DNA of 50,208 nt from an uncultured Candidatus Saccharibacteria bacterium (GTDB lineage: Bacteria; Patescibacteriota; Minisyncoccia; Phycocordibacterales; PALSA-1337). Numbering within the stretch: position 1 is the stretch's first letter; the number at the start of each line of letters is the position of its first letter. The stretch covers positions 1 through 50,208 of the forward strand of contig CAYIQG010000001.1 in the NCBI GenBank assembly GCA_964365535.1. Reading direction: 5' to 3'. The notes below the pieces were generated by a model. It saw only the letters and a program-made list of their open reading frames with translations, did no database searches and was not told where the DNA came from. This document shows positions 1 through 50,208 of this stretch, one piece after another. A program made the translations under genes and the position numbers.

Positions 1-141
1 TACGGAATATTGAGCCGACATTATGGACACTGCGAATGTTGTCGAGTATTAAATACACAATTTGATTATTTGAACGGCGTTTATTGGTCATTGCTCATCT
101 TTTATTCTATAATACCCACATTACCATATAATATAACCATC

Positions 142-510
142 ATGCTTTCAATATTTCCATCCCTACTTTCGTATCAAGAGCTCTCCCCTTTTCTGATACG
201 TCTCGTCCTGGGTATTACCTTGGCTTATTTCGGATATAGAAAAATCAAAGGACGCGGACAAAGTTCTGGCAGTAATAGCGTTCTCTACGGCGCCGTGGAA
301 ATACTCGTCTCAATTTTCATCTTAATAGGCCTCTACACCCAGCTTGCCGCCCTCATCAATGTTATCATTCTCGCCATCAAGCTCGCGTTCAAAGCCAGAA
401 ATAAACAATTGCTTACGGATGGCATAAATTACTATATTCTCTTACTGGTTATGGCTATTTCTCTCATGGTTACAGGCGCCGGCTGGTGGGCGTTCGATCT
501 GCCGTTGTAA
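142..510 (+). CDS. DoxX-like small integral membrane protein
   Basis: The ATG at 142 lies 9 nt after a TATAAT (127-132). From this Met the product has about 4 hydrophobic helices and a FLIRLVLGITLAYFGYRKI segment typical of DoxX-family proteins. The first 44 codons of the 10..510 ORF look non-coding. Confidence 0.5.
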   Translation: MLSIFPSLLSYQELSPFLIRLVLGITLAYFGYRKIKGRGQSSGSNSVLYGAVEILVSIFILIGLYTQLAALINVIILAIKLAFKARNKQLLTDGINYYILLLVMAISLMVTGAGWWAFDLPL

Positions 511-526
511 ATCGCTATAAGAAGGG

Positions 527-600
527 TGCGCCCAGTTGGATTCGAACCAACGACCCTCTGCTTAAAAGGCAGGTGCTCTACCGGGCTGAGCTATAGGCGC
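527..600 (-). tRNA. tRNA-Lys (anticodon UUU)
   Basis: The reverse complement folds as a 74-nt cloverleaf. Acceptor GCGCCTA/TGGGCGC, D arm GCTC-AGCCCGGTA-GAGC, anticodon loop CTTTTAA, T arm GTTGG-TTCGAAT-CCAAC, discriminator A. A full CCA is not encoded. Confidence 0.9.
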
Positions 601-657
601 GTCTATATTTATTACGGGAATGACTATTCGGCACTTCCCCGCAACATTGACAGATTA

Positions 658-1398
658 TCACAATTTAGGTTTTCCGCAATTGAGGAGAAGTTTTTCCAGG
701 CCTATCTCAATATCAGCCATTCCCCTATGTCCATCGTGATATAGAACTATTAAGTTGGAAATATATTGGTCCAATTCTTTTTCAGAAAAGTTCCGTGCGA
801 ACCGCTTGCAATTCCCGAATACAAAAGGATTGAGTCCCGATTCCCCCGCGGTCTGCGCGTTTGAAGCAACCTTGACCGATTTCATCTGCCAAAATAGTGT
901 TCCAAGAATGTTCTCGGCTTCCAGTCCTTTTTCAACCGCCTGCCTGTATAATGTCCAGGCCTTGAATGGTTCGCGAGATGCCAGCGCGTCGCCGAGAGTG
1001 AATACATTGAATTCTTTTTTCTTGAATGAGTCGCCGGCATCAACCTCGTCGCAAAGCACAACTTTCTCCGCGTATTTTTCAAATAATTTCTTCAATTCCG
1101 CGTTCAACTTGCCTTCAAGAACAATGAAAATATTCATTGATTCTTGCATTTCTTGAATAAAATCAGGTAAAATCTCTCTTACATCTTTATTTTCCGTCAC
1201 GCGGTCAAGAAAAATAATGTATTTATTGGAAAACAATCCCTGACCGCCAAGATGTTCTTCTATGATTGAAGAATGGAAACGGTCGGCATCAATCGAAACA
1301 AAAGTCGCGTCGGACTTTTTCGCGCGCAGAGAATTGACAAGATTATGCGATTTCTCCAAGCCCTTTCTTATATCAGTACCATGAAAAACGTAGAGCAT
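658..1398 (-). CDS. holA: DNA polymerase III delta subunit-like protein (short form)
   Basis: The N-terminus MLYVFHGTD... and the GLFSNKYIIFLD segment match my memory of the HolA N-terminal domain pattern. At 246 aa it is shorter than classical HolA. Confidence 0.5.
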   Translation of the reverse strand: MLYVFHGTDIRKGLEKSHNLVNSLRAKKSDATFVSIDADRFHSSIIEEHLGGQGLFSNKYIIFLDRVTENKDVREILPDFIQEMQESMNIFIVLEGKLNAELKKLFEKYAEKVVLCDEVDAGDSFKKKEFNVFTLGDALASREPFKAWTLYRQAVEKGLEAENILGTLFWQMKSVKVASNAQTAGESGLNPFVFGNCKRFARNFSEKELDQYISNLIVLYHDGHRGMADIEIGLEKLLLNCGKPKL

Positions 1399-1415
1399 GA
1401 CTGAATTATATCAGA

Positions 1416-1577
1416 GCGGGAAGAGTAAGACACTCATTTCTTTTGAGTCGAGTACTCTTGTTCGAGCGTCGTAGAAATTACTAGATTTTCTAGTCGCGCC
1501 GTCGATCTAGAAAATCTTGCAATTTCACGGCGCGAGTTACGCAGACTCAAGAGAAATGAGTGTCTTACTCTTCCCGC
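1416..1577. repeat. Foldback element copy A: 34-bp arms (one T.G pair) around a 94-nt core
   Basis: Arm 1416-1449 gcgggaagagtaagacactcatttcttttgagtc is the reverse complement of 1544-1577 except at one position. The core 1450-1543 is homologous to the cores at 13276-13369 and 16230-16324. Confidence 0.85.
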
Positions 1578-2032
1578 CCCGTAAACACTATACCTCTCTC
1601 ATCTTCCCCCAAAGTCTCAAAATCAATTCTTTTCCAATCTTGTGGCAACGCCTTCTCAATATTATCCGCCCATTCTATGAGAACTAAATTATGCGAGTCA
1701 GAGACAATAGACTCAAAGTTAAGTGCCTCGACCTCCTCCGGTTTTTCAAGACGATACGCGTCAATATGCACCAGTCGCTTCCATGAAAAAAGTCCGACCT
1801 TTGAATTGATTTCATACAATTTCATGAGGACAAATGTTGGGCTCGTAACATGTTCCTTCACACCCAATGCTGACGCGACTGCCTGAATAAATGTCGTTTT
1901 CCCGGAACCCAAAGATCCACACAAACCGATAATGACAGCTTCGCTTGAATCATTACCGGCCGAAATATCCATCAACCACTTTTTGGCAATTTCTTTTGTT
2001 TCTTCCAATGAATGTGAAATGACAGTATTCAT
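1565..2032 (-). CDS. tsaE: tRNA t6A37 threonylcarbamoyl-transfer ATPase TsaE
   Basis: P-loop GLCGSLGSGKTTF followed by VTSPTFVLMKLYE, the TsaE/YjeE signature, at a typical size of 155 aa. Confidence 0.85.
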   Translation of the reverse strand: MNTVISHSLEETKEIAKKWLMDISAGNDSSEAVIIGLCGSLGSGKTTFIQAVASALGVKEHVTSPTFVLMKLYEINSKVGLFSWKRLVHIDAYRLEKPEEVEALNFESIVSDSHNLVLIEWADNIEKALPQDWKRIDFETLGEDERGIVFTGREE

Positions 2033-2085
2033 AACTTTCTGATTTTCAATGTGCCATTTTTCATTTTGATTTTTACATTTTTATT

Positions 2086-4623
2086 TTACTTCAACTCCCC
2101 CCAATTCATACCAATATGAATCTGCGCCGTCATGGCAATTCCTTTTGTTTCTTTGGGACCAACAATGCCTTCCATTATTTTCTTTATCTCTTCCGCAATC
2201 TCTTCCGCCTTATCCTCACGAATCTCAAAAACCAATTCATCGTGAACTTGCAATAGTGGAAATGCAATATCATCCAACTTTTTTTCTATAAAATATTCAT
2301 CGATTCGAACCATGGCCAATTTTATAATATCCGCTTCAGTGCCTTGAATAGGCGCGTTTATCGCCATTCTCTCGGCTTGCGCCTTGATGTACGGAATTTT
2401 GGAATAAATGCCCTCAAAATATCGTCTTCGACCGAACAAAGTCTCCGTGTATCCCTTCTCTGCGGTTTCAACTTTTACTTTATTTAAATACGAAGCGAGA
2501 GTGGAGAAGGTATTGAAATAATCATTCAAGAATTTCTGCGCTTCCTCGCGGGTCGAACCGAGATTTTGTTTCAAGGCGAGAACTCCCATGCCGTAAATAA
2601 TGCCAAAGTTGATCACCTTTGCCTGACGGCGCATTTCCGGAGTAATGTTTTTTGGTTCAACATTAAAAACAAATGAGGCAACCTGAGTATGCACATCCTC
2701 GCCTTTTTTGAAAATATCAATCAACTTTTCGTCGCCGGACAAAAAAGCGGCGATACGCAATTCCATCTGCGAATAATCAAGCGCGACAAGTTTGAATCCT
2801 TTTTCGGCGATGAACGCCCTGCGAATGGCTCGACCGAGTTCTGACTTCACTGGAATATTCTGCAAATTAGGCTCTTGTGAAGCCATTCTGCCGGTAGTCG
2901 TCCCTGACTGGAGAAAATGCGTATGTAGTCTATCATTCGCGTCGAGCAAAGGCGGAATAGCGTCAATATAAGTCCCGAGTAGTTTCGCCAATTCACGGTA
3001 CTCGAATATCATCGGAATCACAGGATGCATATCGCGCATCTTTTCCAATTCCGATTCTTTTGTGGAACGCGCGCCGCCGGCGGTCTTCTGTTGATTTTTC
3101 ACTTTCAACCCCAATTTGTCAAAAAGAAATTCGCCTAATTGTTTCGGTGAATTGATATTAAATTCGCCGCCCGCTTCATTCCATATTTTCTTTTCAAGTC
3201 CCTCGATAACCGAATGATATTCTTTCGATAATTCTTTCAATAAAACGCGGTCAACTTTGATTCCTCTTTCGTCCATCTTGTGAACTGCTGGAATTAAAGG
3301 TAATTCAATTTGCTCATAGACTTTTCTCAAATTTCTCTTGTCCAACTCCTCGAAAATAGCTTTTCTCGCGACTTCAAAGTCATTCGTATCCGCAAATCGC
3401 AAAATATCATCTAATTTTGGGTTTGTTATGTTGGAATCAATAAGCCATAAAGCGATTGCGACCTTTTCCAAATCGTCAACCGCTCCCTCTTCGGCGCGAC
3501 GAAGTGTCTTCGTTTCGCTCCGCTCCGCTCCGCGAAAGTCGACACTTGTCGCCGCCTCAACGGTCGCGGCTGGCGAATTACTCAAAGCATTTATTCCGAT
3601 AACCTTCTCAAACCTCTGTGGCAATGTCCGAAACTCCAATTCCCGCCATAACGCGCTTATTTTTTTCAAGTCTAGATTTTCCTTGAATGTTTTCTCCGGC
3701 AAAACAAAATCAATAGGTACATCCAAGCGAATAGTAGCTAGTGTTTTACTAAACTCCGCCTCCTCTTTATTATCTTTCAATAATTGAATAAGCCTTGGAC
3801 TAATTCCCGCCTTTTCAAACTTCTCTTCATGGCCAGATTCTAATTCTTGGTACATATTCTCTATCGAGCCGAATGTTGTAATCAATATCGTAGCCGTCTT
3901 TTCGCCTATTCCTTTTATTCCCGGGATATTATCAGACGGGTCCCCGCGAAGACCTTTGTAATCTGGAATGAGTTCGGGACCGAAACCGAAACGAGCGTTA
4001 ACGGCCTTTTCATCGTACATTATCGTGTCGTTTATTCCCTTCTTTAGGGTATAGACTTGCACCTCTTTGCCGCGAATGAGTTGCATGGTATCCATATCGC
4101 CAGACGCGATTATTATTTCTATACCATAAGATTCGTTGACCGCGTCGCTTCTGGCGGGAACAGCTCTTCCTCGCTCGGCTTTCGCCTCCTCGGAAGACTG
4201 TTCCCGCCCAAGCGACGCGGCTGACGATTTGCTTGAAGTCATTTGTTGAACAATAGTCCCGATAATATCATCCGCCTCAAAGCCCTGCTTATCGTAAATT
4301 GGAATATTGAGCGCCTCGAATATCTTACGCGAACTGAGCATCTGCGCTACGAGGTCGTCTTCGGCTTTTTTGCGGCCGGCTTTGTATTCTTTGTAGGCTT
4401 CGTGGCGATAGGTCGGACCTTTGACATCATAACAAGCGACAATATAGTCTGGTTTCAAATCTTCGATTATCTTTATGAGCATTGCCGAGAGACCGTAGAG
4501 AGCCCCGGTCGGCTCGCCTTTCCTGGTCGTGAAATCAGGCAGGGCGTGATAGGCGCGATGCAATATAGCATGCGCGTCCAATAGCACTAATCTTTTCTTT
4601 TTCCCCGCGTATGTCTTTGCCAT
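2086..4623 (-). CDS. polA: DNA polymerase I (5'-nuclease plus polymerase domains, reduced central region)
   Basis: N-terminal 5'-3' exonuclease motifs (LLDAHAILHRAYHA, GIKGIGEKTA). C-terminal family-A polymerase motifs (LVALDYSQMELRI, RRQAKVINFGIIYG, LQVHDELVFE). Confidence 0.95.
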   Translation of the reverse strand: MAKTYAGKKKRLVLLDAHAILHRAYHALPDFTTRKGEPTGALYGLSAMLIKIIEDLKPDYIVACYDVKGPTYRHEAYKEYKAGRKKAEDDLVAQMLSSRKIFEALNIPIYDKQGFEADDIIGTIVQQMTSSKSSAASLGREQSSEEAKAERGRAVPARSDAVNESYGIEIIIASGDMDTMQLIRGKEVQVYTLKKGINDTIMYDEKAVNARFGFGPELIPDYKGLRGDPSDNIPGIKGIGEKTATILITTFGSIENMYQELESGHEEKFEKAGISPRLIQLLKDNKEEAEFSKTLATIRLDVPIDFVLPEKTFKENLDLKKISALWRELEFRTLPQRFEKVIGINALSNSPAATVEAATSVDFRGAERSETKTLRRAEEGAVDDLEKVAIALWLIDSNITNPKLDDILRFADTNDFEVARKAIFEELDKRNLRKVYEQIELPLIPAVHKMDERGIKVDRVLLKELSKEYHSVIEGLEKKIWNEAGGEFNINSPKQLGEFLFDKLGLKVKNQQKTAGGARSTKESELEKMRDMHPVIPMIFEYRELAKLLGTYIDAIPPLLDANDRLHTHFLQSGTTTGRMASQEPNLQNIPVKSELGRAIRRAFIAEKGFKLVALDYSQMELRIAAFLSGDEKLIDIFKKGEDVHTQVASFVFNVEPKNITPEMRRQAKVINFGIIYGMGVLALKQNLGSTREEAQKFLNDYFNTFSTLASYLNKVKVETAEKGYTETLFGRRRYFEGIYSKIPYIKAQAERMAINAPIQGTEADIIKLAMVRIDEYFIEKKLDDIAFPLLQVHDELVFEIREDKAEEIAEEIKKIMEGIVGPKETKGIAMTAQIHIGMNWGELK
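3493..3556. repeat. Imperfect GC-rich palindrome with (CGCTC)x3 centre, inside the polA coding sequence
   Basis: ggcgcgacgaagtgtc ... cgctccgctccgctccgcg ... gacacttgtcgccgcc. It encodes the RGAERSETKT segment. Boundaries are approximate. Confidence 0.4.
4140..4220. repeat. 81-nt palindromic element inserted in frame in polA
   Basis: Arms ccgcgtcgcttctggcgggaacagctcttcc (4140-4170) and ggaagactgttcccgcccaagcgacgcgg (4192-4220) are reverse complements apart from 2 small indels or mismatches, with a 21-nt loop. 81 nt equals 27 codons. Confidence 0.7.
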
Positions 4624-4707
4624 ATCTTCATTGTATCAGTAAATTTGACCGTAAGGGATACTCCCTCGGTTATCCACATTATCTTCCACATTTTTCCCTG
4701 CTCCGAA

Positions 4708-4716
4708 TGCTATAAT
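4708..4716 (+). promoter_or_regulatory. Extended -10 promoter TGCTATAAT, 9 nt upstream of the ATG at 4726
   Basis: A near-identical block (gaatgctataat..ccttgaaatgcc) recurs at 7715-7740. Confidence 0.45.
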
Positions 4717-4725
4717 GTCCTTGAA

Positions 4726-4776
4726 ATGCCAAGCGACTTTCTCAAAACTCAAATTTTATTGGAAATTTATAAATAA
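4726..4776 (+). pseudogene. 16-codon relic (MPSDFLKTQILLEIYK) of the 7737..8081 gene family
   Basis: The first 9 codons match MPNDFLKTQ of the 114-aa paralog, and the same promoter block lies upstream. The body appears to be deleted. Confidence 0.4.
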
Positions 4777-4781
4777 AAAAT

Positions 4782-5264
4782 ATGAAAAACAATTCATCTA
4801 CTCTTGCTCGAATAGCTGTTCTATCTGGACTCGCTTTGGGGGCATTTGCTTTGTCGGCTTTAGCGGATTGGAATAATGCACCGCCTAATCCACCTGGTAG
4901 TAATGCGGAAGCGCCAATAAATGTAGGTTCAGTTTCCCAAACAAAGACTGGCTCTCTCATCATAGGAATACCGTCATCAGGAACTCCAAGCCCAGCAAAA
5001 TTAACAACAATAAGTGCTGATATTGAATCGGCCACTAATATTGCCACGTTCTACGCGAACAACTTATTGCAGGGCATTGCTATTGGATATAACACTATAA
5101 GACAAACTAATATTGCATCGCCACTCATACTTGATGCTAAAGTGGTCCGCGTTGTCGGAGGTCCAATAGCAACGGAAAAGGGGCTTATTATTGAGACGCG
5201 CACTTCGGCTCAAGGCGATCCCGCGAGTCCTGAAACCGGCAGAATGTGGCTCATAACCAATTAA
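4782..5264 (+). CDS. Secreted protein, paralog family A (conserved N-terminal module, variable C-terminus)
   Basis: Signal peptide MKNNSSTLARIAVLSGLALGAFALSALA, then the PP..N.EAPINVGS..Q.KTG module shared with 8104..9153. Confidence 0.75.
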   Translation: MKNNSSTLARIAVLSGLALGAFALSALADWNNAPPNPPGSNAEAPINVGSVSQTKTGSLIIGIPSSGTPSPAKLTTISADIESATNIATFYANNLLQGIAIGYNTIRQTNIASPLILDAKVVRVVGGPIATEKGLIIETRTSAQGDPASPETGRMWLITN

Positions 5265-5287
5265 TAACAGGTATTTTAAACTCTTTT

Positions 5288-7681
5288 ATGCTGAAAAAGA
5301 TAACAATAATTTTAGGTGTTCTTATTTTCTTCGGAGTAATTTTCCTTGCGCCAAGCTCACAGACTTTTGCCCAAGTTGTGGTGGCTGATGTTAATATTTA
5401 CAACTCTAAAATCATTTCGCAAGATAACAATACTGTTGTCATAGGGTTTGACATTTTTAATAGAACAGGCATACAGCCGGATATTAGATATAGCATTCAA
5501 CTTGTCAAAATTGACGAGCAAAACAATGGCGGTGCGGTCGCTGATACATATATTTATCCCGAAATAGTTAATCTCGGTGAAAATATGACAGTGCATAAGC
5601 AAGTATCTTATAGCATTCCGCCTGGTTTGCGAGGCAAATACGAAGTCTGGGTCATCAGTCAAAACAGTAGCGGACTGATGCTGGGCTTGGGTCGAGCTGG
5701 AATAGTTACTTTAGTGGGAAATTCTGCGGCAACAATTGAAATACTGTCTGAAACTTGCTCGCTTGCGGTGCAAGAAGATAAGAGTAAGGCGCGGTACAGT
5801 TTATTGCAAGGAGTTGATATCAGTTCGTCAGAATCTTTGATTATCACCTGCGCTATTCGCAATGGTTTTGATAAATCAATAAAGGTAACACCAAAGTTTG
5901 GAACATTTTATCGCAATGTTTTTGGCAAAGAAGTTGAACAGACGGGAGGAGCCACTTCGTCTGTAGCGCTGAAAAGCGGAGATAATAAGTTAATGTCTTT
6001 CATTCTTCCTAAAGCCACGAACCCTCAAGCTTATGATGTTAAATTTCGTCTGGCAACGGAAGATGGAAAAACAGTATCAAATACGATTATAGCTCACTAT
6101 GTTCTCCAGGGCGCCAGCGCTACCATTCAAAATATTACTCTTGACAAAGATATATACTACAAAGGCGATACCGCCAAGTTAATGGTTTTCTGGTCAGGCT
6201 CAGCGGATGGGTTTATGGGTTCGCGCGTAGGCACAAGCACGGCTATTGAGCTGCCCCGATTTGATATACGTATCAATAATTTCAAAGGCGAGCTCTGCGG
6301 GGAATTGTTAAATTACCAGCCAATCTCGTCAGTTGATAAAGATATAATCGTTCCAATTCAGCGAGACTGTATCTCGCCTCAAGTAACATTTGTTCTTTCA
6401 AGCAAATCAGTCCAAGACGGCGCTCCTCTGCTCGTTCAAAGCGATTTTAAAATTACAACCGACGAATCTAGACTTCCGTTACCCGAAACTTTCTCAAAAA
6501 AAATCTCATGGTTTGTTTTGATATTTTCAGTGTTAATATCAATCATTGTCGGTATAATATTATATAAAAAGAAAAAGAAATCTAGCTCTTCACTGCCGTT
6601 AAGTTTGTTTTTTATTATTTTTAGCGCCGGTATCTTAATAGCGTTGCCCAATCAAGCAGAAGCGCTGACACTTACATATGATGTAATATTTAAGAGCGGG
6701 TATGGATGGGAACAACTCACACACCCGAATTTTGTAATTAACCTTGATAAAAGTTCATATAAACCGGGTGAATCTATTAATGTGAGCATTAGCGCAAACG
6801 ATGGTATATGTAATAACCGTGGTGTTAACTTAAGAACATACGGGCGGATAGATAACATAAGTTATAATGCCGTTCAACCGGCAAATCGGTGGGGGGGGTC
6901 AGGCAGCGGTTACAACATTGATGTATATGATAAAATTCTGTTTTCGGGAAATGACGGGTCATCTGTAAATTCTGCGGGTGTTGCGCCTCCTGAAAATGGA
7001 ATGCATACTCTATGGATAACAAATCTTCATGGTGTTGATGGTGGATGTGAGTGGCGGGGACGTTGCCTAAAACGTATAGAGTGGCATAGATTATATAGTG
7101 ACCAACAGAATGCCGCCTACATTGGTGGTATCTACCGTATCCCCTTTGAAGTTACAGGTCAAAATATTGACATCGGTCTTAGAATATACAATGGAAGCGA
7201 GGTGGTAAAAATTGCCGCTGAGACCAGTAGTTCAAAATCCAATCTTCGCATCGCAAAAGGAGGAAAAGCGTATGGAATATCTCTGGTTGATAAAGGAGAT
7301 CCAGAAGGCTCAAAAGTTTTGATTAAGACCTCTTCAGGCGTAAAAGAGTTGAGAGAGTACACCGGAGCAGATGGCATATATGTACCTGTAAGTGCGTCCT
7401 GTAATTACATAAACACCACAGAAGACCCTTCTGGATCAGCATATATTACATGGGGGACAAATGTGAGCGGTGGAAATGGTTCATATTCGTATCATTGGCT
7501 ACAAAATAATCCGCCATTATATAATCCTTTCCCGGATGCAGTACTGACTAGAGATGGTGAAAGCTCCGCTACTTATTTTTATACCACCAAAGGAGAAAAA
7601 ACAACAAGCGTGGAAATTACATCAGGAGCAGGATGGTGGGACAAAACAACCGTTGCTTGTCCCGCAGTAACTTTGAATTAA
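5288..7681 (+). CDS. Large two-lobed surface protein with an internal transmembrane hairpin
   Basis: The ATG at 5288 gives the signal peptide MLKKITIILGVLIFFGVIFLAPSSQTFAQ. An internal ISWFVLIFSVLISIIVGIILYKKKKK-SSSS-LPLSLFFIIFSAGILIALPNQAEA splits two extracytoplasmic lobes. I recognise no family. Confidence 0.8.
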   Translation: MLKKITIILGVLIFFGVIFLAPSSQTFAQVVVADVNIYNSKIISQDNNTVVIGFDIFNRTGIQPDIRYSIQLVKIDEQNNGGAVADTYIYPEIVNLGENMTVHKQVSYSIPPGLRGKYEVWVISQNSSGLMLGLGRAGIVTLVGNSAATIEILSETCSLAVQEDKSKARYSLLQGVDISSSESLIITCAIRNGFDKSIKVTPKFGTFYRNVFGKEVEQTGGATSSVALKSGDNKLMSFILPKATNPQAYDVKFRLATEDGKTVSNTIIAHYVLQGASATIQNITLDKDIYYKGDTAKLMVFWSGSADGFMGSRVGTSTAIELPRFDIRINNFKGELCGELLNYQPISSVDKDIIVPIQRDCISPQVTFVLSSKSVQDGAPLLVQSDFKITTDESRLPLPETFSKKISWFVLIFSVLISIIVGIILYKKKKKSSSSLPLSLFFIIFSAGILIALPNQAEALTLTYDVIFKSGYGWEQLTHPNFVINLDKSSYKPGESINVSISANDGICNNRGVNLRTYGRIDNISYNAVQPANRWGGSGSGYNIDVYDKILFSGNDGSSVNSAGVAPPENGMHTLWITNLHGVDGGCEWRGRCLKRIEWHRLYSDQQNAAYIGGIYRIPFEVTGQNIDIGLRIYNGSEVVKIAAETSSSKSNLRIAKGGKAYGISLVDKGDPEGSKVLIKTSSGVKELREYTGADGIYVPVSASCNYINTTEDPSGSAYITWGTNVSGGNGSYSYHWLQNNPPLYNPFPDAVLTRDGESSATYFYTTKGEKTTSVEITSGAGWWDKTTVACPAVTLN

Positions 7682-7718
7682 TAAGCAAGTAAATGTAATT
7701 TCTTATTTTCCGCGCGAA

Positions 7719-7727
7719 TGCTATAAT
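7719..7727 (+). promoter_or_regulatory. Extended -10 promoter TGCTATAAT, 9 nt upstream of the ATG at 7737
   Basis: Duplicate of the 4708-4716 block. Confidence 0.45.
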
Positions 7728-7736
7728 ACCCTTGAA

Positions 7737-8081
7737 ATGCCCAATGATTTTCTCAAAACACAATTACTTCCGGGCCAACCGATACCTCATCATGAGCATC
7801 GCAAATTGATTGTCGTGCTTATTGTGGTTTTGGTCGTGGCGATCATCGTGGGTGTTGGTTTGTGGTGGAACGCTTCACAAGTGCCATCGCAACAGGTACC
7901 AACATCGGTCGCCGTTGACCAGCGAACTCAGATGGTCAATCAAGCTCTATTGACTTTGAAAGACGCAAAGCCAGCCACGCAAACTGAAATACAGACCGCG
8001 TTGAAACAACTTTCTAAGTCGAAAGTGAAAGTAACGCAGAGTCAAATAGATGAGGCGTTGAATCAATTAAAAGCGCGATAA
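7737..8081 (+). CDS. Single-pass membrane protein (114 aa)
   Basis: TM helix LIVVLIVVLVVAIIVGVGLWW followed by a hydrophilic helical tail. Its promoter and first codons are duplicated at 4704-4755. Confidence 0.7.
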   Translation: MPNDFLKTQLLPGQPIPHHEHRKLIVVLIVVLVVAIIVGVGLWWNASQVPSQQVPTSVAVDQRTQMVNQALLTLKDAKPATQTEIQTALKQLSKSKVKVTQSQIDEALNQLKAR

Positions 8082-8103
8082 TTATTAATTTACAAATACA
8101 AAA

Positions 8104-9153
8104 ATGAAAAACAATTCACCTATCCTCGCTCGAATAGCCGTTCTATCAGGACTCGCCCTAGGAGCATTCGCTTTGTCGGCTTTAGCCACCGGCACATGGA
8201 CCGACGCGCCATCCAGCCCGCCTGACAATAACACGGAAGCGCCGATAAATGTTGGATCTATCTTTCAAATAAAGACTGGGAAATTTGCACTGGGAGCGCA
8301 AAAAACTTATAGTCCCGAATCTGGTCGTCCTCTATTGGATATAAATGGAATCGCCTCGATTAATGCTCTAGTCGCAGGAAGTCTAACAGTAGGTGGAACA
8401 CCAACAAGTGGACAAGTACTTGCCGCACAGACTTTGGTAAAAGATGCTTCAAATAATGTTATAGGGGCAACAGTCGGATGGGCGACTCCAAGCGGGAGTA
8501 GTGGAACAACAGCTTCGCTGGACGCGTTATGCAGGACTACCTGGATTCCTCCATACAGAGTGGACTGGGGGGGAATAAGTGATGATGCTACTATCCGTAG
8601 ATCTATTACTCCTGTAAGCTTGCTTATTAACGGCAGGAATATTTGCACGGATGATAATGGATGTACTTATCGAATATGGCAGACGAGTCCAACATATCCT
8701 CAAGGATTTAATTTTTACGGTACATCACCAATTATGTTTCGACAGGTTGCATCTGGTAAAATTGGAGCGGGTAAATGGATAGATGCGTTAGATAATCAAA
8801 AAGGTACGAATGGTGATGATGTTAGAACAGATTTAATTGGAGGATCATCGAATTATGGTACATTTTTAATGGATGATCTAGATTACGAAGGAAACCTCAC
8901 CGACAAACCATTTATTACTAATGTAAATGACATAAAAAACCCAGGAAGTTCAAGTTTCTTGTGGGAATATCCAAACTTTACTCCATCCATAACTATAAGC
9001 AATGATATATGGTGGTCAGATGGGGTGGGTGGAAGCGTAAGAGAGGCACGTTCGTATTCTGAGCACTCTCCAGATTGGGTAAGTTTTGAGAAAGTATATT
9101 ATGATGGTGAGATTGATCCTGTCGTAGACATTGTTACCATTTGCGATTTATAA
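8104..9153 (+). CDS. Secreted protein, paralog family A (349 aa)
   Basis: Signal peptide MKNNSPILARIAVLSGLALGAFALSALA and the EAPINVGSIFQIKTG module, roughly 85% nucleotide identity (by eye) to 4782.. over the signal-peptide region, then divergence. Confidence 0.8.
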   Translation: MKNNSPILARIAVLSGLALGAFALSALATGTWTDAPSSPPDNNTEAPINVGSIFQIKTGKFALGAQKTYSPESGRPLLDINGIASINALVAGSLTVGGTPTSGQVLAAQTLVKDASNNVIGATVGWATPSGSSGTTASLDALCRTTWIPPYRVDWGGISDDATIRRSITPVSLLINGRNICTDDNGCTYRIWQTSPTYPQGFNFYGTSPIMFRQVASGKIGAGKWIDALDNQKGTNGDDVRTDLIGGSSNYGTFLMDDLDYEGNLTDKPFITNVNDIKNPGSSSFLWEYPNFTPSITISNDIWWSDGVGGSVREARSYSEHSPDWVSFEKVYYDGEIDPVVDIVTICDL

Positions 9154-9318
9154 GCAAAGTTTTTCTATCTAAATATCTTCCAGTCATTCAATCAACATCA
9201 AAACTGGCATTATGTCTTCTATCATACATTAAGTAAAACAAACCTAAATAATAATCCTTCCTCCGCCTCGCCCATGATGTGATTGATTTTTTGTACAAAA
9301 AGCATGCCAATAATTCAC

Positions 9319-10497
9319 TTACCTGATACTACCTCCCCAGATATAATCATCGAATTTTGGTGATAGATTCTTACCAATTAACCTATATTTTTTAACACCC
9401 GCCATTTTTGCAATATTCGCCAGATCATTTATATCCGTCTCAGTTGGAGTTTCTTTTGTCTCGAGAGCTATATCTCCATTAAAGATGAAATCTATTTCTC
9501 TACCATTTTTCAATGAAAAGTATTTGATGACACCTCTCTGTCTAAGTTCTGCGTACACAGCATTCTCGAATCTTGCTCCGCTACCAACGTCAGCAAGAAT
9601 GCCGAGCAAGCCACTATCACAAAAATATAGTTTTTCTGCCTTAACTATTTCTCTGTCAGAATTATTCGTCAATACAGGAATCTTCGATATTAGATAAGTA
9701 CCCTCAAACAAATTTACATAATTCTGAACTAGTACGCGAGAAAGTCCAGTCAATCTAGACAACTTGGAATAATCTAGTTTGTTCCCAACCCTACTTGCAA
9801 GCATTTTCATTACATTGTACGCACTTTGCCTATCCGCAAAATCAGCCAGGGAAGAAACATCTATATTAATATATGAACTAATGATTTCATTTAATAAATC
9901 AATCTTCTCTTTTTCAGTTTTAGCTAGAACTACTTCTGGAAAACCACCGAATCTCACAAATTCTTCATAATAATTTTCGAACGAACTGTATTCTGACTCC
10001 GAAATCTTTGTATTATAGAAATCTGAATTCGTCCCAGCTTTGACTTCCTTGAAAGTCAAGAACTCACCAAATTCAAGAGGAAACAATTCAAATATCTTTT
10101 TCCTACCCGCCATTGATTCAGTAAATAAGTTCTTCATATAGTAAGAACTAGAACCTGTAACTATAAATTTAATATCATGATTATCATATAAATATTTTAA
10201 TACTCCGGGGATTTCCTTCACAAGTTGGATTTCATCAATAACAATATATGCCCGTTTTGAAAAATCTAAACCTTTTCCTTGAAGCTGTTCTACGATAGCG
10301 TCAAAATTCCTTGGTGAGAAAATATCTTGATTAGCTAAAATCTGTAAATCAATATAAATTTTATTTTCTGATTTAATATCATTCAGTAGTTGCTTGACTA
10401 TGGTCGTTTTTCCCGTACGTCGCATACCAGTAAGCACAATGATCTGTTTGCGATCTAAATGTTCCTTTAATTCAATATGTATTCTTCTGGGGTACAT
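9319..10497 (-). CDS. AAA-family ATPase with DUF4143-type C-terminal region
   Basis: Walker A LTGMRRTGKTT, Walker B YIVIDEIQ, and a length and layout typical of the AAA_14 plus DUF4143 architecture (from memory). Confidence 0.75.
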   Translation of the reverse strand: MYPRRIHIELKEHLDRKQIIVLTGMRRTGKTTIVKQLLNDIKSENKIYIDLQILANQDIFSPRNFDAIVEQLQGKGLDFSKRAYIVIDEIQLVKEIPGVLKYLYDNHDIKFIVTGSSSYYMKNLFTESMAGRKKIFELFPLEFGEFLTFKEVKAGTNSDFYNTKISESEYSSFENYYEEFVRFGGFPEVVLAKTEKEKIDLLNEIISSYINIDVSSLADFADRQSAYNVMKMLASRVGNKLDYSKLSRLTGLSRVLVQNYVNLFEGTYLISKIPVLTNNSDREIVKAEKLYFCDSGLLGILADVGSGARFENAVYAELRQRGVIKYFSLKNGREIDFIFNGDIALETKETPTETDINDLANIAKMAGVKKYRLIGKNLSPKFDDYIWGGSIR

Positions 10498-10522
10498 AAT
10501 TTTATTATTAAAAATTTATAAC

Positions 10523-10545
10523 TGTAAATAGTATTACTATTTACA
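10523..10545. promoter_or_regulatory. Perfect 10-bp/3-nt/10-bp AT-rich palindrome between two minus-strand genes
   Basis: tgtaaatagt att actatttaca lies 26 nt upstream of the ATPase start and 68 nt after the Tyr-rich gene stop. It could be an operator or a weak terminator. Confidence 0.3.
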
Positions 10546-10612
10546 CTAATATTATACATCCAGTAATTCTAGAGTGCAAATCGTTGGAAAAACCTTATTC
10601 ATAGCGCTTAAA

Positions 10613-11035
10613 TTACCGCCTTCCCCCACCACGCCCATCATGCGGTGAATAAGGCGTTGGATATGAATATACGGAGCGTTGATTGTCATAGCTATAACGA
10701 TTGTTGTAGATGCCATAGTCATGACCGTAATTATAGTTCCCATAACTATAATAGTTATATGAGGGATATGAATTGTACGAATAGCCGTAGCCTGAATAAT
10801 AAGTCGGGGAATAATATGAATATGATGAATAATATGCCGGCGAATAATAGTAATCGTACGAACCGTACGAATCATAGGTAGAATACGGTGAATAGTCATA
10901 ATAACCAGAATAACCCGAGTAATCAGAATAGCCGGAATAGTCCGAATAATATTGGGCGTTCGCAATATTCGTACTCGCGAAATATGAGGTAATAACGATT
11001 ATTGCCAAAAAGAGATAATATATGTATGTTTTCAT
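10613..11035 (-). CDS. Secreted tyrosine/serine/glycine-rich low-complexity protein
   Basis: Signal peptide MKTYIYYLFLAIIVITSYFASTNIANA, then about 110 aa dominated by Y-S/G/D repeats (YSGYSDYSGYSGYYDYSPYS...), ending GRGGGRR. Confidence 0.6.
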   Translation of the reverse strand: MKTYIYYLFLAIIVITSYFASTNIANAQYYSDYSGYSDYSGYSGYYDYSPYSTYDSYGSYDYYYSPAYYSSYSYYSPTYYSGYGYSYNSYPSYNYYSYGNYNYGHDYGIYNNRYSYDNQRSVYSYPTPYSPHDGRGGGRR

Positions 11036-11115
11036 ATCCGCAATATACATTACTTTTAAGAAAAAATCAAAGCCGCTTCCCTTTTGAGAAACGGCTAAGT
11101 GAAACTGATAACGAG

Positions 11116-11412
11116 CTAGCGGTGGTACCGATAATATCCGTATGGCGGATAACTGTATCCATGACCATAGGGATACACCATCACGGGTGGTGGCGCCATA
11201 TACGGCGGCGCAAAATCGTTGGGGTGAATATGCGTCACCTCCACATTGATCGGCATGCCGACCGACAACGACTTGGAATGATCAGAATAAGATGTGCCGG
11301 CCGGACCACTCCTGTATTCGACATTTTTCCTGTGATGAGAAACGCATCCGGAAGTAAAGGTCGCGACCAAGACCATGGCCAGAATTGACAAAAACAAACT
11401 TACATTTTTCAT
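11116..11412 (-). CDS. Lipoprotein with Pro/Tyr-rich C-terminus
   Basis: The ATG at 11412 gives MKNVSLFLSILAMVLVATFTSGC, a lipobox ending in Cys. The C-terminus is PPYMAPPPVMVYPYGHGYSYPPYGYYRYHR. Confidence 0.6.
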   Translation of the reverse strand: MKNVSLFLSILAMVLVATFTSGCVSHHRKNVEYRSGPAGTSYSDHSKSLSVGMPINVEVTHIHPNDFAPPYMAPPPVMVYPYGHGYSYPPYGYYRYHR

Positions 11413-11521
11413 AAAATCAAAGTTCAAATTATTTCCTTTTCCACTCCAAGACATTTGGAATGGTTCTGCTAGAAGTTTAGCATAGTTGCTGTAATCTGTC
11501 AAGGAGGTGGATTTTCTTATT

Positions 11522-13216
11522 ATGCTCTATAATAAAGTGAGCATGACTATCACTTTCGACGAAGACAAGCAGAATAGAAAGCTCGACGAATTGCGCCGCA
11601 AAGAGGAGGAGGATTTGGTGCAGATTTTATCGGCAAAATACGGAGTGGGGTATGTGAACCTTCTCGGCATATCAATAAACTCCGACGCCTTGCGGCTAAT
11701 AGACGAGAAAACGGCGCGTGAATCGCAAATGGCGGCATTCGCGCTCACGGACAAGAAAGTGAAGGTAGCGACGCGCAATCCGCAAAGCGAGAAAATAGAA
11801 TCCGTTATATCGGGTTTGAAAGAGAAGGGTTATCAAGCGGAAATATACATAACTTCAACGCAAGGACTAATGAAAGCGTGGAATTTGTACAAAGACCTCT
11901 CTTTCGCTTATGAGAACAAAACAGGCTCGCTAGAGATATCAAATGAGGAAATAGCGGAGATAATCGAAAAGACCAGAAGTTTGCCGACAATAATATCAAT
12001 TCTCGAAAATACGGTATCAGCCAACAAAAGTTATCGCGTATCGCGGATATTAGAGACAATCTTGGCGGGCGCCTTGGCTATTGAAGCCTCCGATGTGCAT
12101 TTGGAACCCGAAGAATCGTATGTGTTATTGCGATACCGTTTGGACGGCGTGCTCCATGAGGTAACGCGTTTCGATAATGGCACATACGCTTTACTTCTTT
12201 CGAGAATAAAGCTTATTTCTGGAATGAAATTAAATATAAAAAAAGATTCGCAAGATGGGCGTTTCAGTATTCATTTGCCTATGGGAGACATAGAAGTTCG
12301 CGCTTCAATATTACCCGGAAATTACAATGAATCAGTCGTTCTTCGCCTGCTCAATCCGAAAAGCATAAGTATTCCGCTCGAAAATATGGGTATTCCCAAA
12401 AAATTGCTCAATATTCTCAATGAGGAAATAAATCGTCCCGATGGCATGGTCCTAACGACAGGTCCGACGGGTTCGGGAAAGACAACGACGCTTTACGCCT
12501 TTCTGAAAAAAGTTCACAATCCTGGCGTAAAAATAATAACCATTGAAGACCCGATCGAATATCACCTTGAAGGTATTGTCCAGACACAAGTTAATGAAAA
12601 AGGTTATAACTTCTTGGAAGGTTTGCGCGCCGCGGTGAGACAGGACCCGGATATTATTATGGTTGGTGAAATCCGAGACTCTGAAACGGCGAGTATCGCT
12701 ATCAATTCCGCCCTGACTGGCCACTTGGTATTCTCTACCCTGCACACAAATGATGCCGCCGGTACATTTCCCCGCCTTATAGACCTCGGCATAAGTCCGA
12801 ATATTATTCCTTCGGCGCTTCGCGTTTCCATGGCGCAAAGGCTTGTTCGTATTCTCTGCCCGAATTGCAAAAAAGAATCCGCGGTTAAAGGAAAGGTAAA
12901 AGAACAAATAGAATTAACATTGGGGTCAATTGAGGATAAAGCTCTCGTACCAACGGAACATGACAAAATATGGCTTTCTGTCGGTTGCGAAAAATGCAAT
13001 CATACCGGATTCAAGGGCCGTATCGGCATTTATGAAGCCATTCTGATGAATGAAAAAATAGAACGAGTCGTTCAAACAAGTTCGAGCATTCATGAAATAT
13101 GGGAAGCCGCGAAAGGCCAAGGGATTCTCACCATGAAACAGGATGGCGTTTTGAAAGTGTTACAAGGGATTACTTCGCTTGAAGAGCTGGAGAGGGTTAT
13201 TACGATTACAGACTAA
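11522..13216 (+). CDS. pilB: PilB/GspE-family secretion ATPase (type IV pilus or type II secretion)
   Basis: Walker A TGPTGSGKTTTLY, Asp box, Walker B IIMVGEIRD, His box LVFSTLHTND, and a tetracysteine CPNC...CEKC motif. The start is ambiguous: AAGGAGG at 11501-11507 favours the ATG at 11522, while TATAAT-N9 favours the ATG at 11543. Confidence 0.9.
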   Translation: MLYNKVSMTITFDEDKQNRKLDELRRKEEEDLVQILSAKYGVGYVNLLGISINSDALRLIDEKTARESQMAAFALTDKKVKVATRNPQSEKIESVISGLKEKGYQAEIYITSTQGLMKAWNLYKDLSFAYENKTGSLEISNEEIAEIIEKTRSLPTIISILENTVSANKSYRVSRILETILAGALAIEASDVHLEPEESYVLLRYRLDGVLHEVTRFDNGTYALLLSRIKLISGMKLNIKKDSQDGRFSIHLPMGDIEVRASILPGNYNESVVLRLLNPKSISIPLENMGIPKKLLNILNEEINRPDGMVLTTGPTGSGKTTTLYAFLKKVHNPGVKIITIEDPIEYHLEGIVQTQVNEKGYNFLEGLRAAVRQDPDIIMVGEIRDSETASIAINSALTGHLVFSTLHTNDAAGTFPRLIDLGISPNIIPSALRVSMAQRLVRILCPNCKKESAVKGKVKEQIELTLGSIEDKALVPTEHDKIWLSVGCEKCNHTGFKGRIGIYEAILMNEKIERVVQTSSSIHEIWEAAKGQGILTMKQDGVLKVLQGITSLEELERVITITD

Positions 13217-13242
13217 TTATTCTTGCTTTCTTATCGGCTTCA

Positions 13243-13402
13243 AAAGTCCCCACACAATATTTGTTTTTTGCGTCCGAGAACTTGTCTGAATGGAGTATAA
13301 ATTGCTAGAAATATTAGCGACACTGTTAGGAGCCAATATTTCTTGCAATTTAACGACATGAGTCTCGCAGGACGCAAAAAACAAATATTGTGTGGGGGCT
13401 TT
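13243..13402. repeat. Foldback element copy B: 28-bp perfect arms (33 bp with one T.G) around a 94-nt core
   Basis: 13248-13275 ccccacacaatatttgttttttgcgtcc is the exact reverse complement of 13370-13397. The core is about 95% identical to copy C. Confidence 0.9.
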
Positions 13403-13480
13403 CCCCTTTGCGTTATCCACAAAAAAGATTGCTTTTTGAATAGGCGCGGCGTTAGTATGGCGACAGAAGAAGACAAACAA

Positions 13481-13646
13481 AAAGAGCACATGAATCTCTA
13501 AGCAATATCTCCTGGCGTGATGCCAGAAGCGAGGTATATTCCCGAGGATAATTCCAGTCACTTCTTTATGAAAAAGAAAACCAGAATGTCCTTAGAACTA
13601 TACCCAAACCTGGGAAGGCCATTGCTTAGAGGTTCACGAGCTCTTT
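13481..13646 (+). ncRNA. Candidate rod-shaped structured RNA (6S-like architecture), identity unknown
   Basis: 13481-13506 pairs with 13621-13646 (26 positions, 3 non-Watson-Crick). Inner helices are gaggtata../..tataccc and GAGGAUA/UGUCCUU (with G.U pairs valid only on the + strand), plus a terminal hairpin ttcttt-atgaa-aaagaa. It lies in a 550-nt gene-free gap. Confidence 0.3.
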
Positions 13647-13765
13647 CAAAAGGCTTAAATTATACCCGGGGTAGTTTCGAATATAAAACCCCCCGGGATG
13701 AACCAAAGAACACATAACTCAGTGCCCCTCAATCCGTCTGAGCATGCTAGCATAAACATATTTAT

Positions 13766-14776
13766 ATGTCAAGGACTTCTGTCAAACCAAATAACGACGA
13801 AAAAGAGGCTGGTTTCCTAGATCAGACCTTGCGCCCTTCGCGCTGGGAAGATTATATTGGTCAAAAGAGCGCGAAAGATAATCTTCATATACTGCTAACT
13901 GCCGCCAAAGAGCGCAAACACCCGCCGGAACATATGCTTTTTTATGGTCCGCCGGGACTTGGCAAGACTACTCTCGCTCATTTGATAGCAAAAGAAACTG
14001 GAGCTCAGATGAAAGTCACTTCCGGACCGGCCATTTTGAAAGTGGGAGATTTGGCGTCTGTCGTAACAAATCTATCAGCCGGAGACATACTTTTCATAGA
14101 CGAAATTCACCGCCTAAACAAAGCTATCGAAGAAGTCCTCTACCCCGCTATGGAATCGGGTACCCTTGATATTATTATAGGCAAAGGACCATCGGCTAGA
14201 ACAATTCAGCTAGACTTGCCTCCATTTACCCTAATAGCCGCCACTACCAGAATCGCCATGATTTCAGCTCCGCTTCGCTCGCGTTTTTCCGGCGGCGTAT
14301 TCAAGCTAGAATTCTATTCTAATGAGGAAATCGCCGAAATTATCCGCCGTTCCGCCAAGATTTTGAAAATAAATATTCATGAAGGGGCTGTGAACGAAAT
14401 CGCCACTCGTTCCCGCTTCACTCCGCGCACCGCGAATTTTCATCTCAAGCGCTGTCGAGACTACGCGCAAATCAATAAAGTTCCCCTTTCGAAAGATATA
14501 GTCGAAAAAGCTCTGGTCATGCTAGGCGTTGATACTCTGGGACTGACCAATGCCGACCGCGATATCTTGAAAGTGATTATCAACAAATTCGGTGGCGGTC
14601 CCGTCGGCTTGAACACCATCGCCGCCGCGCTTTCTGAAGAACAGGCAACCGTTGAAGAGGTGTATGAACCGTATTTGATTCAACTAGGACTGTTAGAGCG
14701 CACACCGCGCGGTAGGACGGCGACTGACCGAGCTTACGCGCATTTGGGCGTGAAGGGTGTAGCGAAATTATTATAG
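13766..14776 (+). CDS. ruvB: Holliday junction branch-migration ATPase RuvB
   Basis: LRPSRWEDYIGQ, Walker A GPPGLGKTTLA, Walker B ILFIDEIHRL, and a typical size of 336 aa. Confidence 0.95.
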   Translation: MSRTSVKPNNDEKEAGFLDQTLRPSRWEDYIGQKSAKDNLHILLTAAKERKHPPEHMLFYGPPGLGKTTLAHLIAKETGAQMKVTSGPAILKVGDLASVVTNLSAGDILFIDEIHRLNKAIEEVLYPAMESGTLDIIIGKGPSARTIQLDLPPFTLIAATTRIAMISAPLRSRFSGGVFKLEFYSNEEIAEIIRRSAKILKINIHEGAVNEIATRSRFTPRTANFHLKRCRDYAQINKVPLSKDIVEKALVMLGVDTLGLTNADRDILKVIINKFGGGPVGLNTIAAALSEEQATVEEVYEPYLIQLGLLERTPRGRTATDRAYAHLGVKGVAKLL

Positions 14777-14781
14777 AAATA

Positions 14782-15108
14782 TTATTTAACCCTTTTCCAC
14801 TCGCCAGTTTCAGAATCATAATTGGCCACATCGTGACCGCCAATGGGTATTCCATTTTCATAATACACCTTATGAATAACTGTCCCCGACGATTGATTGC
14901 CGTCCGGAAATCGTCCTTTTCTCATATATTCATATTGAATAGTTTCACCGGGATTTTCGCCTTCAATCTTTACTTCAAGCAAATATAATCCTTGTTCATC
15001 GGATAATTCACGAATAAAAGTGGTATTTTCTGCAAAACGAGAAATAACCTCCATAACTTCAGCTTTTGTTGGGATTGTTTCTGGTCCCTTTTCAAATGAG
15101 TTTTCCAT
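14782..15108 (-). CDS. Hypothetical small cytoplasmic protein (108 aa)
   Basis: Clean ORF convergent with ruvB (5-nt gap). No family recognised. Confidence 0.55.
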   Translation of the reverse strand: MENSFEKGPETIPTKAEVMEVISRFAENTTFIRELSDEQGLYLLEVKIEGENPGETIQYEYMRKGRFPDGNQSSGTVIHKVYYENGIPIGGHDVANYDSETGEWKRVK

Positions 15109-15127
15109 GAACTAATTGTATCACAAA

Positions 15128-15156
15128 ACTTGAAATCACGACTTGTGATTTCAAGT
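15128..15156. promoter_or_regulatory. Perfect 12-bp/5-nt/12-bp palindrome in a divergent promoter region
   Basis: acttgaaatcac gactt gtgatttcaagt lies between the divergent starts at 15108 (-) and 15246 (+). Confidence 0.4.
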
Positions 15157-15245
15157 CGTTGGTAATTGGTGGTATTATGATTCATATAAGTTCAATGCTA
15201 CTATATTAACAGTGTTTTAATAATCAATTCATCATCTAAAAAACT

Positions 15246-15608
15246 ATGAATAATGTTCAAAATTTGACGCAAGCACTCGACCAGTTGAAGCGAGAGATTC
15301 AAAAAGAAAATAGCGATCTTTCCATAAAAGAGACGGCTATGAAATCAGCAATAACCGAAAAGCAAAACCTTGAAAACTCTGTGAAAACTAAGGAAGTTGA
15401 GTTGAAACAAAAAGAAGTCGAGATACAAAAATTAAAAGTTGAAATTCAACAAGCAAAAAACAAACTTCCTGAAACCGATCGAAATATAAAAAAATATACC
15501 GAAGAAGTAAGAAAAATCAGGCTGGAACAGACCCAGAAAAATCAAGAACTTTCTAATATCCAGAGAGAATATCAAGATGCCGTGAAAAATAACAGTGGCA
15601 AAAAATAA
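15246..15608 (+). CDS. Coiled-coil protein (K/E/Q-rich, 120 aa)
   Basis: Heptad-like, highly charged sequence throughout. No family recognised. Confidence 0.55.
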   Translation: MNNVQNLTQALDQLKREIQKENSDLSIKETAMKSAITEKQNLENSVKTKEVELKQKEVEIQKLKVEIQQAKNKLPETDRNIKKYTEEVRKIRLEQTQKNQELSNIQREYQDAVKNNSGKK

Positions 15609-15613
15609 GGTGA

Positions 15614-15641
15614 TTGACTAATCATTTTATCACGGTAAACT
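15614..15641 (+). promoter_or_regulatory. Sigma70-type promoter TTGACT-N16-TAAACT, 6 nt before the yebC ATG (leaderless)
   Basis: TTGACT at 15614-15619, TAAACT at 15636-15641, ATG at 15648. Confidence 0.5.
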
Positions 15642-15647
15642 ACCATC

Positions 15648-16172
15648 ATGTCCGGTCATAATAAATTCTCGAAAATAAAGCACTTGAAAGCTAAGAATGA
15701 CGCGCAAAAGAGCAAGTCATTCGGCAAATATGTGCGCCTTATCACCGTGGAAGCCAAAAAATCGGGCGGGAATGTTCATTCTCCGAGCTTGGTGGCGGCA
15801 ATCGAGAAAGCGCGCAAAGAAAATATGCCGAATGATACGATTGACCGCGCGGTGAAGAAGGTAACCGATAGTGTCGCCATGGAATCATTCGTCTATGAAG
15901 CATACGGTCCCGGCGGTGTCGCTATCCTGATAGATGTTCTAACTGATAATCATAATAAAGTCGCGCAAGAAATAAAACACATTCTCGCATTACATGAATT
16001 GTCACTCGCCTCCCCCGGAAGCGCCTCCTGGGCATTTCAGAAAACTCATGAAGGCTGGACACCCACAACAACCTTGTCTCTCGAAGATACCAATATTGAA
16101 AAATTAACCAAATTAATAGAGGATTTGGACGCGAACGATGAGGTACAGGAAGTTTTTACTAATGCAGAATAG
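15648..16172 (+). CDS. yebC: YebC/PmpR-family transcriptional regulator (short form)
   Basis: N-terminus MSGHNKFSKIKHLKAKNDAQKSK, plus NMPNDTIDRAVKK and YEAYGPGGVAILIDVLTDNHNK. At 174 aa it is shorter than the roughly 240 aa I remember for this family. Confidence 0.85.
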   Translation: MSGHNKFSKIKHLKAKNDAQKSKSFGKYVRLITVEAKKSGGNVHSPSLVAAIEKARKENMPNDTIDRAVKKVTDSVAMESFVYEAYGPGGVAILIDVLTDNHNKVAQEIKHILALHELSLASPGSASWAFQKTHEGWTPTTTLSLEDTNIEKLTKLIEDLDANDEVQEVFTNAE

Positions 16173-16192
16173 TTTATTTATAAATCGTCAGA

Positions 16193-16361
16193 CGCACCTC
16201 GCGAGAGGAACATTTCATTTCTCACAGCCGAGAATTTTGTTTGAATGGAGTATAAATTGCTAGAAATATTGGCGACACCGTTAGGAGCCAATATTTCTTG
16301 CAATTTAACGACATGAGTCTCGCAGGCTGTGAGAAATGAAATGTTCCTCTCGCGAGGTGCG
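16193..16361. repeat. Foldback element copy C: perfect 37-bp arms around a 95-nt core
   Basis: 16193-16229 cgcacctcgcgagaggaacatttcatttctcacagcc is the exact reverse complement of 16325-16361. The inner hairpin is 16254-16306 with a 13-nt loop. Confidence 0.9.
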
Positions 16362-16381
16362 GTATAATCAGTATCAAAACA

Positions 16382-16852
16382 ATGAAAATCCTCGGAATAG
16401 ACCCCGGCTACGGCCGACTAGGCATAGCGGTCATTGAGAAAACCGCCAAACAGAAAGAAACGGTGTTGTATTCCGCCTGCTTTTCAACTTCAAAGAAAGA
16501 AACAATCTACTGGCGCTTGAATGAAATAGGCAAGGAAGTCGTCCGCGTCATGGATAAATTCAAGCCTACTGCCGTGGCACTGGAGACACTTTTCATCACA
16601 AAAAACCAAAAGACCGCCATGCGCGTAGCTGAGGCGCGCGGAATAATAATATATGAGGGGATAAAAAGAGATTTGCGAATATTCGAATACAGCCCGATGG
16701 AAATAAAGATGGCAATAACCGGAGACGGAACAAGCGACAAGACAAGAATGAAAAAAATGGTGCATCTATTAGTCAAAATGCCGGCAAAAAAACTCGACGA
16801 TGAATATGACGCTATCGCCGTCGCGCTCACATGCAGCACCAGAATCAAGTAA
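16382..16852 (+). CDS. ruvC: Holliday junction resolvase RuvC
   Basis: MKILGIDPGYGRLGIAVIE catalytic N-terminus, VALETLF, and DDEYDAIAVAL near the C-terminus. Confidence 0.9.
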   Translation: MKILGIDPGYGRLGIAVIEKTAKQKETVLYSACFSTSKKETIYWRLNEIGKEVVRVMDKFKPTAVALETLFITKNQKTAMRVAEARGIIIYEGIKRDLRIFEYSPMEIKMAITGDGTSDKTRMKKMVHLLVKMPAKKLDDEYDAIAVALTCSTRIK

Positions 16853-16932
16853 TTATCCACAGTTATTATTGCCAAATAAAAGAACTTCTGCTACAAATTA
16901 GTCAATTCATTATTAGTCCTAATGAAATTAAA

Positions 16933-17208
16933 ATGCCAAGCGTAAAATCAAAACAAAAAAAGCAGATAAAAAAAGCCGATTCAGTGAAAATAGAAGATAG
17001 CGTTTCCGGTATAGAAAAAGATGTTATGTCGCCGAGAAGTCGGAACCGTACTCCCATTGATGTCGAAGAAATTGCTGAGATAATCGACAGGGATGAAAAA
17101 CTGCCAGTTGACCCCCTCGTGGAAACCAACGAAATTGATTCCGAACCGGAAGAAGTGGGGCTAGACGACGATGAACTAGACCCTTTCAACGATAAGTGGG
17201 AACGATGA
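16933..17208 (+). CDS. Small protein with basic N-terminus and acidic C-terminus (91 aa)
   Basis: The ATG at 16933 gives MPSVKSKQKKQIKK... ending DDDELDPFNDKWER. The upstream part of the 16831 ORF overlaps ruvC and looks non-coding. Confidence 0.5.
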   Translation: MPSVKSKQKKQIKKADSVKIEDSVSGIEKDVMSPRSRNRTPIDVEEIAEIIDRDEKLPVDPLVETNEIDSEPEEVGLDDDELDPFNDKWER

Positions 17209-17236
17209 TGTGTCGAAGATACCGAACGAAGCGAGG

Positions 17237-17245
17237 TGCTATAAT
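17237..17245 (+). promoter_or_regulatory. Extended -10 promoter TGCTATAAT, 9 nt upstream of the PBP1A ATG
   Basis: TATAAT at 17240-17245, ATG at 17255. Confidence 0.45.
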
Positions 17246-17254
17246 AGAGACCTG

Positions 17255-19786
17255 ATGTCTCGACGCAAAAAAAGGAAGTTTGTAAGGTCGTTTATACTAT
17301 TCGTCTTATCAGCGTTTTTTATTTGCGTTGGCGCTTTGGCATTGTGGGTGGCGACCATGAAAATACCGGACTTGAATAATTTCGCGACCCGCGTCGTCGC
17401 CCAATCAACGAAAATATACGACCGCACCGGCACAATTCTTTTGTATGATGTAAATACCGACACAAAAAGAACTGTGGTTCCTTTGTCGGAAATATCTCCA
17501 AACCTTCAAAAAACAACCATTGCTATTGAAGACTCGGATTTCTACAGCCATTTCGGCGTTCGCCCAGTGGCTATTCTGCGCGCCACGATTGATAATGTCT
17601 TAAGTGGTAAAGCCAGTCAAGGGGGCTCAACAATAACCCAACAGATAGTGAAAAATTCCTTGCTAACGCAAGACAAAACAATAGCCAGAAAAATCAAAGA
17701 ATTGGTCTTGGCAATCAAATTGGAGAAAGCCATGACAAAAGACCAAATCTTAGAGGCATATTTCAATGAAATTTCGTATGGCGGAACCGTTTACGGCGCC
17801 GAGGAAGCCAGCCAAGCATTCTTTGGGAAACCAGTAATAGAAGTATCGTTAGCCGAAGCCGCCTATATGGCCGCCATTCCCCAAGCGCCGACTTATTACT
17901 CGCCTTATGGAACACACCGCGAAGAGCTCAATAATAGGCAACGCCTTGTTCTACAAAGAATGAAAGACCTCGGGGTGATATCTGAAGCGGATTACAGTAC
18001 TGCCATAAAAGAAAAGGTTACTTTCTTGTCGAAAAATAATGCCGGCATACGCGCTCCCCACTTCGTAATGATGGTAAAGGATTATTTGGTGCAAAAATAT
18101 GGCGAGGAGGCCGTAAGCCAAAACGGTTTGAAAGTTATAACGACGCTAGATTACGATATGCAACAGAAGATGGAGCAAGTTATCGCCAAATTCAGTCCAT
18201 CGCTAGCGGAAAATTTCAATGCCAGCAATACCGCTATGGTAGCCATAGACCCGAAAACTGGAGACATTCTGGCTATGGTTGGTTCAAAAGATTATTTTGA
18301 CTCATCAATTGACGGAAATTACAATGTGACGCTTGCCAAACGCCAGCCAGGCTCCACATTCAAGCCATTCGTCTATGCCACAGCATTCAAAAAAGGCTAT
18401 ACTCCGGATACTGTCTTGTTTGATGTCAATACGGAGTTCTCCTCACAATGCACCCCTGAAGGAAAACCAAAAAATCCGAGTGACGACCCAACAAAGATAT
18501 GTTATTCGCCGGAAGATTATGATTCGAAATGGAATGGACCAATAACAATGAAATATGCACTGGCTCAGTCTAGAAATATTCCAGCTATAAAAGCTTTGTA
18601 TTTGGCAGGAATTCCAGATTCTCTACAAACAGCCCACGATATGGGTATAACAACGCTTAATGACCCTAATCGATATGGACTCACTTTAGTATTAGGCGGA
18701 GGAGAGGTAACACTGCTGGACCTTACTAGTGCTTATGGCGTTTTCGCTAATGATGGAATAAGAAATCCAACTCGATCAGTATTAAAGGTAGATGATACCA
18801 AAGGAACAACACTCGAAGAGTCTACAATTTCACCAACGAGGGTAATCCAGGCTGAAATCGCGAGACAAATAAACAATATATTGTCAGATGAAAAGATTAG
18901 AATGAGTGGTTTGGACAGCGTAACTAAAAATATTGGACGACCAGTAACAATGAAGACAGGAACAACAAATGACTGGAAAGACGTCTGGGTTTTAGGATAT
19001 ACACCCAGCATTGTTGTAGGTGCTTGGGCTGGTAATAATGATAACAAACCAATGCAACACAAAGTGGCAGGGCTTGTGATTACGCCATTGTGGGGAGCAC
19101 TCATGTCACAAGTAGCAAAGAATTATCCACTTGAAAACTTCCCTCCTCCACCGCCTCCAATCACCGACAATAAGCCGGTTTTGCACGGTGTTTGGTGGGG
19201 TGGTATTTCTTACTGGAAAGACAAAATATCAGGAAAAGTTGCTACCGAGAACACTCCACCTGAACTAAAACAAGAAGTAGTATTCAATAGTGTCCATTCA
19301 ATTCTTAATTGGGTCGACAAAGACAATCCTCAAAGTTCCAGTACTCCAATCAATCTTAATCAGGATTCACAGTATGACAATTGGGAATATGGCGTTCGTA
19401 ACTGGTTCAAAGAATATCAAATTCTACACCCTGATTTCAAAGAAGTGACTGGCAATATTGTTATTCCTACAGAAACTGATGATGTCCACATATCAGAAAA
19501 GGCGCCAAAAATAAGTATTGTTTCACCCGCTAACAACTATGCGCTTGATCCGCAGATTGCTCTGGCGGTCAAAATAAAGATTGACGGTGCATACCCCGCA
19601 CAAAAAACAGAAATCTATTTGAACGGCAAATATGTTTTAACGGCGACAAGCGATCCTCTAAATTTCTCTTTTGTTCCAAAAGATATAGGCAATCTCAACG
19701 ACGAAAATAACTCCCTTTCAATTATTGTCTCCGATAGTGTTCTGAATAAAGGACAAGCAATCTTAAACTTCTCAATTAAAAAATAG
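17255..19786 (+). CDS. Class A penicillin-binding protein (glycosyltransferase plus transpeptidase)
   Basis: GT51 motifs EDSDFYSHFG and GGSTITQQ. Transpeptidase motifs STFKP, SRN and KTGTT. An N-terminal TM anchor follows MSRRKKRKF. Confidence 0.9.
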   Translation: MSRRKKRKFVRSFILFVLSAFFICVGALALWVATMKIPDLNNFATRVVAQSTKIYDRTGTILLYDVNTDTKRTVVPLSEISPNLQKTTIAIEDSDFYSHFGVRPVAILRATIDNVLSGKASQGGSTITQQIVKNSLLTQDKTIARKIKELVLAIKLEKAMTKDQILEAYFNEISYGGTVYGAEEASQAFFGKPVIEVSLAEAAYMAAIPQAPTYYSPYGTHREELNNRQRLVLQRMKDLGVISEADYSTAIKEKVTFLSKNNAGIRAPHFVMMVKDYLVQKYGEEAVSQNGLKVITTLDYDMQQKMEQVIAKFSPSLAENFNASNTAMVAIDPKTGDILAMVGSKDYFDSSIDGNYNVTLAKRQPGSTFKPFVYATAFKKGYTPDTVLFDVNTEFSSQCTPEGKPKNPSDDPTKICYSPEDYDSKWNGPITMKYALAQSRNIPAIKALYLAGIPDSLQTAHDMGITTLNDPNRYGLTLVLGGGEVTLLDLTSAYGVFANDGIRNPTRSVLKVDDTKGTTLEESTISPTRVIQAEIARQINNILSDEKIRMSGLDSVTKNIGRPVTMKTGTTNDWKDVWVLGYTPSIVVGAWAGNNDNKPMQHKVAGLVITPLWGALMSQVAKNYPLENFPPPPPPITDNKPVLHGVWWGGISYWKDKISGKVATENTPPELKQEVVFNSVHSILNWVDKDNPQSSSTPINLNQDSQYDNWEYGVRNWFKEYQILHPDFKEVTGNIVIPTETDDVHISEKAPKISIVSPANNYALDPQIALAVKIKIDGAYPAQKTEIYLNGKYVLTATSDPLNFSFVPKDIGNLNDENNSLSIIVSDSVLNKGQAILNFSIKK

Positions 19787-19791
19787 TTTTG

Positions 19792-20832
19792 CTAAAATTT
19801 CATTAATCTTTTAATAAATTTCCTGAAATTATAGAGGCAATACCAAAATGGCTGCGCCACAACATCAAAAAAATCAGAATGTGCAACTTCGAAACCGCCA
19901 AATTTCTTTTTAAACATCGTCAATCCATCCCAACCTTTATATGTCTTGCCGGTTGATATGCCACCAAAGTTGAAACTGGTGTTTCCATTTTTCTTCGCCT
20001 GACATATTGCCGTCCATATGGCAAGATACGTGGGCGCAAAATTGCGGTGCTCATTACTTGAACCACCGAAAACATAATTAGCAACTTTTCCATACTGTAT
20101 AATAAGATCAATAACCAATATTTTCTCTCCGGATCTGGCAATGGAAAGATATGCGTTCTCCGACTTCAGATTCTTAAAAACATTTTCATAGTATAATTTA
20201 TCATGCAAACTGAAACCATTTCTAATTGAAGTGCCAAGCATAAGATCATAGAATGGTTGAAAGTATTTTACAAAATCTGATGTTACAATTTCGATATTTA
20301 TCCCTTTCCTTCTAGCCAAACGCACCGAATATCTAGCATTCTCATCCATATCCATAAGCAATTCATCTTCTGATTTGTCTAATTTTAAAAACCATTCAAC
20401 GCGTGGCTGAAAATATGCCGAATGATATGTATAGATGGGCGCAAGTTTAAATATTTTCTTAATAATTTCCTTGTTATTGTGATCCGGTGGAGTAAAATCA
20501 AGACGAATAAATACAGCGTTATTCTTCATGGCTATTTTCTTGAGTTCAATTTTTAGAAACAATAATAATTGTTCAGGAAACTCTCCCATTACTGGACCGT
20601 ATGGGATATAAAAATAACTTTTATTTCCAAATAATGGGTATTTAATTATTTGAAAATACACAACGGGTTTATCTTCACGAAAAATAACAAATATTTTTAC
20701 ATCCCTTCCTAGACTTTTTTGCCAATCTCCATAAAAGTCAGCTTGTGTGAATGGCGTATCAGAGCAAATAGTAAGTGGGTCAAACGATTCATTCTTCCCA
20801 ATTTCTTGTAAAACAAAGTTATTCATAGCCAC
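19792..20832 (-). CDS. FemAB-family peptidoglycan interpeptide-bridge aminoacyltransferase
   Basis: Size and the C-terminal FNFGGIS...GLTMFKKKFGG segment resemble the FemABX family (recognised from memory). Confidence 0.7.
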   Translation of the reverse strand: MAMNNFVLQEIGKNESFDPLTICSDTPFTQADFYGDWQKSLGRDVKIFVIFREDKPVVYFQIIKYPLFGNKSYFYIPYGPVMGEFPEQLLLFLKIELKKIAMKNNAVFIRLDFTPPDHNNKEIIKKIFKLAPIYTYHSAYFQPRVEWFLKLDKSEDELLMDMDENARYSVRLARRKGINIEIVTSDFVKYFQPFYDLMLGTSIRNGFSLHDKLYYENVFKNLKSENAYLSIARSGEKILVIDLIIQYGKVANYVFGGSSNEHRNFAPTYLAIWTAICQAKKNGNTSFNFGGISTGKTYKGWDGLTMFKKKFGGFEVAHSDFFDVVAQPFWYCLYNFRKFIKRLMKF

Positions 20833-20856
20833 ATCTTATCATAACTTTATTTCACA

Positions 20857-21123
20857 TTATCTAATATCTCTCGCAATTATATTCTCCTGCCCTTTATTTA
20901 TATCGTCTAGAATACTTTGCTTCTTTATATAAATAGCCGATTTCGTCGATTGGGAAATATTTTTTAGGGAAACTATTGTTGATTTTATTGATATGTTAGG
21001 AATAGGAATATCAATTCCGATATTTTTCAATAATGAATCATGGATGAGGTTTATTTGAAGCGCTCCTTTGGCTTGGACGCTTCTTATTTTATTAAGAAGT
21101 TGGGAGATGTTGAAATTTAACAT
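20857..21123 (-). CDS. Small DUF721/DciA-like protein downstream of dnaN
   Basis: 88 aa, located immediately after dnaN. The C-terminal pattern (IVSLKNISQS..AIYIKKQSILDDIN) resembles DUF721. The functional call is weak. Confidence 0.4.
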   Translation of the reverse strand: MLNFNISQLLNKIRSVQAKGALQINLIHDSLLKNIGIDIPIPNISIKSTIVSLKNISQSTKSAIYIKKQSILDDINKGQENIIARDIR

Positions 21124-21124
21124 T

Positions 21125-22234
21125 TTAGCGATTCATTGGCATAACCAAATACATAAAAGACTGGTCGCCGGATACCGGACGGATAACCATCGGCTTGTTT
21201 GTACCGCTTAATTGGAGCGAAACGCTATCAGCATCGATAGATTGGAAGCAGTCTATAACATACTTATAGTTGAAGTTAATCTCTACCCTATCGCCCGTTA
21301 TAGCCGCGTCTATTGTCGTTTTATTTTCCCCGATATCGCTATTCTTCGTCTGCACTTCAAATAGCTTGCCTTTAGGGTCGGCTATCATATGAATTTGATT
21401 GAATTTGTCGGAAAAAACATTCGATATTTTCAAAGCGTTAAGCAGGTCTTGTTTCAGAGCTATAATCTCCGTCGTATAAGCTTTTGGAATTATTTGCTTA
21501 TAATCCGGAAATACCCCGTCAATTACGCGAGAAATTATCCGCATTTTGCCCGGCACTTCAAATGAAATAAGATTTTTATTCATTTCAATCGTCATTGTTT
21601 CCGTGTTTGATTCAAGAATCCTTATAATATCAGCCACATTTTTGAAAGGTATTAAAATATCTCCTATTGCCGTAGAGGCTGGTAAACTAACCTTCTTTTC
21701 AGCTAGACGGAATGAGTCCGTGGCGACAAAAACAAGATGATTATTCTGCGTGTACGCATAAACGCTTGAAAGTTCCGGCTTAACACTGGAAACTGACGAA
21801 CTATACCAAACAGATTTCAACCCCTTAACAATTACTTCAGGATTCAACTGTACTTTTTGTTCTCCCGTTACCGTTGGAATACTGGGAAAATCTTCATGCG
21901 GAACTGTTTTTATTATTCCTTTTGATTTTGTCGTATCTATTTGAATATTACCGGAGACCAATTCAAGCCGGACTACTCCGTCATGATCGCTTATTTGGGA
22001 AAGAAAAGAAGATAAAATAGAAGCGGGAATGGTAAAAATTTCTTCAGTATCAGATTTAGCTGATAATAATATTTCCATACCAAGGTCTAAATTGGTTGCC
22101 TTTATAAGAAGCGACCCTTTTTTAACATCAAATAAAAGACATGATAATACAGGTAATGTCATATGCTTGCCAGCTATCCTCTCTGCCAGTATAACCGCTT
22201 TTTTTAAATCTTGAAAATGTAATTCTAGTTTCAT
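21125..22234 (-). CDS. dnaN: DNA polymerase III beta sliding clamp
   Basis: 369 aa, N-terminal LPVLSCLLFDVKKGSLLIKATNLDLG, C-terminal PMVIRP...YLVMPMNR, positioned after dnaA. Confidence 0.95.
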   Translation of the reverse strand: MKLELHFQDLKKAVILAERIAGKHMTLPVLSCLLFDVKKGSLLIKATNLDLGMEILLSAKSDTEEIFTIPASILSSFLSQISDHDGVVRLELVSGNIQIDTTKSKGIIKTVPHEDFPSIPTVTGEQKVQLNPEVIVKGLKSVWYSSSVSSVKPELSSVYAYTQNNHLVFVATDSFRLAEKKVSLPASTAIGDILIPFKNVADIIRILESNTETMTIEMNKNLISFEVPGKMRIISRVIDGVFPDYKQIIPKAYTTEIIALKQDLLNALKISNVFSDKFNQIHMIADPKGKLFEVQTKNSDIGENKTTIDAAITGDRVEINFNYKYVIDCFQSIDADSVSLQLSGTNKPMVIRPVSGDQSFMYLVMPMNR

Positions 22235-22454
22235 GGTAGTGTTAATAATTATTTTTTTTAAAACTTTTTATTATTATTAAGGGTGTGAATAGGTTGAAAA
22301 GATAAAAAACTTTTATTTTATATGAGTATTTTAGATTATTAGTCATAAATTTTTTATGTATAAGATGTTAATTTTTATTAAATATGATTATTAGGGTATT
22401 TTTTGAACTATTTTTCCACAAGCAATACAGAGTTTATTAACATTATTTCCACAA
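22235..22454. other. AT-rich dnaA-dnaN intergenic region: candidate oriC half / DNA unwinding element
   Basis: About 220 bp, strongly AT-rich, with degenerate DnaA-box-like 9-mers: TGTGAATAG (22284-22292), TTTTCCACA (22412-22420) and ATTTCCACA (22445-22453). Confidence 0.45.
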
Positions 22455-23801
22455 TCACAACATTGTTCGAAGTTTAGATATCTCTTCCGCTAATAAAGTA
22501 TTAGTTTTTACTTCCTCTTTTATTTTTTCATAGGAATGAATAACGGTAGTATGGTCGCGCCCGCCGAGCTTGTCGCCAATTGATGGAAATGAAATACTGA
22601 AATCTTCGCGTAAAATATACATAACCACTTGCCGCGGCTTCACTATCTCTTTCTTTCTTGTTTTGTTGTATATGCTATCCTCGTTAATGTTATAGAAATC
22701 GCATACAATCTTCACGACCTCCTTAACGGAAAGCATTTTCTTCGGCCTGGCATTTGTCTTTATTATTGTTTTTATTTCGTTTATATTGAGTTCTCTGCCT
22801 TTGTAGAGGGTATTATGCGCGATGATATTGACTATACCCTCTATTTCCCTAATATTTTCCTCAACTTCCGATGCCAAATAGTCAATAATCTCTTCCGTGA
22901 GAATAATATTATGAGGCTTGCATTTAGCCCTAACTATAGCCATTCTAGACTCTTTGTCTAGTTCGGAAATATCTACCACCATACCCGAACCGAAGCGTCC
23001 CCTTACTCGGTCTTCGAGGTTGGGAATGATATTCGGATGTCTATCGCTCGAAAAGACTAGTTGGCGGGCCGTATCATAGAAAGTGTTGAATAGATGAAAT
23101 AATTCTTCTTGGAATTTTTCTTTACTTCCGAAAAACTGGACATCATCCATGATGAGAACATCGTATTTGCGGTATTTTTCTTTGAACTGCTGGGCTTTGT
23201 TGGTTTGTAGCGAGTCAAAGAAATCGGAGCCGAACTTTTCAGCGGTTAAATAATAGACTTTCTTATTGGAAAAAATACTTTTTATTTTATTTCCAATTGC
23301 TTGGATCAAATGGGTTTTGCCGACGCCCGTTCTTCCGTATATGAACAGCGGGTTATATGTTTGTCCAGGCGTCTTTACGATAGTTTGCGCGGCGGCATGG
23401 GCTATTTCATTGAATGGGCCGACGACAAAATTGTCGAATGTATAGCGAGAATTCAAATTATTTTCTTTATTAACATAAAAATTCTCGAGGGGCATTGATA
23501 AAGTCGGCGCCAGAACGGAACTCTTCTTGGTTTCACCTTGTTTTTGCTCATCTTCACGCAGAACGACATACTCCAAAGCGCGTACGCGCTCGTTCAGCTG
23601 TCTTAATATGCGTAAAATTGAATTATGGCACTTCTTGAATAGCCACTCTCTGGTAAATTCATTGGGCACGCCCAAAAAGACTACTCCTTCCTCCTCTCGA
23701 ACTATATGAGTTGTTTTGACCCAAGTGGAATAATTCGCCGGAGAAACTAAAGATTGTATTTCGATGAGAGCGGTCTGCCAAATTTGAGAGTATTCATTCA
23801 T
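22455..23801 (-). CDS. dnaA: Chromosomal replication initiator DnaA
   Basis: Walker A GRTGVGKTHL, Walker B VLIMDDVQFF, and C-terminal DNA-binding GGRDHTTVIHSYEKI. GGAGA lies 6 nt before the ATG. Confidence 0.97.
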   Translation of the reverse strand: MNEYSQIWQTALIEIQSLVSPANYSTWVKTTHIVREEEGVVFLGVPNEFTREWLFKKCHNSILRILRQLNERVRALEYVVLREDEQKQGETKKSSVLAPTLSMPLENFYVNKENNLNSRYTFDNFVVGPFNEIAHAAAQTIVKTPGQTYNPLFIYGRTGVGKTHLIQAIGNKIKSIFSNKKVYYLTAEKFGSDFFDSLQTNKAQQFKEKYRKYDVLIMDDVQFFGSKEKFQEELFHLFNTFYDTARQLVFSSDRHPNIIPNLEDRVRGRFGSGMVVDISELDKESRMAIVRAKCKPHNIILTEEIIDYLASEVEENIREIEGIVNIIAHNTLYKGRELNINEIKTIIKTNARPKKMLSVKEVVKIVCDFYNINEDSIYNKTRKKEIVKPRQVVMYILREDFSISFPSIGDKLGGRDHTTVIHSYEKIKEEVKTNTLLAEEISKLRTML

Positions 23802-24032
23802 AAGTTGTCTCCAGTATATACCTGTTTATAATTCTGGGAACTTGTGGAGAGGCGTAAAATATGTTGATAAGTTGTGGAGAACTTTTTTTGAGTCTCATTG
23901 CGAAGCCGACACTTCCCGGAGTGAGCCTTAGCGGAGCGGAGCGATTAATGGCTCACGGAGGGAATGTGTCGGCGAAGCAAAAGAGACTCAAAACTTGTAT
24001 AATTACCCAAAAAATGTAATACTCTACAAATC
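23802..24032. promoter_or_regulatory. dnaA/rpmH divergent control region: candidate second oriC half
   Basis: Two TTGTGGAGA repeats (23842-23850, 23872-23880) spaced 30 bp apart, each one mismatch from the reverse complement of TTATCCACA. A long hairpin lies at 23888-23991. Confidence 0.4.
23888..23991. repeat. Long imperfect palindrome (about 40-nt arms) with GCGGAGCGGAGCG in the loop
   Basis: ttgagtctcattgcgaagccgacacttcccggagtgagcc / ggctcacggagggaatgtgtcggcgaagcaaaagagactcaa. It shares the GACACTT and (GCGGA)n motifs with the polA insert at 3493-3556. Confidence 0.6.
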
Positions 24033-24167
24033 ATGTCATTTACCTATAAACCAAACAAAAGAAAACGCGCCAAGACGCATGGTTTTCGCGCGCGGATGAA
24101 AACACCCGGTGGCAAGAAGGCGGTGGCAAGGCGCAGAGCTAAGGGCAGGCGCCGCATAACAGTTTAA
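24033..24167 (+). CDS. rpmH: 50S ribosomal protein L34
   Basis: Hand translation gives [44 protein letters not shown] (44 aa). It is below the ORF-track size cut-off and lies immediately upstream of rnpA. Confidence 0.9.
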
Positions 24168-24168
24168 T

Positions 24169-24507
24169 ATGCTGAAAAAGTCTAATAGGCTGACTACCAA
24201 GCAGGTATTGGATGTTCTGAAAAATGGGAAAGTCCTTAGTTCTCCCCTTTTTATTTTGCGCTATATAGAAAATCAGCCGGATACGCGCATTTCCGCTGTC
24301 GCACCCGTCAAGATTGCCAAGAAAGCCGTGGCTCGCAATAGGGCGCGCAGACGCATGTATGGCGTCGTGAGAGAATTTTTACCTTCTATAATTCCGGGAA
24401 TTCATGCTATTATCTTCTCAAGGAATGCTTTGGCTGATAGTGATTTCGAAAGTATCCGCAATGAACTTAAAGGTTTGCTTGTAAAAAGCCGACTATTAAG
24501 CTCCTAA
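24169..24507 (+). CDS. rnpA: RNase P protein component
   Basis: 112 aa, basic, with the RNRARRRMYGVVRE motif, in the conserved rpmH-rnpA-yidC order. Confidence 0.85.
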   Translation: MLKKSNRLTTKQVLDVLKNGKVLSSPLFILRYIENQPDTRISAVAPVKIAKKAVARNRARRRMYGVVREFLPSIIPGIHAIIFSRNALADSDFESIRNELKGLLVKSRLLSS

Positions 24508-24540
24508 CCAAAAATTAATAGCCAATTACTAATAACCATT

Positions 24541-25284
24541 ATGTACAACACTTTTATTTTCCTGCCTTTATATAATGGACTAGTTGGCATAATGGACATT
24601 TTACCATGGGTTGATGTTGGTTTGGCGGTAGTTATATTTACGATTATTGTTAAATTGGCGCTATTTCATCTCTCGAAGGCTTCTATTTTGACGCAGATTA
24701 AGATGAAAGAGGTTGAACCGGAAGCGAATAAAATAAAAGCGCAATACGCGAATGATAAACAAGCGCAAGCCTTGAAGGTTATGGAGCTTTATAAGACCAG
24801 GAATGTTAAGCCGTTTGCCGGTGTTTTACTTCTCTTTATTCAATTACCTATTTTATTGGCGCTTCTTTCTGTTTTTTATAAGATTATACCCACAATCAAT
24901 CCGGAATATCTTTATTCTTTTATTTCTGTTCCTATTGTAAAAACCCAATTTCTTGGACTTATCGATTTGACCAAACCGAGTTTTATTTTGGCTATATTTA
25001 CCGCGATTGCTCAATTTGTGCAACTTCACTATTCCCCAGCCATGAAACAGGCGAAGGTTGTGGCTGTGAATAATAAAATAGGTATTTCCCCATTGGATTT
25101 CGCGGCATCTATGAATAAACAAATGAAATATATGTTACCTATTTTGGCTTTTGCTTCCACATACTGGCTTATTCCCCTGCAATTTCCGCAGGCGGCCTCT
25201 ATTATCGCTCTCTATTGGTCGGTGAGCGCCCTATTCACTCTTGGTCAGGAATTGATAATACGCAAACGGTATTATTCTAAATAG
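24541..25284 (+). CDS. yidC: YidC/Oxa1-family membrane protein insertase (short type)
   Basis: Polytopic, with MKEVEPEANKIKAQYANDKQAQALKVMELYKTRNVKPFAG and LFIQLPILLAL, typical of short YidC proteins. Confidence 0.85.
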   Translation: MYNTFIFLPLYNGLVGIMDILPWVDVGLAVVIFTIIVKLALFHLSKASILTQIKMKEVEPEANKIKAQYANDKQAQALKVMELYKTRNVKPFAGVLLLFIQLPILLALLSVFYKIIPTINPEYLYSFISVPIVKTQFLGLIDLTKPSFILAIFTAIAQFVQLHYSPAMKQAKVVAVNNKIGISPLDFAASMNKQMKYMLPILAFASTYWLIPLQFPQAASIIALYWSVSALFTLGQELIIRKRYYSK

Positions 25285-26602
25285 ACGACACCAAATCAAG
25301 TGACCATAAGGAGAGGTCGTTTTTGTTCATGAAGAATAGGAAATCGTCATTGTTATCGAGTTGCAAATTGAATGTGTCTATCAGGGCATTGCCTTGATTC
25401 AGAAGGTCAGCCACCTGATGTACTTCGCCGGTATTCCCGTTCAAGAGCCAAATATTATCAATGAATGAAGCTTTGCCGAGATACCAATTATCAGGATATG
25501 TGCCACTTGGTATCTGTGAGGAAACGCCGCAATAGACTTGTTCTTTGAATTTGGAACTCCAAACGCATTTGTTCGCAAGCGTTCGAAATATGATATCAAT
25601 TGATTTTTGGCTTTTAATATCATATACGGTAGTTTCAATCTTATCGCTTGTGGAAATTGAGTCTGAATATATTACTTTCGTCGCATCCCTACTCACTTTC
25701 GTCGTAAGTCCCGGAATATTTCCCAGAATCTCGCTTATTGCGCCGGTTTTGACATTTATAAAATACAAATAACCGGAATAGTTGGCACTGGCTTTCGTGG
25801 TAATGGCGATTGTATTTTCTTCCGGCCATTCCGTGGTTAGCTGGGTGAATGGCAAATCAAATAATTGGACTTGCTTGGTGCCGTCAAAATTGGAAATATA
25901 GCCGATGGCGCGGTTATTTTCATTGCTTATAACTAGAATCTTATCTCTTTTTGGCGAAGAAGCTACCGCGATAATGTTTCCGGAGATTATCTTACCTTTC
26001 AATTCATAATCAGTTTCGGTTATTTGTGTGGTTAGGTTGGCTTGTACTGTTGTTTGTGTTGTCGTGCTTGATTTCGCGGCGGTTGTCGTCGCTACAACAG
26101 CGCGCTTCAATATATTAGTTATGACTGTTGTAATCCTATCTCCTCTATCGCTTAAATACTGGCCTATGAATGATGTATCGTTCTTGTTCCACCAACTATT
26201 ATATACTCGCGGTAATAATGTATTGGAAATCGTTGTAATATCGAGCGAATCTCCGCGCGCCTCATAAATATTTCCCCTACCCCTATCTATCCATCTAACG
26301 ACCGTGGTGCTAGCGGTCGTGCTTGCTCCATATCCACCTACAGGTGTTGAGCTCAAAAGGCGCAAGGCTGGTAATGGTACGATTTTGGGTATATTTATTG
26401 TAGTGGTCGCATTCCCCTGCCCCGTAATTGTTTTTGTAGTAGTTGAAACCGGCCGATTGAGCGGTACGAAACCAGTTGTTGGCGCTTGATTTGGTATATT
26501 CGGAGCTGTTGTTGGAACACGCAAGAACATATACCAATAAACACCGCCGGCGATGATGAGGATGATTACCATAACTATTACAATGTCAATAATTTTTTTC
26601 AC
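25277..26602 (-). CDS. Membrane-anchored extracytoplasmic protein with Thr-rich linkers (T4SS-like locus gene 11)
   Basis: GTG start overlaps the upstream stop by 1 nt. N-terminal TM IIDIVIVMVIILIIAGGVYWYMF, then a beta-rich body. No family recognised. Confidence 0.65.
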   Translation of the reverse strand: MKKIIDIVIVMVIILIIAGGVYWYMFLRVPTTAPNIPNQAPTTGFVPLNRPVSTTTKTITGQGNATTTINIPKIVPLPALRLLSSTPVGGYGASTTASTTVVRWIDRGRGNIYEARGDSLDITTISNTLLPRVYNSWWNKNDTSFIGQYLSDRGDRITTVITNILKRAVVATTTAAKSSTTTQTTVQANLTTQITETDYELKGKIISGNIIAVASSPKRDKILVISNENNRAIGYISNFDGTKQVQLFDLPFTQLTTEWPEENTIAITTKASANYSGYLYFINVKTGAISEILGNIPGLTTKVSRDATKVIYSDSISTSDKIETTVYDIKSQKSIDIIFRTLANKCVWSSKFKEQVYCGVSSQIPSGTYPDNWYLGKASFIDNIWLLNGNTGEVHQVADLLNQGNALIDTFNLQLDNNDDFLFFMNKNDLSLWSLDLVSSI

Positions 26603-27891
26603 TAAGGTTTAGTGTGAAATTTAGTGTTCTTTATATCTTGTTCTGCGATTTTCTTTTTTTCTTGTAATTGTTTTAGAAGTTCCGGATCGTAATTTGGCGT
26701 TGCGGTGTAATCATTAACTATTTTATTTATAGCTTTATATGAATCTTCTTGAGCTTTAGATAAGGCTTCCTGTTCTGTCATTAATGTTCCGTCGATCCTT
26801 TTGTATGTAGTTCCTCCCAATAAATTAACATTAAAATCAAGCAAATCTTGCTCACTTGCTTGATATACCAATGCTTGTTGCTTAGTAATTTCGATCACTG
26901 CTTTGGAGTAAAGGATATAGTTCGCTGATTGATTTCTTTGCTCCTCATTATTAAATAATTCAGGATTGTTTAGATAATACATTCTGGTAGTTTTTCCGAA
27001 ACTTTCCAATAAATTGTCACAATATTCAGGCCTTCCCGTTGGTTGGCATTTGCGAACTAATGAATCTGAAACACCCTTAATAGTTTGAAAACCGATATCC
27101 CCTGTAACTTTGTCCCTCGCGGCAATTTTTTGTGCTCTCTGGGCACACAGGTCGTACATTTCAGGATCATCAGCCCATTTTAACACATCTTTGCATATAT
27201 CATCTAAACTCAAGATTGAGTCAAATACACCTACACTAGGGTATTTACTCATAATCTCATCCTCGATGTCTTGTATATCTTCGTCGAAACCGGCAATCAG
27301 TTCCTGATCCCAAATAATATTTGATTTTGCGCTTGCTATATCAGCATCAAACTGCGCCGCTTCCTTATTCAACTGGTCAAATAAAGCTGTTGGCGACTGC
27401 TTCATCTTATTTATCTTATCTTGTACATCTTTTGGTATTGTGATACTCGCGGGAATCGCCACCAATTTCGGATTGACGGTTTTTAAGATAAGAAAAGCCG
27501 CGAGGACCATTAATAGTCCGTATATAGCATTCTTGAATTTTTCCAAGCCGGCCTTACTCTGTTGCCAAGAATCCGTGGTCATATATAAAAATCCACCATA
27601 AACCATCATGAATACCGCCGCCACGGCGGAAAGGGCTATAAGGAGATTGAAGGCGTAACTGAAGAAACTGCCAAGATCGATATTTTTCACTTGCCCATTA
27701 TCACAGACTTGATTGGACCCTGGAGTAGGAATACACGGTAATGGCTCAAGTAAAGTGTATGTTTTTCCTGCATTTCCCTGCGCTTGGGTGTGAGGAATCG
27801 CGCCGGAAATACTTAAAAGAGAAAATAGCAAAATAACAAATACCAAGATGACCAATACTTGTCTATTTTTTTGTTGGATTTTATATGCCAT
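26602..27891 (-). CDS. T4SS-pilin-like membrane protein with long coiled C-terminal extension (locus gene 10)
   Basis: Signal peptide, then YTLLEPLPCIP...C... followed by two hydrophobic helices (FNLLIALSAVAAVFMMVYGGFLYM and IYGLLMVLAAFLILKTV). This resembles the T4SS_pilin/VirB2-TrbC-like arrangement. Confidence 0.5.
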   Translation of the reverse strand: MAYKIQQKNRQVLVILVFVILLFSLLSISGAIPHTQAQGNAGKTYTLLEPLPCIPTPGSNQVCDNGQVKNIDLGSFFSYAFNLLIALSAVAAVFMMVYGGFLYMTTDSWQQSKAGLEKFKNAIYGLLMVLAAFLILKTVNPKLVAIPASITIPKDVQDKINKMKQSPTALFDQLNKEAAQFDADIASAKSNIIWDQELIAGFDEDIQDIEDEIMSKYPSVGVFDSILSLDDICKDVLKWADDPEMYDLCAQRAQKIAARDKVTGDIGFQTIKGVSDSLVRKCQPTGRPEYCDNLLESFGKTTRMYYLNNPELFNNEEQRNQSANYILYSKAVIEITKQQALVYQASEQDLLDFNVNLLGGTTYKRIDGTLMTEQEALSKAQEDSYKAINKIVNDYTATPNYDPELLKQLQEKKKIAEQDIKNTKFHTKP

Positions 27892-28921
27892 TATAATTAT
27901 TTAACGAACTGGTAGCGGTTTTCGAACTATTCGCCGAGAATACTGCCGTAAAGCCGTTCTGCGCGCCTTGTAAAATCTCATTGGTATTTCTGATTTGCAA
28001 TTGAATATTAGAAGAACCAGCGGTACCTTCCGGAGCGCGCAGAACAATAGATTGACTGGCTAATAAAGCCATTTGTTCAATGGAGTTTACGAGCCACGAG
28101 AAAGAAAGGTCACCGACGCTATCCGAAGGCTTATTGAAACCATAAGGAACAGCTAATACTGACAGTTCCCTACTTTTACCAAGACTAACGCCGTTGCCAA
28201 TAGCTTTATTATACATTGGTCCGTATAGCGGGTCGTTATTGTAGAATGAAATATAAGGGCTTTGCGCTTGTAAGAGAATGACTTTCTCGGCTTGAGCGCT
28301 GCCATCTCGAGTGGTCGCGCGAACATTGAGCACTCTTTGTCGTGGAATAATATCATCTTGCCATGAGAAAACTTGCTTACCATAGCCGCCTTGGTCCTGG
28401 ACAACCTTGGAATCTTTTGTCCATTGATATATCAGGGTTTGCGGAGCATATTCTTTTCCGGAAGAATCGGCGATATGAGGTATAGCAATCACTCGATAAA
28501 TATTTTGATATGAAAGAGGTATTTTCCCCAAGAAAAATGGTGGAACATACCCTTCATTCTCCACGATAATATCAATATTACCGGAACCGATATCTATGCT
28601 TGATTTGAGCTCTCTTCCATTAGGAATGCCGGCGATTATTTCCACATTCAATTTCTTGCCAAGAGCGGGAGCTTGCACTTGAATAGAGGTAATACCCGCG
28701 CCTTTTTGATATAGAGAACCATTCAATGTCCAGATAATATTGGCTGAATTCAAATCAACGCTATAGCTTTCGGCGGTGACGATTATTTGTTGTCCTGGAA
28801 CTGGATTTTCAGTGGAGAGCCTCAAATCTATTTCTTTCAGAGCGGAAGACGGCATGCCTTGGGCATTAGCCATAAATGTAAAAATTAAAAAGCAAAATGT
28901 AAAAGTTACGAAAGCTTTCAT
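27881..28921 (-). CDS. Secreted beta-rich protein (locus gene 9)
   Basis: The ATG at 28921 gives the signal peptide MKAFVTFTFCFLIFTFMANAQG. It overlaps the downstream gene by 11 nt. No family recognised. Confidence 0.65.
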   Translation of the reverse strand: MKAFVTFTFCFLIFTFMANAQGMPSSALKEIDLRLSTENPVPGQQIIVTAESYSVDLNSANIIWTLNGSLYQKGAGITSIQVQAPALGKKLNVEIIAGIPNGRELKSSIDIGSGNIDIIVENEGYVPPFFLGKIPLSYQNIYRVIAIPHIADSSGKEYAPQTLIYQWTKDSKVVQDQGGYGKQVFSWQDDIIPRQRVLNVRATTRDGSAQAEKVILLQAQSPYISFYNNDPLYGPMYNKAIGNGVSLGKSRELSVLAVPYGFNKPSDSVGDLSFSWLVNSIEQMALLASQSIVLRAPEGTAGSSNIQLQIRNTNEILQGAQNGFTAVFSANSSKTATSSLNNYNGI

Positions 28922-29208
28922 TGATGCTATTTTATCAATTTTGTGGAAAACTTGCGAGGGGATATTAACTCTGTATAATGTGGGCATGATAATAAGTATA
29001 CGACCAATGATTAGGGGGTGGTTCTTGAAACCCCAAGCGATTTCTGGAATTATGCAAAGTATCGGAGAAATCTTCCTCGGTTCACTTTTTGTTGGACCGA
29101 TCTTCTCCCATAACTTTGAAGTGGAGTCGACGATTTTAGGTTTCTTTGCAATAATATTATCATGGTCTGCTTGTATATTATTAGCAAAGGAGTAATAATA
29201 ACATTATA

Positions 29209-29331
29209 ATGGGTAATAATATTTATAATGCAATAAACATGATTTATATTCTCGGAGCCTTGCTTACTATTGGTTTTATATTACTTGGCATTCTAGCCAA
29301 GGTGAGTGATAATAAAAAAGACAACAAATAA
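29209..29331 (+). CDS. Possible 40-aa single-TM peptide on the opposite strand inside the locus gap
   Basis: Hand translation gives MGNNIYNAINMIYILGALLTIGFILLGILAKVSDNKKDNK, with GGAG 16 nt upstream. It may be spurious. Confidence 0.25.
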   Translation: MGNNIYNAINMIYILGALLTIGFILLGILAKVSDNKKDNK

Positions 29332-29332
29332 A

Positions 29333-29779
29333 CTATTTATTTGATTGCAATCCCCCGCTAGGAGCGCGAACACCGCCTTGATTCAAAGGTATTTGTTGTT
29401 GGCGCGGTGGGTTCACGCCGTTTTGCACCAAGCTACTTCCGGTTTTTTTGCCTCCAATACCGGGAACTGAAATGCCGGTTTTATCTTCCGCGCGTACCAT
29501 GACTATTACCGCTATCATACCAGCTAGAATCAATGGGAATTCTTGAACAATAGGTATCATTTCGGCTACCATTGAAATCAATGATGTTGCCAATCTGCGA
29601 GCATTTAATAATCCACAGCCAACTTTCCAAAGATATATGCTGGCGCAAATCCAGAATATTGGTCCGACAATATCGCCGACAAAAGGTATTAAACTAAATA
29701 GGTCAGCTAAGGCGGCAAGCGCGACCCAAAATACTATTCCGGCAGTTCCTATTCGATATTTAGGCTTTATCTCTTCCAT
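29333..29779 (-). CDS. Small polytopic membrane protein with Gly/Pro/Gln-rich tail (locus gene 8)
   Basis: 3-4 hydrophobic helices (GIVFWVALAALADLFSLIPFVGDIVGPIFWICASIYLW...). It lies 6 nt downstream of the VirB4-like gene. Confidence 0.65.
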   Translation of the reverse strand: MEEIKPKYRIGTAGIVFWVALAALADLFSLIPFVGDIVGPIFWICASIYLWKVGCGLLNARRLATSLISMVAEMIPIVQEFPLILAGMIAVIVMVRAEDKTGISVPGIGGKKTGSSLVQNGVNPPRQQQIPLNQGGVRAPSGGLQSNK

Positions 29780-29785
29780 AAATAA

Positions 29786-31600
29786 CTATTGTCCCGCGTC
29801 CTCCAATTGTTTCTTTGCTTCCTTGATCGCCACAATCTGCTGGGGATTCGTGGTAATAATCTGGTCTTCAGTGTAAGAGCTGACGATTTTTATGGCGACA
29901 TGCTTCAAGCCGACGAAAAATATGCCTTCGCCGACATCAGATTCGAGTAGTAAATATTTTTCTTCATCCGTCAAATTGAAAGTCTTTTGAACATAATCAA
30001 TAACGCTCGGCGACTGTTTCAGCAGAATCTGTATAGAAGAGTTCGTTACAATCGGCATGCCGTATGGAGACTTCAAGAAATCATCAACATCCTGGGTAAT
30101 AGTCGCGAGCCCGAGGAAATATTTTCGTCCTCTTTTCGCCAAACTGAACAGGAACGAGGCCGTATCTTCGCTTTTCATCATCCACCACGCTTCATCAATA
30201 ACTAGAAGGCGCTTTCTCAAATTCTTACGGATAGCATTCCAAATATAGTGAGTGATGAGATACATTGCCACCGGTTTGAGCTCATCTTCCATATCGCGGA
30301 GTGAAAAGACGACAAACTTCTTATTGATGTCAATGTTTGAAGGGCGATTGATGAAGCCGGACCATGTGCCCTTCGTGTATTTCGACAATCTTTCCACCAG
30401 AGAGTCCGCGCCTTCCATTCCAGCCAAGACAAGTTCAAAATCGGATAAAAGCGGCGGTTCAACATTGGCGAAGTTCGATTCGGCGGTAATATCTTTCAGG
30501 GCGTAAGTTTCCGTTATGGCTCGATCAATGATGGCGTCTTCTTCTTGAGACAAACCGCCTAACATTATTCGGAATAATCCAACGAGATTTATGATATTGG
30601 AACGAAGAACATCGGTGGCGCTTTCATCCTCGTGCGCTATCGGCAAATCGAAAGGATTCACATGGTGTTCTGAATTCAATGAAATATTGAAATATTTTCC
30701 TCCTGTCGCCTCGGCCATATACTCATATTCTTTTTCCGGGTCAATAACTATGACTTCCGTGTCGAACATCAGAGTGCGCAATATTTCCAGCTTGGTGCAA
30801 TAAGATTTTCCGGAACCGGCGACGGCGAAAGTGACGGAATTGTAATTTTCTAGAAGGAAACGGTCGAATAGGACTAGCGAAGAATTGTGCCTATTTATGC
30901 CGTACAGTATCCCCTTATCAGAAGTTAAGTCGAATGAAACGAATGGAAATAGGCTGGAAAGCGGCGATGAATTGAGTTTCGAATGAACGGCCAATTGGTC
31001 ATCCGCTATAGGCAAAACGCTCTTGAATCCTTGTTCTTGCTGGAATAGAGCTGGTTTGACATAGACCAGTTTTGATTCGAGAATAGATTTCACTTCTGAT
31101 TCAAGTTTGTCTAGTTCGCCTTCCGAATCGGCAAATAATGTAATATAGACGCCTACATCGAATAGTCTTTCTTGGGCTTGCATGAGTTGGTCGCGAAGAT
31201 TTTCTAAATCTTGATAAGCGGTATCGAGAGCCGGGTCGCGCACCAGCCCTTTTTCTTCTCTGCGAGAAATTTGGCTTTGTACTTCGGCGACTTTCTTTTG
31301 GAAATGGCGCAATATTTTCGCGGTATCGACTGGATGTATGAAAATCGAGACATTGAATACTTTGTCGAGGTTTATTATCGGCGCGAACCAGCTTTCTTGC
31401 AGGAATCTTGGATATGAAATCACGAATAATGTGCGACCGACCTTCTCCCCCAAATTCAATTCTTTCGGACTTATTTTGAGCGCCGAGGGAGCGATAATAT
31501 CTTTCAATTCCAAAACGCCGGCCTGGTATATTTCCTCGGGCATGATGGAAACGATTGGCGAAGGTTCCTTTTTCTTGAATAAATTGCTGAATATGTTCAT
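29786..31600 (-). CDS. VirB4/TrbE/CagE-like type IV secretion ATPase
   Basis: Walker A FAVAGSGKSY, Walker B LLVIDEAWWMM, GLATITQDVDDF. The ATG at 31600 overlaps the upstream stop (ATGA). The upstream extension to 31699 looks non-coding. Confidence 0.85.
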   Translation of the reverse strand: MNIFSNLFKKKEPSPIVSIMPEEIYQAGVLELKDIIAPSALKISPKELNLGEKVGRTLFVISYPRFLQESWFAPIINLDKVFNVSIFIHPVDTAKILRHFQKKVAEVQSQISRREEKGLVRDPALDTAYQDLENLRDQLMQAQERLFDVGVYITLFADSEGELDKLESEVKSILESKLVYVKPALFQQEQGFKSVLPIADDQLAVHSKLNSSPLSSLFPFVSFDLTSDKGILYGINRHNSSLVLFDRFLLENYNSVTFAVAGSGKSYCTKLEILRTLMFDTEVIVIDPEKEYEYMAEATGGKYFNISLNSEHHVNPFDLPIAHEDESATDVLRSNIINLVGLFRIMLGGLSQEEDAIIDRAITETYALKDITAESNFANVEPPLLSDFELVLAGMEGADSLVERLSKYTKGTWSGFINRPSNIDINKKFVVFSLRDMEDELKPVAMYLITHYIWNAIRKNLRKRLLVIDEAWWMMKSEDTASFLFSLAKRGRKYFLGLATITQDVDDFLKSPYGMPIVTNSSIQILLKQSPSVIDYVQKTFNLTDEEKYLLLESDVGEGIFFVGLKHVAIKIVSSYTEDQIITTNPQQIVAIKEAKKQLEDAGQ

Positions 31601-32235
31601 GTTATTTGTATCGGTTTCTCTGTCTCCCCAGGATTGAACAGCTTGTAGAATAATTCTACCACCTCCTCGGTTCCCAATTCCGCCGTGCGGACGCCACAAC
31701 GCACGAGTCCCTGCTCGACTACCGAGACCCGCTGTTCGAGTTGAGTCCTATATTCCTGGAATTGTTCATCCAAGGTAGGCGCTGGCGCGGCTCCTTTTCG
31801 TTTCGACAGGAATTTCGATATTGGGTTGTGGCTGGCGGTCATCATTGGCGGGTCGTAAGGGATGACGACGAAGAAGCTTTTTGTCATTATGTTCGTATTT
31901 TCCACGAAAGTTTTGACAAATTCTATATATTCACGCACTTGAATTTTCATCAGCTCGGTTATTTGTTCTTTGTAACGGCCTTCCAATAGGGCAATATATG
32001 GTCTAATATCTAACTTTTTTGATTGAATTACTATTTGTATCGAAAAATCCAATGAATTCAGGAAGTTTTGGAATTGCATCATAATAGCATTTTGTTCATC
32101 GGAAGATTTCAGGGCGAAATTTAAAGATGATGCCAAGACTACTGACCTCATACCGCCATTGCGCAAGACTATCACTCCATCGCGGATTTCTTGCACGGGC
32201 ACGAATTCTTGAGTTGTTTGGGATTTTGTCGCCAT
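31597..32235 (-). CDS. Stand-alone protein resembling the N-terminal (non-ATPase) domain of Gram-positive VirB4 homologs
   Basis: QEFVPVQEIRDGVIVLRNGGMRSVVLASSLNFALKSSDEQNAIMMQFQNFLNSLDFSIQIVIQS matches my memory of VirB4 N-domain starts in Firmicutes conjugation systems. It is translationally coupled to the ATPase. Confidence 0.5.
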   Translation of the reverse strand: MATKSQTTQEFVPVQEIRDGVIVLRNGGMRSVVLASSLNFALKSSDEQNAIMMQFQNFLNSLDFSIQIVIQSKKLDIRPYIALLEGRYKEQITELMKIQVREYIEFVKTFVENTNIMTKSFFVVIPYDPPMMTASHNPISKFLSKRKGAAPAPTLDEQFQEYRTQLEQRVSVVEQGLVRCGVRTAELGTEEVVELFYKLFNPGETEKPIQIT

Positions 32236-32237
32236 TT

Positions 32238-32675
32238 TTATTTCTGGTTCTTGTTGGAATAAACACTCTCTTTAATATCCAAACTCCACGCCAAATCTTT
32301 GAGCTTGCTGTCGGAAATCTTCGGAACCATGAGCGAGGCGTAACTTTTCGCGTCTTTGATTGCTCCCTCTGCCGTTTGCGGTTTTATATTTTCTTTTTTC
32401 TGCCAAATGAAGAGCTTACTGCCTCTATAATAATTGAACGCTGATTCGGCGATATTGACTAATGGAAAGTGATTATAGACTTTATAGAAAGCCAAAGCCA
32501 CGGAAATTGCTATTATTATCAGTATTGGTATGAATGACCAAAAGAGACTGCCGAGCATGACATAGACGACAAATGATAATCCTCCCCCGCCGGCCAGATA
32601 TATGAATTGCTTTAAGGTAAGGGGTCCGAAAATTTTATCTTCGACTTCAATGAATTGAGGTACTTGGTATCGCAT
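32238..32675 (-). CDS. PrgI-family (VirB3-like) membrane protein
   Basis: MRYQVPQFIEVEDKIFGPLTLKQFIYLAGGG followed by two TM helices, the characteristic PrgI-family opening. Confidence 0.65.
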   Translation of the reverse strand: MRYQVPQFIEVEDKIFGPLTLKQFIYLAGGGGLSFVVYVMLGSLFWSFIPILIIIAISVALAFYKVYNHFPLVNIAESAFNYYRGSKLFIWQKKENIKPQTAEGAIKDAKSYASLMVPKISDSKLKDLAWSLDIKESVYSNKNQK

Positions 32676-32699
32676 TTGTAGTATTATACCGTATTTTTT

Positions 32700-33380
32700 C
32701 TAGAATGGCTCACGATACGGGTCTTTCTCATAACTTTTCTTTGGGATTGGGGGTGTCGGCGTGATAGGTGTGATTGGTTTTTCAGGTTGAGGCGGAACTT
32801 GTAGCTTTTGAATTACTGGCAGTGGAACAGTTTGTGTCTTTTCGATTTGAGTTGGTTTACTCGGACTAGTTTCTATTGGTAGATTGGGCGGTACTACCGG
32901 TGTTATTTTCTTTTCGGCTGTTGCCGGCGGACTTTCCAGTAAATTATCTGCTTGAATGTTTTCTACGCCTACCATTCCCAAGCCATTTCCATTCTTGCTA
33001 TTATCACCCTCTTTCAATATTCTGAAATCCCCAATGCGTTCGAGATCGGAGATTTCAGTTTTATTCTCTTGAGTATCTGATTGCATCTGTGATTTGATTG
33101 CATTAAATATTTCTTTATTAACTTCGGTAGCGATCTCGTCTGCCAATGATCGATTGATTTCTAGATACTTAATTATGTCATTAATAAAAGAAGAAGATTT
33201 CGCTTGACCTTTCAGTACCTCCCTAACTTGAGCATCAAGTTCACCGATTTGATCTATATGAAGACTAAACATTTCTCCAATCTTTTGGCATGAAGCAAAG
33301 ATTTTCGGGGAATCAGAAATATCTTTATAGATACCGAATGAATTCATTTGTGTATTATTCATTTGCATAATATTTACCAA
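32700..33380 (-). CDS. Hypothetical protein with Pro-rich C-terminal half (locus gene 4)
   Basis: Helical N-terminal half, then TPVVPPNLPIETSPSKPTQ...PPQPEKPITPITPTPPIPKK. It overlaps the upstream gene by 7 nt. Confidence 0.6.
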   Translation of the reverse strand: MVNIMQMNNTQMNSFGIYKDISDSPKIFASCQKIGEMFSLHIDQIGELDAQVREVLKGQAKSSSFINDIIKYLEINRSLADEIATEVNKEIFNAIKSQMQSDTQENKTEISDLERIGDFRILKEGDNSKNGNGLGMVGVENIQADNLLESPPATAEKKITPVVPPNLPIETSPSKPTQIEKTQTVPLPVIQKLQVPPQPEKPITPITPTPPIPKKSYEKDPYREPF

Positions 33381-35392
33381 ATACCCCTACTGCGCTGATC
33401 GCTAATCCAGCCAAATGTTGGAACTCTTACTTGCGCTCCATTTACACTAAGACCATGCAATCTAATTACGGCGTCTGCTATGTTTGTCTTTAGTTGTTCA
33501 GAGTTTGAATGATCACCGATTTCCTTCAGTTGTGAATTCGTGTAATTTTTAATAACTGCCTCACCCGTTAACAGAGCCTGATCTATGCCTAGCAACTCTT
33601 TCCCATCATAATTCTTCAGCATATCTTTTACCATACCTTCGTCATCATTTCTAATTGCTGTTTCAAATATTTCTTTTCTTTTTGCTTCGATAGCATCCTT
33701 ATCTTCCTTTGAGAAATCATCCGATTTTTTAATTGCTTCAAAGTCCCCCTTTTTAAGATAACGAATTACATTCGGATCTTTCAAGTCATTAGGCTTAATA
33801 GAAAGTTTTTCTTTTTCACTCATTTTACCAATAACATCTTTCATTGTACTACCTCCAACGACAGGAGGTTGTCCGGCTTTTAGATTGGTGAGCAAAGTGC
33901 CAAATTCTTTGCGCCGTTCAATTTCTTTGTCCTTGCTTGCAATATCCTTGTTTATAGTAACCTGATCTTTCCATGATCGACTACCGCCATATTTAGCTTG
34001 CGCGGCCTTACCGACTGTTGCTGCTCTTATTCCGCGTGCGATTTCACTATTTCCAACACCAACAAGAGCTCCTGCAATTTTTCCAACACGGCTATCGAAT
34101 TTCTGATTTCCTGCCCATTTTTCAACTGAAGAGCCGAATCTACCTGCGGTATTTCTTCCGGCCCAGCCGGCGCCAGCTTGCAATCTCCCAACTGTCGCCC
34201 ATCGACTGAATTTCTCTATTGAGCCCTGTAAGCTATCTATTGCTTTAATAGATAGTCCAGAAACTTTTATCGCGACAAAGATTGGAATATTGAGCATAAC
34301 AATGATAATAGCGAATCCAACAAATAGGTTGATGAAGTCACCAAGACCACCGGAAACGACACCGCCATTTACAACATTTCCGGTAAGTGTATTGAGTTTG
34401 CTGTCGGCAATTATCTTTATCGCCACATACATAAACAGTAGATAAACAGGCAGAAAAATGAGGTTGGCTTTCAATTGGTCTGTCCATTGTTTTGCAAAAT
34501 CTTTGAGATTTGGAATCACCCATGAAGCTATCCATACTGGGGAAAATCCGAGCAAGAATATCAATACTGCAATACGCCATATACACGCTATCACTACCGC
34601 TAGAAAACTTAATATGGTAATTATTAGCACTATAATACCGGCAAAACCTGTAAGTATGATTTGGGCGGTTGTTGAAAGCCCAGTGCTCGATCCCCCAGTA
34701 TTAGAAACTGTTGAATTTAATCCTCTGTTATTCCACCATTGATTAATTTTGAGTGCCCCCATGAATATTCCTGATATGCCACCATCGCCATTTTCCAATG
34801 AAGCAGCAACCATCTCATTTACCGAATTCATTGGACCCATATCCACTGTCTGGTTTGGGGCAATAGCATTATAAAATTGAAGTGAAACTATATTTGACGC
34901 GTCTATGAGGACGCTTGTCATAAAAAAGCTAAAATTAATCAATATCCCCATAATAACCATGTTTCTAATCATGGTTCCATAGCTAGGAGGTTTTAAGCTT
35001 AATATCATCTGAATAGCCGCCCATAATATAAAGAATATTAAGAGCATGCTTGATAAATCACGGATTGTCCCCCAAACTGTGTATATGACTGGAGTAGCGC
35101 CTATGAATGACTTCAAATGGGTTGTTAAGTTCATTGATACATTCAGTAAGATACCAACGAGACTTAAGAGCCAGCCAAGCATCTGAAGAGCTGCATTGAC
35201 TATATAGGATAATATGGTATTTACAAAACTCATCAAGTCAAGATCAAATCCCAGAAAACTTGTTATTCCTCCCCCGCTAGCTTTTTGCGCGTGCGCTATC
35301 TTCCCTCCCATCCCCACCCACACCAAAACCGCCAGGCAAAATATCGGCAGAATTTTCTTTATTATCTCTTTTATTTGCTTGATTCGTTTCAT
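33374..35392 (-). CDS. VirB6/TrbL-like polytopic membrane protein with about 270-aa hydrophilic C-terminal domain
   Basis: Signal peptide plus about 7-8 hydrophobic helices over the first 400 aa, placed next to the PrgI-like and VirB4-like genes. The family assignment rests on topology and context. Confidence 0.5.
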   Translation of the reverse strand: MKRIKQIKEIIKKILPIFCLAVLVWVGMGGKIAHAQKASGGGITSFLGFDLDLMSFVNTILSYIVNAALQMLGWLLSLVGILLNVSMNLTTHLKSFIGATPVIYTVWGTIRDLSSMLLIFFILWAAIQMILSLKPPSYGTMIRNMVIMGILINFSFFMTSVLIDASNIVSLQFYNAIAPNQTVDMGPMNSVNEMVAASLENGDGGISGIFMGALKINQWWNNRGLNSTVSNTGGSSTGLSTTAQIILTGFAGIIVLIITILSFLAVVIACIWRIAVLIFLLGFSPVWIASWVIPNLKDFAKQWTDQLKANLIFLPVYLLFMYVAIKIIADSKLNTLTGNVVNGGVVSGGLGDFINLFVGFAIIIVMLNIPIFVAIKVSGLSIKAIDSLQGSIEKFSRWATVGRLQAGAGWAGRNTAGRFGSSVEKWAGNQKFDSRVGKIAGALVGVGNSEIARGIRAATVGKAAQAKYGGSRSWKDQVTINKDIASKDKEIERRKEFGTLLTNLKAGQPPVVGGSTMKDVIGKMSEKEKLSIKPNDLKDPNVIRYLKKGDFEAIKKSDDFSKEDKDAIEAKRKEIFETAIRNDDEGMVKDMLKNYDGKELLGIDQALLTGEAVIKNYTNSQLKEIGDHSNSEQLKTNIADAVIRLHGLSVNGAQVRVPTFGWISDQRSRGIW

Positions 35393-35471
35393 TTATTTTT
35401 ATTCGCTTTTATCCCTACTTTGTCTTGCCTTATCCAATACCCACTCCCCACCTCTTTTAACTCTCGGATGT

Positions 35472-37226
35472 TTATAAAATGCTGTTTGGAAACATCTCTG
35501 ACCTTTGCAAATACTCCGTGGCTTCTTTATCGAGTGGCGTGAGCTGTCCCGGCTGGTCTGGTGGCAACCCCTGCAGAGTTTCCAGGTCATTTTGGGCATT
35601 CATAATGTCAATTTCGTTTGCTAGCGTGGAAGTTGCTATTGTAGGAAGAGTCGCGGAGAGTATTTTGGGTATTCTTTGTGCGCTGTCGATTGTTGTCATA
35701 TGCGAAATAGCCGTAGAGTATGTTTTGAGCGCCTTTTTCATAGCCTCGATTGTTGTTGCGTTGTTAGTTTCGTCAAGAAGTTTCCGTATTGTCCCCAAAC
35801 GATTTTTAGCATCCACCAGCTTTATTTGATATGTATTTTCGAGAGGAACGATCTTAATAGCGATGGCCATATCTATAGCAGCCATCTGATTTCTAGCGAA
35901 AATAATCTGCGGCATAGACAGGCTAAGTTGAGTGGTAGAGCCGACCTTGTCATTGAAATTAGATCTGGCGATTAAATATTTGTTCTTGACCACGCTTATG
36001 GAATCCATAGCTTGCTGGCGCAACTGTGCGTATCGCGAAGCAGTCGTATAATAGCCATTGATGGAATCGGTAAGCGTTGTTCGCGAATCCGCGAGCTGGT
36101 CTCTAACTGATTGCTGTGATAATTGATAGGCGACTCCGCCCAAATTTCCTTTTCCAGGACTGCTAGCGCCTTTCAATCCGCCCGATAATACTTGCGATAC
36201 CAATTGAGCGAATAAAGCATTAACGATTTGATTGAAAGAACTTGCCAAGTTCAATCTGTCTTGAGGAATACCCAATGATTTGTTGATAGAGCCGCCAATG
36301 ACCGAGCCAGGCGTTTGGGTTTCGCAATTTTTGTATGTAACCATGCCAGTTTTTTTGTCCACGGCTTTTTTAGTAGTCAAGGTACCGCCAGAATAAATAT
36401 CTTTCCCGGTTACAACTCTCTGATTGCCGCTTTTATTCAAAGCGGAATAATCCGTGCCCATTACTTCTTGGTCAAGGCTTCTCTGCGCGGACACACTATC
36501 CGCGCTAATGTCGGTGCATTTTTGCCATGATAAGAATCCGCTACCTTGAATGAGGTCATTGCTATAACGATTTTGCGTTACGCCGATTCTCTGTAAAAGG
36601 TCGCTTTGCGCGGTCAAATAAGCTCCCACCGGATTATTCCCTGTTTCAGTGGTCATACTGATGAAAGCCGGCCAACCGCCTTGTTTGAAATCGCCATTCA
36701 TAAAGCCGTTTATGCTTCTGCCGTTGATTGTCGAATTACCGACATTCTGGATTACCGAACTCAAAGTACAAGTATATCTCGGATATGGTTCCGCTTGTCC
36801 CAAAACCAGCGCTAGCCGTATATCAATATTAAAAGGCGAGCACAGTCCGGACAGGACGCCGGTATTTGCTATGAATGCCCCGGTAATCTGGTCTCCGACA
36901 TCCGTAAAAAATGCCCGAGGATTGCTAAGGAATGAAGGACTGCCCTGAAAACCGGTATTTATCCAATTGACCACGCTAGATGTTACCTGTTGGAGCATAA
37001 TGCTCGCTATATTGTAAGCTAATGTGTCTAGGACATAAGATTTTACTCTTTGTAGCGTTGTATCAACAGTTCTCATTATTGCGGTTGGGCTTGTTTCGCC
37101 GGCAACAACAACATATAAGGCATTAGCGGTTTTTGGCAATATTTGAGTGCCTAAAATTGTAACAAGCAGTGTCAGTGAAATTATATGTACCAAATGCCGC
37201 GATTTTGTTATTATTTTTTGGGTCAT
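35472..37226 (-). CDS. Large secreted protein (locus gene 2)
   Basis: The ATG at 37226 gives MTQKIITKSRHLVHIISLTLLVTILGTQILPKTANA. The ORF track begins at a TTG at 37250. No family recognised. Confidence 0.65.
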   Translation of the reverse strand: MTQKIITKSRHLVHIISLTLLVTILGTQILPKTANALYVVVAGETSPTAIMRTVDTTLQRVKSYVLDTLAYNIASIMLQQVTSSVVNWINTGFQGSPSFLSNPRAFFTDVGDQITGAFIANTGVLSGLCSPFNIDIRLALVLGQAEPYPRYTCTLSSVIQNVGNSTINGRSINGFMNGDFKQGGWPAFISMTTETGNNPVGAYLTAQSDLLQRIGVTQNRYSNDLIQGSGFLSWQKCTDISADSVSAQRSLDQEVMGTDYSALNKSGNQRVVTGKDIYSGGTLTTKKAVDKKTGMVTYKNCETQTPGSVIGGSINKSLGIPQDRLNLASSFNQIVNALFAQLVSQVLSGGLKGASSPGKGNLGGVAYQLSQQSVRDQLADSRTTLTDSINGYYTTASRYAQLRQQAMDSISVVKNKYLIARSNFNDKVGSTTQLSLSMPQIIFARNQMAAIDMAIAIKIVPLENTYQIKLVDAKNRLGTIRKLLDETNNATTIEAMKKALKTYSTAISHMTTIDSAQRIPKILSATLPTIATSTLANEIDIMNAQNDLETLQGLPPDQPGQLTPLDKEATEYLQRSEMFPNSIL

Positions 37227-37246
37227 ATATTGATAATATTTATTTA

Positions 37247-38089
37247 TCAAGAACTAAATATGATTTCATTTGAAGTGAAATAATTCTGAATGTTATCCAA
37301 TGCCGTCATAATATTTTGCAGGCCCGAGACATAAATGCCGACAGCCGCCAAACCTTGAGTAGGGTCTTTTTCAACATTTCGGAGGGATTTCGCGTTGTAT
37401 AGGGTGATACTTATACCATTCAATAAGTCTAGATGATACTGTGACGCGGATTTCGGCACTGGCAATACCCGTAATTTATTGACAATAGATTCATATTTGG
37501 CAATGATTGGGTCAATTTGCTCAAGTATGCTCATATCTCCTTGGTCGAATGCGTTATTGGCAATAATTGCCGCGTCTTCGACTGGAAGGTTTTTCATTAT
37601 TCCCATAAGATTTTTCCCGTATTCGGCAATTTGATTTTGATTGGAGTCAAGTACGATATAGATATCTTTCGCGAAATATATTGTCGGATTCGTCACATCA
37701 GCTATACGCCCAACAAATCTATTATTTATGGCGTTTATCACATCAGGATTTTCTTCAAGTCCAGCTTGTTTAGCCATCATATATTGGGCGAAATAGTCTC
37801 TGCTTATTTGGTCAGTGAGTGTAAGCGGCGTATCTATGATATTTTCTGTTTTCTTCGCCGATAATTTAACGCTGTTGGTCGCGGAGCCGAAGAATTGCTT
37901 TTGCCAATCCGTTGAAGCGGTTGTAGTTGAAACACGGTCTGTATTTATTGAAGTTGTTACGGCTATTCTCCCTTCATCTTGCATTGGCGCGACTTTTTGC
38001 CTGTATGAATACCATACCATCGTCCCGACGACTACAACACACGCGATGAAAATAATTACCGTCTGTTTACGCGGGTATAATTTAGCCAT
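37247..38089 (-). CDS. Single-pass membrane protein (locus gene 1)
   Basis: N-terminal anchor VIIFIACVVVVGTMVWYSY and a helical extracytoplasmic domain. No family recognised. Confidence 0.65.
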   Translation of the reverse strand: MAKLYPRKQTVIIFIACVVVVGTMVWYSYRQKVAPMQDEGRIAVTTSINTDRVSTTTASTDWQKQFFGSATNSVKLSAKKTENIIDTPLTLTDQISRDYFAQYMMAKQAGLEENPDVINAINNRFVGRIADVTNPTIYFAKDIYIVLDSNQNQIAEYGKNLMGIMKNLPVEDAAIIANNAFDQGDMSILEQIDPIIAKYESIVNKLRVLPVPKSASQYHLDLLNGISITLYNAKSLRNVEKDPTQGLAAVGIYVSGLQNIMTALDNIQNYFTSNEIIFSS

Positions 38090-38121
38090 GCTATACGCAA
38101 TTATAGCGCAAGTGAAGGTTA

Positions 38122-38970
38122 TTACGCGCTAATTTTTGTGGATAACGCGAACCATTGTTCTAGAGTCAAATCTTCAGCTCGAATCTTTTCATTAAATGAT
38201 AAAATGTTCCACACTTCTTTGATCTTATTCAAATCAGCAATACTCTCAAGGTTTCTAATCAAGAATTTTCGTTTATGCGCGAAACCAGCGCGAACAATAC
38301 GGAAGAAGTGGCTTATTTCAAGCTTATTCTCTATGAATTTGTCATTTGATATGCCGTTTATTGCCAAAATAGCCGAATCAACGGTTGGCGGTGGTACGAA
38401 AGCTCCTCTTGAAACCTTGGCGATAATGCGCGGATTACTGAAAGCTTTCACGGAAATTGACAATATACTTTCTTTTTTATCCTTAGCCACAATGCGTTCC
38501 GCCACTTCCTTTTGAGTTAATAACACCATCCTATTTGGTCTGGGTTCATTCTCAAGAAATTTCTCAAGAATAGCGCCGGTAATATAGTAAGGAATATTGG
38601 CGACAACCGCATAGCTTTTTTGAGCGTTATTTCTGCTGGATTTGTCATTCCCGCGATCCGCCAGATGGCGGAGGGAATCCAGCGTGTGCACATTAAATTT
38701 TAATATGTCTTCATACACTAGAGTTAATCTTCCATTCAAGATTTCCTCGGCAAACTTTTCTTTTAATAAATCATATGAACGAATATCTTTCTCCACGGCT
38801 ACTACTCTTGCTTCTGCTTTCAATAACTCTTGTGTGAGTATTCCAGTTCCAGGTCCAATCTCCAAGATATTTTCACCTTTTTGAATATTCGCGGCTGCAA
38901 TAATATCATTCAAAACTTTTTTTGAATGAAGAAAATATTGCCCCAATGACTTTTTCGGTCTGATTTGCAT
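38122..38970 (-). CDS. rsmA: 16S rRNA (adenine1518/1519-N6)-dimethyltransferase RsmA/KsgA
   Basis: LGQYFL, SAM-binding ILEIGPGTGILT, and the ANIPYYITGAIL motif. It carries a 13-aa insertion. Confidence 0.9.
   Translation of the reverse strand: MQIRPKKSLGQYFLHSKKVLNDIIAAANIQKGENILEIGPGTGILTQELLKAEARVVAVEKDIRSYDLLKEKFAEEILNGRLTLVYEDILKFNVHTLDSLRHLADRGNDKSSRNNAQKSYAVVANIPYYITGAILEKFLENEPRPNRMVLLTQKEVAERIVAKDKKESILSISVKAFSNPRIIAKVSRGAFVPPPTVDSAILAINGISNDKFIENKLEISHFFRIVRAGFAHKRKFLIRNLESIADLNKIKEVWNILSFNEKIRAEDLTLEQWFALSTKISA
38644..38682. repeat. 39-nt GC-rich palindromic element in frame within rsmA
   Basis: gtcattcccgcgatccgccagatggcggagggaatccag encodes exactly LDSLRHLADRGND. It shares its termini (gtcattcccgcga ... 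gggaatcYag) with the intergenic hairpin at 49229-49255. Confidence 0.75.
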
Positions 38971-38988
38971 ATTTTCTCGTACATATTA

Positions 38989-40962
38989 TCAGAAATCAAT
39001 AAAAATCGCTTTCGCTCCCGTTGGTTTTTCTGGTGGAACATCATCAATAAGTTCCTTTTCAATATCGTCAATAAATTCAGAAGGCGCATTCACTCTCTGT
39101 GCCCCATAAACAGTGCGAATAATCGTATAACTCAAATAAACTTTTTTCTTGGCTCTAGTTAACGCCACATAAAACAATCTTCTTTCCTCTTCTTCCTCAC
39201 TTTGACTCACTTTCCCTTCATCTAGGTGCTTGAATGGGAAAAGGTCCTGTTCCATTCCGGCAATACAAATAATTTCAAATTCAAGACCTTTCGAGGCGTG
39301 AACCGTCATTAGTTTTACCGCGTTTTCTTTTTTCTCCAGCTCATCTTGGTCAGTCGCGAGCGCAGCATTCTCGAGGAGAGCCATAATCCCCTCTTCGGGA
39401 CTCATCTGGTCGTATTGCGTAGCCACGGAAACGAGTTCTCGAATGTTGAGCAGGCGTTCCTCGTCATCACTATCACCCCGCCTTCCCGTGGACGAATGGT
39501 CAAACATCTTTTCGATACCGCTTTCTTGAATGACGAATTTAAGAGTTTCGGACGGTTTCTTTTCAAAGATTTCTTTTTTGATATTATCGAGCAAATTCCA
39601 GAAGCCGGTGATCTTCTCTCTAGTGGCTTCCGGTATCAGATTTTCTTGATTCGCGAATATTCTCGCGACAGTCACTTTGCCAATACCTCTTGTTGGGACA
39701 TTGATAATTCTCGCTATATCGCCCAGACTTTCTTTGTTTAACGCCGCGCGGATATATGAAAGTACATCTTTCACTTCTTTCCTTTCGAAAAATCTGGTTC
39801 CCAAAAGTTGATATGGCACATTTTTCTTGATAAAAGCTTCTTCCAACGCTCTCGATTGGAAATTTGCCCTATACAAAACGGCAATCTCTTGCGGTGAAAT
39901 CCCTTCGGCTATCGCGTTTCGACAAATATCGGCCACGGCTCTAGCCTCGTCCATTTCAGTGTATGAAGCAATAATAGATATTTTCTCGCCATCTTCATTA
40001 TCGGTATAAAGTACCTTTTTTTTGCGCAAAATATTCTTTTCGATAACCATATTTGCCGCGGCGAGAATAGTCTTCGTTGACCTATAGTTTTTCTCCAAAA
40101 CAATAACCGCAGTTTCCGGATAATCTTTCTCGAAATTCAAGATATTTTCGATTGTCGCGCCGCGCCAGCTATAGATATTCTGGTCGGCATCTCCGACAAC
40201 GCATATGTTTCTATGGGATTCAGCCAAATACTTGGCTATTCTGTATTGAACGCGATTCGTGTCTTGATATTCGTCAATGTGAATATATTTCCATATAGAA
40301 CTATAGTGCTTTCGAATCTCAAGATTATTTTCCAATAACTGGCAGGTTCTCAAAAGTAAATCATCAAAGTCCAAGGCTTTTTCTTTGGATAATATCGCAT
40401 CATATTTTTCCCAAATACCGACAATCATTTCTTCCATAAAGTCTTTTGCTGATTCTCCGTATTGAATATGATTCATGCCGCTACCTTTCGCCATGGAAAT
40501 CTTATTGAGAATAACATTCGGTTCAAATTTCTTCGGGTCAATTGAAGATTGCAACATAGCTTCTTTGACTGCTCGTTTCGAATCGGCGCGGTCGTAAATA
40601 GTGAAATGGCGAGTTAGTCCGAGTAAATGAGCATTTTCTCTAATAATGTGAACCCCTAACGCATGGAAAGTACTGACGAATGGCGTCTCGGCATTCCGGC
40701 CAGCGGACCAATTGGCCGAAACGGGTGTATTCAGTTCTTTACTGTCAGCCAAAAGGGCAAAAACGCGCTCGCGCATCTCTTTTGCCGCCTTGTTCGTGAA
40801 AGTTATGGCGAGAATGTCGCGCGGAGCGACCCCATTTTTAATAAGATTCAAAATTCGATGCGTTATTACTCTAGTCTTGCCTGAACCAGCTCCGGCGATT
40901 ATGAGAACGGGACCATCAATATGTTCGACTGCTTTTGTTTGTTCGGGATTCAATCCATGCAT
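38989..40962 (-). CDS. pcrA: UvrD/PcrA/Rep-family ATP-dependent DNA helicase
   Basis: Motif I AGAGSGKTRVITHRI, motif II HIDEYQDTN, and TVHASKGLEF late in the protein. 657 aa. Confidence 0.9.
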   Translation of the reverse strand: MHGLNPEQTKAVEHIDGPVLIIAGAGSGKTRVITHRILNLIKNGVAPRDILAITFTNKAAKEMRERVFALLADSKELNTPVSANWSAGRNAETPFVSTFHALGVHIIRENAHLLGLTRHFTIYDRADSKRAVKEAMLQSSIDPKKFEPNVILNKISMAKGSGMNHIQYGESAKDFMEEMIVGIWEKYDAILSKEKALDFDDLLLRTCQLLENNLEIRKHYSSIWKYIHIDEYQDTNRVQYRIAKYLAESHRNICVVGDADQNIYSWRGATIENILNFEKDYPETAVIVLEKNYRSTKTILAAANMVIEKNILRKKKVLYTDNEDGEKISIIASYTEMDEARAVADICRNAIAEGISPQEIAVLYRANFQSRALEEAFIKKNVPYQLLGTRFFERKEVKDVLSYIRAALNKESLGDIARIINVPTRGIGKVTVARIFANQENLIPEATREKITGFWNLLDNIKKEIFEKKPSETLKFVIQESGIEKMFDHSSTGRRGDSDDEERLLNIRELVSVATQYDQMSPEEGIMALLENAALATDQDELEKKENAVKLMTVHASKGLEFEIICIAGMEQDLFPFKHLDEGKVSQSEEEEERRLFYVALTRAKKKVYLSYTIIRTVYGAQRVNAPSEFIDDIEKELIDDVPPEKPTGAKAIFIDF

Positions 40963-41205
40963 GGACTTATATTAACAGTTTACATGCCGTTAGCTAGTTT
41001 CTAGGACATATTGATTGACAACAAAGCAAATAGTACTACTGTGTATAAACTAGATTGACAATAATATACCACTTGCTACCCTAGACAGGATAACCTAAAA
41101 CTTTGCTCCAATATACGGCTTAATAAAGCCATTTATTATTTAGGGAATCATTCCAGAAAAGCAGGAAGAAAGTTACGGAGGATTTGCAGAAATGAAAAAT
41201 ATATT

Positions 41206-42255
41206 ATGAAATCATTATCTCACGACAAAAGTAAATATTCGACCATTACCAAACGCGCCTTTTCTTGGCCTCTTACCTTTGTAATCGCTTTAGCCGCGCT
41301 TGTGCTCTATTCCGGGACCGCTTATGCCGGTCTCTTTTCTTTTGTCGGGTCGCTATTCGGAGGTTCTTCCGCCGTCGCCCAAACAACGACCATTACTCCG
41401 GACCAAAATCTTCAGACAATCGCCTTGCTTCAGGCGCCAGCGAATATAAATCCCAATCAAAATGTTATCGCCGATGCCGTACCTATTAGCAACAATGAAA
41501 CACTCGTGGCTGACTTGGCAGCAGCCAATATTATTGATGAAAGTAATTATAATACGCAAATCAGCACCTATGTTGTTCGGGGAGGCGATACTATTTCAGG
41601 CGTTTCAAGAATGTTCAATGTTTCCGTGAATACTGTTTTGTGGGCGAATAATCTTAATGGTAAATCAATTCTTAAAGTTGGACAGACTCTTACTATTTTG
41701 CCCGTGACCGGTATTTCTTATACTATAAAGAAAGGTGATACTATCAAGAGTATTGCCAATAAATACAACGCCGATGTGACCGATATATTGAATTATAACG
41801 ATTTAATTTTATCGATGCCGCTTTCCGTCGGTAATTCGATAATTATCCCTGATGTGGAATTGTCATCCTCGGAGATTACGCGATTAACCGTACTTTCTAC
41901 GAATCGCGTTATTAGCGGCTTCATAAGGCCAATTGTCGGCGGGCGTAAGACTCAAGGGATACACGGCAATAATGGCGTTGACCTTGCCGCTCCGATTGGG
42001 ACTCCCATTGTCGCTTCGGCCAGTGGCACGGTGATTATCAGCCGTGCCGGCGGATGGAATGGCGGTTATGGCGGTTATGTCGTCATTTCCCATCCGAATG
42101 GCACGCAGACTCTATACGCGCATAATTCCAAGAATCTCGTAACTGCCGGCGAAAAAGTCATGCAAGGAGAAACTATCGCGCTTGTGGGTTCAACGGGCAA
42201 TTCAACCGGCCCCCATATTCATTTTGAAATTCGCGGCGCGGTCAATCCGTTTTAA
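41206..42255 (+). CDS. Secreted LysM-domain M23 metallopeptidase
   Basis: N-terminal TM/signal, two LysM repeats (YVVRGGDTISGVSRMF..., YTIKKGDTIKSIANKY...), and M23 motifs HGNNGVDLAAP and GSTGNSTGPHIHFEIR. Confidence 0.9.
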   Translation: MKSLSHDKSKYSTITKRAFSWPLTFVIALAALVLYSGTAYAGLFSFVGSLFGGSSAVAQTTTITPDQNLQTIALLQAPANINPNQNVIADAVPISNNETLVADLAAANIIDESNYNTQISTYVVRGGDTISGVSRMFNVSVNTVLWANNLNGKSILKVGQTLTILPVTGISYTIKKGDTIKSIANKYNADVTDILNYNDLILSMPLSVGNSIIIPDVELSSSEITRLTVLSTNRVISGFIRPIVGGRKTQGIHGNNGVDLAAPIGTPIVASASGTVIISRAGGWNGGYGGYVVISHPNGTQTLYAHNSKNLVTAGEKVMQGETIALVGSTGNSTGPHIHFEIRGAVNPF

Positions 42256-42256
42256 G

Positions 42257-43780
42257 CTATTCTTTGGTCTTCCGCCGATATTGCAGCGCCTCCAGAATAT
42301 ATTCTTTTTCTATAATGTCCGAACCCGCAAGGTCAGCGATTGTTTGCGCCACTTTCATGATTCTATGGAATGATCTGCCGGATAATTCCAGTTTTTCCGC
42401 GGAAAGCAAAAGAATATTGCGGGCTTCGTCGGTTAGCGTGACGCATTTCTCGAGGTCTTCCGCGCCCATTTCACTGTTATAGTGTTTTGTTATATGGTAT
42501 TTTCCAAATCTCGCGGTTTGCCGCAATCGCGCGGATACGATTCTTCGGCGGATGGTCTCCGAAGACTCGCCGCTCGAAGTTTTGGCGGCCAATTTCTTAT
42601 AATCAACTTTATTAACATCAACCCAAATGTCTATGCGGTCAATGATTGGCCCGGAAATTTTTCGCTGATAATTTTTAAATACTATTTCCGGACAAACGCA
42701 TCCATTATTTTTGCCTTTTCCGCAAGGACAAGGATTTGTCGAGGCTATCAAGATACATTGCGCGGGGAAAGTAATAACGCCGCGAGCGCGCGAAATCGTT
42801 ATGACGCGGTCTTCGAGAGGTTGGCGCAGGGCTTCGATGACATCTCTGTCAAATTCAGGGAATTCATCCATAAAGAGCACTCCCCTATGAGCCAATGTTA
42901 TTTCTCCAGGCCGGGGGAATGCCCCGCCGCCGACAATCGAAGGATATGACGCGGTATGGTGCGGAGAGCGGAATGGCGGATAAACGATGAGACCCTCTTT
43001 CAATGTTCGAGCCGCCGAATGAATGCCGGTAACCTCGATTGATTGCTCATAAGTTAATGGCGGCAAAATCGAGCAAAAACTATGCGCCAACATTGTCTTT
43101 CCCGTTCCCGGCGGACCGCTCAAGAGAATATTATGCGCGCCGCCGCCGGCTATCTCGAGTCCTCTTTTCGCGGTTTCATTGCCACGAATTATATTCATAT
43201 CCGTGAAGTTTGGCGGTTCGAAATTCAGGTTCTCGATTCTCTGAATAGGTTTCATTTCAATTTCACCCGATAAGTGTTTTATTGTTTGCGCTAGAGATGA
43301 GACCGCGTAGGCGGTTATCCCTTGAGCAAGCGATGCCTCGCGGATATTATCTATTGGCACGAATGCTTCCATAAAACCATGCTCTCTTGCTTGGCAAAGA
43401 ATAGGCAATAATCCGCTTACCTTACTCACATTCCCTTCAAGGGACAATTCTCCCAAAAATATTTTCTTTTCCGAATTGAAATGAATATCCTCCGCCGCTT
43501 TCAAATATGTGACGGCCATTGCCAAGTCGAAAGACGGTCCCTCTTTGCGAACATCGGCCGGCGCTAAAGATATAATAACTTTTTGGTTTTTCTGTTTGGG
43601 CGATTGATACCCGGTATTCTTCACGGCCGCGGAAACGCGGTCTTTGGCTTCTTCTACCGCCCTATCGCCGAGACCGACAATAGAGAAAGCATTCAGGCCA
43701 TTGGAAATATCAACTTCGACCGTGACGGTTTCGGATTTAAGCCCAATAAGTTGCGCGCTGTATGATTTTGCCAGTCCCAC
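42257..43780 (-). CDS. comM: YifB/ComM-family Mg-chelatase-like AAA+ ATPase
   Basis: Lon-like N-domain, Walker A LLSGPPGTGKTM, Walker B VLFMDEFPEF, a Cys cluster STNPCPCGKGKNNGCVCP, and a C-terminal ChlI-like tail. Confidence 0.9.
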   Translation of the reverse strand: MGLAKSYSAQLIGLKSETVTVEVDISNGLNAFSIVGLGDRAVEEAKDRVSAAVKNTGYQSPKQKNQKVIISLAPADVRKEGPSFDLAMAVTYLKAAEDIHFNSEKKIFLGELSLEGNVSKVSGLLPILCQAREHGFMEAFVPIDNIREASLAQGITAYAVSSLAQTIKHLSGEIEMKPIQRIENLNFEPPNFTDMNIIRGNETAKRGLEIAGGGAHNILLSGPPGTGKTMLAHSFCSILPPLTYEQSIEVTGIHSAARTLKEGLIVYPPFRSPHHTASYPSIVGGGAFPRPGEITLAHRGVLFMDEFPEFDRDVIEALRQPLEDRVITISRARGVITFPAQCILIASTNPCPCGKGKNNGCVCPEIVFKNYQRKISGPIIDRIDIWVDVNKVDYKKLAAKTSSGESSETIRRRIVSARLRQTARFGKYHITKHYNSEMGAEDLEKCVTLTDEARNILLLSAEKLELSGRSFHRIMKVAQTIADLAGSDIIEKEYILEALQYRRKTKE

Positions 43781-43901
43781 GCGCTTATCATAGCAATTGA
43801 CTTATGAAATTCCGATAAAGAAAGTATGAAAAAACGATAAAAAAAGTCTCAAAAAAGAATAAAAAAACAATGAAGAAGTTATGAATTTTTTCCGTGCGGA
43901 A

Positions 43902-44267
43902 TTACTTATGCGTATGTTTGATCGAAATTCTGGAACTAGGATTGACTTCCAGCCGCTCGCGCTCTATTGGCTCGCCGCATTTTTCGCAGATGCCATATTT
44001 ATCAGTATCTATCTTTGCCAGAGCGTTTGTGATTTCACCGAGTTGTTTTTCGAGTTGCTCGGCGATACCGGAATTCTCTTCGAACTCTTCCATCTTGTCC
44101 GCCGTCTCGTTTTCATCAGCCGGATCCACCTCTATTTTGTTGCCAGTCACTTCCCAACCGGACGCGCTTCTTGGATTTCTGGACCCTATGCTTGATAACT
44201 CTTCTTCAATCGCGGCTTTTTCCGCGAACAATTTATTCTTGAAATATTCCGTGTCTTTTTTATTCAT
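43902..44267 (-). CDS. DksA/TraR-family protein with degenerate zinc finger
   Basis: Coiled-coil N-terminus and a C-terminal CEKCGEPIERERLEVNPS. The second CxxC pair is absent. Confidence 0.7.
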   Translation of the reverse strand: MNKKDTEYFKNKLFAEKAAIEEELSSIGSRNPRSASGWEVTGNKIEVDPADENETADKMEEFEENSGIAEQLEKQLGEITNALAKIDTDKYGICEKCGEPIERERLEVNPSSRISIKHTHK

Positions 44268-44276
44268 GGATTCATG

Positions 44277-45320
44277 TTAGCGCATAAAAGCTTGTTGTTC
44301 AAGCCGCGATATGATTTCCGCCAAAGTCGCCTCTTTCGATGTGATAACCAGCTTGGTATTGTCAATGAATGAATACAAGAAAAGCACATTACCCGTATCG
44401 GTTCGAAATTCACGCGCGTCTCTGTTTTTTATTATACCATCGGTAAAATGTCCCGATAATGTGAAGTATTTTTGCGATGTTGATGTTGCATTTCCGATAT
44501 ATTGTTTCAAATCATCCGCCATTACATTTTCCCACGCGAGCATTCCGGCAAAAGCGTTTTGGAAAAAATTGTGAGTGGCGACAATGAAAATATCTTTATT
44601 ACCGCTTACATCCGAATATTCGCCTAACATCCAAGATGCCGTGAGCGACCTTACGAGTATGTCTGGCACGTCTATGCCCATAATATTTACCATATCTGTA
44701 CCGATAACACGGACTGATTGCTCATTATTCTTTCTGGTAAATATTATTTCTTTTATCGTGTTTGGTTGTTGTGGTTTTCTCATTTCGGCTTGAATATTAG
44801 AGATAATTTGCGATGGTATCAAGCCGTCGATTGGGATGAAAACCGCGAAATCGGAGGGAATAAGCGATTTATTCGCTGGATTTGTTCGCGTAATGGTTGG
44901 TAGCGGCGCTAGCGCGCTTTGGCTATAGAGATAATATGCCCCCGTTACTCCGCCGCCAATTAAGACTATGCTCATAATAGCCAAAATAATTTTTTTGTTT
45001 CTATGAACTTTTTGCTCGATATTGGCTGTTTTGCCGCTATTAGCGGCATTGTCTTTTTCTTGTTTAACACTTTCCGCTATCGCTATTGAAGCGGCGGAAG
45101 TCCTCTTATGCGACATGAATTCAGCCACATCGCCTTCATATGTCCGCAATGCCTTTTTTGAAAATTTTTCGGCGTCTGTTAATGGTTTGGCAACCTTATT
45201 GCCGTTTTCACTAATATTATTGACTGGTTTTGGTTGGCCATTGTTACCGCTTGTATTCGGTTGAATCGTATTTTGTTGCGGTCCAAGAGTCTTTTGTAGC
45301 GGAGTAGTATTTTCATCCAT
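44277..45320 (-). CDS. Single-pass membrane protein, hypothetical (347 aa)
   Basis: Disordered N-terminus, TM IILAIMSIVLIGGGVTGAYYLY, and a folded extracytoplasmic domain. No family recognised. Confidence 0.65.
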   Translation of the reverse strand: MDENTTPLQKTLGPQQNTIQPNTSGNNGQPKPVNNISENGNKVAKPLTDAEKFSKKALRTYEGDVAEFMSHKRTSAASIAIAESVKQEKDNAANSGKTANIEQKVHRNKKIILAIMSIVLIGGGVTGAYYLYSQSALAPLPTITRTNPANKSLIPSDFAVFIPIDGLIPSQIISNIQAEMRKPQQPNTIKEIIFTRKNNEQSVRVIGTDMVNIMGIDVPDILVRSLTASWMLGEYSDVSGNKDIFIVATHNFFQNAFAGMLAWENVMADDLKQYIGNATSTSQKYFTLSGHFTDGIIKNRDAREFRTDTGNVLFLYSFIDNTKLVITSKEATLAEIISRLEQQAFMR

Positions 45321-45365
45321 TGCCTTATTATAGCTGGAAACAAAAGATAAGACTAGTTCTTTTGG

Positions 45366-47540
45366 CTAGAATCTCTTTCTAAATTCCGTTCTTGGTTTTG
45401 GCTTCTCCTCTTTCTTCGTGAAGAATTCCGGATTCGCGCCTTTGATTGAAAGATTTATTCTTCCCTTATCGTCAACTTCTTTAACTATGACTGGCACTTT
45501 ATCCCCTTCTGTTATATATGTTTCGACATTTTCAACTCGGAACGGCGCTATCTCCGAGACATGTACCAGTCCTTCGGCATTCGGTCCTATTTTCACGAAT
45601 GCGCCGAAATCCATGAGGCGTGTTACTTCCCCTTGGAATTTTTCACCCGGCAGATATTCTCGAGTCATGTTATAGATTATCTCTTTAGCTTTTTCGGCGC
45701 TGCCGTCTTTGCCCGTGATGAACACGGAACCATCGTCTTCCATTGTTATATCTTCCACATGCGTTATATCGCGAATTTCGTTTATTGTTTTGCCGCCAGT
45801 GCCGATAACGAGTCCGATTTGTTCCGGCTTTATTTTCATGACTATTATTTCCGGCGCGTTCGGTGAAATCTTATTTCTAGGCGAGGAAATTTCTTTCTCT
45901 ATCACATCGAGGATTTGGAAACGGGCTTTTTTCGCCGCTTCGAACGCTTCGGCGAATATTGGAAGCGGTATTCCGGAAACTTTCACATCCATTTGTACCG
46001 CCGTGATTCCATTCCTCGTGCCGGCGACTTTGAAATCCATATCGCCATGATGGTCTTCGGGACCTTGAATGTCTGTCAAGATTTTATATTCTTTTTCGTT
46101 TTTCATCATTAAACCAGAGGCAATCCCCGCGACAGGCGCTTTGATTGGAACACCGCCATCCATTAGGGCTAGCGTCGAACCGCAAATTGAACCCATGGAA
46201 GTTGAGCCATTGGACGCGAATGCTTCGGAAACTAGGCGGATTGTATATGGGAATTTGTCCTTCGCTGGAATAACTGGAAGTAACGCTTTTTCAGCGAGCG
46301 CGCCGTGCCCGATCATTCTCCGATTTGTTCCGCCCATCCTGCCTGTTTCGCCAGTCGAAAATGGCGGGAAATTGTAATGATGCATAAAACGCTTATTCTC
46401 TTGAGCGACAACGCCGTCTATGAGAAGAGCGTCTCCCGGCGAGCCGAGCGTCAGCGCCGACATAATATGCGTGCCTCCGCGGAAGAATATTCCGGAACCG
46501 TGAAGAATAGGAGAAATGCCCCCAGCCTTGGCGAATAATGGCCTTATTTCATTCATTTTCCTGCCATCTGGGCGCCTATTATTATCTATTGCCTCATTAT
46601 GCAAAGCGTTATTGACCGCTTCCTCGAAAATTTCTTGCGCCATCGCCATATTTCCTTCAGGCATTCTTTCCTTGAATAGTTCTATCCAAATCTCATTTAT
46701 TTCAGCGAGCTTTTTCTTTCCTGGTTCATTGGCAAACACATATTTCAAGAGTTTTGGCGCTATTTCATCGTCGAATAATTCTTTTGTTCCCGGCGTTGAC
46801 TCCGGTAATACTACCGCAACCTTTTTCTTGCCAATTTCCTTTATTATTTTCTCCTGCCACTTTTGTATTTTCTCTATCTCTTCTGAAGCTTTCATAAGTC
46901 CTTCCGTTACAATCTCCTCACTTGCTTCTTTACTGGCGACCTCTATCATATTTATCATGCCATCTTTGCCGCAAGCGACCATATCTAAGATGACGCCTGC
47001 CTCTTCGCGCGCCTTATAGTTTGGATTTACGAGCCAGTCCCCATTCTTGTTCTTCGAGCTTTGCTCTTCAGAACCTGAACGGCCCATGCGCACCGCCGAC
47101 ACCGGTCCATTCCATGGAATATCGGAAACGCCCAGCGCGAGAGATGCCGCGATGACCGATACTACATCCGGGTCATCTTGGTCTATTGAAAGGGTTGTAA
47201 TTACCACTTGTACTTCATTGCGTATTCTCTGATTGAATAACGGTCTCACTGTCCGGTCAACGATGCGCCCGGAAAGTATTGCTTCAGTCGAGGGCCTTCC
47301 TTCCCTCCTCATGAATCTTGAGCCGAGAATTTTCCCGGTGGCGTAGAATCTTTCCTCGTATTCCACTGTTAATGGAAAATAATCGCTTTCCTCTTTTAAC
47401 TTGCCCATAACTGCTGTTGCCAACACCACGGTATTGCCATAGCGCAACATTACCGCGCCATTCGTTTGGTCCGCTAAGTCGTTGAATTCGGCGAGCAATG
47501 TTTTGCCGCCGACTTCAAGCGTATATTCTTTTTTCTTCAT
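45366..47540 (-). CDS. pnp: Polyribonucleotide nucleotidyltransferase (PNPase)
   Basis: Two RNase PH-like domains, KH (GLVIGTGGKTINEI) and S1 (GEKFQGEVTRLMDFGAFVKI) domains. 724 aa. Confidence 0.95.
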   Translation of the reverse strand: MKKKEYTLEVGGKTLLAEFNDLADQTNGAVMLRYGNTVVLATAVMGKLKEESDYFPLTVEYEERFYATGKILGSRFMRREGRPSTEAILSGRIVDRTVRPLFNQRIRNEVQVVITTLSIDQDDPDVVSVIAASLALGVSDIPWNGPVSAVRMGRSGSEEQSSKNKNGDWLVNPNYKAREEAGVILDMVACGKDGMINMIEVASKEASEEIVTEGLMKASEEIEKIQKWQEKIIKEIGKKKVAVVLPESTPGTKELFDDEIAPKLLKYVFANEPGKKKLAEINEIWIELFKERMPEGNMAMAQEIFEEAVNNALHNEAIDNNRRPDGRKMNEIRPLFAKAGGISPILHGSGIFFRGGTHIMSALTLGSPGDALLIDGVVAQENKRFMHHYNFPPFSTGETGRMGGTNRRMIGHGALAEKALLPVIPAKDKFPYTIRLVSEAFASNGSTSMGSICGSTLALMDGGVPIKAPVAGIASGLMMKNEKEYKILTDIQGPEDHHGDMDFKVAGTRNGITAVQMDVKVSGIPLPIFAEAFEAAKKARFQILDVIEKEISSPRNKISPNAPEIIVMKIKPEQIGLVIGTGGKTINEIRDITHVEDITMEDDGSVFITGKDGSAEKAKEIIYNMTREYLPGEKFQGEVTRLMDFGAFVKIGPNAEGLVHVSEIAPFRVENVETYITEGDKVPVIVKEVDDKGRINLSIKGANPEFFTKKEEKPKPRTEFRKRF

Positions 47541-47545
47541 CTTTT

Positions 47546-47630
47546 TGACTCACCCCCAGATTACAGATTGCAAGGCAATATATTAACGAAAAATTTGCTT
47601 GCGGATAAACCTGTGTATCTAGGGGTCAGT
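47546..47630 (-). promoter_or_regulatory. Long imperfect hairpin in the pnp 5' leader that includes the Shine-Dalgarno sequence
   Basis: On the minus strand, RC(47597-47630) pairs with RC(47546-47576). Several G.U pairs are valid only on the minus (mRNA) strand. GGGGGUGA lies 9 nt before the AUG, in the 3' arm. Confidence 0.5.
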
Positions 47631-47697
47631 TATTACTATTTTAATAATGCGCTCCAAACACCTCAAACGATGTCACTGTAACATGACCATATGCGCT

Positions 47698-47725
47698 TTG
47701 ACAAATATTTTATCGGGTGTATGGT
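47698..47725 (+). promoter_or_regulatory. Sigma70-type promoter TTGACA-N16-TATGGT for the 47751 gene
   Basis: TTGACA at 47698-47703, TATGGT at 47720-47725, AGGAGG at 47737-47742, ATG at 47751. Confidence 0.5.
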
Positions 47726-47750
47726 TCTTATTAGAAAGGAGGCGTTAATT

Positions 47751-48104
47751 ATGTTGGTATTAACCCTTTATGGGGTCCCTGAAGGACCGCCAGAAGCTAG
47801 GGCAAGTTTTGACGCTTTGAAACATACTCTGATTGAGATGATCACAAGTTTCAAGGAATTGGGTCTCAATGTCGATGACGTGGCAGTACACTATCCTCAA
47901 AACGAAAATCCAGGAAATGTCCTGAAGTGCATAGTCATGTGTCTCAGAGAGTCTCCGGCAATACCTGCCCTGAGTCAAGACCAGATAGTCAAAGAGCTCT
48001 GTGAGAAAATCAAGAGTACTTTGACAGTCTTTGTGAAAAGAAATCACGTGCTGTTGAGGCGGTGTGGCGAAATCAATGTCCGTGTAATCCTTCCGGAGAA
48101 ATGA
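47751..48104 (+). CDS. Hypothetical 117-aa protein (possible tandem beta-alpha-beta fold)
   Basis: A strong AGGAGG lies 8 nt upstream of the ATG at 47751. It is the only + strand gene between pnp and rpsO. No family recognised. Confidence 0.6.
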   Translation: MLVLTLYGVPEGPPEARASFDALKHTLIEMITSFKELGLNVDDVAVHYPQNENPGNVLKCIVMCLRESPAIPALSQDQIVKELCEKIKSTLTVFVKRNHVLLRRCGEINVRVILPEK

Positions 48105-48177
48105 AATCCGGTACAACTAAGCACTACATATGATTACCACGCTTCTTTCCCTCGGGTGTTTTGTTTCCACTATACAT

Positions 48178-48226
48178 TAACCGCGTTCTCTGTCATCAGG
48201 TTCGCGGTTACTTTTACTGTGTTTTT
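48178..48226 (+). terminator. Hairpin plus T-rich tail after the 47751..48104 gene
   Basis: taaccgcg (48178-48185) pairs with cgcggtta (48203-48210) and is followed by cttttactgtgttttt. The loop is long at 17 nt. Confidence 0.4.
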
Positions 48227-48238
48227 ATAGTTACTTAT

Positions 48239-48640
48239 TTAACTTAACTTCATTTTTCTTAATTCCCCCCTCAACTTCCCGTAATTCGGAATATTTTGCC
48301 CTACCAATGCCCAAAACTCTTTTGAATGATTAAACTCTTTGAGATGGCACAATTCATGCACTATAAGATAATCGGCGAGACGCAATGGAAGGTGTACGAT
48401 TCGATAATTAAAATTAAGGTTTCCCCTCTTGGAACAACTACCCCAGCGGGTACGCTGATTGCGGATGGCGATTTTGCGTACAGAAATTCCATAAATGGTA
48501 CGCCAATACTGGACGCGTTCACAAACGATGGCGCGTGCAAACTCCTTATATTTGAGAAAATCACGACGATTGCTACTTTTTCGGCGTCTTCGCGTATGGT
48601 GTGTCCTTCTTCTGCGGAATATGATACGGAATAAGTTCAC
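48239..48640 (-). CDS. YgjP-like (DUF45) M48-superfamily metallopeptidase, short form
   Basis: WGSCSKRGNLNFNYRIVHLP and the HELCHLKEFNHSKEFW zinc motif. Confidence 0.75.
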   Translation of the reverse strand: MNLFRIIFRRRRTHHTRRRRKSSNRRDFLKYKEFARAIVCERVQYWRTIYGISVRKIAIRNQRTRWGSCSKRGNLNFNYRIVHLPLRLADYLIVHELCHLKEFNHSKEFWALVGQNIPNYGKLRGELRKMKLS

Positions 48641-48672
48641 CGTTACATAATAGCGTATTTATTTGCTCTCCC

Positions 48673-49191
48673 CTATTTCCTTCCCGACCTCAATAAATAT
48701 TTGCTTGGATTTTCATCCAAATCCATGAAATTGTCAGCCGCTTCAATGAGTTTTGCCGATGTTGATTTGCCGAACGATACAACCTCTACTTGGCAACCTT
48801 GATTCATTTGCAAATACTCAACGAGCGGCACGAAGTCGCCGTCACCCGTAATGAGTATTACCGAATCTAATTTCGGCGAAAGTTTGACCGCGTCTATCGC
48901 AAGTCCCACATCCCAGTCCGCTTTCTTGGCGCCAGAACTGAATACTTGTAAATCTTTGACCTTTGTTTCAATTCCTACTTTTGTTAAGGCGTCAAAGAAG
49001 GCATTTTCTTCGCCAGTTTCCGTGGCGATGACATAGGCGACCGCTCGGACGAGCTTGCGGTCGTCGAGAGCGTCTTTCACTATTTGACCGAAATTGACTT
49101 TCGAATGATATAGATTCTTGCCGCTATGATACAGATTTTGCGCGTCAATATAAATGCCGACGCGCTGCTCTTTATGTTTGATTATTGCCAT
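48673..49191 (-). CDS. NYN-domain (LabA/DUF88-like) protein
   Basis: RVGIYIDAQNLYHS, LVRAVAY and ILITGDGDFVPLVEYLQ are typical of NYN/LabA-like nucleases. Confidence 0.75.
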   Translation of the reverse strand: MAIIKHKEQRVGIYIDAQNLYHSGKNLYHSKVNFGQIVKDALDDRKLVRAVAYVIATETGEENAFFDALTKVGIETKVKDLQVFSSGAKKADWDVGLAIDAVKLSPKLDSVILITGDGDFVPLVEYLQMNQGCQVEVVSFGKSTSAKLIEAADNFMDLDENPSKYLLRSGRK

Positions 49192-49228
49192 GAAAATTGT
49201 TGTTAACGAACTTTATTAAATGTTTTTT

Positions 49229-49255
49229 GTCATTCCCGCGAAAGCGGGAATCTAG
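49229..49255. repeat. GC-rich hairpin gtcATTCCCGC-gaaa-GCGGGAATctag downstream of rpsO
   Basis: 8-bp stem with a GAAA loop. It shares the same termini as the in-frame rsmA element. No U-tract follows on either strand. Confidence 0.7.
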
Positions 49256-49268
49256 GACATAACAAAGA

Positions 49269-49535
49269 TTATTTCTTCAAATCCAACTTCTTCACAATAC
49301 TCGAATATCTCCTCGGATGATTCTTTTTCAAATAATTCATATGGGTTTGCCTATCTGCCACCATTCCCAGAAGACCACGGCGCGAATGGTTATCTTTCTT
49401 ATGTTTCTTCAAATGAGAAGTCAATTCCTCGATTCTTTTGGAAAGTAACGCGACTTGAACTTCCGGAGAGCCGGTGTCTTTGTCGTTAACGGCTGTTTCC
49501 TTGATAATTTTTGTCTTTTGTCTGGTTGTAAGCAT
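49269..49535 (-). CDS. rpsO: 30S ribosomal protein S15
   Basis: 88 aa with TGSPEVQVALLSKRIEELTSHLKKHKKDNHSRRGLL. Confidence 0.95.
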   Translation of the reverse strand: MLTTRQKTKIIKETAVNDKDTGSPEVQVALLSKRIEELTSHLKKHKKDNHSRRGLLGMVADRQTHMNYLKKNHPRRYSSIVKKLDLKK

Positions 49536-49610
49536 GATTTAACACAGTAGCATGAATAGATATCCGGCGCAAGAGATGTTTTTCGAACTTCCTATTGCTA
49601 CAATGAAGGT

Positions 49611-50208
49611 ATGTCGCATAATCTCAAAACTTTGAAACAGCAATTTCTGGAATATATTGAGATAGAAAAGGGGCGTTCTCTGAAAACGGTTGAAAATTAT
49701 GACCACTATCTGACTAGATTTCTAGGCTTTTTGAAAAATAATAATCTATCAGCGATTACCCCAGACTCCATTCGCGAGTTTCGACTATGGCTCAATCGCC
49801 AACCTTCTGGGAGAAATAGTGGCACAAACGGTTCCAGTGGCACTCTGAAAAAGAAAACACAGAATTATTATCTCATTTCCCTGCGCGCTTTTCTCAAATA
49901 TTTGGCTAGGCGAAATATCAATACTCTTTCACCGGAACATATAGAATTAGCTAAGACCGGCGAAAGGCATATCGATTTGATCACTTCGGAAGAACTAAAA
50001 AGACTACTCGAAGCGCCGAAAGGCGATGATTTGAAAGCTTTACGCGACAAATCTATTCTTGAATTGCTCTTTTCTACCGGTTTGCGCGTCTCTGAGCTTT
50101 GTTCCCTACCCCGCGATATTGACCTTCGTAGCGATGAATTATCAGTGAGGGGAAAAGGCGACAAAGTCCGCGTCGTTTTTATTTCCAACGAAGCTAAGCA
50201 CGCATTAA
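49611..50208 (+). CDS. XerC/XerD-like tyrosine recombinase, 3'-truncated by the window end
   Basis: Hand translation from the ATG at 49611 gives MSHNLKTLKQQFLEYIEIEKGRSLKTVENYDHYL..., and the frame stays open to the window end through ...ILELLFSTGLRVSELCSL...LSVRGKGDKVRVVFIS. The gene is absent from the ORF track because it has no stop codon. TGCTACAAT lies 6 nt upstream. Confidence 0.8.
   Translation, partial: MSHNLKTLKQQFLEYIEIEKGRSLKTVENYDHYLTRFLGFLKNNNLSAITPDSIREFRLWLNRQPSGRNSGTNGSSGTLKKKTQNYYLISLRAFLKYLARRNINTLSPEHIELAKTGERHIDLITSEELKRLLEAPKGDDLKALRDKSILELLFSTGLRVSELCSLPRDIDLRSDELSVRGKGDKVRVVFISNEAKHAL

Follow-up and report, generated by a model that had tools for sequence, protein, structure and literature searches.

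How does a long palindrome come to lie in frame within polA, a gene whose product can hardly be dispensed with, and what does the enzyme make of it? The original prediction placed an 81-nt palindromic element at positions 4140-4220 of the window (the whole stretch of 50,208 nt analysed here) and proposed that palindromic DNA repeatedly colonises essential genes of this genome while preserving their reading frames. The element is probably one copy of a small, non-autonomous hairpin repeat, a 'coding palindrome' resembling the palindromic elements of Rickettsia (RPEs), and as such would be mobile, translated and tolerated by its host proteins.

The polA hairpin and its unit

The sequence at 4140-4220 is as claimed and folds into a hairpin with an imperfect stem, whose 28 base pairs form three blocks of 11, 11 and 6 that enclose a loop of 21 nt (Table 1). 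Its folding energy is -68.7 kcal/mol as RNA (z = -10.1; none of 200 shuffles folds as well) and -37.6 kcal/mol as DNA (z = -7.9). The raised local GC content is borne out, with a G+C fraction of 0.56-0.60 at the hairpin versus approximately 0.35-0.50 over the greater part of the remaining gene and a genome-wide value of 0.417. The stretch encodes AASLGREQSSEEAKAERGRAVPARSDA and lies, as described before, between the PolA motifs ADDIIGT and SGDMDTMQL. The hairpin thus stands at 81 nt but the inserted, family-homologous unit is 90 nt long, because a conserved 7-nt tail follows the right arm; codon 133 starts at 4227 and codon 162 ends at 4138. The polA unit is a subfamily A copy whose reading direction is antisense to the repeat model. 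Subfamily B carries GAATRAC in place of the subfamily A tail, and of the three sense phases, six-frame translation shows one to be shut by a stop codon in the tail. The length of the loop differs among copies, in steps that hold the in-gene copies to a multiple of three.

Table 1. Window coordinates of the polA gene and of the parts of the palindromic unit
Feature	Position	Strand	Details
Host gene polA	2086..4623	-	ORF, 845 aa
PolA domains			5'-3' exonuclease N-terminal (PF02739), 5'-3' exonuclease C-terminal (PF01367), DNA_pol_A (PF00476); precomputed Pfam annotation
Full family-homologous unit	4138..4227	-	90 nt, 30 codons; alignment of 25-27 copies
Product of the unit	4138..4227		PolA residues 133-162, SSAASLGREQSSEEAKAERGRAVPARSDAV
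Hairpin left arm	4140..4170		28 paired positions, 2-nt internal loop, 1-nt bulge; RNA and DNA folds
Loop	4171..4191		21 nt, contains a small inner GGC/GCC stem
Hairpin right arm	4192..4220		folds and pair counts
Asymmetric tail CTGACGA	4221..4227	+	conserved in subfamily A; copy alignments

Position in the PolA protein

The PDB matches of the host PolA are the Taq and mycobacterial Pol I enzymes. PolA residues 128-165 align opposite just three residues of Taq polymerase and residues 128-163 opposite a single residue of chain 6vde, in agreement with the earlier remark that the protein is longer here than other Pol I enzymes. In the AlphaFold model of PolA, the one protein that was modelled, residues 133-165 form a coil with pLDDT below 50 between a helix (117-130) and a strand (168-173). 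The insert is accordingly modelled as a disordered surface loop of the 5'-nuclease domain with a helix on one side and a strand on the other, the kind of position that had been anticipated for it. PolA orthologues have either a loop of 2-10 residues at this site or a different insert, and across the genus the length of the loop ranges from 2 to approximately 40 residues. In the sister species a different, 27-nt hairpin takes the place of the 90-nt unit; polA is absent from the GTDB-set assembly of this species and its sequence was obtained via the protein cluster. A flank-N{0,30}-flank pattern designed on an empty polA allele had no match in the metagenomes, and a look-up of the exact product of this PolA gave none on record.

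A dispersed repeat family in housekeeping genes

The palindrome is not unique. In this Patescibacteria genome of 633 kb, nhmmer finds approximately 27 copies of the repeat, which measures 80-96 nt; the other 26 share 76-96% identity and lie in unrelated genes. These counts are lower bounds because the genome is in 97 contigs, several of which terminate in copies. Approximately 21 copies lie within the long open frames of housekeeping genes whose identity is confirmed by Pfam, and besides polA these hosts include valS, ligA, dnaE, dnaG, topA, pyrG, recJ, lepA and typA. At least three further palindrome families likewise occur in frame within genes of this genome and of the sister species, so that the colonisation of essential genes foreseen from two cases holds on a wider scale. 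Open frames of more than 180 codons, counted as stop-to-stop stretches and not as gene calls, contain 21 of the 27 copies (78%) versus a coding share of 0.83 for the genome (p = 0.43); the in-gene share therefore matches the coding share and genes are not avoided. A comparison with Rfam gave no family match, introns included, the sub-threshold hits to tsr24, mir-503 and mir-22 being chance hits far under the gathering scores. A search of the literature found no paper on in-frame coding palindromes of Patescibacteria.

Constraints on length, frame and stem

The hairpin cores of in-gene copies measure 79, 82 or 85 nt and fall into one class modulo 3 in 19 of 20 cases, whereas the copies located between genes or at gene ends measure 80, 80, 80, 86 and 82 nt (Fisher p = 0.002). 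All six frames of the core are free of stops. The in-gene copies nevertheless share one phase without exception (21/21, p ~3e-10) and yield two conserved peptides. The direction of reading follows the subfamily, with subfamily A read antisense in nine of ten copies and subfamily B read sense in ten of 11 (p = 3e-4), and the frames in the sister species are identical to those used here. The charge and hydrophobicity of the peptide account for this frame lock in part; as its full cause they were rejected, and one unused antisense frame seems benign.

The stem is under constraint as well. Its cells are paired in 95.5% of cases, versus 86.7% in shuffles and approximately 44% when the partners are slid, and double, compensatory changes occur at 13 of the 28 stem pairs, a number equalled by 0 of 500 shuffles. 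The hairpin is therefore maintained as such. The asymmetric features are also conserved, namely a 2x1 internal loop, a bulge and the 7-nt tail.

Distribution and comparison with the sister species

The family is present in two of the 93 species of the genus and was not found in 16 other families of the order, which agrees with the earlier expectation that unrelated lineages would not share the insertion. All metagenome matches to the family come from Hainich groundwater wells, where copies other than that of polA reappear, 99.7-100% identical, in contigs that were assembled independently from three samples. Empty sites were compared by means of an affine-gap aligner. Both lepA, in which the family part here is exactly 30 codons, and dnaE are without the element in the sister species, and relatives have no inserts at the valS, pheT, dnaE, cysteine desulfurase, lepA, typA, recJ and mnmA sites. 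Many of the sites that are occupied in both species differ in subfamily, orientation or family, to the extent that the same protein loops hold unrelated palindromes in the sister species. As the 'shared' sites have differing occupants, simple random insertion followed by selection does not predict the pattern. The family was already spreading in the ancestor that these two groundwater Patescibacteria species have in common, and continued to do so after their split.

Candidate enzymes and insertion signatures

Inspection of the Y1 and GIY-YIG genes of the genome linked no transposase or other enzyme to the family. Y1_Tnp has one hit in the genome (C23:2466-3113, 31.8 bits) on a contig without family copies, and this RAYT-like gene is flanked by, and also contains, a different 20-nt palindrome, CAGGATGTGNCNCATCCTG; flanked by other hairpins, this single gene was rejected as that of the cognate transposase. 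Two small stand-alone GIY-YIG proteins (C63:2160-2351 and C6:9693-9908) were likewise discarded, the hairpins that flank their genes belonging to other families. The genome holds approximately 20 SRM-type ATTCCCGC hairpins. No target-site duplication is apparent at the lepA, dnaE, pheT or intergenic empty sites and none is consistent, one possible 9-nt duplication being located at L045:4283. The empty sites compared show no clean cut-and-paste signature, and an nhmmer search of the genome found no longer element sharing the ends of the repeat.

Proposed origin and alternatives

It is proposed that copies insert anywhere in the genome and that the only survivors within genes would be those with a length that is a multiple of three, located in a surface loop and read in the single frame that is benign for their subfamily. 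The 90-nt unit may have entered, or displaced the contents of, the PolA loop that joins helix 117-130 to strand 168-173, at the end of each that is distant from the metal-binding aspartates. Transcribed and translated, it would give a hydrophilic, disordered loop of 30 residues, tolerated by the enzyme. The copying machinery most likely recognises the folded single strand, and we infer mobility through a single-stranded hairpin intermediate with the help of an enzyme acting in trans, together with actual translation and neutrality of the copies. A more tentative suggestion, which we consider possible if somewhat doubtful, is that these Patescibacteria have an undescribed hairpin-to-hairpin mobility in which loops of essential proteins serve as fixed 'landing pads' where small palindromic modules home into a hairpin already in place, replace it or flip within it. 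The enzyme might then be a stand-alone single-strand-DNA nuclease or transposase (Y1 HUH or GIY-YIG) of these genomes. If this holds, sister species would re-occupy one loop with unrelated palindromes, and each module would be read in only one of its six open frames, as a frame-locked coding cassette.

The hairpin could instead be retained because the cell makes use of it as DNA or RNA. It might be recognised by a regulator or by a nuclease specific for single strands, as SRM/NTS hairpins are by Ssn nucleases, it might be a DNA uptake or recombination signal, or it might, within the mRNA, pace translation between one folding unit and the next; the coding copies would then be a side effect. The strong covariation of the stem and the conservation of internal loop, bulge and 7-nt tail speak for such a role, as do the presence of two stand-alone GIY-YIG proteins and some 20 SRM-type hairpins in the genome, the cutting of single-stranded DNA beside such hairpins by Ssn nucleases (PMC11893778), and the finding that the same protein loops bear some hairpin in several species. 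However, a conserved role is impossible because just two of 93 species have the family, the positions of the copies are unlike in these two, the ATTCCC-N-GGGAAT core is absent, the two GIY-YIG genes have no family copies beside them, and the requirements of mobility explain the covariation equally well, so that we regard a cellular function as improbable.

It is also very improbable that the element goes untranslated, either through excision from the transcript or through ribosomal bypass, with the protein keeping its short ancestral loop. An RNA hairpin of -68.7 kcal/mol is very stable and would obstruct ribosomes; ribosome bypass has precedents in phage T4 gene 60 and in the 'byp' elements of yeast mitochondria, and bypassed GC-rich hairpin inserts are known in mitochondria. 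Removal or bypass needs no length in multiples of three, no absence of stops and no single phase, but all of these are seen in genes and are relaxed between them; moreover, the Rfam comparison gave no match to introns or other families, and the flanks of the copies are without an evident conserved pair of take-off and landing codons. An ordinary lineage-specific expansion of the PolA loop, or an assembly artefact, that is palindromic by chance could point to the varied length of this loop in the genus. It is refuted by the census of 26 more copies in unrelated genes, the near-identical recurrence of other copies in independent metagenome contigs and a fold z-score of -10, and its probability is negligible.

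Relation to known palindromic repeats

A mobile, translated hairpin repeat has its closest counterpart in the Rickettsia RPEs, for which the behaviour of RPE-1 to RPE-10 (Ogata et al. 2000, Science 290:347; Ogata et al. 2002) is summarised in PMC10969869. Both are short palindromic repeats present in dozens of copies in a small host-dependent genome, they occur in genes approximately as often as the coding share predicts, in frame and with a conserved peptide at positions that fit the protein fold, and no transposase is known for either. The present family differs in that it belongs to an unrelated phylum, has a unit of 90-96 nt versus approximately 100-150 nt, is limited to two sister species, has a stem that is demonstrably kept by compensatory change, and shares its loops with unrelated palindromes in neighbouring species. 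We know of no report of the last feature for RPEs. As a dispersed palindrome with in-frame copies and a conserved peptide, missing from orthologues and placed at a site that the fold tolerates, the family is RPE-like by behaviour, and it is on described behaviour that the likeness rests; homology to the RPE-1 to RPE-10 sequences is unlikely given the phylum and the length.

Like the REP/REPIN-RAYT systems, the family forms hairpins with a covarying stem and a conserved asymmetric flank, is non-autonomous and shares its genome with a RAYT-like Y1 gene. REPs, however, are extragenic by definition whereas 78% of this family lies in long open frames, and the RAYT-like gene is flanked by the other, 20-nt palindrome and not by the family. 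SRM/NTS hairpins, which are recognised by the Ssn GIY-YIG single-strand nucleases (PMC11893778), are similarly abundant repeats of 20-50 nt and are enriched in symbionts. The consensus of the present family does not have their ATTCCC...GGGAAT core, is approximately twice as long, and adjoins neither GIY-YIG gene. In related species, SRM-type hairpins sit in these same loops of polA, topA and the MBL nuclease.

Bacterial MITEs (ERIC, Correia and others; PMC10969869) are also small non-autonomous repeats with occasional in-frame fusions, but they have the terminal inverted repeats of a parent IS and target-site duplications, neither of which is clearly seen here, the one possible 9-nt duplication aside, and their in-gene copies are exceptional where those of this family are the rule. 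The mitochondrial coding palindromes of Nematomorpha (PMC6649704) are long inverted repeats in frame in essential protein-coding genes, but they are organellar, encode conserved protein with both arms and form no dispersed repeat family.

In-frame selfish palindromes, long deemed a Rickettsia curiosity, are thus present, as a free-standing family with cleaner genetics, in an unrelated, ultra-small and host-dependent lineage. The value of this case lies in a young family in two co-occurring species with private insertions as well as shared sites, a covarying stem and measurable selection on length and frame, which makes the acquisition of loops by essential proteins, the tolerance of inserts in reduced genomes and hairpin-to-hairpin targeting testable. 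In practical terms, inserts of this kind both lengthen and disturb protein alignments and gene calls when the genomes of candidate phyla are analysed. A second GC-rich patch of polA, at approximately 3475-3580, was rejected as a further copy of the repeat. This patch is a different palindrome, with one copy in this genome, and is also seen in the pyrG gene of the sister species.

The polA hairpin and its repeat family

The palindrome originally noted in polA was confirmed by re-reading the window, which returned the same sequence; it folds as a hairpin of 28 pairs (-68.7 kcal/mol, z = -10.1, as RNA; -37.6 kcal/mol, z = -7.9, as DNA) and lies in frame within the gene, as proposed. Its G+C content of 0.56-0.60 is likewise above that of the gene (about 0.35-0.50 across most of the remainder) and compares with 0.417 for the 633 kb assembly. 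The 81-nt element stands as a hairpin but not as the length of the unit, which together with its tail comprises exactly 30 codons. In the PolA of most relatives, 2-10 residues separate the helix GTIVEQ from the strand IEIIIASGD, and in solved structures the insert is opposite one residue of 6vde and three residues of Taq. An AlphaFold model of PolA (21 input sequences, mean pLDDT 75) has residues 133-165 as coil with pLDDT below 50, preceded by a helix (117-130) and followed by a strand (168-173). Since the ADD metal ligands stand at the start of this helix and the GDMD ligands at the end of the strand, the loop should by topology lie at the end remote from the active site. A second GC-rich hairpin in polA, with arms GGCGCGACGAAGTGTC and GACACTTGTCGCCGCC, is single copy in this genome, and its arms recur in the pyrG insert (L108) of the sister species, MAG CAYHQT01.

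The expectation that the palindrome would have related copies was borne out by BLAST and iterated nhmmer searches of the window's own assembly, which yielded 27 copies (family 1) at 76-96% identity; the assembly is fragmented (97 contigs) and several contigs terminate in such copies. The copy alignment splits into two subfamilies, assigned by eye: A has ACCGTGTCGC as its outer stem, GGGAACAG as its inner stem and CTGACGA as its tail, and in B these are GCCCCGCCGC, GGGAGGAG and GAATRAC. Loops occur in two to three lengths. The hairpin structure is maintained: in a 25-copy alignment standard pairs fill 95.5% of stem cells, where shuffles reach 86.7% and sliding the partners gives about 44%, and 13 of the 28 stem pairs have changes on both sides, matched by none of 500 shuffles. 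The shuffle control overstates the significance because the copies share descent; the slid controls and the count of doubly changed pairs remain clear. In two copies, L041 and L042 (the latter in pheT of the sister species), a further palindrome, TCCGCCAATTTGGCGGA, is nested within the loop.

Coordinates of the polA element and of other features (C, contigs of the assembly containing the window; L, loci of the sister species)
Feature	Location	Context
polA frame	window 2086-4623, minus strand	845 residues
polA family-1 hairpin	window 4140-4220	
polA full unit with tail	window 4138-4227	PolA residues 133-162
Second polA hairpin	window 3475-3580, minus strand	linker following 5'-nuclease domain
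Tandem family-1 copies	C4:15757-15941	recJ
Copies with nested palindrome	L042:881-974; L041:725-816	L042, pheT
Copies with inverted inner part	L047:4587-4671 (compared with C20:3656-3736); C27:4293-4378	C27, mnmA
Family 2	window 23891-23988	intergenic
Family 2, examples of about 15 further loci	C15:1215-1328; C8:17469-17584; C34:521-631	
165-nt foldback family	C41:3306-3490; C49:1812-2028; C55:2407-2571	intergenic; family-1 copies there in sister species
165-nt foldback family, further copies	window 1416-1577; 13243-13402; 16193-16361	
Y1 (RAYT-like) transposase frame	C23:2466-3113, minus strand	216 codons
Stand-alone GIY-YIG proteins	C63:2160-2351; C6:9693-9908	83 and 105 codons; adjoin tRNA genes

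Host genes, length, frame and orientation

Within stop-to-stop frames of more than 180 codons, which are open stretches and not gene calls, lie 21 of the 27 copies. This in-gene share (0.78) equals the proportion of the genome taken up by long open frames (0.83, p = 0.43). Family 1 therefore does not keep out of genes, in contrast to REP elements and the majority of MITEs. The hosts, identified by Pfam except for a 2-oxoacid oxidoreductase-like frame recognised by eye only, include replication and repair proteins (DnaE, DnaG, LigA, RecJ, TopA, a UvrD/PD-(D/E)XK helicase-nuclease and a PIF1-like helicase), proteins of translation and of tRNA or rRNA modification (ValRS, PheT, LepA, TypA, MnmA, RsmE, a SAM methyltransferase and ribosomal protein L15, at its C-terminal end), and also PyrG, TatD, a class-V aminotransferase, a beta-CASP metallo-beta-lactamase nuclease and a type IV coupling protein. 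RecJ is longer by 64 residues through two tandem copies in opposite orientation; recJ of the sister species (L109) has one. The DnaG frame (C88, 610 codons) contains a LAGLIDADG-type intein-like insert (PF14528) as well as its family-1 copy; it also has an LDSRFRGND hairpin of the SRM type, the class recognised by Ssn GIY-YIG nucleases. Towards the 3' end of the class-V aminotransferase frame (C33) several consecutive bases are masked and translate as X.

The in-gene copies carry signs of selection on length, frame and orientation. Their hairpin cores measure 79, 82 or 85 nt and fall into one class modulo 3 in 19 of 20 cases, compared with 80, 80, 80, 86 and 82 nt in five copies that are intergenic or at a gene end (Fisher p = 0.002). 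The core lacks stop codons in all six frames, and all in-gene copies of a given orientation share a single reading phase (p about 3e-10), with those of the sister species in the same frames. Subfamily A is antisense in 9 of 10 copies (peptide SSAVSLGRE..ERGRAVPARSD) and B is sense in 10 of 11 (peptide PPLLAGGALPRS..HPSGGAN; p = 3e-4). The copies are probably translated. On six-frame translation the frames used are almost charge-neutral with the fewest hydrophobic residues; two of the six are strongly basic and one sense frame is ended by a stop in the tail. These properties explain the fixed phase only in part, since one apparently harmless antisense frame is unused.

Known systems and candidate enzymes

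Family 1 behaves like the palindromic elements of Rickettsia, of which PMC10969869 gives a summary. Membership tests placed it neither with REPIN/RAYT elements nor with SRM/Ssn hairpins. Of the features expected of a MITE, a longer element with the same ends was not found, and the empty lepA, dnaE, pheT and intergenic sites had no target-site duplication, with one possible 9-nt duplication at L045:4283. No Rfam family matched the polA element, and a literature search brought up no description of elements of this kind from Patescibacteria. The genome's one Y1 transposase frame, with HUH-like and YIHLNP motifs, is flanked by different 20-nt palindromes of the form CAGGATGTGNCNCATCCTG, which are also found in frame in its own coding sequence (QDVSHPE) and at the end of the adjoining GTPase gene. 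The two small GIY-YIG genes are likewise flanked by hairpins other than family 1, and all three proteins were rejected as family-1 enzymes, none being linked to the family. The C63 gene lies amid several unrelated short hairpins.

Distribution and timing of insertion

Family 1 was not found in 24 plus 16 relatives, and among 93 species of the genus it occurs in one further species only, the sister MAG, which is about 82% identical to this genome in nucleotide sequence. The MAG record is labelled Candidatus Saccharibacteria; organism-named PolA homologues are Paceibacterota or Patescibacteria group. The core motif was found in 40 metagenome contigs, every one of them from wells H41 and H43 in the Hainich groundwater; they form a high-coverage group identical to this genome, a low-coverage sister-like group and a third at 94-98% identity.

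With the joined flanks of each insert as query, relatives proved to have no insert at the valS, pheT, dnaE, cysteine desulfurase, lepA, typA, recJ and mnmA sites. The sister species lacks the lepA copy, whose family part is exactly 30 codons, and the dnaE copy, an insert of 39 codons with additional non-family flanks; conversely, four sister copies correspond to element-free sites in this genome. These comparisons show that family 1 was active both before the divergence of the two species and later. Copies that occupy shared sites should not be counted as independent. We infer that the family is mobile; no target-site duplication was consistent across the sites examined.

Different palindromes in the same loops

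Corresponding protein loops hold different palindromes in different species. At the PIF1 and cysteine desulfurase sites the subfamily differs and the orientation is opposite between the two species, and five sites of sister copies hold other palindromes in this genome (the 165-nt foldback family at three, others at two). The UvrD inserts of G003 and G005 and the methyltransferase insert of G002 are ordinary low-GC loops, not palindromes.

Occupancy of shared protein loops (G-numbers, other species of the genus)
Site	This genome	Sister species	Other species
polA loop	family 1, subfamily A	27-nt hairpin GGATTCCCGC-TTT-CGCGGGAAT, coding LDSRFRGND	SRM-type inserts (G002, G011); other inserts (G007, G010)
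topA	family 1, subfamily B	a third family	double SRM palindrome, -93 kcal/mol (G002)
pyrG	family 1, subfamily B	same family as the second polA hairpin	yet another palindrome (G002)
SAM methyltransferase	family 1, subfamily A	family 2	
beta-CASP nuclease	family 1, subfamily B	outer stem shared, inner part inverted	SRM-type insert (G003)

This pattern can be read in three ways, none of them favoured by the data: loops that tolerate inserts may be few, palindromes may insert into hairpins already resident, or recombination may replace one palindrome by another. Some copies have their inner part inverted in place: the middle is read from the opposite strand, and the outer stem is retained together with the TAPP...SGGAN ends, which suggests recombination between the arms.

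Family 2, a palindrome of about 110 nt, shares the stem module GGGAACAG/CTGTTCCC with the polA element and lies in frame in a PIF1 helicase, LepA and an oxidoreductase-like frame (peptide IREQSRDEADTFPRDLAARGD...). Several sites hold family 2 in this genome and family 1 in the sister species.

Follow-up and report, generated by a model that had tools for sequence, protein, structure and literature searches.

The window, i.e. the whole stretch of 50,208 nucleotides analysed here, carries three related elements, termed A, B and C, all of them on the + strand (Table 1). Each measures about 160-170 nt and consists of a core of 94-95 nt, which is enclosed by near-perfect inverted arms of 33-37 bp. 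Copy A is located at the junction of tsaE and holA and is antisense to both genes; its right arm overlaps the final 13 nt of tsaE (- strand), within the last four codons and the stop codon. Copy B follows pilB, and copy C separates yebC from ruvC.

Table 1 Coordinates of the three elements of the window and of their parts.
Feature	Position	Strand	Remarks
Copy A	1416..1577	+	most diverged core; covariance model 88.3 bits on +, 24.7 bits on -
Copy A, left arm	1416-1449	+	
Copy A, core	1450-1543	+	
Copy A, right arm	1544-1577	+	
Copy B	13243..13402	+	26 nt past pilB stop codon; covariance model 107.7 bits
Copy B, left arm	13243-13275	+	
Copy B, core	13276-13369	+	
Copy B, right arm	13370-13402	+	
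Copy C	16193..16361	+	between yebC and ruvC, 20 nt from each; covariance model 109 bits
Copy C, left arm	16193..16229	+	distal ~20 nt GC-rich and copy-specific; proximal 17 nt (TTTCATTTCTCACAGCC) shared with other copies
Copy C, core	16230..16324	+	based on alignment, pair counts and covariance model
Copy C, loop adjoining the arms		+	GA / GCA
Copy C, helix P1a	16232-16234 with 16319-16321	+	short, next to the arms; covariation
Copy C, asymmetric loop	5' side 16235-16244; 3' side 16315-16318	+	3' side GAGU
Copy C, helix P2	16245-16251 with 16308-16314	+	7 bp, contains tandem G.A
Copy C, inner hairpin P3	16254..16306	+	invariant base including U.U mismatch
Copy C, right arm	16325..16361	+	exact reverse complement of the left arm, 37/37

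Three copies with paired arms at these positions had been described in a first-pass annotation, and we could confirm them by means of a repeat finder, by folding and by comparing pattern matches with shuffled sequences. The repeat finder paired 37/37 arm positions in copy C, 33/34 (97%) in A and 28/28 in B, the last being extendable to 32/33 (97%), which upholds the description of the arms as reverse complements with near-perfect pairing (37/37, 33/34, 28/28). In folding, every element forms a single long hairpin (z-scores of -13 to -18 relative to shuffles), and two core patterns matched three times each in the window, with 0.00 matches expected from shuffles. As annotated, the cores of the window copies begin with GAG and finish with CGCA, four transitions and one indel distinguish the core of B from that of C, and the inner hairpin with its T.T mismatch was found in all copies. 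The placement near the stop codons of pilB, yebC and tsaE was also correct, at +26 nt for B and +20 nt for C, with A overlapping the end of tsaE.

Syntenic contigs of relatives were located via their RuvC, TsaE and PilB homologues. An orthologue of copy C is present in L057/L058 from Hainich well H41, where RuvC is 96% identical. The yebC|ruvC gap, which measures 209 nt in the window, amounts to 8 nt in L062 (RuvC 87%) and to 10 nt in L059 (81%). At the site of copy A, L071/L072 have overlapping and L073/L074 abutting tsaE and holA genes (TsaE 73-74%); the site is empty in these relatives, from which it follows that the insert in the window comprises about 179 nt. Compared to L072, 5 nt are replaced in the window by TCAGA, the hairpin and up to 12 nt. 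Neither a palindrome nor either of the arms was found at the empty yebC|ruvC and tsaE|holA sites of the relatives. Since tsaE and holA abut in relatives with an empty site and no trace of an arm is left there, both arms came with the insert. The element is thus present or absent at orthologous sites, and it arrives as a unit including both arms. The proposal of a small non-autonomous mobile element is therefore well founded: the site is filled in the window and in the relative with 96% RuvC identity, and sites are empty at 87% and 81% RuvC identity and at 73-74% TsaE identity. In four syntenic 20-kb loci (RuvC 85-86%) the covariance model detected no copies of the family; relatives at this distance carry a sister family instead. 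Among the PilB relatives (90-91%), a 102-aa ORF occupies the place of copy B. A coiled-coil ORF of about 100 aa lies directly after pilB in L053 (7171-7473), L069 (7105-7413) and L070 (2044-2352), and is absent from the window (13217-13766), which has copy B instead.

Further members were sought by pattern scans of species-representative genomes and of metagenomes and with the covariance model. True members were recovered in the pattern scans of both collections only from Patescibacteria. The contigs from Hainich groundwater or aquifer that carry copies are L019, L034 (two copies, one of which was added by the covariance model), L041 and L057, and a contig from a second sample, L045, carries a copy B identical to that of the window. 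The Paceibacterota MAG SO_2016_GW1_41 contains at least four copies, all at contig ends, and four of them have one common 32-nt right arm and different flanks. Two copies in a Saccharibacteria MAG have cores which are 100% identical over 113 nt, and arms which are unrelated beyond 4 nt (AGCC/GG). Cores from different class-level lineages are about 80% identical or more, and several cores within one habitat are 93-97% alike despite diverged arms. The flanking genes are all housekeeping genes (holA, tsaE, pilB, ruvB, yebC, ruvC, rplT, ndk, gatA, ssb, efp, lepA and mreB).

A scan of the whole window against Rfam 15 at the gathering threshold returned one tRNA only, and copy C, searched at E-values of up to 10, gave only sub-threshold microRNA-hairpin and other chance matches. 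In IMG/VR viral contigs, two patterns produced chance matches in coding sequence and the covariance model produced none; blastn searches of phage and plasmid collections were likewise without a match, and we found no described Patescibacteria hairpin repeat in the literature. The roughly 130 kb of related sequence that we examined yielded no transposase, no HUH/Y1 enzyme and no reverse transcriptase. An autonomous parent was considered and rejected, because the 5' and 3' ends of the core were not found kilobases apart, and a lone 12-mer match inside dnaN is due to chance. The Rfam scans and the copies in other Patescibacteria bear out the earlier claim of a multi-copy family absent from Rfam. 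Judging from these searches, the repeat family appears to be previously undescribed and, as far as seen, restricted to Patescibacteria (CPR bacteria). The first-pass annotation had named two observations that would speak against its finding, namely a lack of further copies in the genome or in relatives and empty sites already carrying the full palindrome. Other copies were found and orthologous empty sites are without palindrome, so the finding stands, with the caveat that L053 has a different hairpin family at yebC|ruvC.

The structure of the core was evaluated on an alignment of nine distinct copies from three lineages, in which pairs were counted on a hand-drawn structure. In this structure 90.6% of the alignment cells are paired, and 13 of the 32 core pairs, located in three helices, are altered on both sides, a value matched in 0 of 500 shuffles. 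When the 3' partner was slid along as a control, every measure was 3-7 times lower than for the true core pairing. With the covariance model, the + strand scored 88-113 bits compared to 25-39 bits for the - strand, which defines the folded strand. Helix P1a comprises 3-4 bp across copies, and its middle pair is A-U, G-C or U-A. The asymmetric internal loop carries an invariant 5' UGUYYGA opposite 3' GAGU. Helix P2 reads AUGGAGU/ACGACAU in B and C, GCGUCGU/ACGGCGC in A and GCUGAGU/ACGAUGC in another version, and its central G.A/A.G juxtaposition is converted to standard pairs (U-G, C-G) in copy A. The base of P3 (AAAUUGC-U-AGA / UCU-U-GCAAUUU) is invariant and keeps its U.U mismatch; the distal stem of P3 covaries, and its apex is of variable length. 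The element had been pictured as a rod with a large central bubble. This is right as far as the inner hairpin is concerned, but the segments of 24 nt and 18 nt beside it are not wholly unpaired, since P1a and P2 covary, and the unpaired part shrinks to the asymmetric internal loop. The notion of a structured single-strand module, in turn, is borne out by the covarying helices. We conclude that the core is a strand-specific folded structure under selection, which is shown by the covarying helices and the conserved non-Watson-Crick juxtapositions. A small ORF of 23 codons in the cores of B and C was discarded as a candidate after inspection, because neither A nor the Saccharibacteria and Paceibacterota copies contain it.

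Concerning the arms, the core-proximal ~17 nt (TTCATTTCTCACAGCC|GAG) can be aligned among the left arms of the Hainich copies, while the distal ~17-20 nt are copy-specific and follow loosely two styles. The arms had been called essentially unrelated, which has to be corrected: only their distal ~17-20 nt are copy-specific, and the proximal ~17 nt align once more copies are added. The arms of copy C and of the L034b copy have 15 identical proximal bases and are unalignable from there on. Distal arms are richer in GC than proximal arms and than the genome overall. Of the 422 arm pairs counted in twelve elements, 412 are Watson-Crick pairs, the others being 6 G.U, 3 A.C and 1 other pair. Stems maintained at the RNA level usually tolerate many more G.U pairs. 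We found no second match to the arm sequences in the window or in any related locus examined, and for this reason a function of the arms as guides or spacers was rejected.

The copy C orthologue in L057 allowed a direct comparison of arm changes. Relative to the window, its left arm shows a 1-nt deletion, a G>A and a C>T change, and its right arm shows the exactly complementary deletion, C>T and G>A, so that 3/3 arm changes are mirrored in this one orthologous pair. In the same comparison, 2/95 positions of the core are changed (adjacent to each other and unmirrored) and 3/40 positions of the flanks. Hence, in this orthologous pair, the arms change at about the rate of the flanking intergenic sequence, and each change occurs in both arms. 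A mirrored deletion is very hard to obtain via independent mutation and selection, which points to copy correction at the DNA level, i.e. intrastrand template switching. Template switching is an established route by which perfect stems are made and maintained (PMC8794818; PMC7202029). A search for close orthologues of copies A and B, meant for the same comparison, found none; the nearest TsaE is 74% identical and the site there is empty. In L053 and L069, a polA hairpin unrelated to the family differs by about seven arm changes, all of which are mirrored, and both of its arms are coding.

The elements occupy short intergenic gaps, usually 0-26 nt from a stop codon. With respect to the neighbouring gene, 4 are sense, 5 antisense and 2 convergent, and both orientations relative to dnaA occur in L053; a fixed orientation relative to either transcription or replication was rejected. 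No promoter or terminator is consistently attached to the element. The suggestion of a terminator hairpin family did not hold, since no T-run follows A and C and the orientation to the upstream gene is mixed. The elements also failed the test for intrinsic terminators, with stems of 33-37 bp and an interior of 95 nt, and only B overlaps a small terminator-like site. The trinucleotide TCA occurs within -8 to +4 of the left boundary in 8/9 independent copies compared to 1/9 at the right boundary (background 0.18, p about 1e-5, with a search window set once the data had been seen). TCAGA at the tsaE|holA site belongs to the inserted DNA and is absent from the empty allele. A-runs and T-runs frequently enclose the distal arms, as in AAAG-CCCCACCC...GGGTGGGG-CTTT, and TA-rich hexamers are located a few nucleotides upstream of several left arms. 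The arm-encoded tail of TsaE (TGREE*) has a length typical of native tails.

Other hairpin families were encountered in the window and its relatives. The sister family of L053 has an 86-nt core with perfect arms of 33-38 bp, the same architecture and common junction words (GAGGAC...GTTCCGCA). It is found at three other sites, all of which are empty in the window, one being located between two convergent genes that have overlapping stop codons in the window. A second hairpin family of about 95 nt (window 4133-4227) is inserted in frame in polA (ORF 2086..4623, - strand), where it falls in a gap of the match to the 5'-3' exonuclease domain. It recurs at L019:7437-7525 (inside ligA), L034:8611-8699 and L041:4505-4591; the differences in the outer stem between copies are perfectly compensated, and it is reminiscent of Rickettsia palindromic elements. 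The in-frame polA hairpin of L053 (3137-3316) and L069 (3342-3499) is a different one, with arms of 21-32 bp and a 116-nt interior. A third family (window 23886-23993) is located between dnaA and the rpmH/rnpA side and combines a conserved inner hairpin of about 66 nt (GCCGACACTTCCCGGAGTGAGCC...) with copy-specific outer arms. This conserved centre with a local outer stem gives it the same layout as the family under study. It also occurs at the yebC|ruvC site of L053 (9896-9985), where its outer arms are unlike those at 23886-23993 of the window. The outermost 8 bp of the L053 copy (CGCTCCCA/TGGGAGCG) are similar to the outermost 8 bp of copy C (CGCACCTC/GAGGTGCG), and L053 and the window have the left flank CGTC.G and the right flank GTATAAT of the yebC|ruvC site in common. 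The contigs L005 (3810-3920) and L006 (5689-5808) of the Paceibacterota MAG carry a further hairpin family with perfect arms of 37-41 bp and a spacer of 37-38 nt. Among the loci examined, long perfect inverted repeats were confined to Patescibacteria. An inverted repeat of 23 bp in the holA-tsaE gap of L069 (1000-1400) encloses a tRNA-like 3' half (GGGTTCGATTCCCGTCCGCTCCACCA); it was rejected as a family member.

Several additional features of the window were recorded. Between copy B and ruvB, a region of about 170-200 nt (13447-13646) is about 95% identical to L053, L070 and L059, far above its surroundings. It has a closing stem (13481-13506 / 13621-13646), internal hairpins and some covariation, and gave no Rfam match even at E-values of up to 1. 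This region is probably an unannotated conserved small RNA; that it might be a 6S-like RNA is a guess. Positions 4704-4864 and 7715-8186 are 86% identical, a similarity that takes in the sequence upstream of two neighbouring genes (ORFs 4782..5264 and 8104..9153) and their first ~28 codons. The two genes seem to be paralogues with a common leader and a common N-terminal signal-like segment. Finally, a type IV secretion-like cluster (T4SS pilin, TraG/VirB4-like ATPase, PrgI) among ORFs without a Pfam match spans 25277-35392 on the - strand, just beyond dnaA, rnpA and yidC, and the arrangement is repeated in relatives.

We consider it probable that the three loci are copies of a non-autonomous, hairpin-forming mobile interspersed repeat. 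The core would serve a trans-acting protein as its recognition module. This protein would act on the folded single strand, which could be either DNA exposed in replication or repair or a transcript, and would copy or move the element. The arms would be needed merely as a stem, and their complementarity would be kept by intrastrand template switching in replication rather than by slow compensatory selection or target duplication. Near-identical cores next to unlike distal arms would probably result from core exchange or conversion between copies, or from remodelling of the arm ends. An effect on the host, for example as an RNase III site or as a hairpin at mRNA ends in either orientation, would be secondary. 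The Saccharibacteria pair with identical cores and unrelated arms is awkward for the transposition of whole units.

A host-functional structured RNA, i.e. a family of small RNA genes or a cis-acting intergenic or 3' element (processing site, stabiliser or protein-binding platform), is a less likely explanation, to which we nevertheless give some weight. Its core would bind a host protein and its long stem would be a substrate of the RNase III type. The covarying, strand-specific core is in line with this, as are the interchange of tandem G.A with Watson-Crick pairs in P2 and at the apex of P3, the core identity of about 80% or more between class-level lineages and the TA-rich hexamers just upstream of several left arms. 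The strong conservation of cores within a habitat, which remain 93-97% alike though the arms have diverged, could likewise reflect a host function rather than recent copying. However, the orientation is mixed (4 sense, 5 antisense, 2 convergent) without a conserved promoter or terminator alongside, close relatives lack the element at the same sites and across 20-kb syntenic regions, G.U pairs are nearly absent from the arms (6/422), one MAG shows a recent multi-copy burst at its contig ends, and there is no Rfam match. That the element would instead serve the host as a DNA site, a protein-bound hairpin or cruciform for replication, repair or chromosome organisation such as a signal of the single-strand initiation or primosome type, appears highly improbable to us. 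Such a site would fit the strand-specific fold, the essentially exclusive Watson-Crick pairing of the arms and the location of the window copies on one strand at most about 20 kb from dnaN/dnaA as judged by synteny, but opposite orientations occur on one side of dnaA in L053 and in a pair in L016 that is 1.8 kb apart, and the sites differ between close relatives. We know of no multi-copy chromosomal signal of this kind from Patescibacteria.

The origin of the arms leaves room for another explanation, in which only the core and a few adjacent bp move as a cassette and the distal arms are local; we regard it as unlikely. The core might land at the tip of a palindrome that was already there, for instance a terminator-like hairpin past a stop codon, or the arms might grow after insertion, when template switching copies one flank in inverted form. 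The latter route amounts to a delayed form of the inverted target duplication put forward in the first-pass annotation. The identical cores of the Saccharibacteria copies with arms unrelated beyond AGCC/GG suit this explanation, and the abrupt end of identity in the arms of C and L034b suggests recombination or a local formation of arms more than it suggests gradual divergence. Further points in its favour are the GC-rich distal arms, often located between A-runs and T-runs, the arms that commonly finish at or overlap stop codons and the native-typical length of the arm-encoded TsaE tail TGREE*. Moreover, two different families, that of copy C in the window and the third family in L053, have similar outermost 8 bp and flanks at one locus, and by this likeness arm ends may be shaped by the locus. 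Against a local origin, the empty tsaE|holA sites consist of abutting or overlapping genes without a palindrome, the empty yebC|ruvC sites measure 8-10 nt, and neither of the arms is present at either site. The sister-family insertion between convergent genes in L053 has arms that match neither conserved coding flank, four Paceibacterota copies in one MAG carry the same 32-nt right arm between different flanks, and arm sequences are without a second match in the window or in related loci. Inverted target duplication as originally proposed finds no support in the same empty sites, in the sister-family arms or in the common right arm. As a bolder version, to which we assign only a slim chance, the core would be a cassette precisely inserted by a putative enzyme acting on folded single strands, and fold-back or template-switch synthesis would then make the stem from local DNA or lengthen it across such DNA. 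If true, this would be a mode of transposition that makes its own copy-specific inverted arms, and it would account for why cores can be identical and arms unrelated in one genome, why identity within arms breaks off sharply, why arm ends halt at coding sequence and why two different hairpin families have similar outer stems at one locus.

The favoured reading, a mobile interspersed repeat, invites comparison with known systems. REPINs, which are mobilised by RAYTs, are likewise intergenic, hairpin-forming and non-autonomous, measure ~100-170 nt and are scattered among housekeeping genes, and both they and the family described here probably act as a folded single strand. In REPINs, compensated changes across the hairpin are common (PMC3116915). 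They differ in that the REP 16-mer ends are conserved and the spacer less so, whereas here the centre is conserved, with many invariant columns, and the ends are variable. No REP-like GTAG motif was present in the sequence examined, and no RAYT (Y1 HUH transposase) was found among the ORFs of the window or the flanking ORFs of related loci, which cover a fraction of each genome. ERIC/IRU elements are reportedly imperfect-palindrome intergenic repeats of ~127 bp or more with a conserved central part, species-variable locations and variable orientation. The family shares with them the imperfect palindrome, the conserved centre, the differing locations and the variable orientation. Unlike it, ERIC elements belong to an enterobacterial host phylum, show no detectable sequence relationship and have arms conserved family-wide, whereas the distal arms here are copy-specific and near-perfect.

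Correia/NEMIS and other MITEs are also small, multi-copy and gene-adjacent and form a long hairpin when transcribed, but they have conserved terminal inverted repeats and target-site duplications, whereas the outer arm ends of the present family differ in every copy. No direct repeat flanks any copy as a target-site duplication would, and at tsaE|holA 5 nt were replaced. The PATEs of IS200/IS605 are similar with respect to the lack of terminal inverted-repeat recognition and of target duplication, the strand-specific hairpin with a mismatch and, possibly, the short motif at one boundary (here TCA, on the left). In contrast to the single rod of the present family they have two separate subterminal hairpins, no tnpA was found here, and TCA at tsaE|holA seems to be part of the insert and not of the target; only the L053 sister family may have two small terminal hairpins. 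Integron attC sites differ in that the R''/R' boxes at the base of their hairpin (RYYYAAC ... GTTRRRY), which frame a variable centre, are not conserved across our copies, in which the centre and not the base is conserved. Rickettsia palindromic elements are comparable as hairpin repeats in a reduced genome, and the polA gene of the window holds the second family in frame; the family under study, however, is found only between genes and has no sequence relationship to them. By this comparison, the family appears to resemble REPIN, ERIC and MITE repeats in its working but fails their defining tests.

Patescibacteria have very small genomes with little non-coding DNA, and yet a 50-kb window contains three copies of this family and two other hairpin families. 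Such repeats break assemblies, as seen from the contigs of one MAG that stop inside the element, and can alter gene ends, as in the tail of TsaE. The family represents an unusually clean natural case of stem upkeep by mirrored mutation, including a mirrored deletion. If arm changes are mirrored via copying, compensated changes in long perfect stems need not indicate selection on RNA structure. The covariation-supported structure of the core, in turn, provides a handle for finding the partner protein, which would be a candidate for a new enzyme handling single-stranded DNA or RNA.

Follow-up and report, generated by a model that had tools for sequence, protein, structure and literature searches.

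We consider it highly likely that the eleven-gene cluster described here is a vertically inherited, origin-proximal and non-conjugative type IV secretion system (T4SS) of Patescibacteria, probably serving host-dependent life. It lies in a 50,208-nucleotide stretch of contig (the window) from a groundwater 0.1-μm-filter metagenome, the kind of source in which an ultra-small, reduced-genome organism is to be expected, and is a typical Paceibacteria example of a system described as near-universal in ultra-small, host-dependent Patescibacteria. The same system has been described by Wang et al. 2023 (Cell, PMC10633639) and Quinonero-Coronel et al. 2025 (Microb Genom, PMC12102498), with TrsD, PrgI, VirB6 and VirB2 neighbours, a missing relaxase and a dnaA/rnpA/ksgA neighbourhood; the phylum-wide survey in the latter reported the same gene set, no relaxase and, for Paceibacteria, a location beside dnaA/dnaN/rnpA/ksgA (PMC12102498). 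A preliminary description of this DNA had proposed contact-dependent exchange or import rather than conjugation, a correct reading that is already a published hypothesis (PMC10633639, PMC12102498), also carried by a FEMS review from 2025 (PMC12857230). The present analysis adds a TrbJ/VirB5-type signature in the g02 family, a predicted all-alpha ectodomain in g01, and a VirB4 more conserved than DnaA among loci chosen by VirB4 similarity.

Layout and chromosomal setting of the cluster

ORF calling on the window gave eleven consecutive minus-strand ORFs at 25277-38089 (Table 1), in agreement with the preliminary description. The ATGA overlap it had noted at 31597-31600 proved to be the g06 stop and the g07 ATG, and its overlaps of 1 nt (26602), 11 nt (27881-27891) and 7 nt (33374-33380) were recovered as well; the remaining junctions measured 2-24 nt, that between g01 and g02 being either a 4-nt overlap or a 20-nt gap, according to start codon choice. 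The 345-nt break is real, and a 79-nt gap at 35393-35471 had gone unmentioned. In the relatives, the interval between VirB4 and g09 is filled by g08, most of them having an ORF of similar size there, and neither blastn nor tblastn found a counterpart of the 345-nt break in 80 related loci. The break had no Rfam match, its folding z-score was -1.1 on the minus and -2.3 on the plus strand, and it contains two small putative hydrophobic plus-strand ORFs (28986-29195 and 29209-29331).

Table 1. Features of the T4SS cluster and its surroundings, in window coordinates
Feature	Position	Strand	Description	Basis
g01	37247-38089	-	Bitopic, all-alpha ectodomain; lineage-specific T4SS partner	TM scan, AF2
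g02	35472-37250	-	Bitopic or secreted, 592 aa	Homologue alignment, AF2
g03	33374-35392	-	Polytopic membrane protein, probable VirB6 equivalent	TM scan, orthologue matches
g04	32700-33380	-	Soluble; helical N-terminal half, proline-rich C-terminal tail	ORF
g05	32238-32675	-	PrgI/VirB3 family, two TM helices	Pfam, TM scan
g06	31597-32235	-	TrsD-like, free-standing VirB4 N-terminal domain, soluble	NCBIfam
g07	29786-31600	-	VirB4-type ATPase without its N-domain	NCBIfam, Pfam, PDB sequence search
g08	29333-29779	-	Small membrane protein, at least two TM segments, Gly/Pro/Gln-rich tail	ORF, TM scan
Break	28988-29332	.	Non-coding, lineage-specific, inside cluster	ORF call, locus comparison
g09	27881-28987	-	Secreted, beta-rich look from sequence	ORF, hydrophobic N-terminus
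g10	26602-27891	-	VirB2-like T4SS pilin with C-terminal extension	Pfam, NCBIfam
g11	25277-26602	-	Bitopic: TM helix, Thr-rich linker, ectodomain	TM scan
Hydrolase	41206-42255	+	LysM and peptidase M23 cell-wall hydrolase	Pfam Peptidase_M23 1e-30, LysM 6e-20

As had been described, the setting is core chromosomal. One end of the cluster is flanked by yidC, rnpA, dnaA and dnaN, the other by rsmA and uvrD, and the GC content of the locus falls within the range of the remaining window. No direct repeats flank the locus. When 40 ORFs of the 50 kb window (the eleven of the locus and 29 further main ones) were scanned against Pfam, none matched a relaxase, VirD4-type coupling protein, VirB11, VirB7/9/10 or integrase, and the absences listed in the preliminary description thus hold within that range. 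In the 2025 survey, most Patescibacteria genomes have VirD4 homologues, usually far from virB4 (PMC12102498), and by this analogy the genome probably encodes a VirD4-type coupling protein outside the window.

The M23/LysM hydrolase lies about 3 kb from the cluster and adjoins uvrD in several related loci. M23/LysM-containing VirB1 homologues are associated with virB4 in Paceibacteria (PMC12102498), and we infer that this protein is a candidate VirB1-type partner. Several window ORFs had no family match in the Pfam scan.

A cytoplasmic-membrane core of Gram-positive type

Profile searches bore out the VirB4 assignment of g07, which carries the Walker A (VAGSGKSY) and Walker B (LLVIDEAWW) motifs reported before. 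The NCBIfam model conju_CD1110 matched at 6.5e-113 over positions 161-733 (378.5 bits, cutoff 325), Pfam P-loop_TraG at 3.3e-26 together with AAA_10, and, among PDB sequences, the VirB4 entry 4AG5 at 2.6e-37 and TrwK at 6e-6. The soluble g06, for which the TM scan gave no TM segment or signal peptide, matched VirB4_plasma (positions 99-233, 4.8e-12), TrsD (8e-7) and conju_CD1110 at positions 2-116; since these last coordinates are complementary to those of g07, VirB4 is split into the two proteins. The PrgI/VirB3-like call for g05 was likewise confirmed by Pfam (2.6e-10, 41.1 bits, cutoff 27). Median identity was 64% for g06 across 80 loci and 57% for g05, which was found in 79 of them.

The T4SS-pilin call for g10 also stood, with a Pfam T4SS_pilin match at aa 80-138 (5.8e-8, 33.1 bits, cutoff 26.6) and an NCBIfam match to the Mbov_0395 pilin-like family (3.2e-5). 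The pilin part, at about aa 40-140, comprises a signal peptide, an LLEPLP motif and two hydrophobic helices, and is followed by a poorly conserved C-terminal extension of roughly 290 aa; in an alignment of 57 sequences, the core was kept and the tail variable. This extension may make compatibility with a canonical VirB2 filament doubtful. The window has one pilin gene, as do 64 of 68 relatives.

For g03, described earlier as a 672-aa VirB6-like protein, the polytopic character was confirmed, with about seven TM segments in aa 1-375 ahead of a hydrophilic C-terminal extension of roughly 300 aa. The window copy itself had no match in the Pfam scan, but 7 of 60 orthologues matched TrbL (best 5.4e-5). 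The NCBIfam Mbov_0396 ICE TM protein matched at 0.004, and hhalign aligned g03 with Bacteroides TraJ (36.5%, E 3.7e-4) around the invariant R273/S284/P285; a proteobacterial TrbL alignment was not matched. These similarities suggest that g03 is probably the VirB6 equivalent, weakly so for the window protein itself.

Family and fold tests thus place the cytoplasmic-membrane core in the Gram-positive (MPF-FATA) type; unlike ordinary systems of that type, the present locus encodes a VirB2-like pilin. In such a machine, a VirB4 hexamer would dock on VirB3/VirB6 and pull pilin out of the membrane, and the extracted pilin would form a short pilus or conduit leading across the cell wall to the host cell that carries the organism. 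Macromolecules could then pass between the organism and its host cell, to be used in a host-dependent lifestyle as host material taken up or effectors delivered.

Envelope partner proteins and a possible adhesive role

The preliminary description had given seven further products a signal peptide or TM anchor and no family. Hydrophobic segments were indeed found in g01, g08, g09 and g11, but g04 and g06 have neither feature, and g06 belongs to the TrsD family.

In g02, a conserved Cys-containing N-terminal domain is followed by a long C-terminal helical bundle, and an alignment of 100 homologues had 29 invariant columns, including four Cys. The AF2 model had pLDDT >90 for helices 373-520 and low values for aa 40-230, and a Foldseek search of the PDB gave no fold match and no VirB5-like structure. 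Pfam DUF4141 (Bacteroides TraI) matched the N-termini of g02 relatives, above cutoff in two of seven tested, NCBIfam TrbJ matched one of 43 (2.3e-5), and two of three tblastn matches on plasmids were trbJ and a DUF4141 gene. Aligned with TrbJ by hhalign, the family scored 72.5% (E 3e-5) over 28 columns only; the likeness covers only some 28 residues that follow the signal peptide. The motif occurred in 54 of 254 members (about 21%) of a family comprising 5,644 cluster representatives at E<=0.001, and in the window copy of g02 it is degenerate and for the most part deleted. The gene lies directly upstream of the VirB6-like g03, as virB5 does in classical operons. As judged from these alignments, the g02 family shares an N-terminal signature with TrbJ/VirB5, a small addition to the known system.

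The sole TM segment of g01 (aa 10-28) is followed by an ectodomain that AF2 predicted with confidence (mean pLDDT 84, >90 over aa 90-275, eight non-membrane helices) and that had no fold match in the PDB (best E 0.3). A VirB8-like identity (NTF2 fold) was ruled out for g01 because this ectodomain is confidently predicted as all-alpha. A g01-like protein was found in 52 of the 80 related loci, opening the cluster in 12 of 14 mapped ones, and in distant orthologues the TM helix is followed by TSP3 Ca-binding repeats.

Neither g04 nor g08 had a family in Pfam and NCBIfam searches; g04, without hydrophobic segment or signal peptide in the TM scan, was found in 34 of the 80 loci at about 30% identity. 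The signal peptide of g09 (76 of 80 loci) probably starts at Met23. Its alignment of 62 sequences had ten invariant columns (W, G, Y, P, A), four orthologues gave no Pfam family, and Ig-like matches among PDB sequences were sub-threshold (0.08). For g11 (56 of 80 loci), 51 aligned sequences had nine invariant columns, two of them Cys; a PDB profile search gave sub-threshold TolB matches (E 0.13-0.15) and one orthologue matched DPPIV_N weakly. From the TolB matches, the ectodomain is possibly beta-propeller-like. All five proteins, g01, g04, g08, g09 and g11, are conserved in the clade, and we group them as envelope proteins.

With median identities of 28-34%, g01, g02, g09 and g11 are fast-evolving surface proteins, as host-recognition molecules would be. 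Together with the large variable ectodomain of the pilin and the lack of a coupling protein there to recruit substrates, this would suit a VirB4 machine that builds a pilus or surface structure holding the cell on its host, without translocation. We regard such a purely adhesive role as quite unlikely: type IV pili for adhesion are already encoded in these genomes (here a PilB-type ATPase at 11507-13216), and the extreme conservation of VirB4, TrsD and PrgI suggests an energised process, although pilus assembly alone also fits.

Inheritance, with conjugation and DNA uptake as unlikely alternatives

VirB4 relatives were found in >593 species-level genomes, and the best 80 by VirB4 similarity, labelled Patescibacteria, Paceibacteria or uncultured CPR bacteria, formed the comparison set. 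The locus and its flanking genes recur across these 80 species, and the order uvrD-rsmA-g01..g11-yidC-rnpA-dnaA-dnaN was conserved, with single exceptions, in all 14 Paceibacteria loci mapped, indicating inherited chromosomal equipment rather than a mobile element. VirB4 identity was 78-92% in the 80 species. Median identity was 82% for VirB4, 58% for DnaA and 53% for DnaN, in loci picked by VirB4 similarity, which inflates the VirB4 value. VirB4 exceeded DnaA in 46 of 46 species of this set, whose selection favours VirB4; the difference points to an important function under strong purifying selection.

The cluster could instead be a mating-pair-formation module, domesticated or active, that exports DNA with a coupling protein (T4CP) and a relaxase, perhaps of an unrecognised family, encoded elsewhere. 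The nearest matches of its g07 are conjugative VirB4s from ICEs of Firmicutes and Mollicutes (conju_CD1110, VirB4_plasma), its pilin and TM protein resemble the Mycoplasma ICE proteins Mbov_0395 and Mbov_0396, and the distant VirD4 homologues mentioned above would supply the T4CP. We nevertheless hold conjugation to be very unlikely, as relaxase, T4CP and integrase are missing from the 50 kb window, the position beside dnaA is fixed in the 14 mapped loci of different species, relaxases number only 109 in 3,035 genomes (PMC12102498), and in Southlakia epibionticum the T4CP is not essential while the T4SS genes are (PMC12102498). The description of a minimal Gram-positive-type VirB4 machine that does not look like part of a conjugative element is therefore upheld by family matches, missing mobility genes and conserved position.

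DNA uptake, as by Helicobacter ComB or archaeal Ced, would import environmental or host DNA for nucleotides or recombination, which would suit organisms described in the literature as lacking nucleotide synthesis. ComM, UvrD/PcrA, RuvABC and PolA are encoded within the same 50 kb, and T4SS loci of class ABY1 co-localise with comF, recG and radA (PMC12102498); the adjoining DNA-metabolism genes are, however, ordinary origin-proximal housekeeping genes. The match of g07 to CedB, a DNA-import ATPase, is weak (1e-7) and generic, confined to the P-loop region and far under the family cutoff. Competence of S. epibionticum needs ComEC, yet comEC is dispensable and the T4SS essential (PMC12857230). 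A dedicated uptake function thus appears unlikely.

With no relaxase or coupling protein at the locus and a position fixed beside dnaA in many species, a host-dependent lifestyle, not conjugation, is what the system most likely serves. In S. epibionticum, of a class other than Paceibacteria (Saccharimonadia), growth as an epibiont requires T4SS genes, and the system has no recognisable coupling and relaxase proteins (PMC10633639). In a cultured strain of Microgenomatia, which takes up RNA from its host, parasite-to-host tubular structures have been reported that may be T4SS pili (bioRxiv 10.64898/2026.06.21.733656).

Gene layout and chromosomal setting

ORF calling in the window returned a run of eleven ORFs on the minus strand from 25277 to 38089 (g01 to g11; see table), as listed in the preliminary description. 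The junctions given there were also correct, i.e., an ATGA overlap at 31597-31600, overlaps of 1 nt at 26602, 11 nt at 27881-27891 and 7 nt at 33374-33380, and a 345-nt break. All other junctions measured 2 to 24 nt, except for this break and a 79-nt gap (35393-35471). Since rsmA ends just 32 nt upstream of the first cluster gene, the transcription unit may begin further upstream. The locus had a GC content of 0.38 to 0.45, the same as the rest of the window, and was flanked by dnaN, dnaA, rnpA and yidC on one side and by rsmA, uvrD/pcrA, a LysM-M23 hydrolase, comM and PNPase on the other.

Features of the locus and its surroundings, with the median identity of related proteins to those of the window
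Feature	Position	Strand	Assignment or match	Median identity
g01	37247-38089	-	TM helix and all-alpha ectodomain	28-34%
g02	35472-37250	-	probable VirB5/TrbJ-related component	28-34%
g03	33374-35392	-	candidate VirB6	28-34%
g04	32700-33380	-		28-34%
g05	32238-32675	-	PrgI/VirB3: Pfam PrgI 41.1 bits (cutoff 27)	57%
g06	31597-32235	-	TrsD, free-standing VirB4 N-domain: CD1110 positions 2-116; VirB4_plasma 99-233 (4.8e-12); TrsD 8e-7	64%
g07	29786-31600	-	VirB4 ATPase: NCBIfam conju_CD1110 378.5 bits (cutoff 325)	82%
g08	29333-29779	-		
345-nt break	28988-29332			
Small ORF, 69 aa	28986-29195	+	hydrophobic predicted peptide	
Small ORF, 40 aa	29209-29331	+	hydrophobic predicted peptide	
g09	27881-28987	-		28-34%
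g10	26602-27891	-	T4SS pilin: Pfam T4SS_pilin at aa 80-138, 33.1 bits (cutoff 26.6)	36%
g11	25277-26602	-		28-34%
dnaA	22455-23801		DnaA	58%
dnaN			DnaN	53%
uvrD			UvrD	61%
LysM-M23 hydrolase	41206-42255	+	LysM and peptidase M23 cell-wall hydrolase	
comM	42257-43780	-	ComM	
PNPase	45366-47540	-	PNPase	
PilB-type ATPase	11507-13216	+	T2SSE with MshEN domain (type IV pilus motor)	
Four ORFs	4782-9153	+	no Pfam family; one of 811 aa	
AAA_14/DUF4143 ATPase	9319-10497	-	AAA_14/DUF4143	
rsmA-g01 intervening protein	L002:2351-3346, L005:2085-3131, L057:2444-3502 and about 20 other related loci	either	secreted, 330-430 aa	

Pfam scans of 40 window ORFs (the 11 locus genes and 29 other main ORFs) detected no relaxase, VirD4-type coupling protein (T4CP), VirB11, VirB7/9/10 or integrase, which upholds the absences noted earlier. 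Around the cluster, no direct repeats beyond chance-like 14- to 28-mers were found. With relaxase, T4CP, integrase and attachment repeats all missing within the 50 kb window, the locus did not resemble an integrative and conjugative element (ICE) or conjugative T4SS, and the ICE reading was rejected on the absence of flanking repeats and mobility genes. A machine that conjugates with a T4CP and a relaxase encoded at a distance is very unlikely, being disfavored by the genomic context and by published data. The T4SS of Southlakia epibionticum includes pilin genes and no recognizable coupling or relaxase proteins (PMC10633639), and passages of a survey (Quinonero-Coronel et al. 2025, PMC12102498) describe relaxases as almost absent and a dnaA/dnaN/rnpA/ksgA neighborhood in Paceibacteria. 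The window locus likewise has no relaxase near virB4 and lies on the chromosome near dnaA, dnaN, rnpA and ksgA.

The LysM-M23 hydrolase gene lies approximately 3 kb from the cluster, and in several related loci it is found beside uvrD. In passages of the survey, M23/LysM-type proteins are VirB1 homologues associated with virB4 in Paceibacteria (PMC12102498). PNPase and ComM are encoded 4 to 9 kb from the T4SS; a 2026 preprint (bioRxiv 10.64898/2026.06.21.733656) connects PNPase and VirB4 with the way in which a cultured relative feeds on host RNA.

T4SS components and their partners

Four products had been put forward as T4SS hallmarks. VirB4, PrgI and the pilin matched their family profiles above the cutoffs, while the VirB6-like g03 was the weakest of the four, with no Pfam match of its own. 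In addition to conju_CD1110, g07 matched Pfam P-loop_TraG (3e-26) and the Thermoanaerobacter VirB4 structure PDB 4AG5 (2.6e-37), and it was assigned to the VirB4 proteins of the monoderm (MPF-FATA) type by its above-cutoff CD1110 score and the 4AG5 match. The preliminary description recognized no family for any of the seven remaining products; this did not hold for g06, which NCBIfam identified as a TrsD-like protein beside virB4, its stop overlapping the virB4 start. Because g06 covers the beginning of the CD1110 model and g07 only positions 161-733, VirB4 is split into two overlapping genes. A PrgI/VirB3 homologue (g05) and a VirB2-like pilin (g10) are also encoded near virB4. That all seven remaining products carry a signal peptide or TM segment was wrong for g04 and g06, in which a hydropathy scan found neither.

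The same kind of scan predicted approximately seven TM segments in g03, followed by a 300-aa hydrophilic tail. Pfam TrbL was matched by 7 of 60 g03 orthologues (best 5.4e-5), NCBIfam Mbov_0396 gave 0.004, and hhalign aligned g03 with Bacteroides TraJ at 36.5%, around the invariant R273/S284/P285 of the g03 family. A seven-sequence proteobacterial TrbL alignment gave no match by hhalign (0.1%), and a PDB profile search found nothing relevant. The predicted topology and gene position of g03 fit a VirB6 homologue near virB4.

The g02 family is large, with 5,644 representatives of 50%-identity clusters at E<=0.001 (2,693 at 1e-30) and 29 invariant columns, four cysteines among them. Many members carry AQW-(A/V)-V-x-D-(A/P)-G-N-I-V-Q-S-T-I-T-A directly after the signal peptide. 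Of 7 relatives tested, 2 had this segment above the cutoff of Pfam DUF4141, and one g02 orthologue matched NCBIfam TrbJ at 2.3e-5. A tblastn search of 7.3 Gb of plasmids with one family member gave three matches, of which two were trbJ and a Bacteroides DUF4141 gene, each just upstream of a VirB6 gene (trbL or traJ). The signature was shared by ten collected plasmid TrbJ proteins, in the form AQW-V-x-D-x-x-N-x-V-Q. Of 254 family members, 54 have a loose version of the motif, which appeared 3 times in a background of 1.25 million residues. By hhalign, the family aligned with TrbJ at 72.5% (E 3e-5), over 28 columns only. The gene lies directly upstream of the VirB6-like g03, an arrangement like that of virB5-virB6, trbJ-(K)-trbL and Bacteroides traI-traJ.

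The VirB5 fold is an elongated three-helix bundle, as in TraC of pKM101. AlphaFold2 (AF2) predicted a confident long helical bundle for aa 373-520 of g02 and a conserved N-domain of low confidence at aa 40-230. The fold search proposed for the unassigned products was run for g01 and g02 (AF2 models, Foldseek against PDB) and returned no specific match for either; for g02 there were only generic coiled-coil or helical-bundle matches (best E 0.03) and no T4SS protein, and a PDB profile search gave no match. No VirB5 structure was found in PDB by phmmer with Dyella TrbJ. At double the size of TrbJ, g02 includes a further conserved domain with cysteines, and the likeness between the two is limited to approximately 28 residues. 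On these sequence comparisons, g02 is a probable VirB5/TrbJ-related component, the likeness being short, confined to a minority of members and degenerate in the window copy, where the motif is mostly deleted. Passages of the survey report no such component for the Patescibacteria clade (PMC12102498).

A weak SpoIIIAH match had raised the idea that g01 could be the missing VirB8. The AF2 model of g01 (mean pLDDT 84, >90 for aa 90-275) consisted of one TM helix and eight helices outside the membrane, and no match was found in PDB by fold (best E 0.3) or profile, with VirB8, PrgL and TraM included. VirB8 proteins combine a TM helix with an NTF2-like alpha+beta periplasmic domain, and g01 has the TM helix only. 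As its ectodomain is confidently all-alpha and unmatched in PDB, we conclude that g01 is not a VirB8 equivalent. According to passages of the survey, a VirB8 equivalent is mostly undetected in Patescibacteria (PMC12102498). In four distant g01 orthologues (P0142, P0143, P0161 and P0196), the TM helix is followed by one or two bacterial TSP3 calcium-binding repeats, which have been lost from the g01 of the window; the repeats are consistent with an extracellular location.

Six of the eleven genes (g01, g02, g04, g08, g09 and g11) have no known fold or family. Nothing was matched by g04 and g08, and in PDB profile searches g09 gave only a sub-threshold Ig-like hint and g11 only sub-threshold TolB-like beta-propeller hints. 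Orthologues of g04, g08 and g09 matched no Pfam family, and all-against-all hhalign of the eleven families detected no paralogy.

Conservation across related genomes

Relatives of g07 are encoded by more than 593 species-level genomes in a scan of one genome per species. Among the best 80 of these, chosen by VirB4 similarity (78-92% identity), all were Patescibacteria MAGs labelled Paceibacteria/Parcubacteria (Taylor-, Zambryski- and Campbellbacteria) or uncultured CPR; the window itself belongs to a 53.6 kb contig assembled from a 0.1 um filter fraction of groundwater (ENA ERZ1292629). The eleven genes and their flanking genes recurred across the 80 loci. Gene order, whose conservation had been proposed as a check, was uvrD-rsmA-g01...g11-yidC-rnpA-dnaA-dnaN in the 14 loci mapped by position, except that a single gene was oriented differently in two cases and that tblastn did not detect a few of the partners. 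In all 46 species with both, the identity of VirB4 was higher than that of DnaA, a gap that selection of the loci by VirB4 exaggerates and that is still large, and the TrsD median also exceeded that of DnaA. Taken together, the conserved genes, order and identities indicate that the system is chromosomal, passed on vertically and strongly selected, and not an integrated element.

The pilin gene g10 was present in single copy in the window and in 64 of 68 relatives. Its pilin core was conserved and, in most family members, followed by a poorly conserved extension of 150 to 300 aa, with a few having the core only. In the window, this C-terminal extension spans aa 141-429 (approximately 290 aa) and contains cysteines. 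None of the 80 relatives, in which g08 fills the interval between VirB4 and g09, had a counterpart of the 345-nt break, and the break neither matched Rfam nor showed a significant RNA structure. The break is probably a lineage-specific insertion, and it may carry a promoter for g09 to g11. Neither of the two small plus-strand ORFs within it had homologues in the 80 related loci, and these ORFs may be spurious. Between rsmA and g01, about half of the relatives encode a secreted protein, homologous among them and missing from the window, with a Cys-rich motif (TYCTCS or MPCTCSG) at its C-terminus.

Comparison with known systems and possible function

Compared with MPF-FATA systems (pGO1 Trs, pCF10 Prg, C. 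difficile CTn CD1110 and Mycoplasma ICE Mbov_0395-0397), the locus has a VirB4 above the curated CD1110 cutoff, a separate TrsD-type N-domain as in pGO1, PrgI as in pCF10, and pilin-like (by NCBIfam) and polytopic proteins resembling Mbov_0395 and Mbov_0396. In contrast, it is not on a mobile element, its pilin reaches the Pfam T4SS_pilin threshold, and the cluster has no relaxase, T4CP, integrase, internal PrgK/TraG-type hydrolase, VirB8-like protein or surface adhesin. A pilus serving adhesion only is unlikely. Classical VirB/Trb systems (virB2-virB6; trbC-trbJ-trbL) also have a VirB2-like pilin, whereas the window locus lacks their outer-membrane core (VirB7/9/10), VirB8, VirB11 and VirD4.

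The closest parallels were found in the Patescibacteria-clade T4SS, as described in passages of the survey (PMC12102498) and for S. epibionticum SEML1_0006-0019 (PMC10633639). These have the same VirB4, adjacent TrsD, PrgI/VirB3 and VirB2-like pilin, probably the same VirB6-like protein, a monoderm-type architecture without VirB7/9/10, no nearby relaxase or T4CP and, in Paceibacteria, the same position by dnaA, dnaN, rnpA and ksgA. In contrast, Saccharimonadia and Microgenomatia have arrays of 2 to 11 short pilins where the window locus has only one pilin gene, whose product is much extended at the C-terminus, and the 345-nt gap is specific to the lineage of the window. The relevant passages of Wang et al. 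2023 and of the survey assign no function to g01, g02, g04, g08, g09 or g11. The survey passages further report VirB4 in 2,417 of 3,035 genomes, place nearly all in one Patescibacteria clade nested in MPF-FATA, name TrsD, PrgI/VirB3, VirB6 and VirB2-like proteins as neighbors, and propose import of DNA or other macromolecules from hosts (PMC12102498); a 2025 review gives the same picture (PMC12857230). The T4SS genes at the chromosome start of S. epibionticum are essential for epibiotic growth (Wang et al. 2023, PMC10633639). The feature is real and biologically important, and the preliminary reading of it, a VirB4 machine in a core chromosomal setting, apparently non-conjugative and possibly serving exchange or import, was supported; it is not novel, because the system was already published with the same interpretation.

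The sequence analysis establishes the gene families, split VirB4, membrane topologies, chromosomal fixation and lack of mobility genes nearby. By established T4SS biology, a VirB4 hexamer docked on VirB3/VirB6 would pull the pilin from the membrane and assemble a pilus or conduit, perhaps with a VirB5-like protein at its tip. The clade-specific ectodomain proteins would cross or reshape the cell wall, which the M23/LysM hydrolase may open in the manner of VirB1. From the literature on other classes, the machine would serve a host-dependent lifestyle rather than conjugation. We tentatively propose, as a possible if doubtful reading, that the Paceibacteria T4SS is a full pilus-building stalk in a single-membrane bacterium, with VirB5-like g02, VirB6-like g03 and VirB2-like g10, whose large variable ectodomain would decorate the filament, and with lineage-specific, wall-spanning g01, g09 and g11 completing a host-penetrating conduit that imports host macromolecules, e.g., RNA. 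A dedicated DNA-uptake machine is unlikely. In a cultured Microgenomatia strain, which takes up RNA from its host, tubular structures that may be T4SS pili are present where the two cells meet (bioRxiv 10.64898/2026.06.21.733656). If the pilus-building conduit is correct, monoderm T4SSs would gain their first VirB5 equivalent in g02, and the locus would provide a concrete parts list for the cryo-EM tubular structures of the cultured relative.

Patescibacteria account for a very large part of the bacteria not yet cultured, and a central question is how these organisms gain their building blocks from the host. The leading candidate for this task is their T4SS, which is essential in the one genetically tractable species. 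The locus adds nothing categorically new to this and is a clean, complete Paceibacteria example. What it adds is modest: the g02 family bears a TrbJ/VirB5-like signature, g01 does not have a VirB8 fold, the single pilin is extended, and VirB4 is conserved far above DnaA. The g02 family, with a body that has no Pfam model, is a reasonable target for studying how a single-membrane cell builds a VirB2-type pilus.

Elsewhere in the window, the PilB-type ATPase and the four ORFs upstream of it may form a pilus or other envelope locus. GC content in the window is lowest (0.346) in the stretch with the AAA_14/DUF4143 ATPase, which is possibly an acquired gene.

Follow-up and report, generated by a model that had tools for sequence, protein, structure and literature searches.

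Results

An NTS/SRM hairpin is translated within rsmA

By its sequence, a 39-nt palindromic segment within the rsmA gene of this Patescibacterium belongs to the NTS/SRM hairpin family, built as GTC-ATTCCCGCG-loop-CGCGGGAAT-CYRG. It probably entered a variable loop of RsmA as a unit, was enlarged later and is now carried as a translated passenger. The copy adds a further case to two kinds already known, the NTS/SRM repeats on the one hand and in-frame insertions like those of the Rickettsia palindromic elements (RPEs) on the other. The window analysed here is the whole stretch of 50,208 nt, and the features that define the rsmA copy are the following.

38122-38970, minus strand: host gene rsmA/ksgA (16S rRNA adenine dimethyltransferase), a 282-aa ORF
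38644-38682, plus strand: 39-nt hairpin, GTCATTCCCGCGA / TCCGCCAGATGGCGGA / GGGAATCCAG
38636-38641, plus strand: CTGGAT, paired with ATCCAG at 38677-38682 in the minimum-free-energy structures of both strands
38641-38685, plus strand: whole inserted unit, an NTS-type hairpin with conserved flanks (TTT-GTCATT...GAAT-CCAG-CGT)
38657-38672: nested perfect palindrome TCCGCC-AGAT-GGCGGA, recognised by comparison with contig L001 and the intergenic twin
38620-38640, minus strand: seven codons, SSRNNAQ, adjoining the insert, homologous to the loop of empty orthologs and outside the repeat
HTLDSLRHLADRGNDK: RsmA peptide sequence at the insert, as predicted from the ORF

The plus strand at 38644-38682 reads GTCATTCCCGCGATCCGCCAGATGGCGGAGGGAATCCAG, and on the minus strand the element forms 13 complete rsmA codons that encode LDSLRHLADRGND, residues 97-109 of the protein. 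As single-stranded DNA it is predicted to fold into a two-tier hairpin with an outer stem ATTCC/GGAAT and an inner stem TCCGCC/GGCGGA (-14.8 kcal/mol, z = -2.8), which bears out the in-frame palindromic hairpin of the initial annotation. The extension of the outer stem, CTGGAT/ATCCAG, is peculiar to this copy. The nested 16-nt palindrome stands in place of the canonical four-base NTS apex AAGC and makes the copy 12 nt (4 codons) longer; it occurs once in the window, and the same type of arm recurs in related contigs.

We set the bounds of the inserted unit by DNA alignment with L001 and with the empty contigs L002 and L003, using a flank consensus from 15 copies. On the coding strand the unit comprises 15 codons (TLDSLRHLADRGNDK), with the NTS top strand serving as the rsmA template. 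The initial annotation had taken the 39-mer itself as an insertion of 13 codons. The element does span 13 codons, but the gene is 16 codons longer than its closest empty orthologs, and the unit inserted appears instead to have been a canonical NTS of about 33 nt that the nested palindrome later enlarged. The ~33-nt NTS, the 4 palindrome codons and one further codon together give the 16 extra residues. In loop alignments, the seven codons adjoining the insert have their counterparts in VGLENNK of ortholog P0002 and RYGNDMQ of P0001. We considered the second GND of P0001, in RYGNDMQ, as a partial duplication of the repeat and rejected this, as alignment with the empty orthologs shows it to be homologous to the ancestral loop (VGLENNK).

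The host gene has the hallmarks of RsmA/KsgA, namely the RrnaAD domain, the SAM-binding GxGxG, the catalytic N-[IL]-P-Y and the two-domain KsgA fold. Its product matched PF00398 homologs with E values down to 1e-138 and KsgA structures at E = 4e-35, and its AlphaFold model (mean pLDDT 89) matched KsgA folds at TM 0.72-0.81; the invariant columns of a 26-sequence RsmA alignment, EIGPGTG and NIPYYITGAI among them, are present in the window protein by construction. Across 191 orthologs, the loop between the strand ending in DIL and the NIPYY motif ranges from 9 to 91 residues, and it is in this variable loop that the insert lies, ahead of the (N/A)(L/I)PY motif as had been proposed. In the model, the insert region has a pLDDT of ~62 and is placed between strands 82-86 and 121-125, and we predict it to be a low-confidence surface loop of an otherwise KsgA-like RsmA, in line with the surface location expected by the initial annotation. 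The gene had also been called essential. It is indeed universally conserved, yet ksgA is dispensable in E. coli and the word overstates the case; the PDB name "High level Kasugamycin resistance protein" derives from the resistance that follows loss of KsgA. The rsmA allele, element included, was base-for-base identical in four independent assemblies from the Hainich groundwater well H43, at a coverage of up to 69x.

The intergenic twin and the published family

An intergenic relative of the repeat had been noted, and its surroundings in the window are as follows.

49228-49255, plus strand: intergenic twin, a canonical NTS/SRM hairpin (TGTCATTCCCGCGAAAGCGGGAATCTAG) that fits the SRM pattern
49269-49535, minus strand: rpsO
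48673-49191, minus strand: NYN-domain gene

The kinship of the two was confirmed by their ends, as they share the first 13 and the last 9-10 bases. Exact occurrences of the 13-mer GTCATTCCCGCGA are confined in the window to the rsmA copy and the twin, and the pattern ATTCCCGC-N(0-30)-GGGAAT likewise finds only those two sites, against 0.01 matches expected from shuffles. The twin at 49229-49255 reads GTCATTCCCGCGAAAGCGGGAATCTAG, with a perfect 8-bp stem, and folds as single-stranded DNA at -11.0 kcal/mol (z = -4.3). It lies 14 nt beyond the rpsO stop and 38 nt ahead of the start of the NYN-domain gene. As an intrinsic terminator of rpsO it was rejected: the rpsO strand continues beyond the hairpin with GACAAAAAAC, the combination of GC-rich stem and T run was missing, and 48600-49700 held no terminator-like site. 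A search of 38000-50208 for Rfam families gave sub-threshold chance matches only.

The published NTS 28-mer, CGTCATTCCCGCGMAVGCGGGAATCYRG, includes the Neisseria dRS3 (Chenal 2025, PMC11893778). NTS/SRM repeats are short directional palindromes that in many bacteria are clustered in intergenic DNA. As single-stranded hairpins they are recognised by Ssn nucleases of the single-domain GIY-YIG type (cd10448), which bind them and cut beside them, on the top strand only; cleavage depends on the GTC that precedes the palindrome and binding on the C that follows it. An ssn gene typically has the repeat on its flanks. In N. meningitidis 2% of NTS are intragenic, and their mobility and its mode were left unresolved (PMC11893778). 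The twin differs from the 28-mer by a single mismatch (T for C at base 1), fits the degenerate SRM pattern at 49228-49255 (0.16 matches expected in shuffles) and contains the dRS3 core ATTCCC-N8-GGGAAT at 49232-49251 (ATTCCCGCGAAAGCGGGAAT). The rsmA copy has both dRS3 arms, but with 20 nt between them it departs from the strict core, which its L001 ortholog matches. Nor does it fit the NTS or SRM pattern, owing to an apex lengthened by the nested palindrome and to a broken inner stem; the copies in L001, L006 and L008 fit these patterns. Both window copies form hairpins as single-stranded DNA and carry the directional flanks tGTC-ATTCCC...GGGAAT-C. On the template strand the rsmA copy keeps the bases for Ssn recognition, and it may still be a candidate site for single-strand cutting or recombination.

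The Ssn nucleases themselves were sought at several levels. No ssn or GIY-YIG gene was found in the 50 kb window with a family HMM on six-frame translations or with Pfam on ten neighbouring genes, among which there was no transposase either, and regular-expression searches for GIY-YIG in the window and all loci gave nothing credible. The HMM, built from 120 family members (real PF01541 proteins) collected with an approximate consensus bait, matched L009 alone when run over the window and loci. Three other Patescibacteria contigs (L090, L092 and L009) carry Ssn-like GIY-YIG genes flanked by GTCAT hairpins, one of them a canonical NTS, and the encoded proteins match PF01541, a family resemblance by sequence. 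Ssn may be involved in the window organism as well.

The likeness to the published family extends from the sequence of the twin, the flanks GTC and C-Y-R-G and the single-stranded hairpin to inverted pairs and intergenic clusters in related contigs and to hairpin-flanked Ssn-like genes in other Patescibacteria. The differences are that the window copy is translated within a conserved housekeeping gene, whereas in-frame coding copies are missing from PMC11893778, that a 16-nt palindrome is nested in its apex, and that the window has no ssn gene. The repeat had been thought undescribed for this kind of organism. The family as such is known (PMC11893778), and what stands of the claim concerns the in-frame copies: a literature search for these, extended to proteins of the Candidate Phyla Radiation with palindromic repeats, returned only the Ssn paper and a MITE review, with no in-frame copies from Patescibacteria, and in a text match Patescibacteria went unmentioned in the main text of PMC11893778.

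Among other systems, RPEs are ~150 bp long, come from Rickettsia and have both intergenic copies and in-frame copies, the latter within unrelated housekeeping genes where the protein fold accommodates them; their copies deteriorate over time (PMC10969869). The initial annotation was right to name them as a precedent, the rsmA repeat being likewise palindromic with intergenic and in-frame copies. The likeness is one of behaviour, insertion in frame at a tolerated site, and we rejected membership in the RPE family: here the unit measures ~28-33 nt (39-45 nt in the rsmA copy), the host is a Patescibacterium, and the NTS family has a known protein partner in Ssn. REP/BIME elements with their RAYTs and MITEs are also short palindromes clustered between genes, often in inverted pairs. 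REPs have a GTAG-type head, which NTS do not. The Ssn paper draws the REP/BIME analogy itself, with spread thought to be due to a dedicated hairpin-recognising single-strand nuclease or transposase (PMC11893778). MITEs derive from an autonomous IS and have terminal inverted repeats together with a target-site duplication. A MITE was rejected for the rsmA insert, whose sole inverted repeat is the hairpin itself; inspection by eye of the sequences in the window and L001 revealed no direct repeat or target-site duplication at its boundaries.

Filled and empty loops in orthologs

The closest filled ortholog, P0001/L001, is ~82% identical to the window RsmA and carries a perfect canonical NTS, ACACTGGATTCCCGCTTTCGCGGGAATGACAAA, at the same codons. 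The segment is missing from the close orthologs P0002-P0006 (71-85% identical, depending on the measure), in which the loop is empty and 16 aa shorter than in the window. Further copies of the repeat are found in the window and in related contigs, and neither of the findings that would have refuted the initial annotation was obtained. One ortholog, P0045, has a loop of the same length, LDSFLHTSQT, that may be a decayed NTS; it resembles NTS over the left 9 nt only.

The same RsmA loop houses NTS-type hairpins in at least four further lineages of Patescibacteria (P0013/L005, P0025/L006 and L007, L008, and L009), and the filled lineages are dispersed across a tree built from 191 RsmA sequences. 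These four are 38-66% identical in a masked alignment, and their flanks are unlike those of the window clade; the search pattern that brought up L008 and L009 was specific to one orientation. The loop copies are perfect in L001 and L008 and have one stem mismatch in L005 and L006, a range that, judged from the sequences, is as expected of decaying passengers. That L009 uses genetic code 25 is indicated by TGA at two conserved Gly sites in its GIY-YIG gene, and its rsmA hairpin is read in a TGA-containing frame to give an intact 313-aa RsmA. Insertion of NTS in rsmA is uncommon. A metagenome scan of 80 further RsmA loci (~0.9 Mb), chosen regardless of the repeat, found 0/80 with NTS in rsmA, and only L021, L029 and L048 had NTS elsewhere. 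Across 1.0 Mb of related DNA, the NTS arm outnumbered every other perfect 7-bp hairpin. The uvrD-rsmA spacer, upstream of rsmA, holds inverted NTS pairs in both L001 and L006.

Discussion

For the insertion we infer a course of the following kind. A unit of ~33 nt (11 codons, TLDSRFRGNDK) would have entered the variable RsmA loop that separates the DIL strand from the catalytic NIPYY, in a lineage that included, or exchanged DNA with, the P0001 population of the same groundwater. It would have persisted because the frame was kept, the frame was free of stop codons and extra residues are tolerated at this site. In the window lineage, the apex would later have been replaced by a second, GC-rich palindrome of 16 nt that added 4 codons and produced the two-tier hairpin of 39 nt. 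For RsmA itself, the insert is most likely a neutral passenger.

The filled loop may have arisen a single time and then spread among related populations, whether through homologous recombination or through natural transformation, with the repeat marking a recombination boundary or helping to set it; we regard this as a plausible if somewhat doubtful account. The gene is a mosaic. The window agrees with the empty L002 without a mismatch at rsmA nt 367-476 and 643-849 and is 94% identical to it over nt 400-849, whereas around the insert, at nt 177-357, identity is 58-72% and the window is closer to L001. The maximum chi-square breakpoint lies 39 nt beyond the hairpin, at nt 366; 0/2000 permutations reached the observed value. 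The window and P0001 alleles were both present in sample ERZ1292640, and the means of exchange may exist: Saccharibacteria, the Patescibacteria tested, are described as naturally competent in PMC10187176 (the preprint version of PMC10633639), the window has a putative ComM-like gene at 42257-43780 (the name is our interpretation, Pfam finding Mg-chelatase/ChlI domains only), and in Neisseria the integration of transforming DNA is modulated by NTS and Ssn (PMC11893778). However, L002 is a 1.1-kb short-read contig that could be chimeric, and the uneven divergence along rsmA partly reflects uneven constraint. Recombination would also account for the window, P0001 and P0002 but not for the distant P0013, P0025, L008 and L009. 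For a position shared so widely, one might think of NTS being actively inserted in the rsmA loop with specificity for site and orientation, for example through nicking of single-stranded DNA by Ssn followed by microhomology-primed copying. Orientation is uniform among the loop copies, the template strand always carrying the NTS top strand, and all those in code 11 are in the frame LDSRxRGND; the empty loops resemble the NTS 3' flank CYRGATT in the DNA of P0045 (CTAGATTC) and L002 (TTGGATTGG) and, at the protein level, in the peptide TLD of P0003; and the inverted pairs upstream of rsmA in L001 and L006 suggest that new copies may arise locally. The shared frame, however, has a probability of roughly P = 0.04, counting only the three lineages ascertained without orientation bias, and a hydrophilic frame would be favoured by selection in a surface loop anyway. 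The distance from the hairpin to ANIPYY varies (6, 7, 9 and 14 codons, counted from the sequences), no duplication or nick signature is visible at the insert, and none of the 80 unselected loci carries the repeat. We consider active insertion unlikely, and it is similarly improbable that the common position reflects target preference rather than chance and tolerance. The compound proposal, that NTS/SRM of Patescibacteria are inserted by Ssn-type nicking in a strand- and site-specific manner, repeatedly in the RsmA loop, and then serve as recombination boundaries between strains, strikes us as more doubtful still.

An acquired function is very unlikely. The 16 extra residues or the mRNA hairpin could have been co-opted, for example as a 30S contact, a translational pause or an RNA-processing site, and the allele is fixed, being the same in all four assemblies at up to 69x, with a hairpin that has been enlarged, not eroded, in the window lineage. 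Yet the peptide varies (SRFRGND, SHLRGND, SRIRGND, SLRHLADRGND) only as the DNA palindrome dictates, close relatives are presumably functional without the insert, the region is of low confidence in the predicted model, and neither an RNA family nor a terminator signal could be identified. We reject a coincidental likeness to the intergenic hairpin or an assembly error. The 50 kb do hold just two copies, and the one in rsmA departs from the strict patterns, but 0.01 matches are expected by chance, a perfect NTS stands at the same codons in the independent contig L001, the sequence is identical in four assemblies, and a second allele, P0025, was recovered in two unrelated samples. Our preferred reading remains an NTS/SRM copy that entered the loop as a unit, was enlarged and is translated as a passenger.

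On this reading, an odd 13-codon stretch of a universal ribosome-biogenesis enzyme is tied to a repeat family whose partner, Ssn, was characterised in 2025. NTS-type hairpins and hairpin-flanked Ssn-like genes are now documented in Patescibacteria contigs, and NTS hairpins can join proteins as RPEs do, including, in a code-25 lineage, through a reading frame that is closed elsewhere by TGA. For annotation, LDSRxRGND, VIPAKAGIQ and SFPRKRES in metagenomic proteins should be taken as translated repeats and not as domains. Closely related filled and empty alleles, with one pair from the same sample, define the boundaries of the insertion and could help to test whether NTS move and in what way. 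If targeted insertion by Ssn and recombination boundaries were to prove true, a repeat-nuclease pair would lengthen protein loops and shuffle gene segments, and filled and empty alleles of rsmA, found together in one groundwater well, would offer a natural system for the study of NTS multiplication.

An In-Frame Hairpin in rsmA and Its Intergenic Relative

The initial annotation had described a 39-nt palindromic repeat lying in frame in rsmA, with an intergenic relative, and this was confirmed: the hairpin comprises 13 whole codons, and the pattern ATTCCCGC-N(0-30)-GGGAAT matches only two sites in the window, the rsmA hairpin and its intergenic twin, against a chance expectation of 0.01.

38122-38970, minus strand: rsmA, ORF of 282 aa
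38644-38682: rsmA hairpin, plus-strand sequence GTCATTCCCGCGATCCGCCAGATGGCGGAGGGAATCCAG
49229-49255: twin, GTCATTCCCGCGAAAGCGGGAATCTAG, perfect 8-bp stem (z = -4.3)

The coding strand of the rsmA hairpin gives LDSLRHLADRGND, residues 97-109 of RsmA. Folded as single-stranded DNA, it forms two tiers, with an outer stem ATTCC/GGAAT, a 4-nt bulge and an inner stem TCCGCC/GGCGGA, to which the flanks add CTGGAT/ATCCAG pairing (-14.8 kcal/mol, z = -2.8). The twin lies between the rpsO stop and the start of an NYN-domain gene. The rsmA allele is base-for-base identical in four independent assemblies from Hainich groundwater well H43 (coverage 22-69x), and the sequence is real.

The repeat family is already known. 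The ATTCCC-N8-GGGAAT core is the Neisseria dRS3 repeat, about half of whose copies are part of a longer directional 28-mer, the NTS, CGTCATTCCCGCGMAVGCGGGAATCYRG (Chenal et al. 2025, PMC11893778). SsnA, a 94-aa single-domain GIY-YIG nuclease, binds the NTS as single-stranded DNA and cuts a few bases upstream of it, on the top strand only; the GTC 5' of the palindrome is important for cleavage, as is the C 3' of it for binding, the loop identity is dispensable, and NTS-like "SRM" hairpins adjoin ssn genes on both sides in many phyla (PMC11893778). The twin, tGTCATTCCCGCGAAAGCGGGAATCTAG, departs from the NTS consensus at its first base alone and matches the published SRM pattern, for which shuffles of the window give 0.16 expected matches. 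The rsmA copy retains GTC, both ATTCCC/GGGAAT arms and the trailing CCAG but fits neither the NTS nor the SRM pattern, as its apex is 12 nt longer.

Filled and Empty RsmA Loops

The 120 best homologs of the window RsmA are Patescibacteria/Paceibacteria RsmA proteins, and in the alignment of 191 orthologs the stretch from the DIL strand to the NIPYY motif is hypervariable, ranging from 9 to 91 residues. Relatives P0002-P0006 (266 aa each) have empty loops, such as DILEFDCVTVGLENNKYALVANIPYY, whereas P0001 (278 aa) has a filled one, DILKFDAHTLDSRFRGNDKRYGNDMQKSYAIIANIPYY. The DNA encoding P0001, L001, contains a perfect NTS, ACA CTG GAT TCC CGC TTT CGC GGG AAT GAC AAA, exactly at the position of the window insert, and once these 33 nt are removed the remaining loop aligns with the empty ones (RYGNDMQKS vs TVGLENNK). 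The original insertion would thus have been an 11-codon NTS unit, accompanied by a one-codon length difference. No target-site duplication is visible at the rsmA insert. Rickettsia and some MITEs provide known cases of in-frame palindromic insertion (PMC10969869). The core of the original reading, an in-frame palindromic repeat resembling the Rickettsia palindromic elements, is supported. Larger inserts occupy the same loop in P0011 (~45 aa) and in the Paceibacterota locus L008 (~60 aa), and close to the C-terminus of the ortholog P0100 is VIPAKAGIQ, an NTS read in a different frame.

In the AlphaFold model of RsmA (mean pLDDT 89, pTM 0.85; TM 0.72-0.81 to KsgA structures), the insert lies between strands 82-86 and 121-125, and the average pLDDT is 84 for residues 91-100 and 62-63 for the blocks 101-110 and 111-120. 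Bacillus subtilis KsgA has 12 fewer residues in this region in the HMMER alignment.

A Palindrome Nested in the Apex

The window copy equals the L001 copy except that the 16-nt palindrome TCCGCCAGATGGCGGA stands in place of the four apical bases (AAGC, NTS strand), adding 12 nt or four codons. Hairpins of this type, TCCGCC-N3/4-GGCGGA, occur at five other loci in related contigs.

Hairpins of the type TCCGCC-N3/4-GGCGGA
Window 38657-38672: nested in the NTS
L088 6635: in frame in rsmA, NPPAGGP
L084 10577: in frame in rsmA
L041 4292: in frame in uvrD
L019 2649: directly after rpsO, with a T run; looks like a terminator
L057 7446

Of all 384 6-mer arms that can be formed with five G/C, TCCGCC ranks second in frequency after the NTS arm, occurring 6 times where the mean is 0.53. 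Given this recurrence, the window element may combine two hairpin types, or its apex may have grown in place.

Recurrence in Other Lineages

NTS-type hairpins were found in the same RsmA loop in further lineages.

P0013/L005: MDSHLRGNDK
P0025/L006, and independently L007: LDSRIRGNDR
L008, Paceibacterota MAG: LDSRLRGNDD
L009, UBA5194

A neighbour-joining tree built from 191 loop-masked RsmA sequences places these lineages at scattered positions, with empty sequences as their nearest relatives. The L005 and L006 copies have one stem mismatch each, as expected for decaying copies. All loop copies share an orientation, the NTS top strand being the template strand, and all code-11 copies share a reading frame. 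The pattern used to retrieve L008 and L009 was orientation-specific, which leaves only three unbiased lineages, so the evidence for targeting is weak. The rsmA gene lacked an NTS at all 80 metagenome RsmA loci that were chosen irrespective of the repeat (~0.9 Mb). The same loci contained seven NTS copies, which appear intergenic, in L021, L029 and L048; those of L048 and L021 are inverted pairs (the latter at a contig end) and that of L029 is single. In a 1.0-Mb sample of related DNA, the NTS arm forms the commonest perfect 7-bp hairpin.

Ssn-Like Genes and Code 25

No GIY-YIG gene was found in the window with the family HMM on six-frame translations or with Pfam on ten neighbouring genes. A probe sequence retrieved >8000 real PF01541 proteins, some named Patescibacteria or Berkelbacteria by NCBI, and some family members begin with MSFPRKRES or finish with GFPLSRE-stop, which is translated NTS. 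GTCAT hairpins flank the gene in contigs of these proteins, L090 (canonical NTS at 5370-5391) and L092, and the GIY-YIG gene of L009, which indicates at the sequence level that the NTS-ssn-NTS arrangement exists in this phylum. Ssn-like database proteins (P0140, P0144, P0156, P0163, P0185, P0220, P0226) often begin with MSFPRKRES or VIPAKAGI or end in GFPLSRE-stop; their gene calls extend into flanking NTS, whose TGA appears to be the stop codon of some.

L009 (Patescibacteria UBA5194, DHWA01000050.1; 24% G+C) uses TGA for glycine, and its GIY-YIG gene (~4982-5270) has TGA at the conserved Gly in both the YIG motif and VxGF. Within its rsmA (near 300-1240), an AT-rich NTS variant, GTCATTCCCTTGTAGAAGGGAATC, appears twice in frame and is read through TGA as GRFPSTREG, in the frame that is closed to a standard-code organism. 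The hairpins flanking its GIY-YIG gene are of a different subtype, GTCATTCCGGACTTGATCCGGAATC.

A Possibly Mosaic Gene and Its Neighbourhood

From nt 357 on, most 120-nt segments of the window rsmA share 96-100% identity with empty L002 (86-87% over nt 477-657), and nt 367-476 and 643-849 contain zero mismatches. Identity to L002 is just 58-72% across nt 177-357, a stretch in which the window is closer to L001. The maximum chi-square breakpoint lies at nt 366, 39 nt beyond the hairpin (0/2000 permutations reach the observed value), and the same sample holds both the window and P0001 alleles. The pattern would fit homologous recombination that exchanged the filled segment, a reading that is no more than suggestive given the shortness of contig L002 and the uneven constraint along rsmA. 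It recalls Neisseria, where NTS-adjacent genes are unusually diverse (PMC11893778).

In the window, uvrD and rsmA are separated by only 18 nt (38971-38988). Differing palindromic elements occupy this spacer in relatives, and it resembles a landing site for small repeats.

L001 1658-1808: inverted pair of NTS hairpins
L006 9823-10000: inverted pair of NTS hairpins
L003 9764-10000: 237-nt spacer bounded by ~31-nt inverted repeats (GGAGTCAGTGGCGGGCGGTATATTCATTTTT)
L094 2615-2776: pair of ~30-nt inverted repeats

Downstream of rsmA, a PrgI/TraC-like/TraG-type P-loop ATPase cluster (29786-32675, minus strand), syntenic in L003, L006 and L095, matches the type IV secretion system reported for Patescibacteria (PMC12102498). 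An inverted NTS pair lies between the PrgI and TraC-like genes (17498-17568) in L003 and L004, two contigs whose encoded RsmA is the same; both copies carry matching changes (GTCATTTTCGCG...CGGGAAT). One copy has a 3' flank that differs between these contigs (TTAG vs CCAG).

New here are the host phylum of the NTS-type repeat, its translation within a universal gene, the recurrence of NTS-type hairpins in one RsmA loop, the palindrome nested in the NTS apex and the hairpin read in a code-25 frame.
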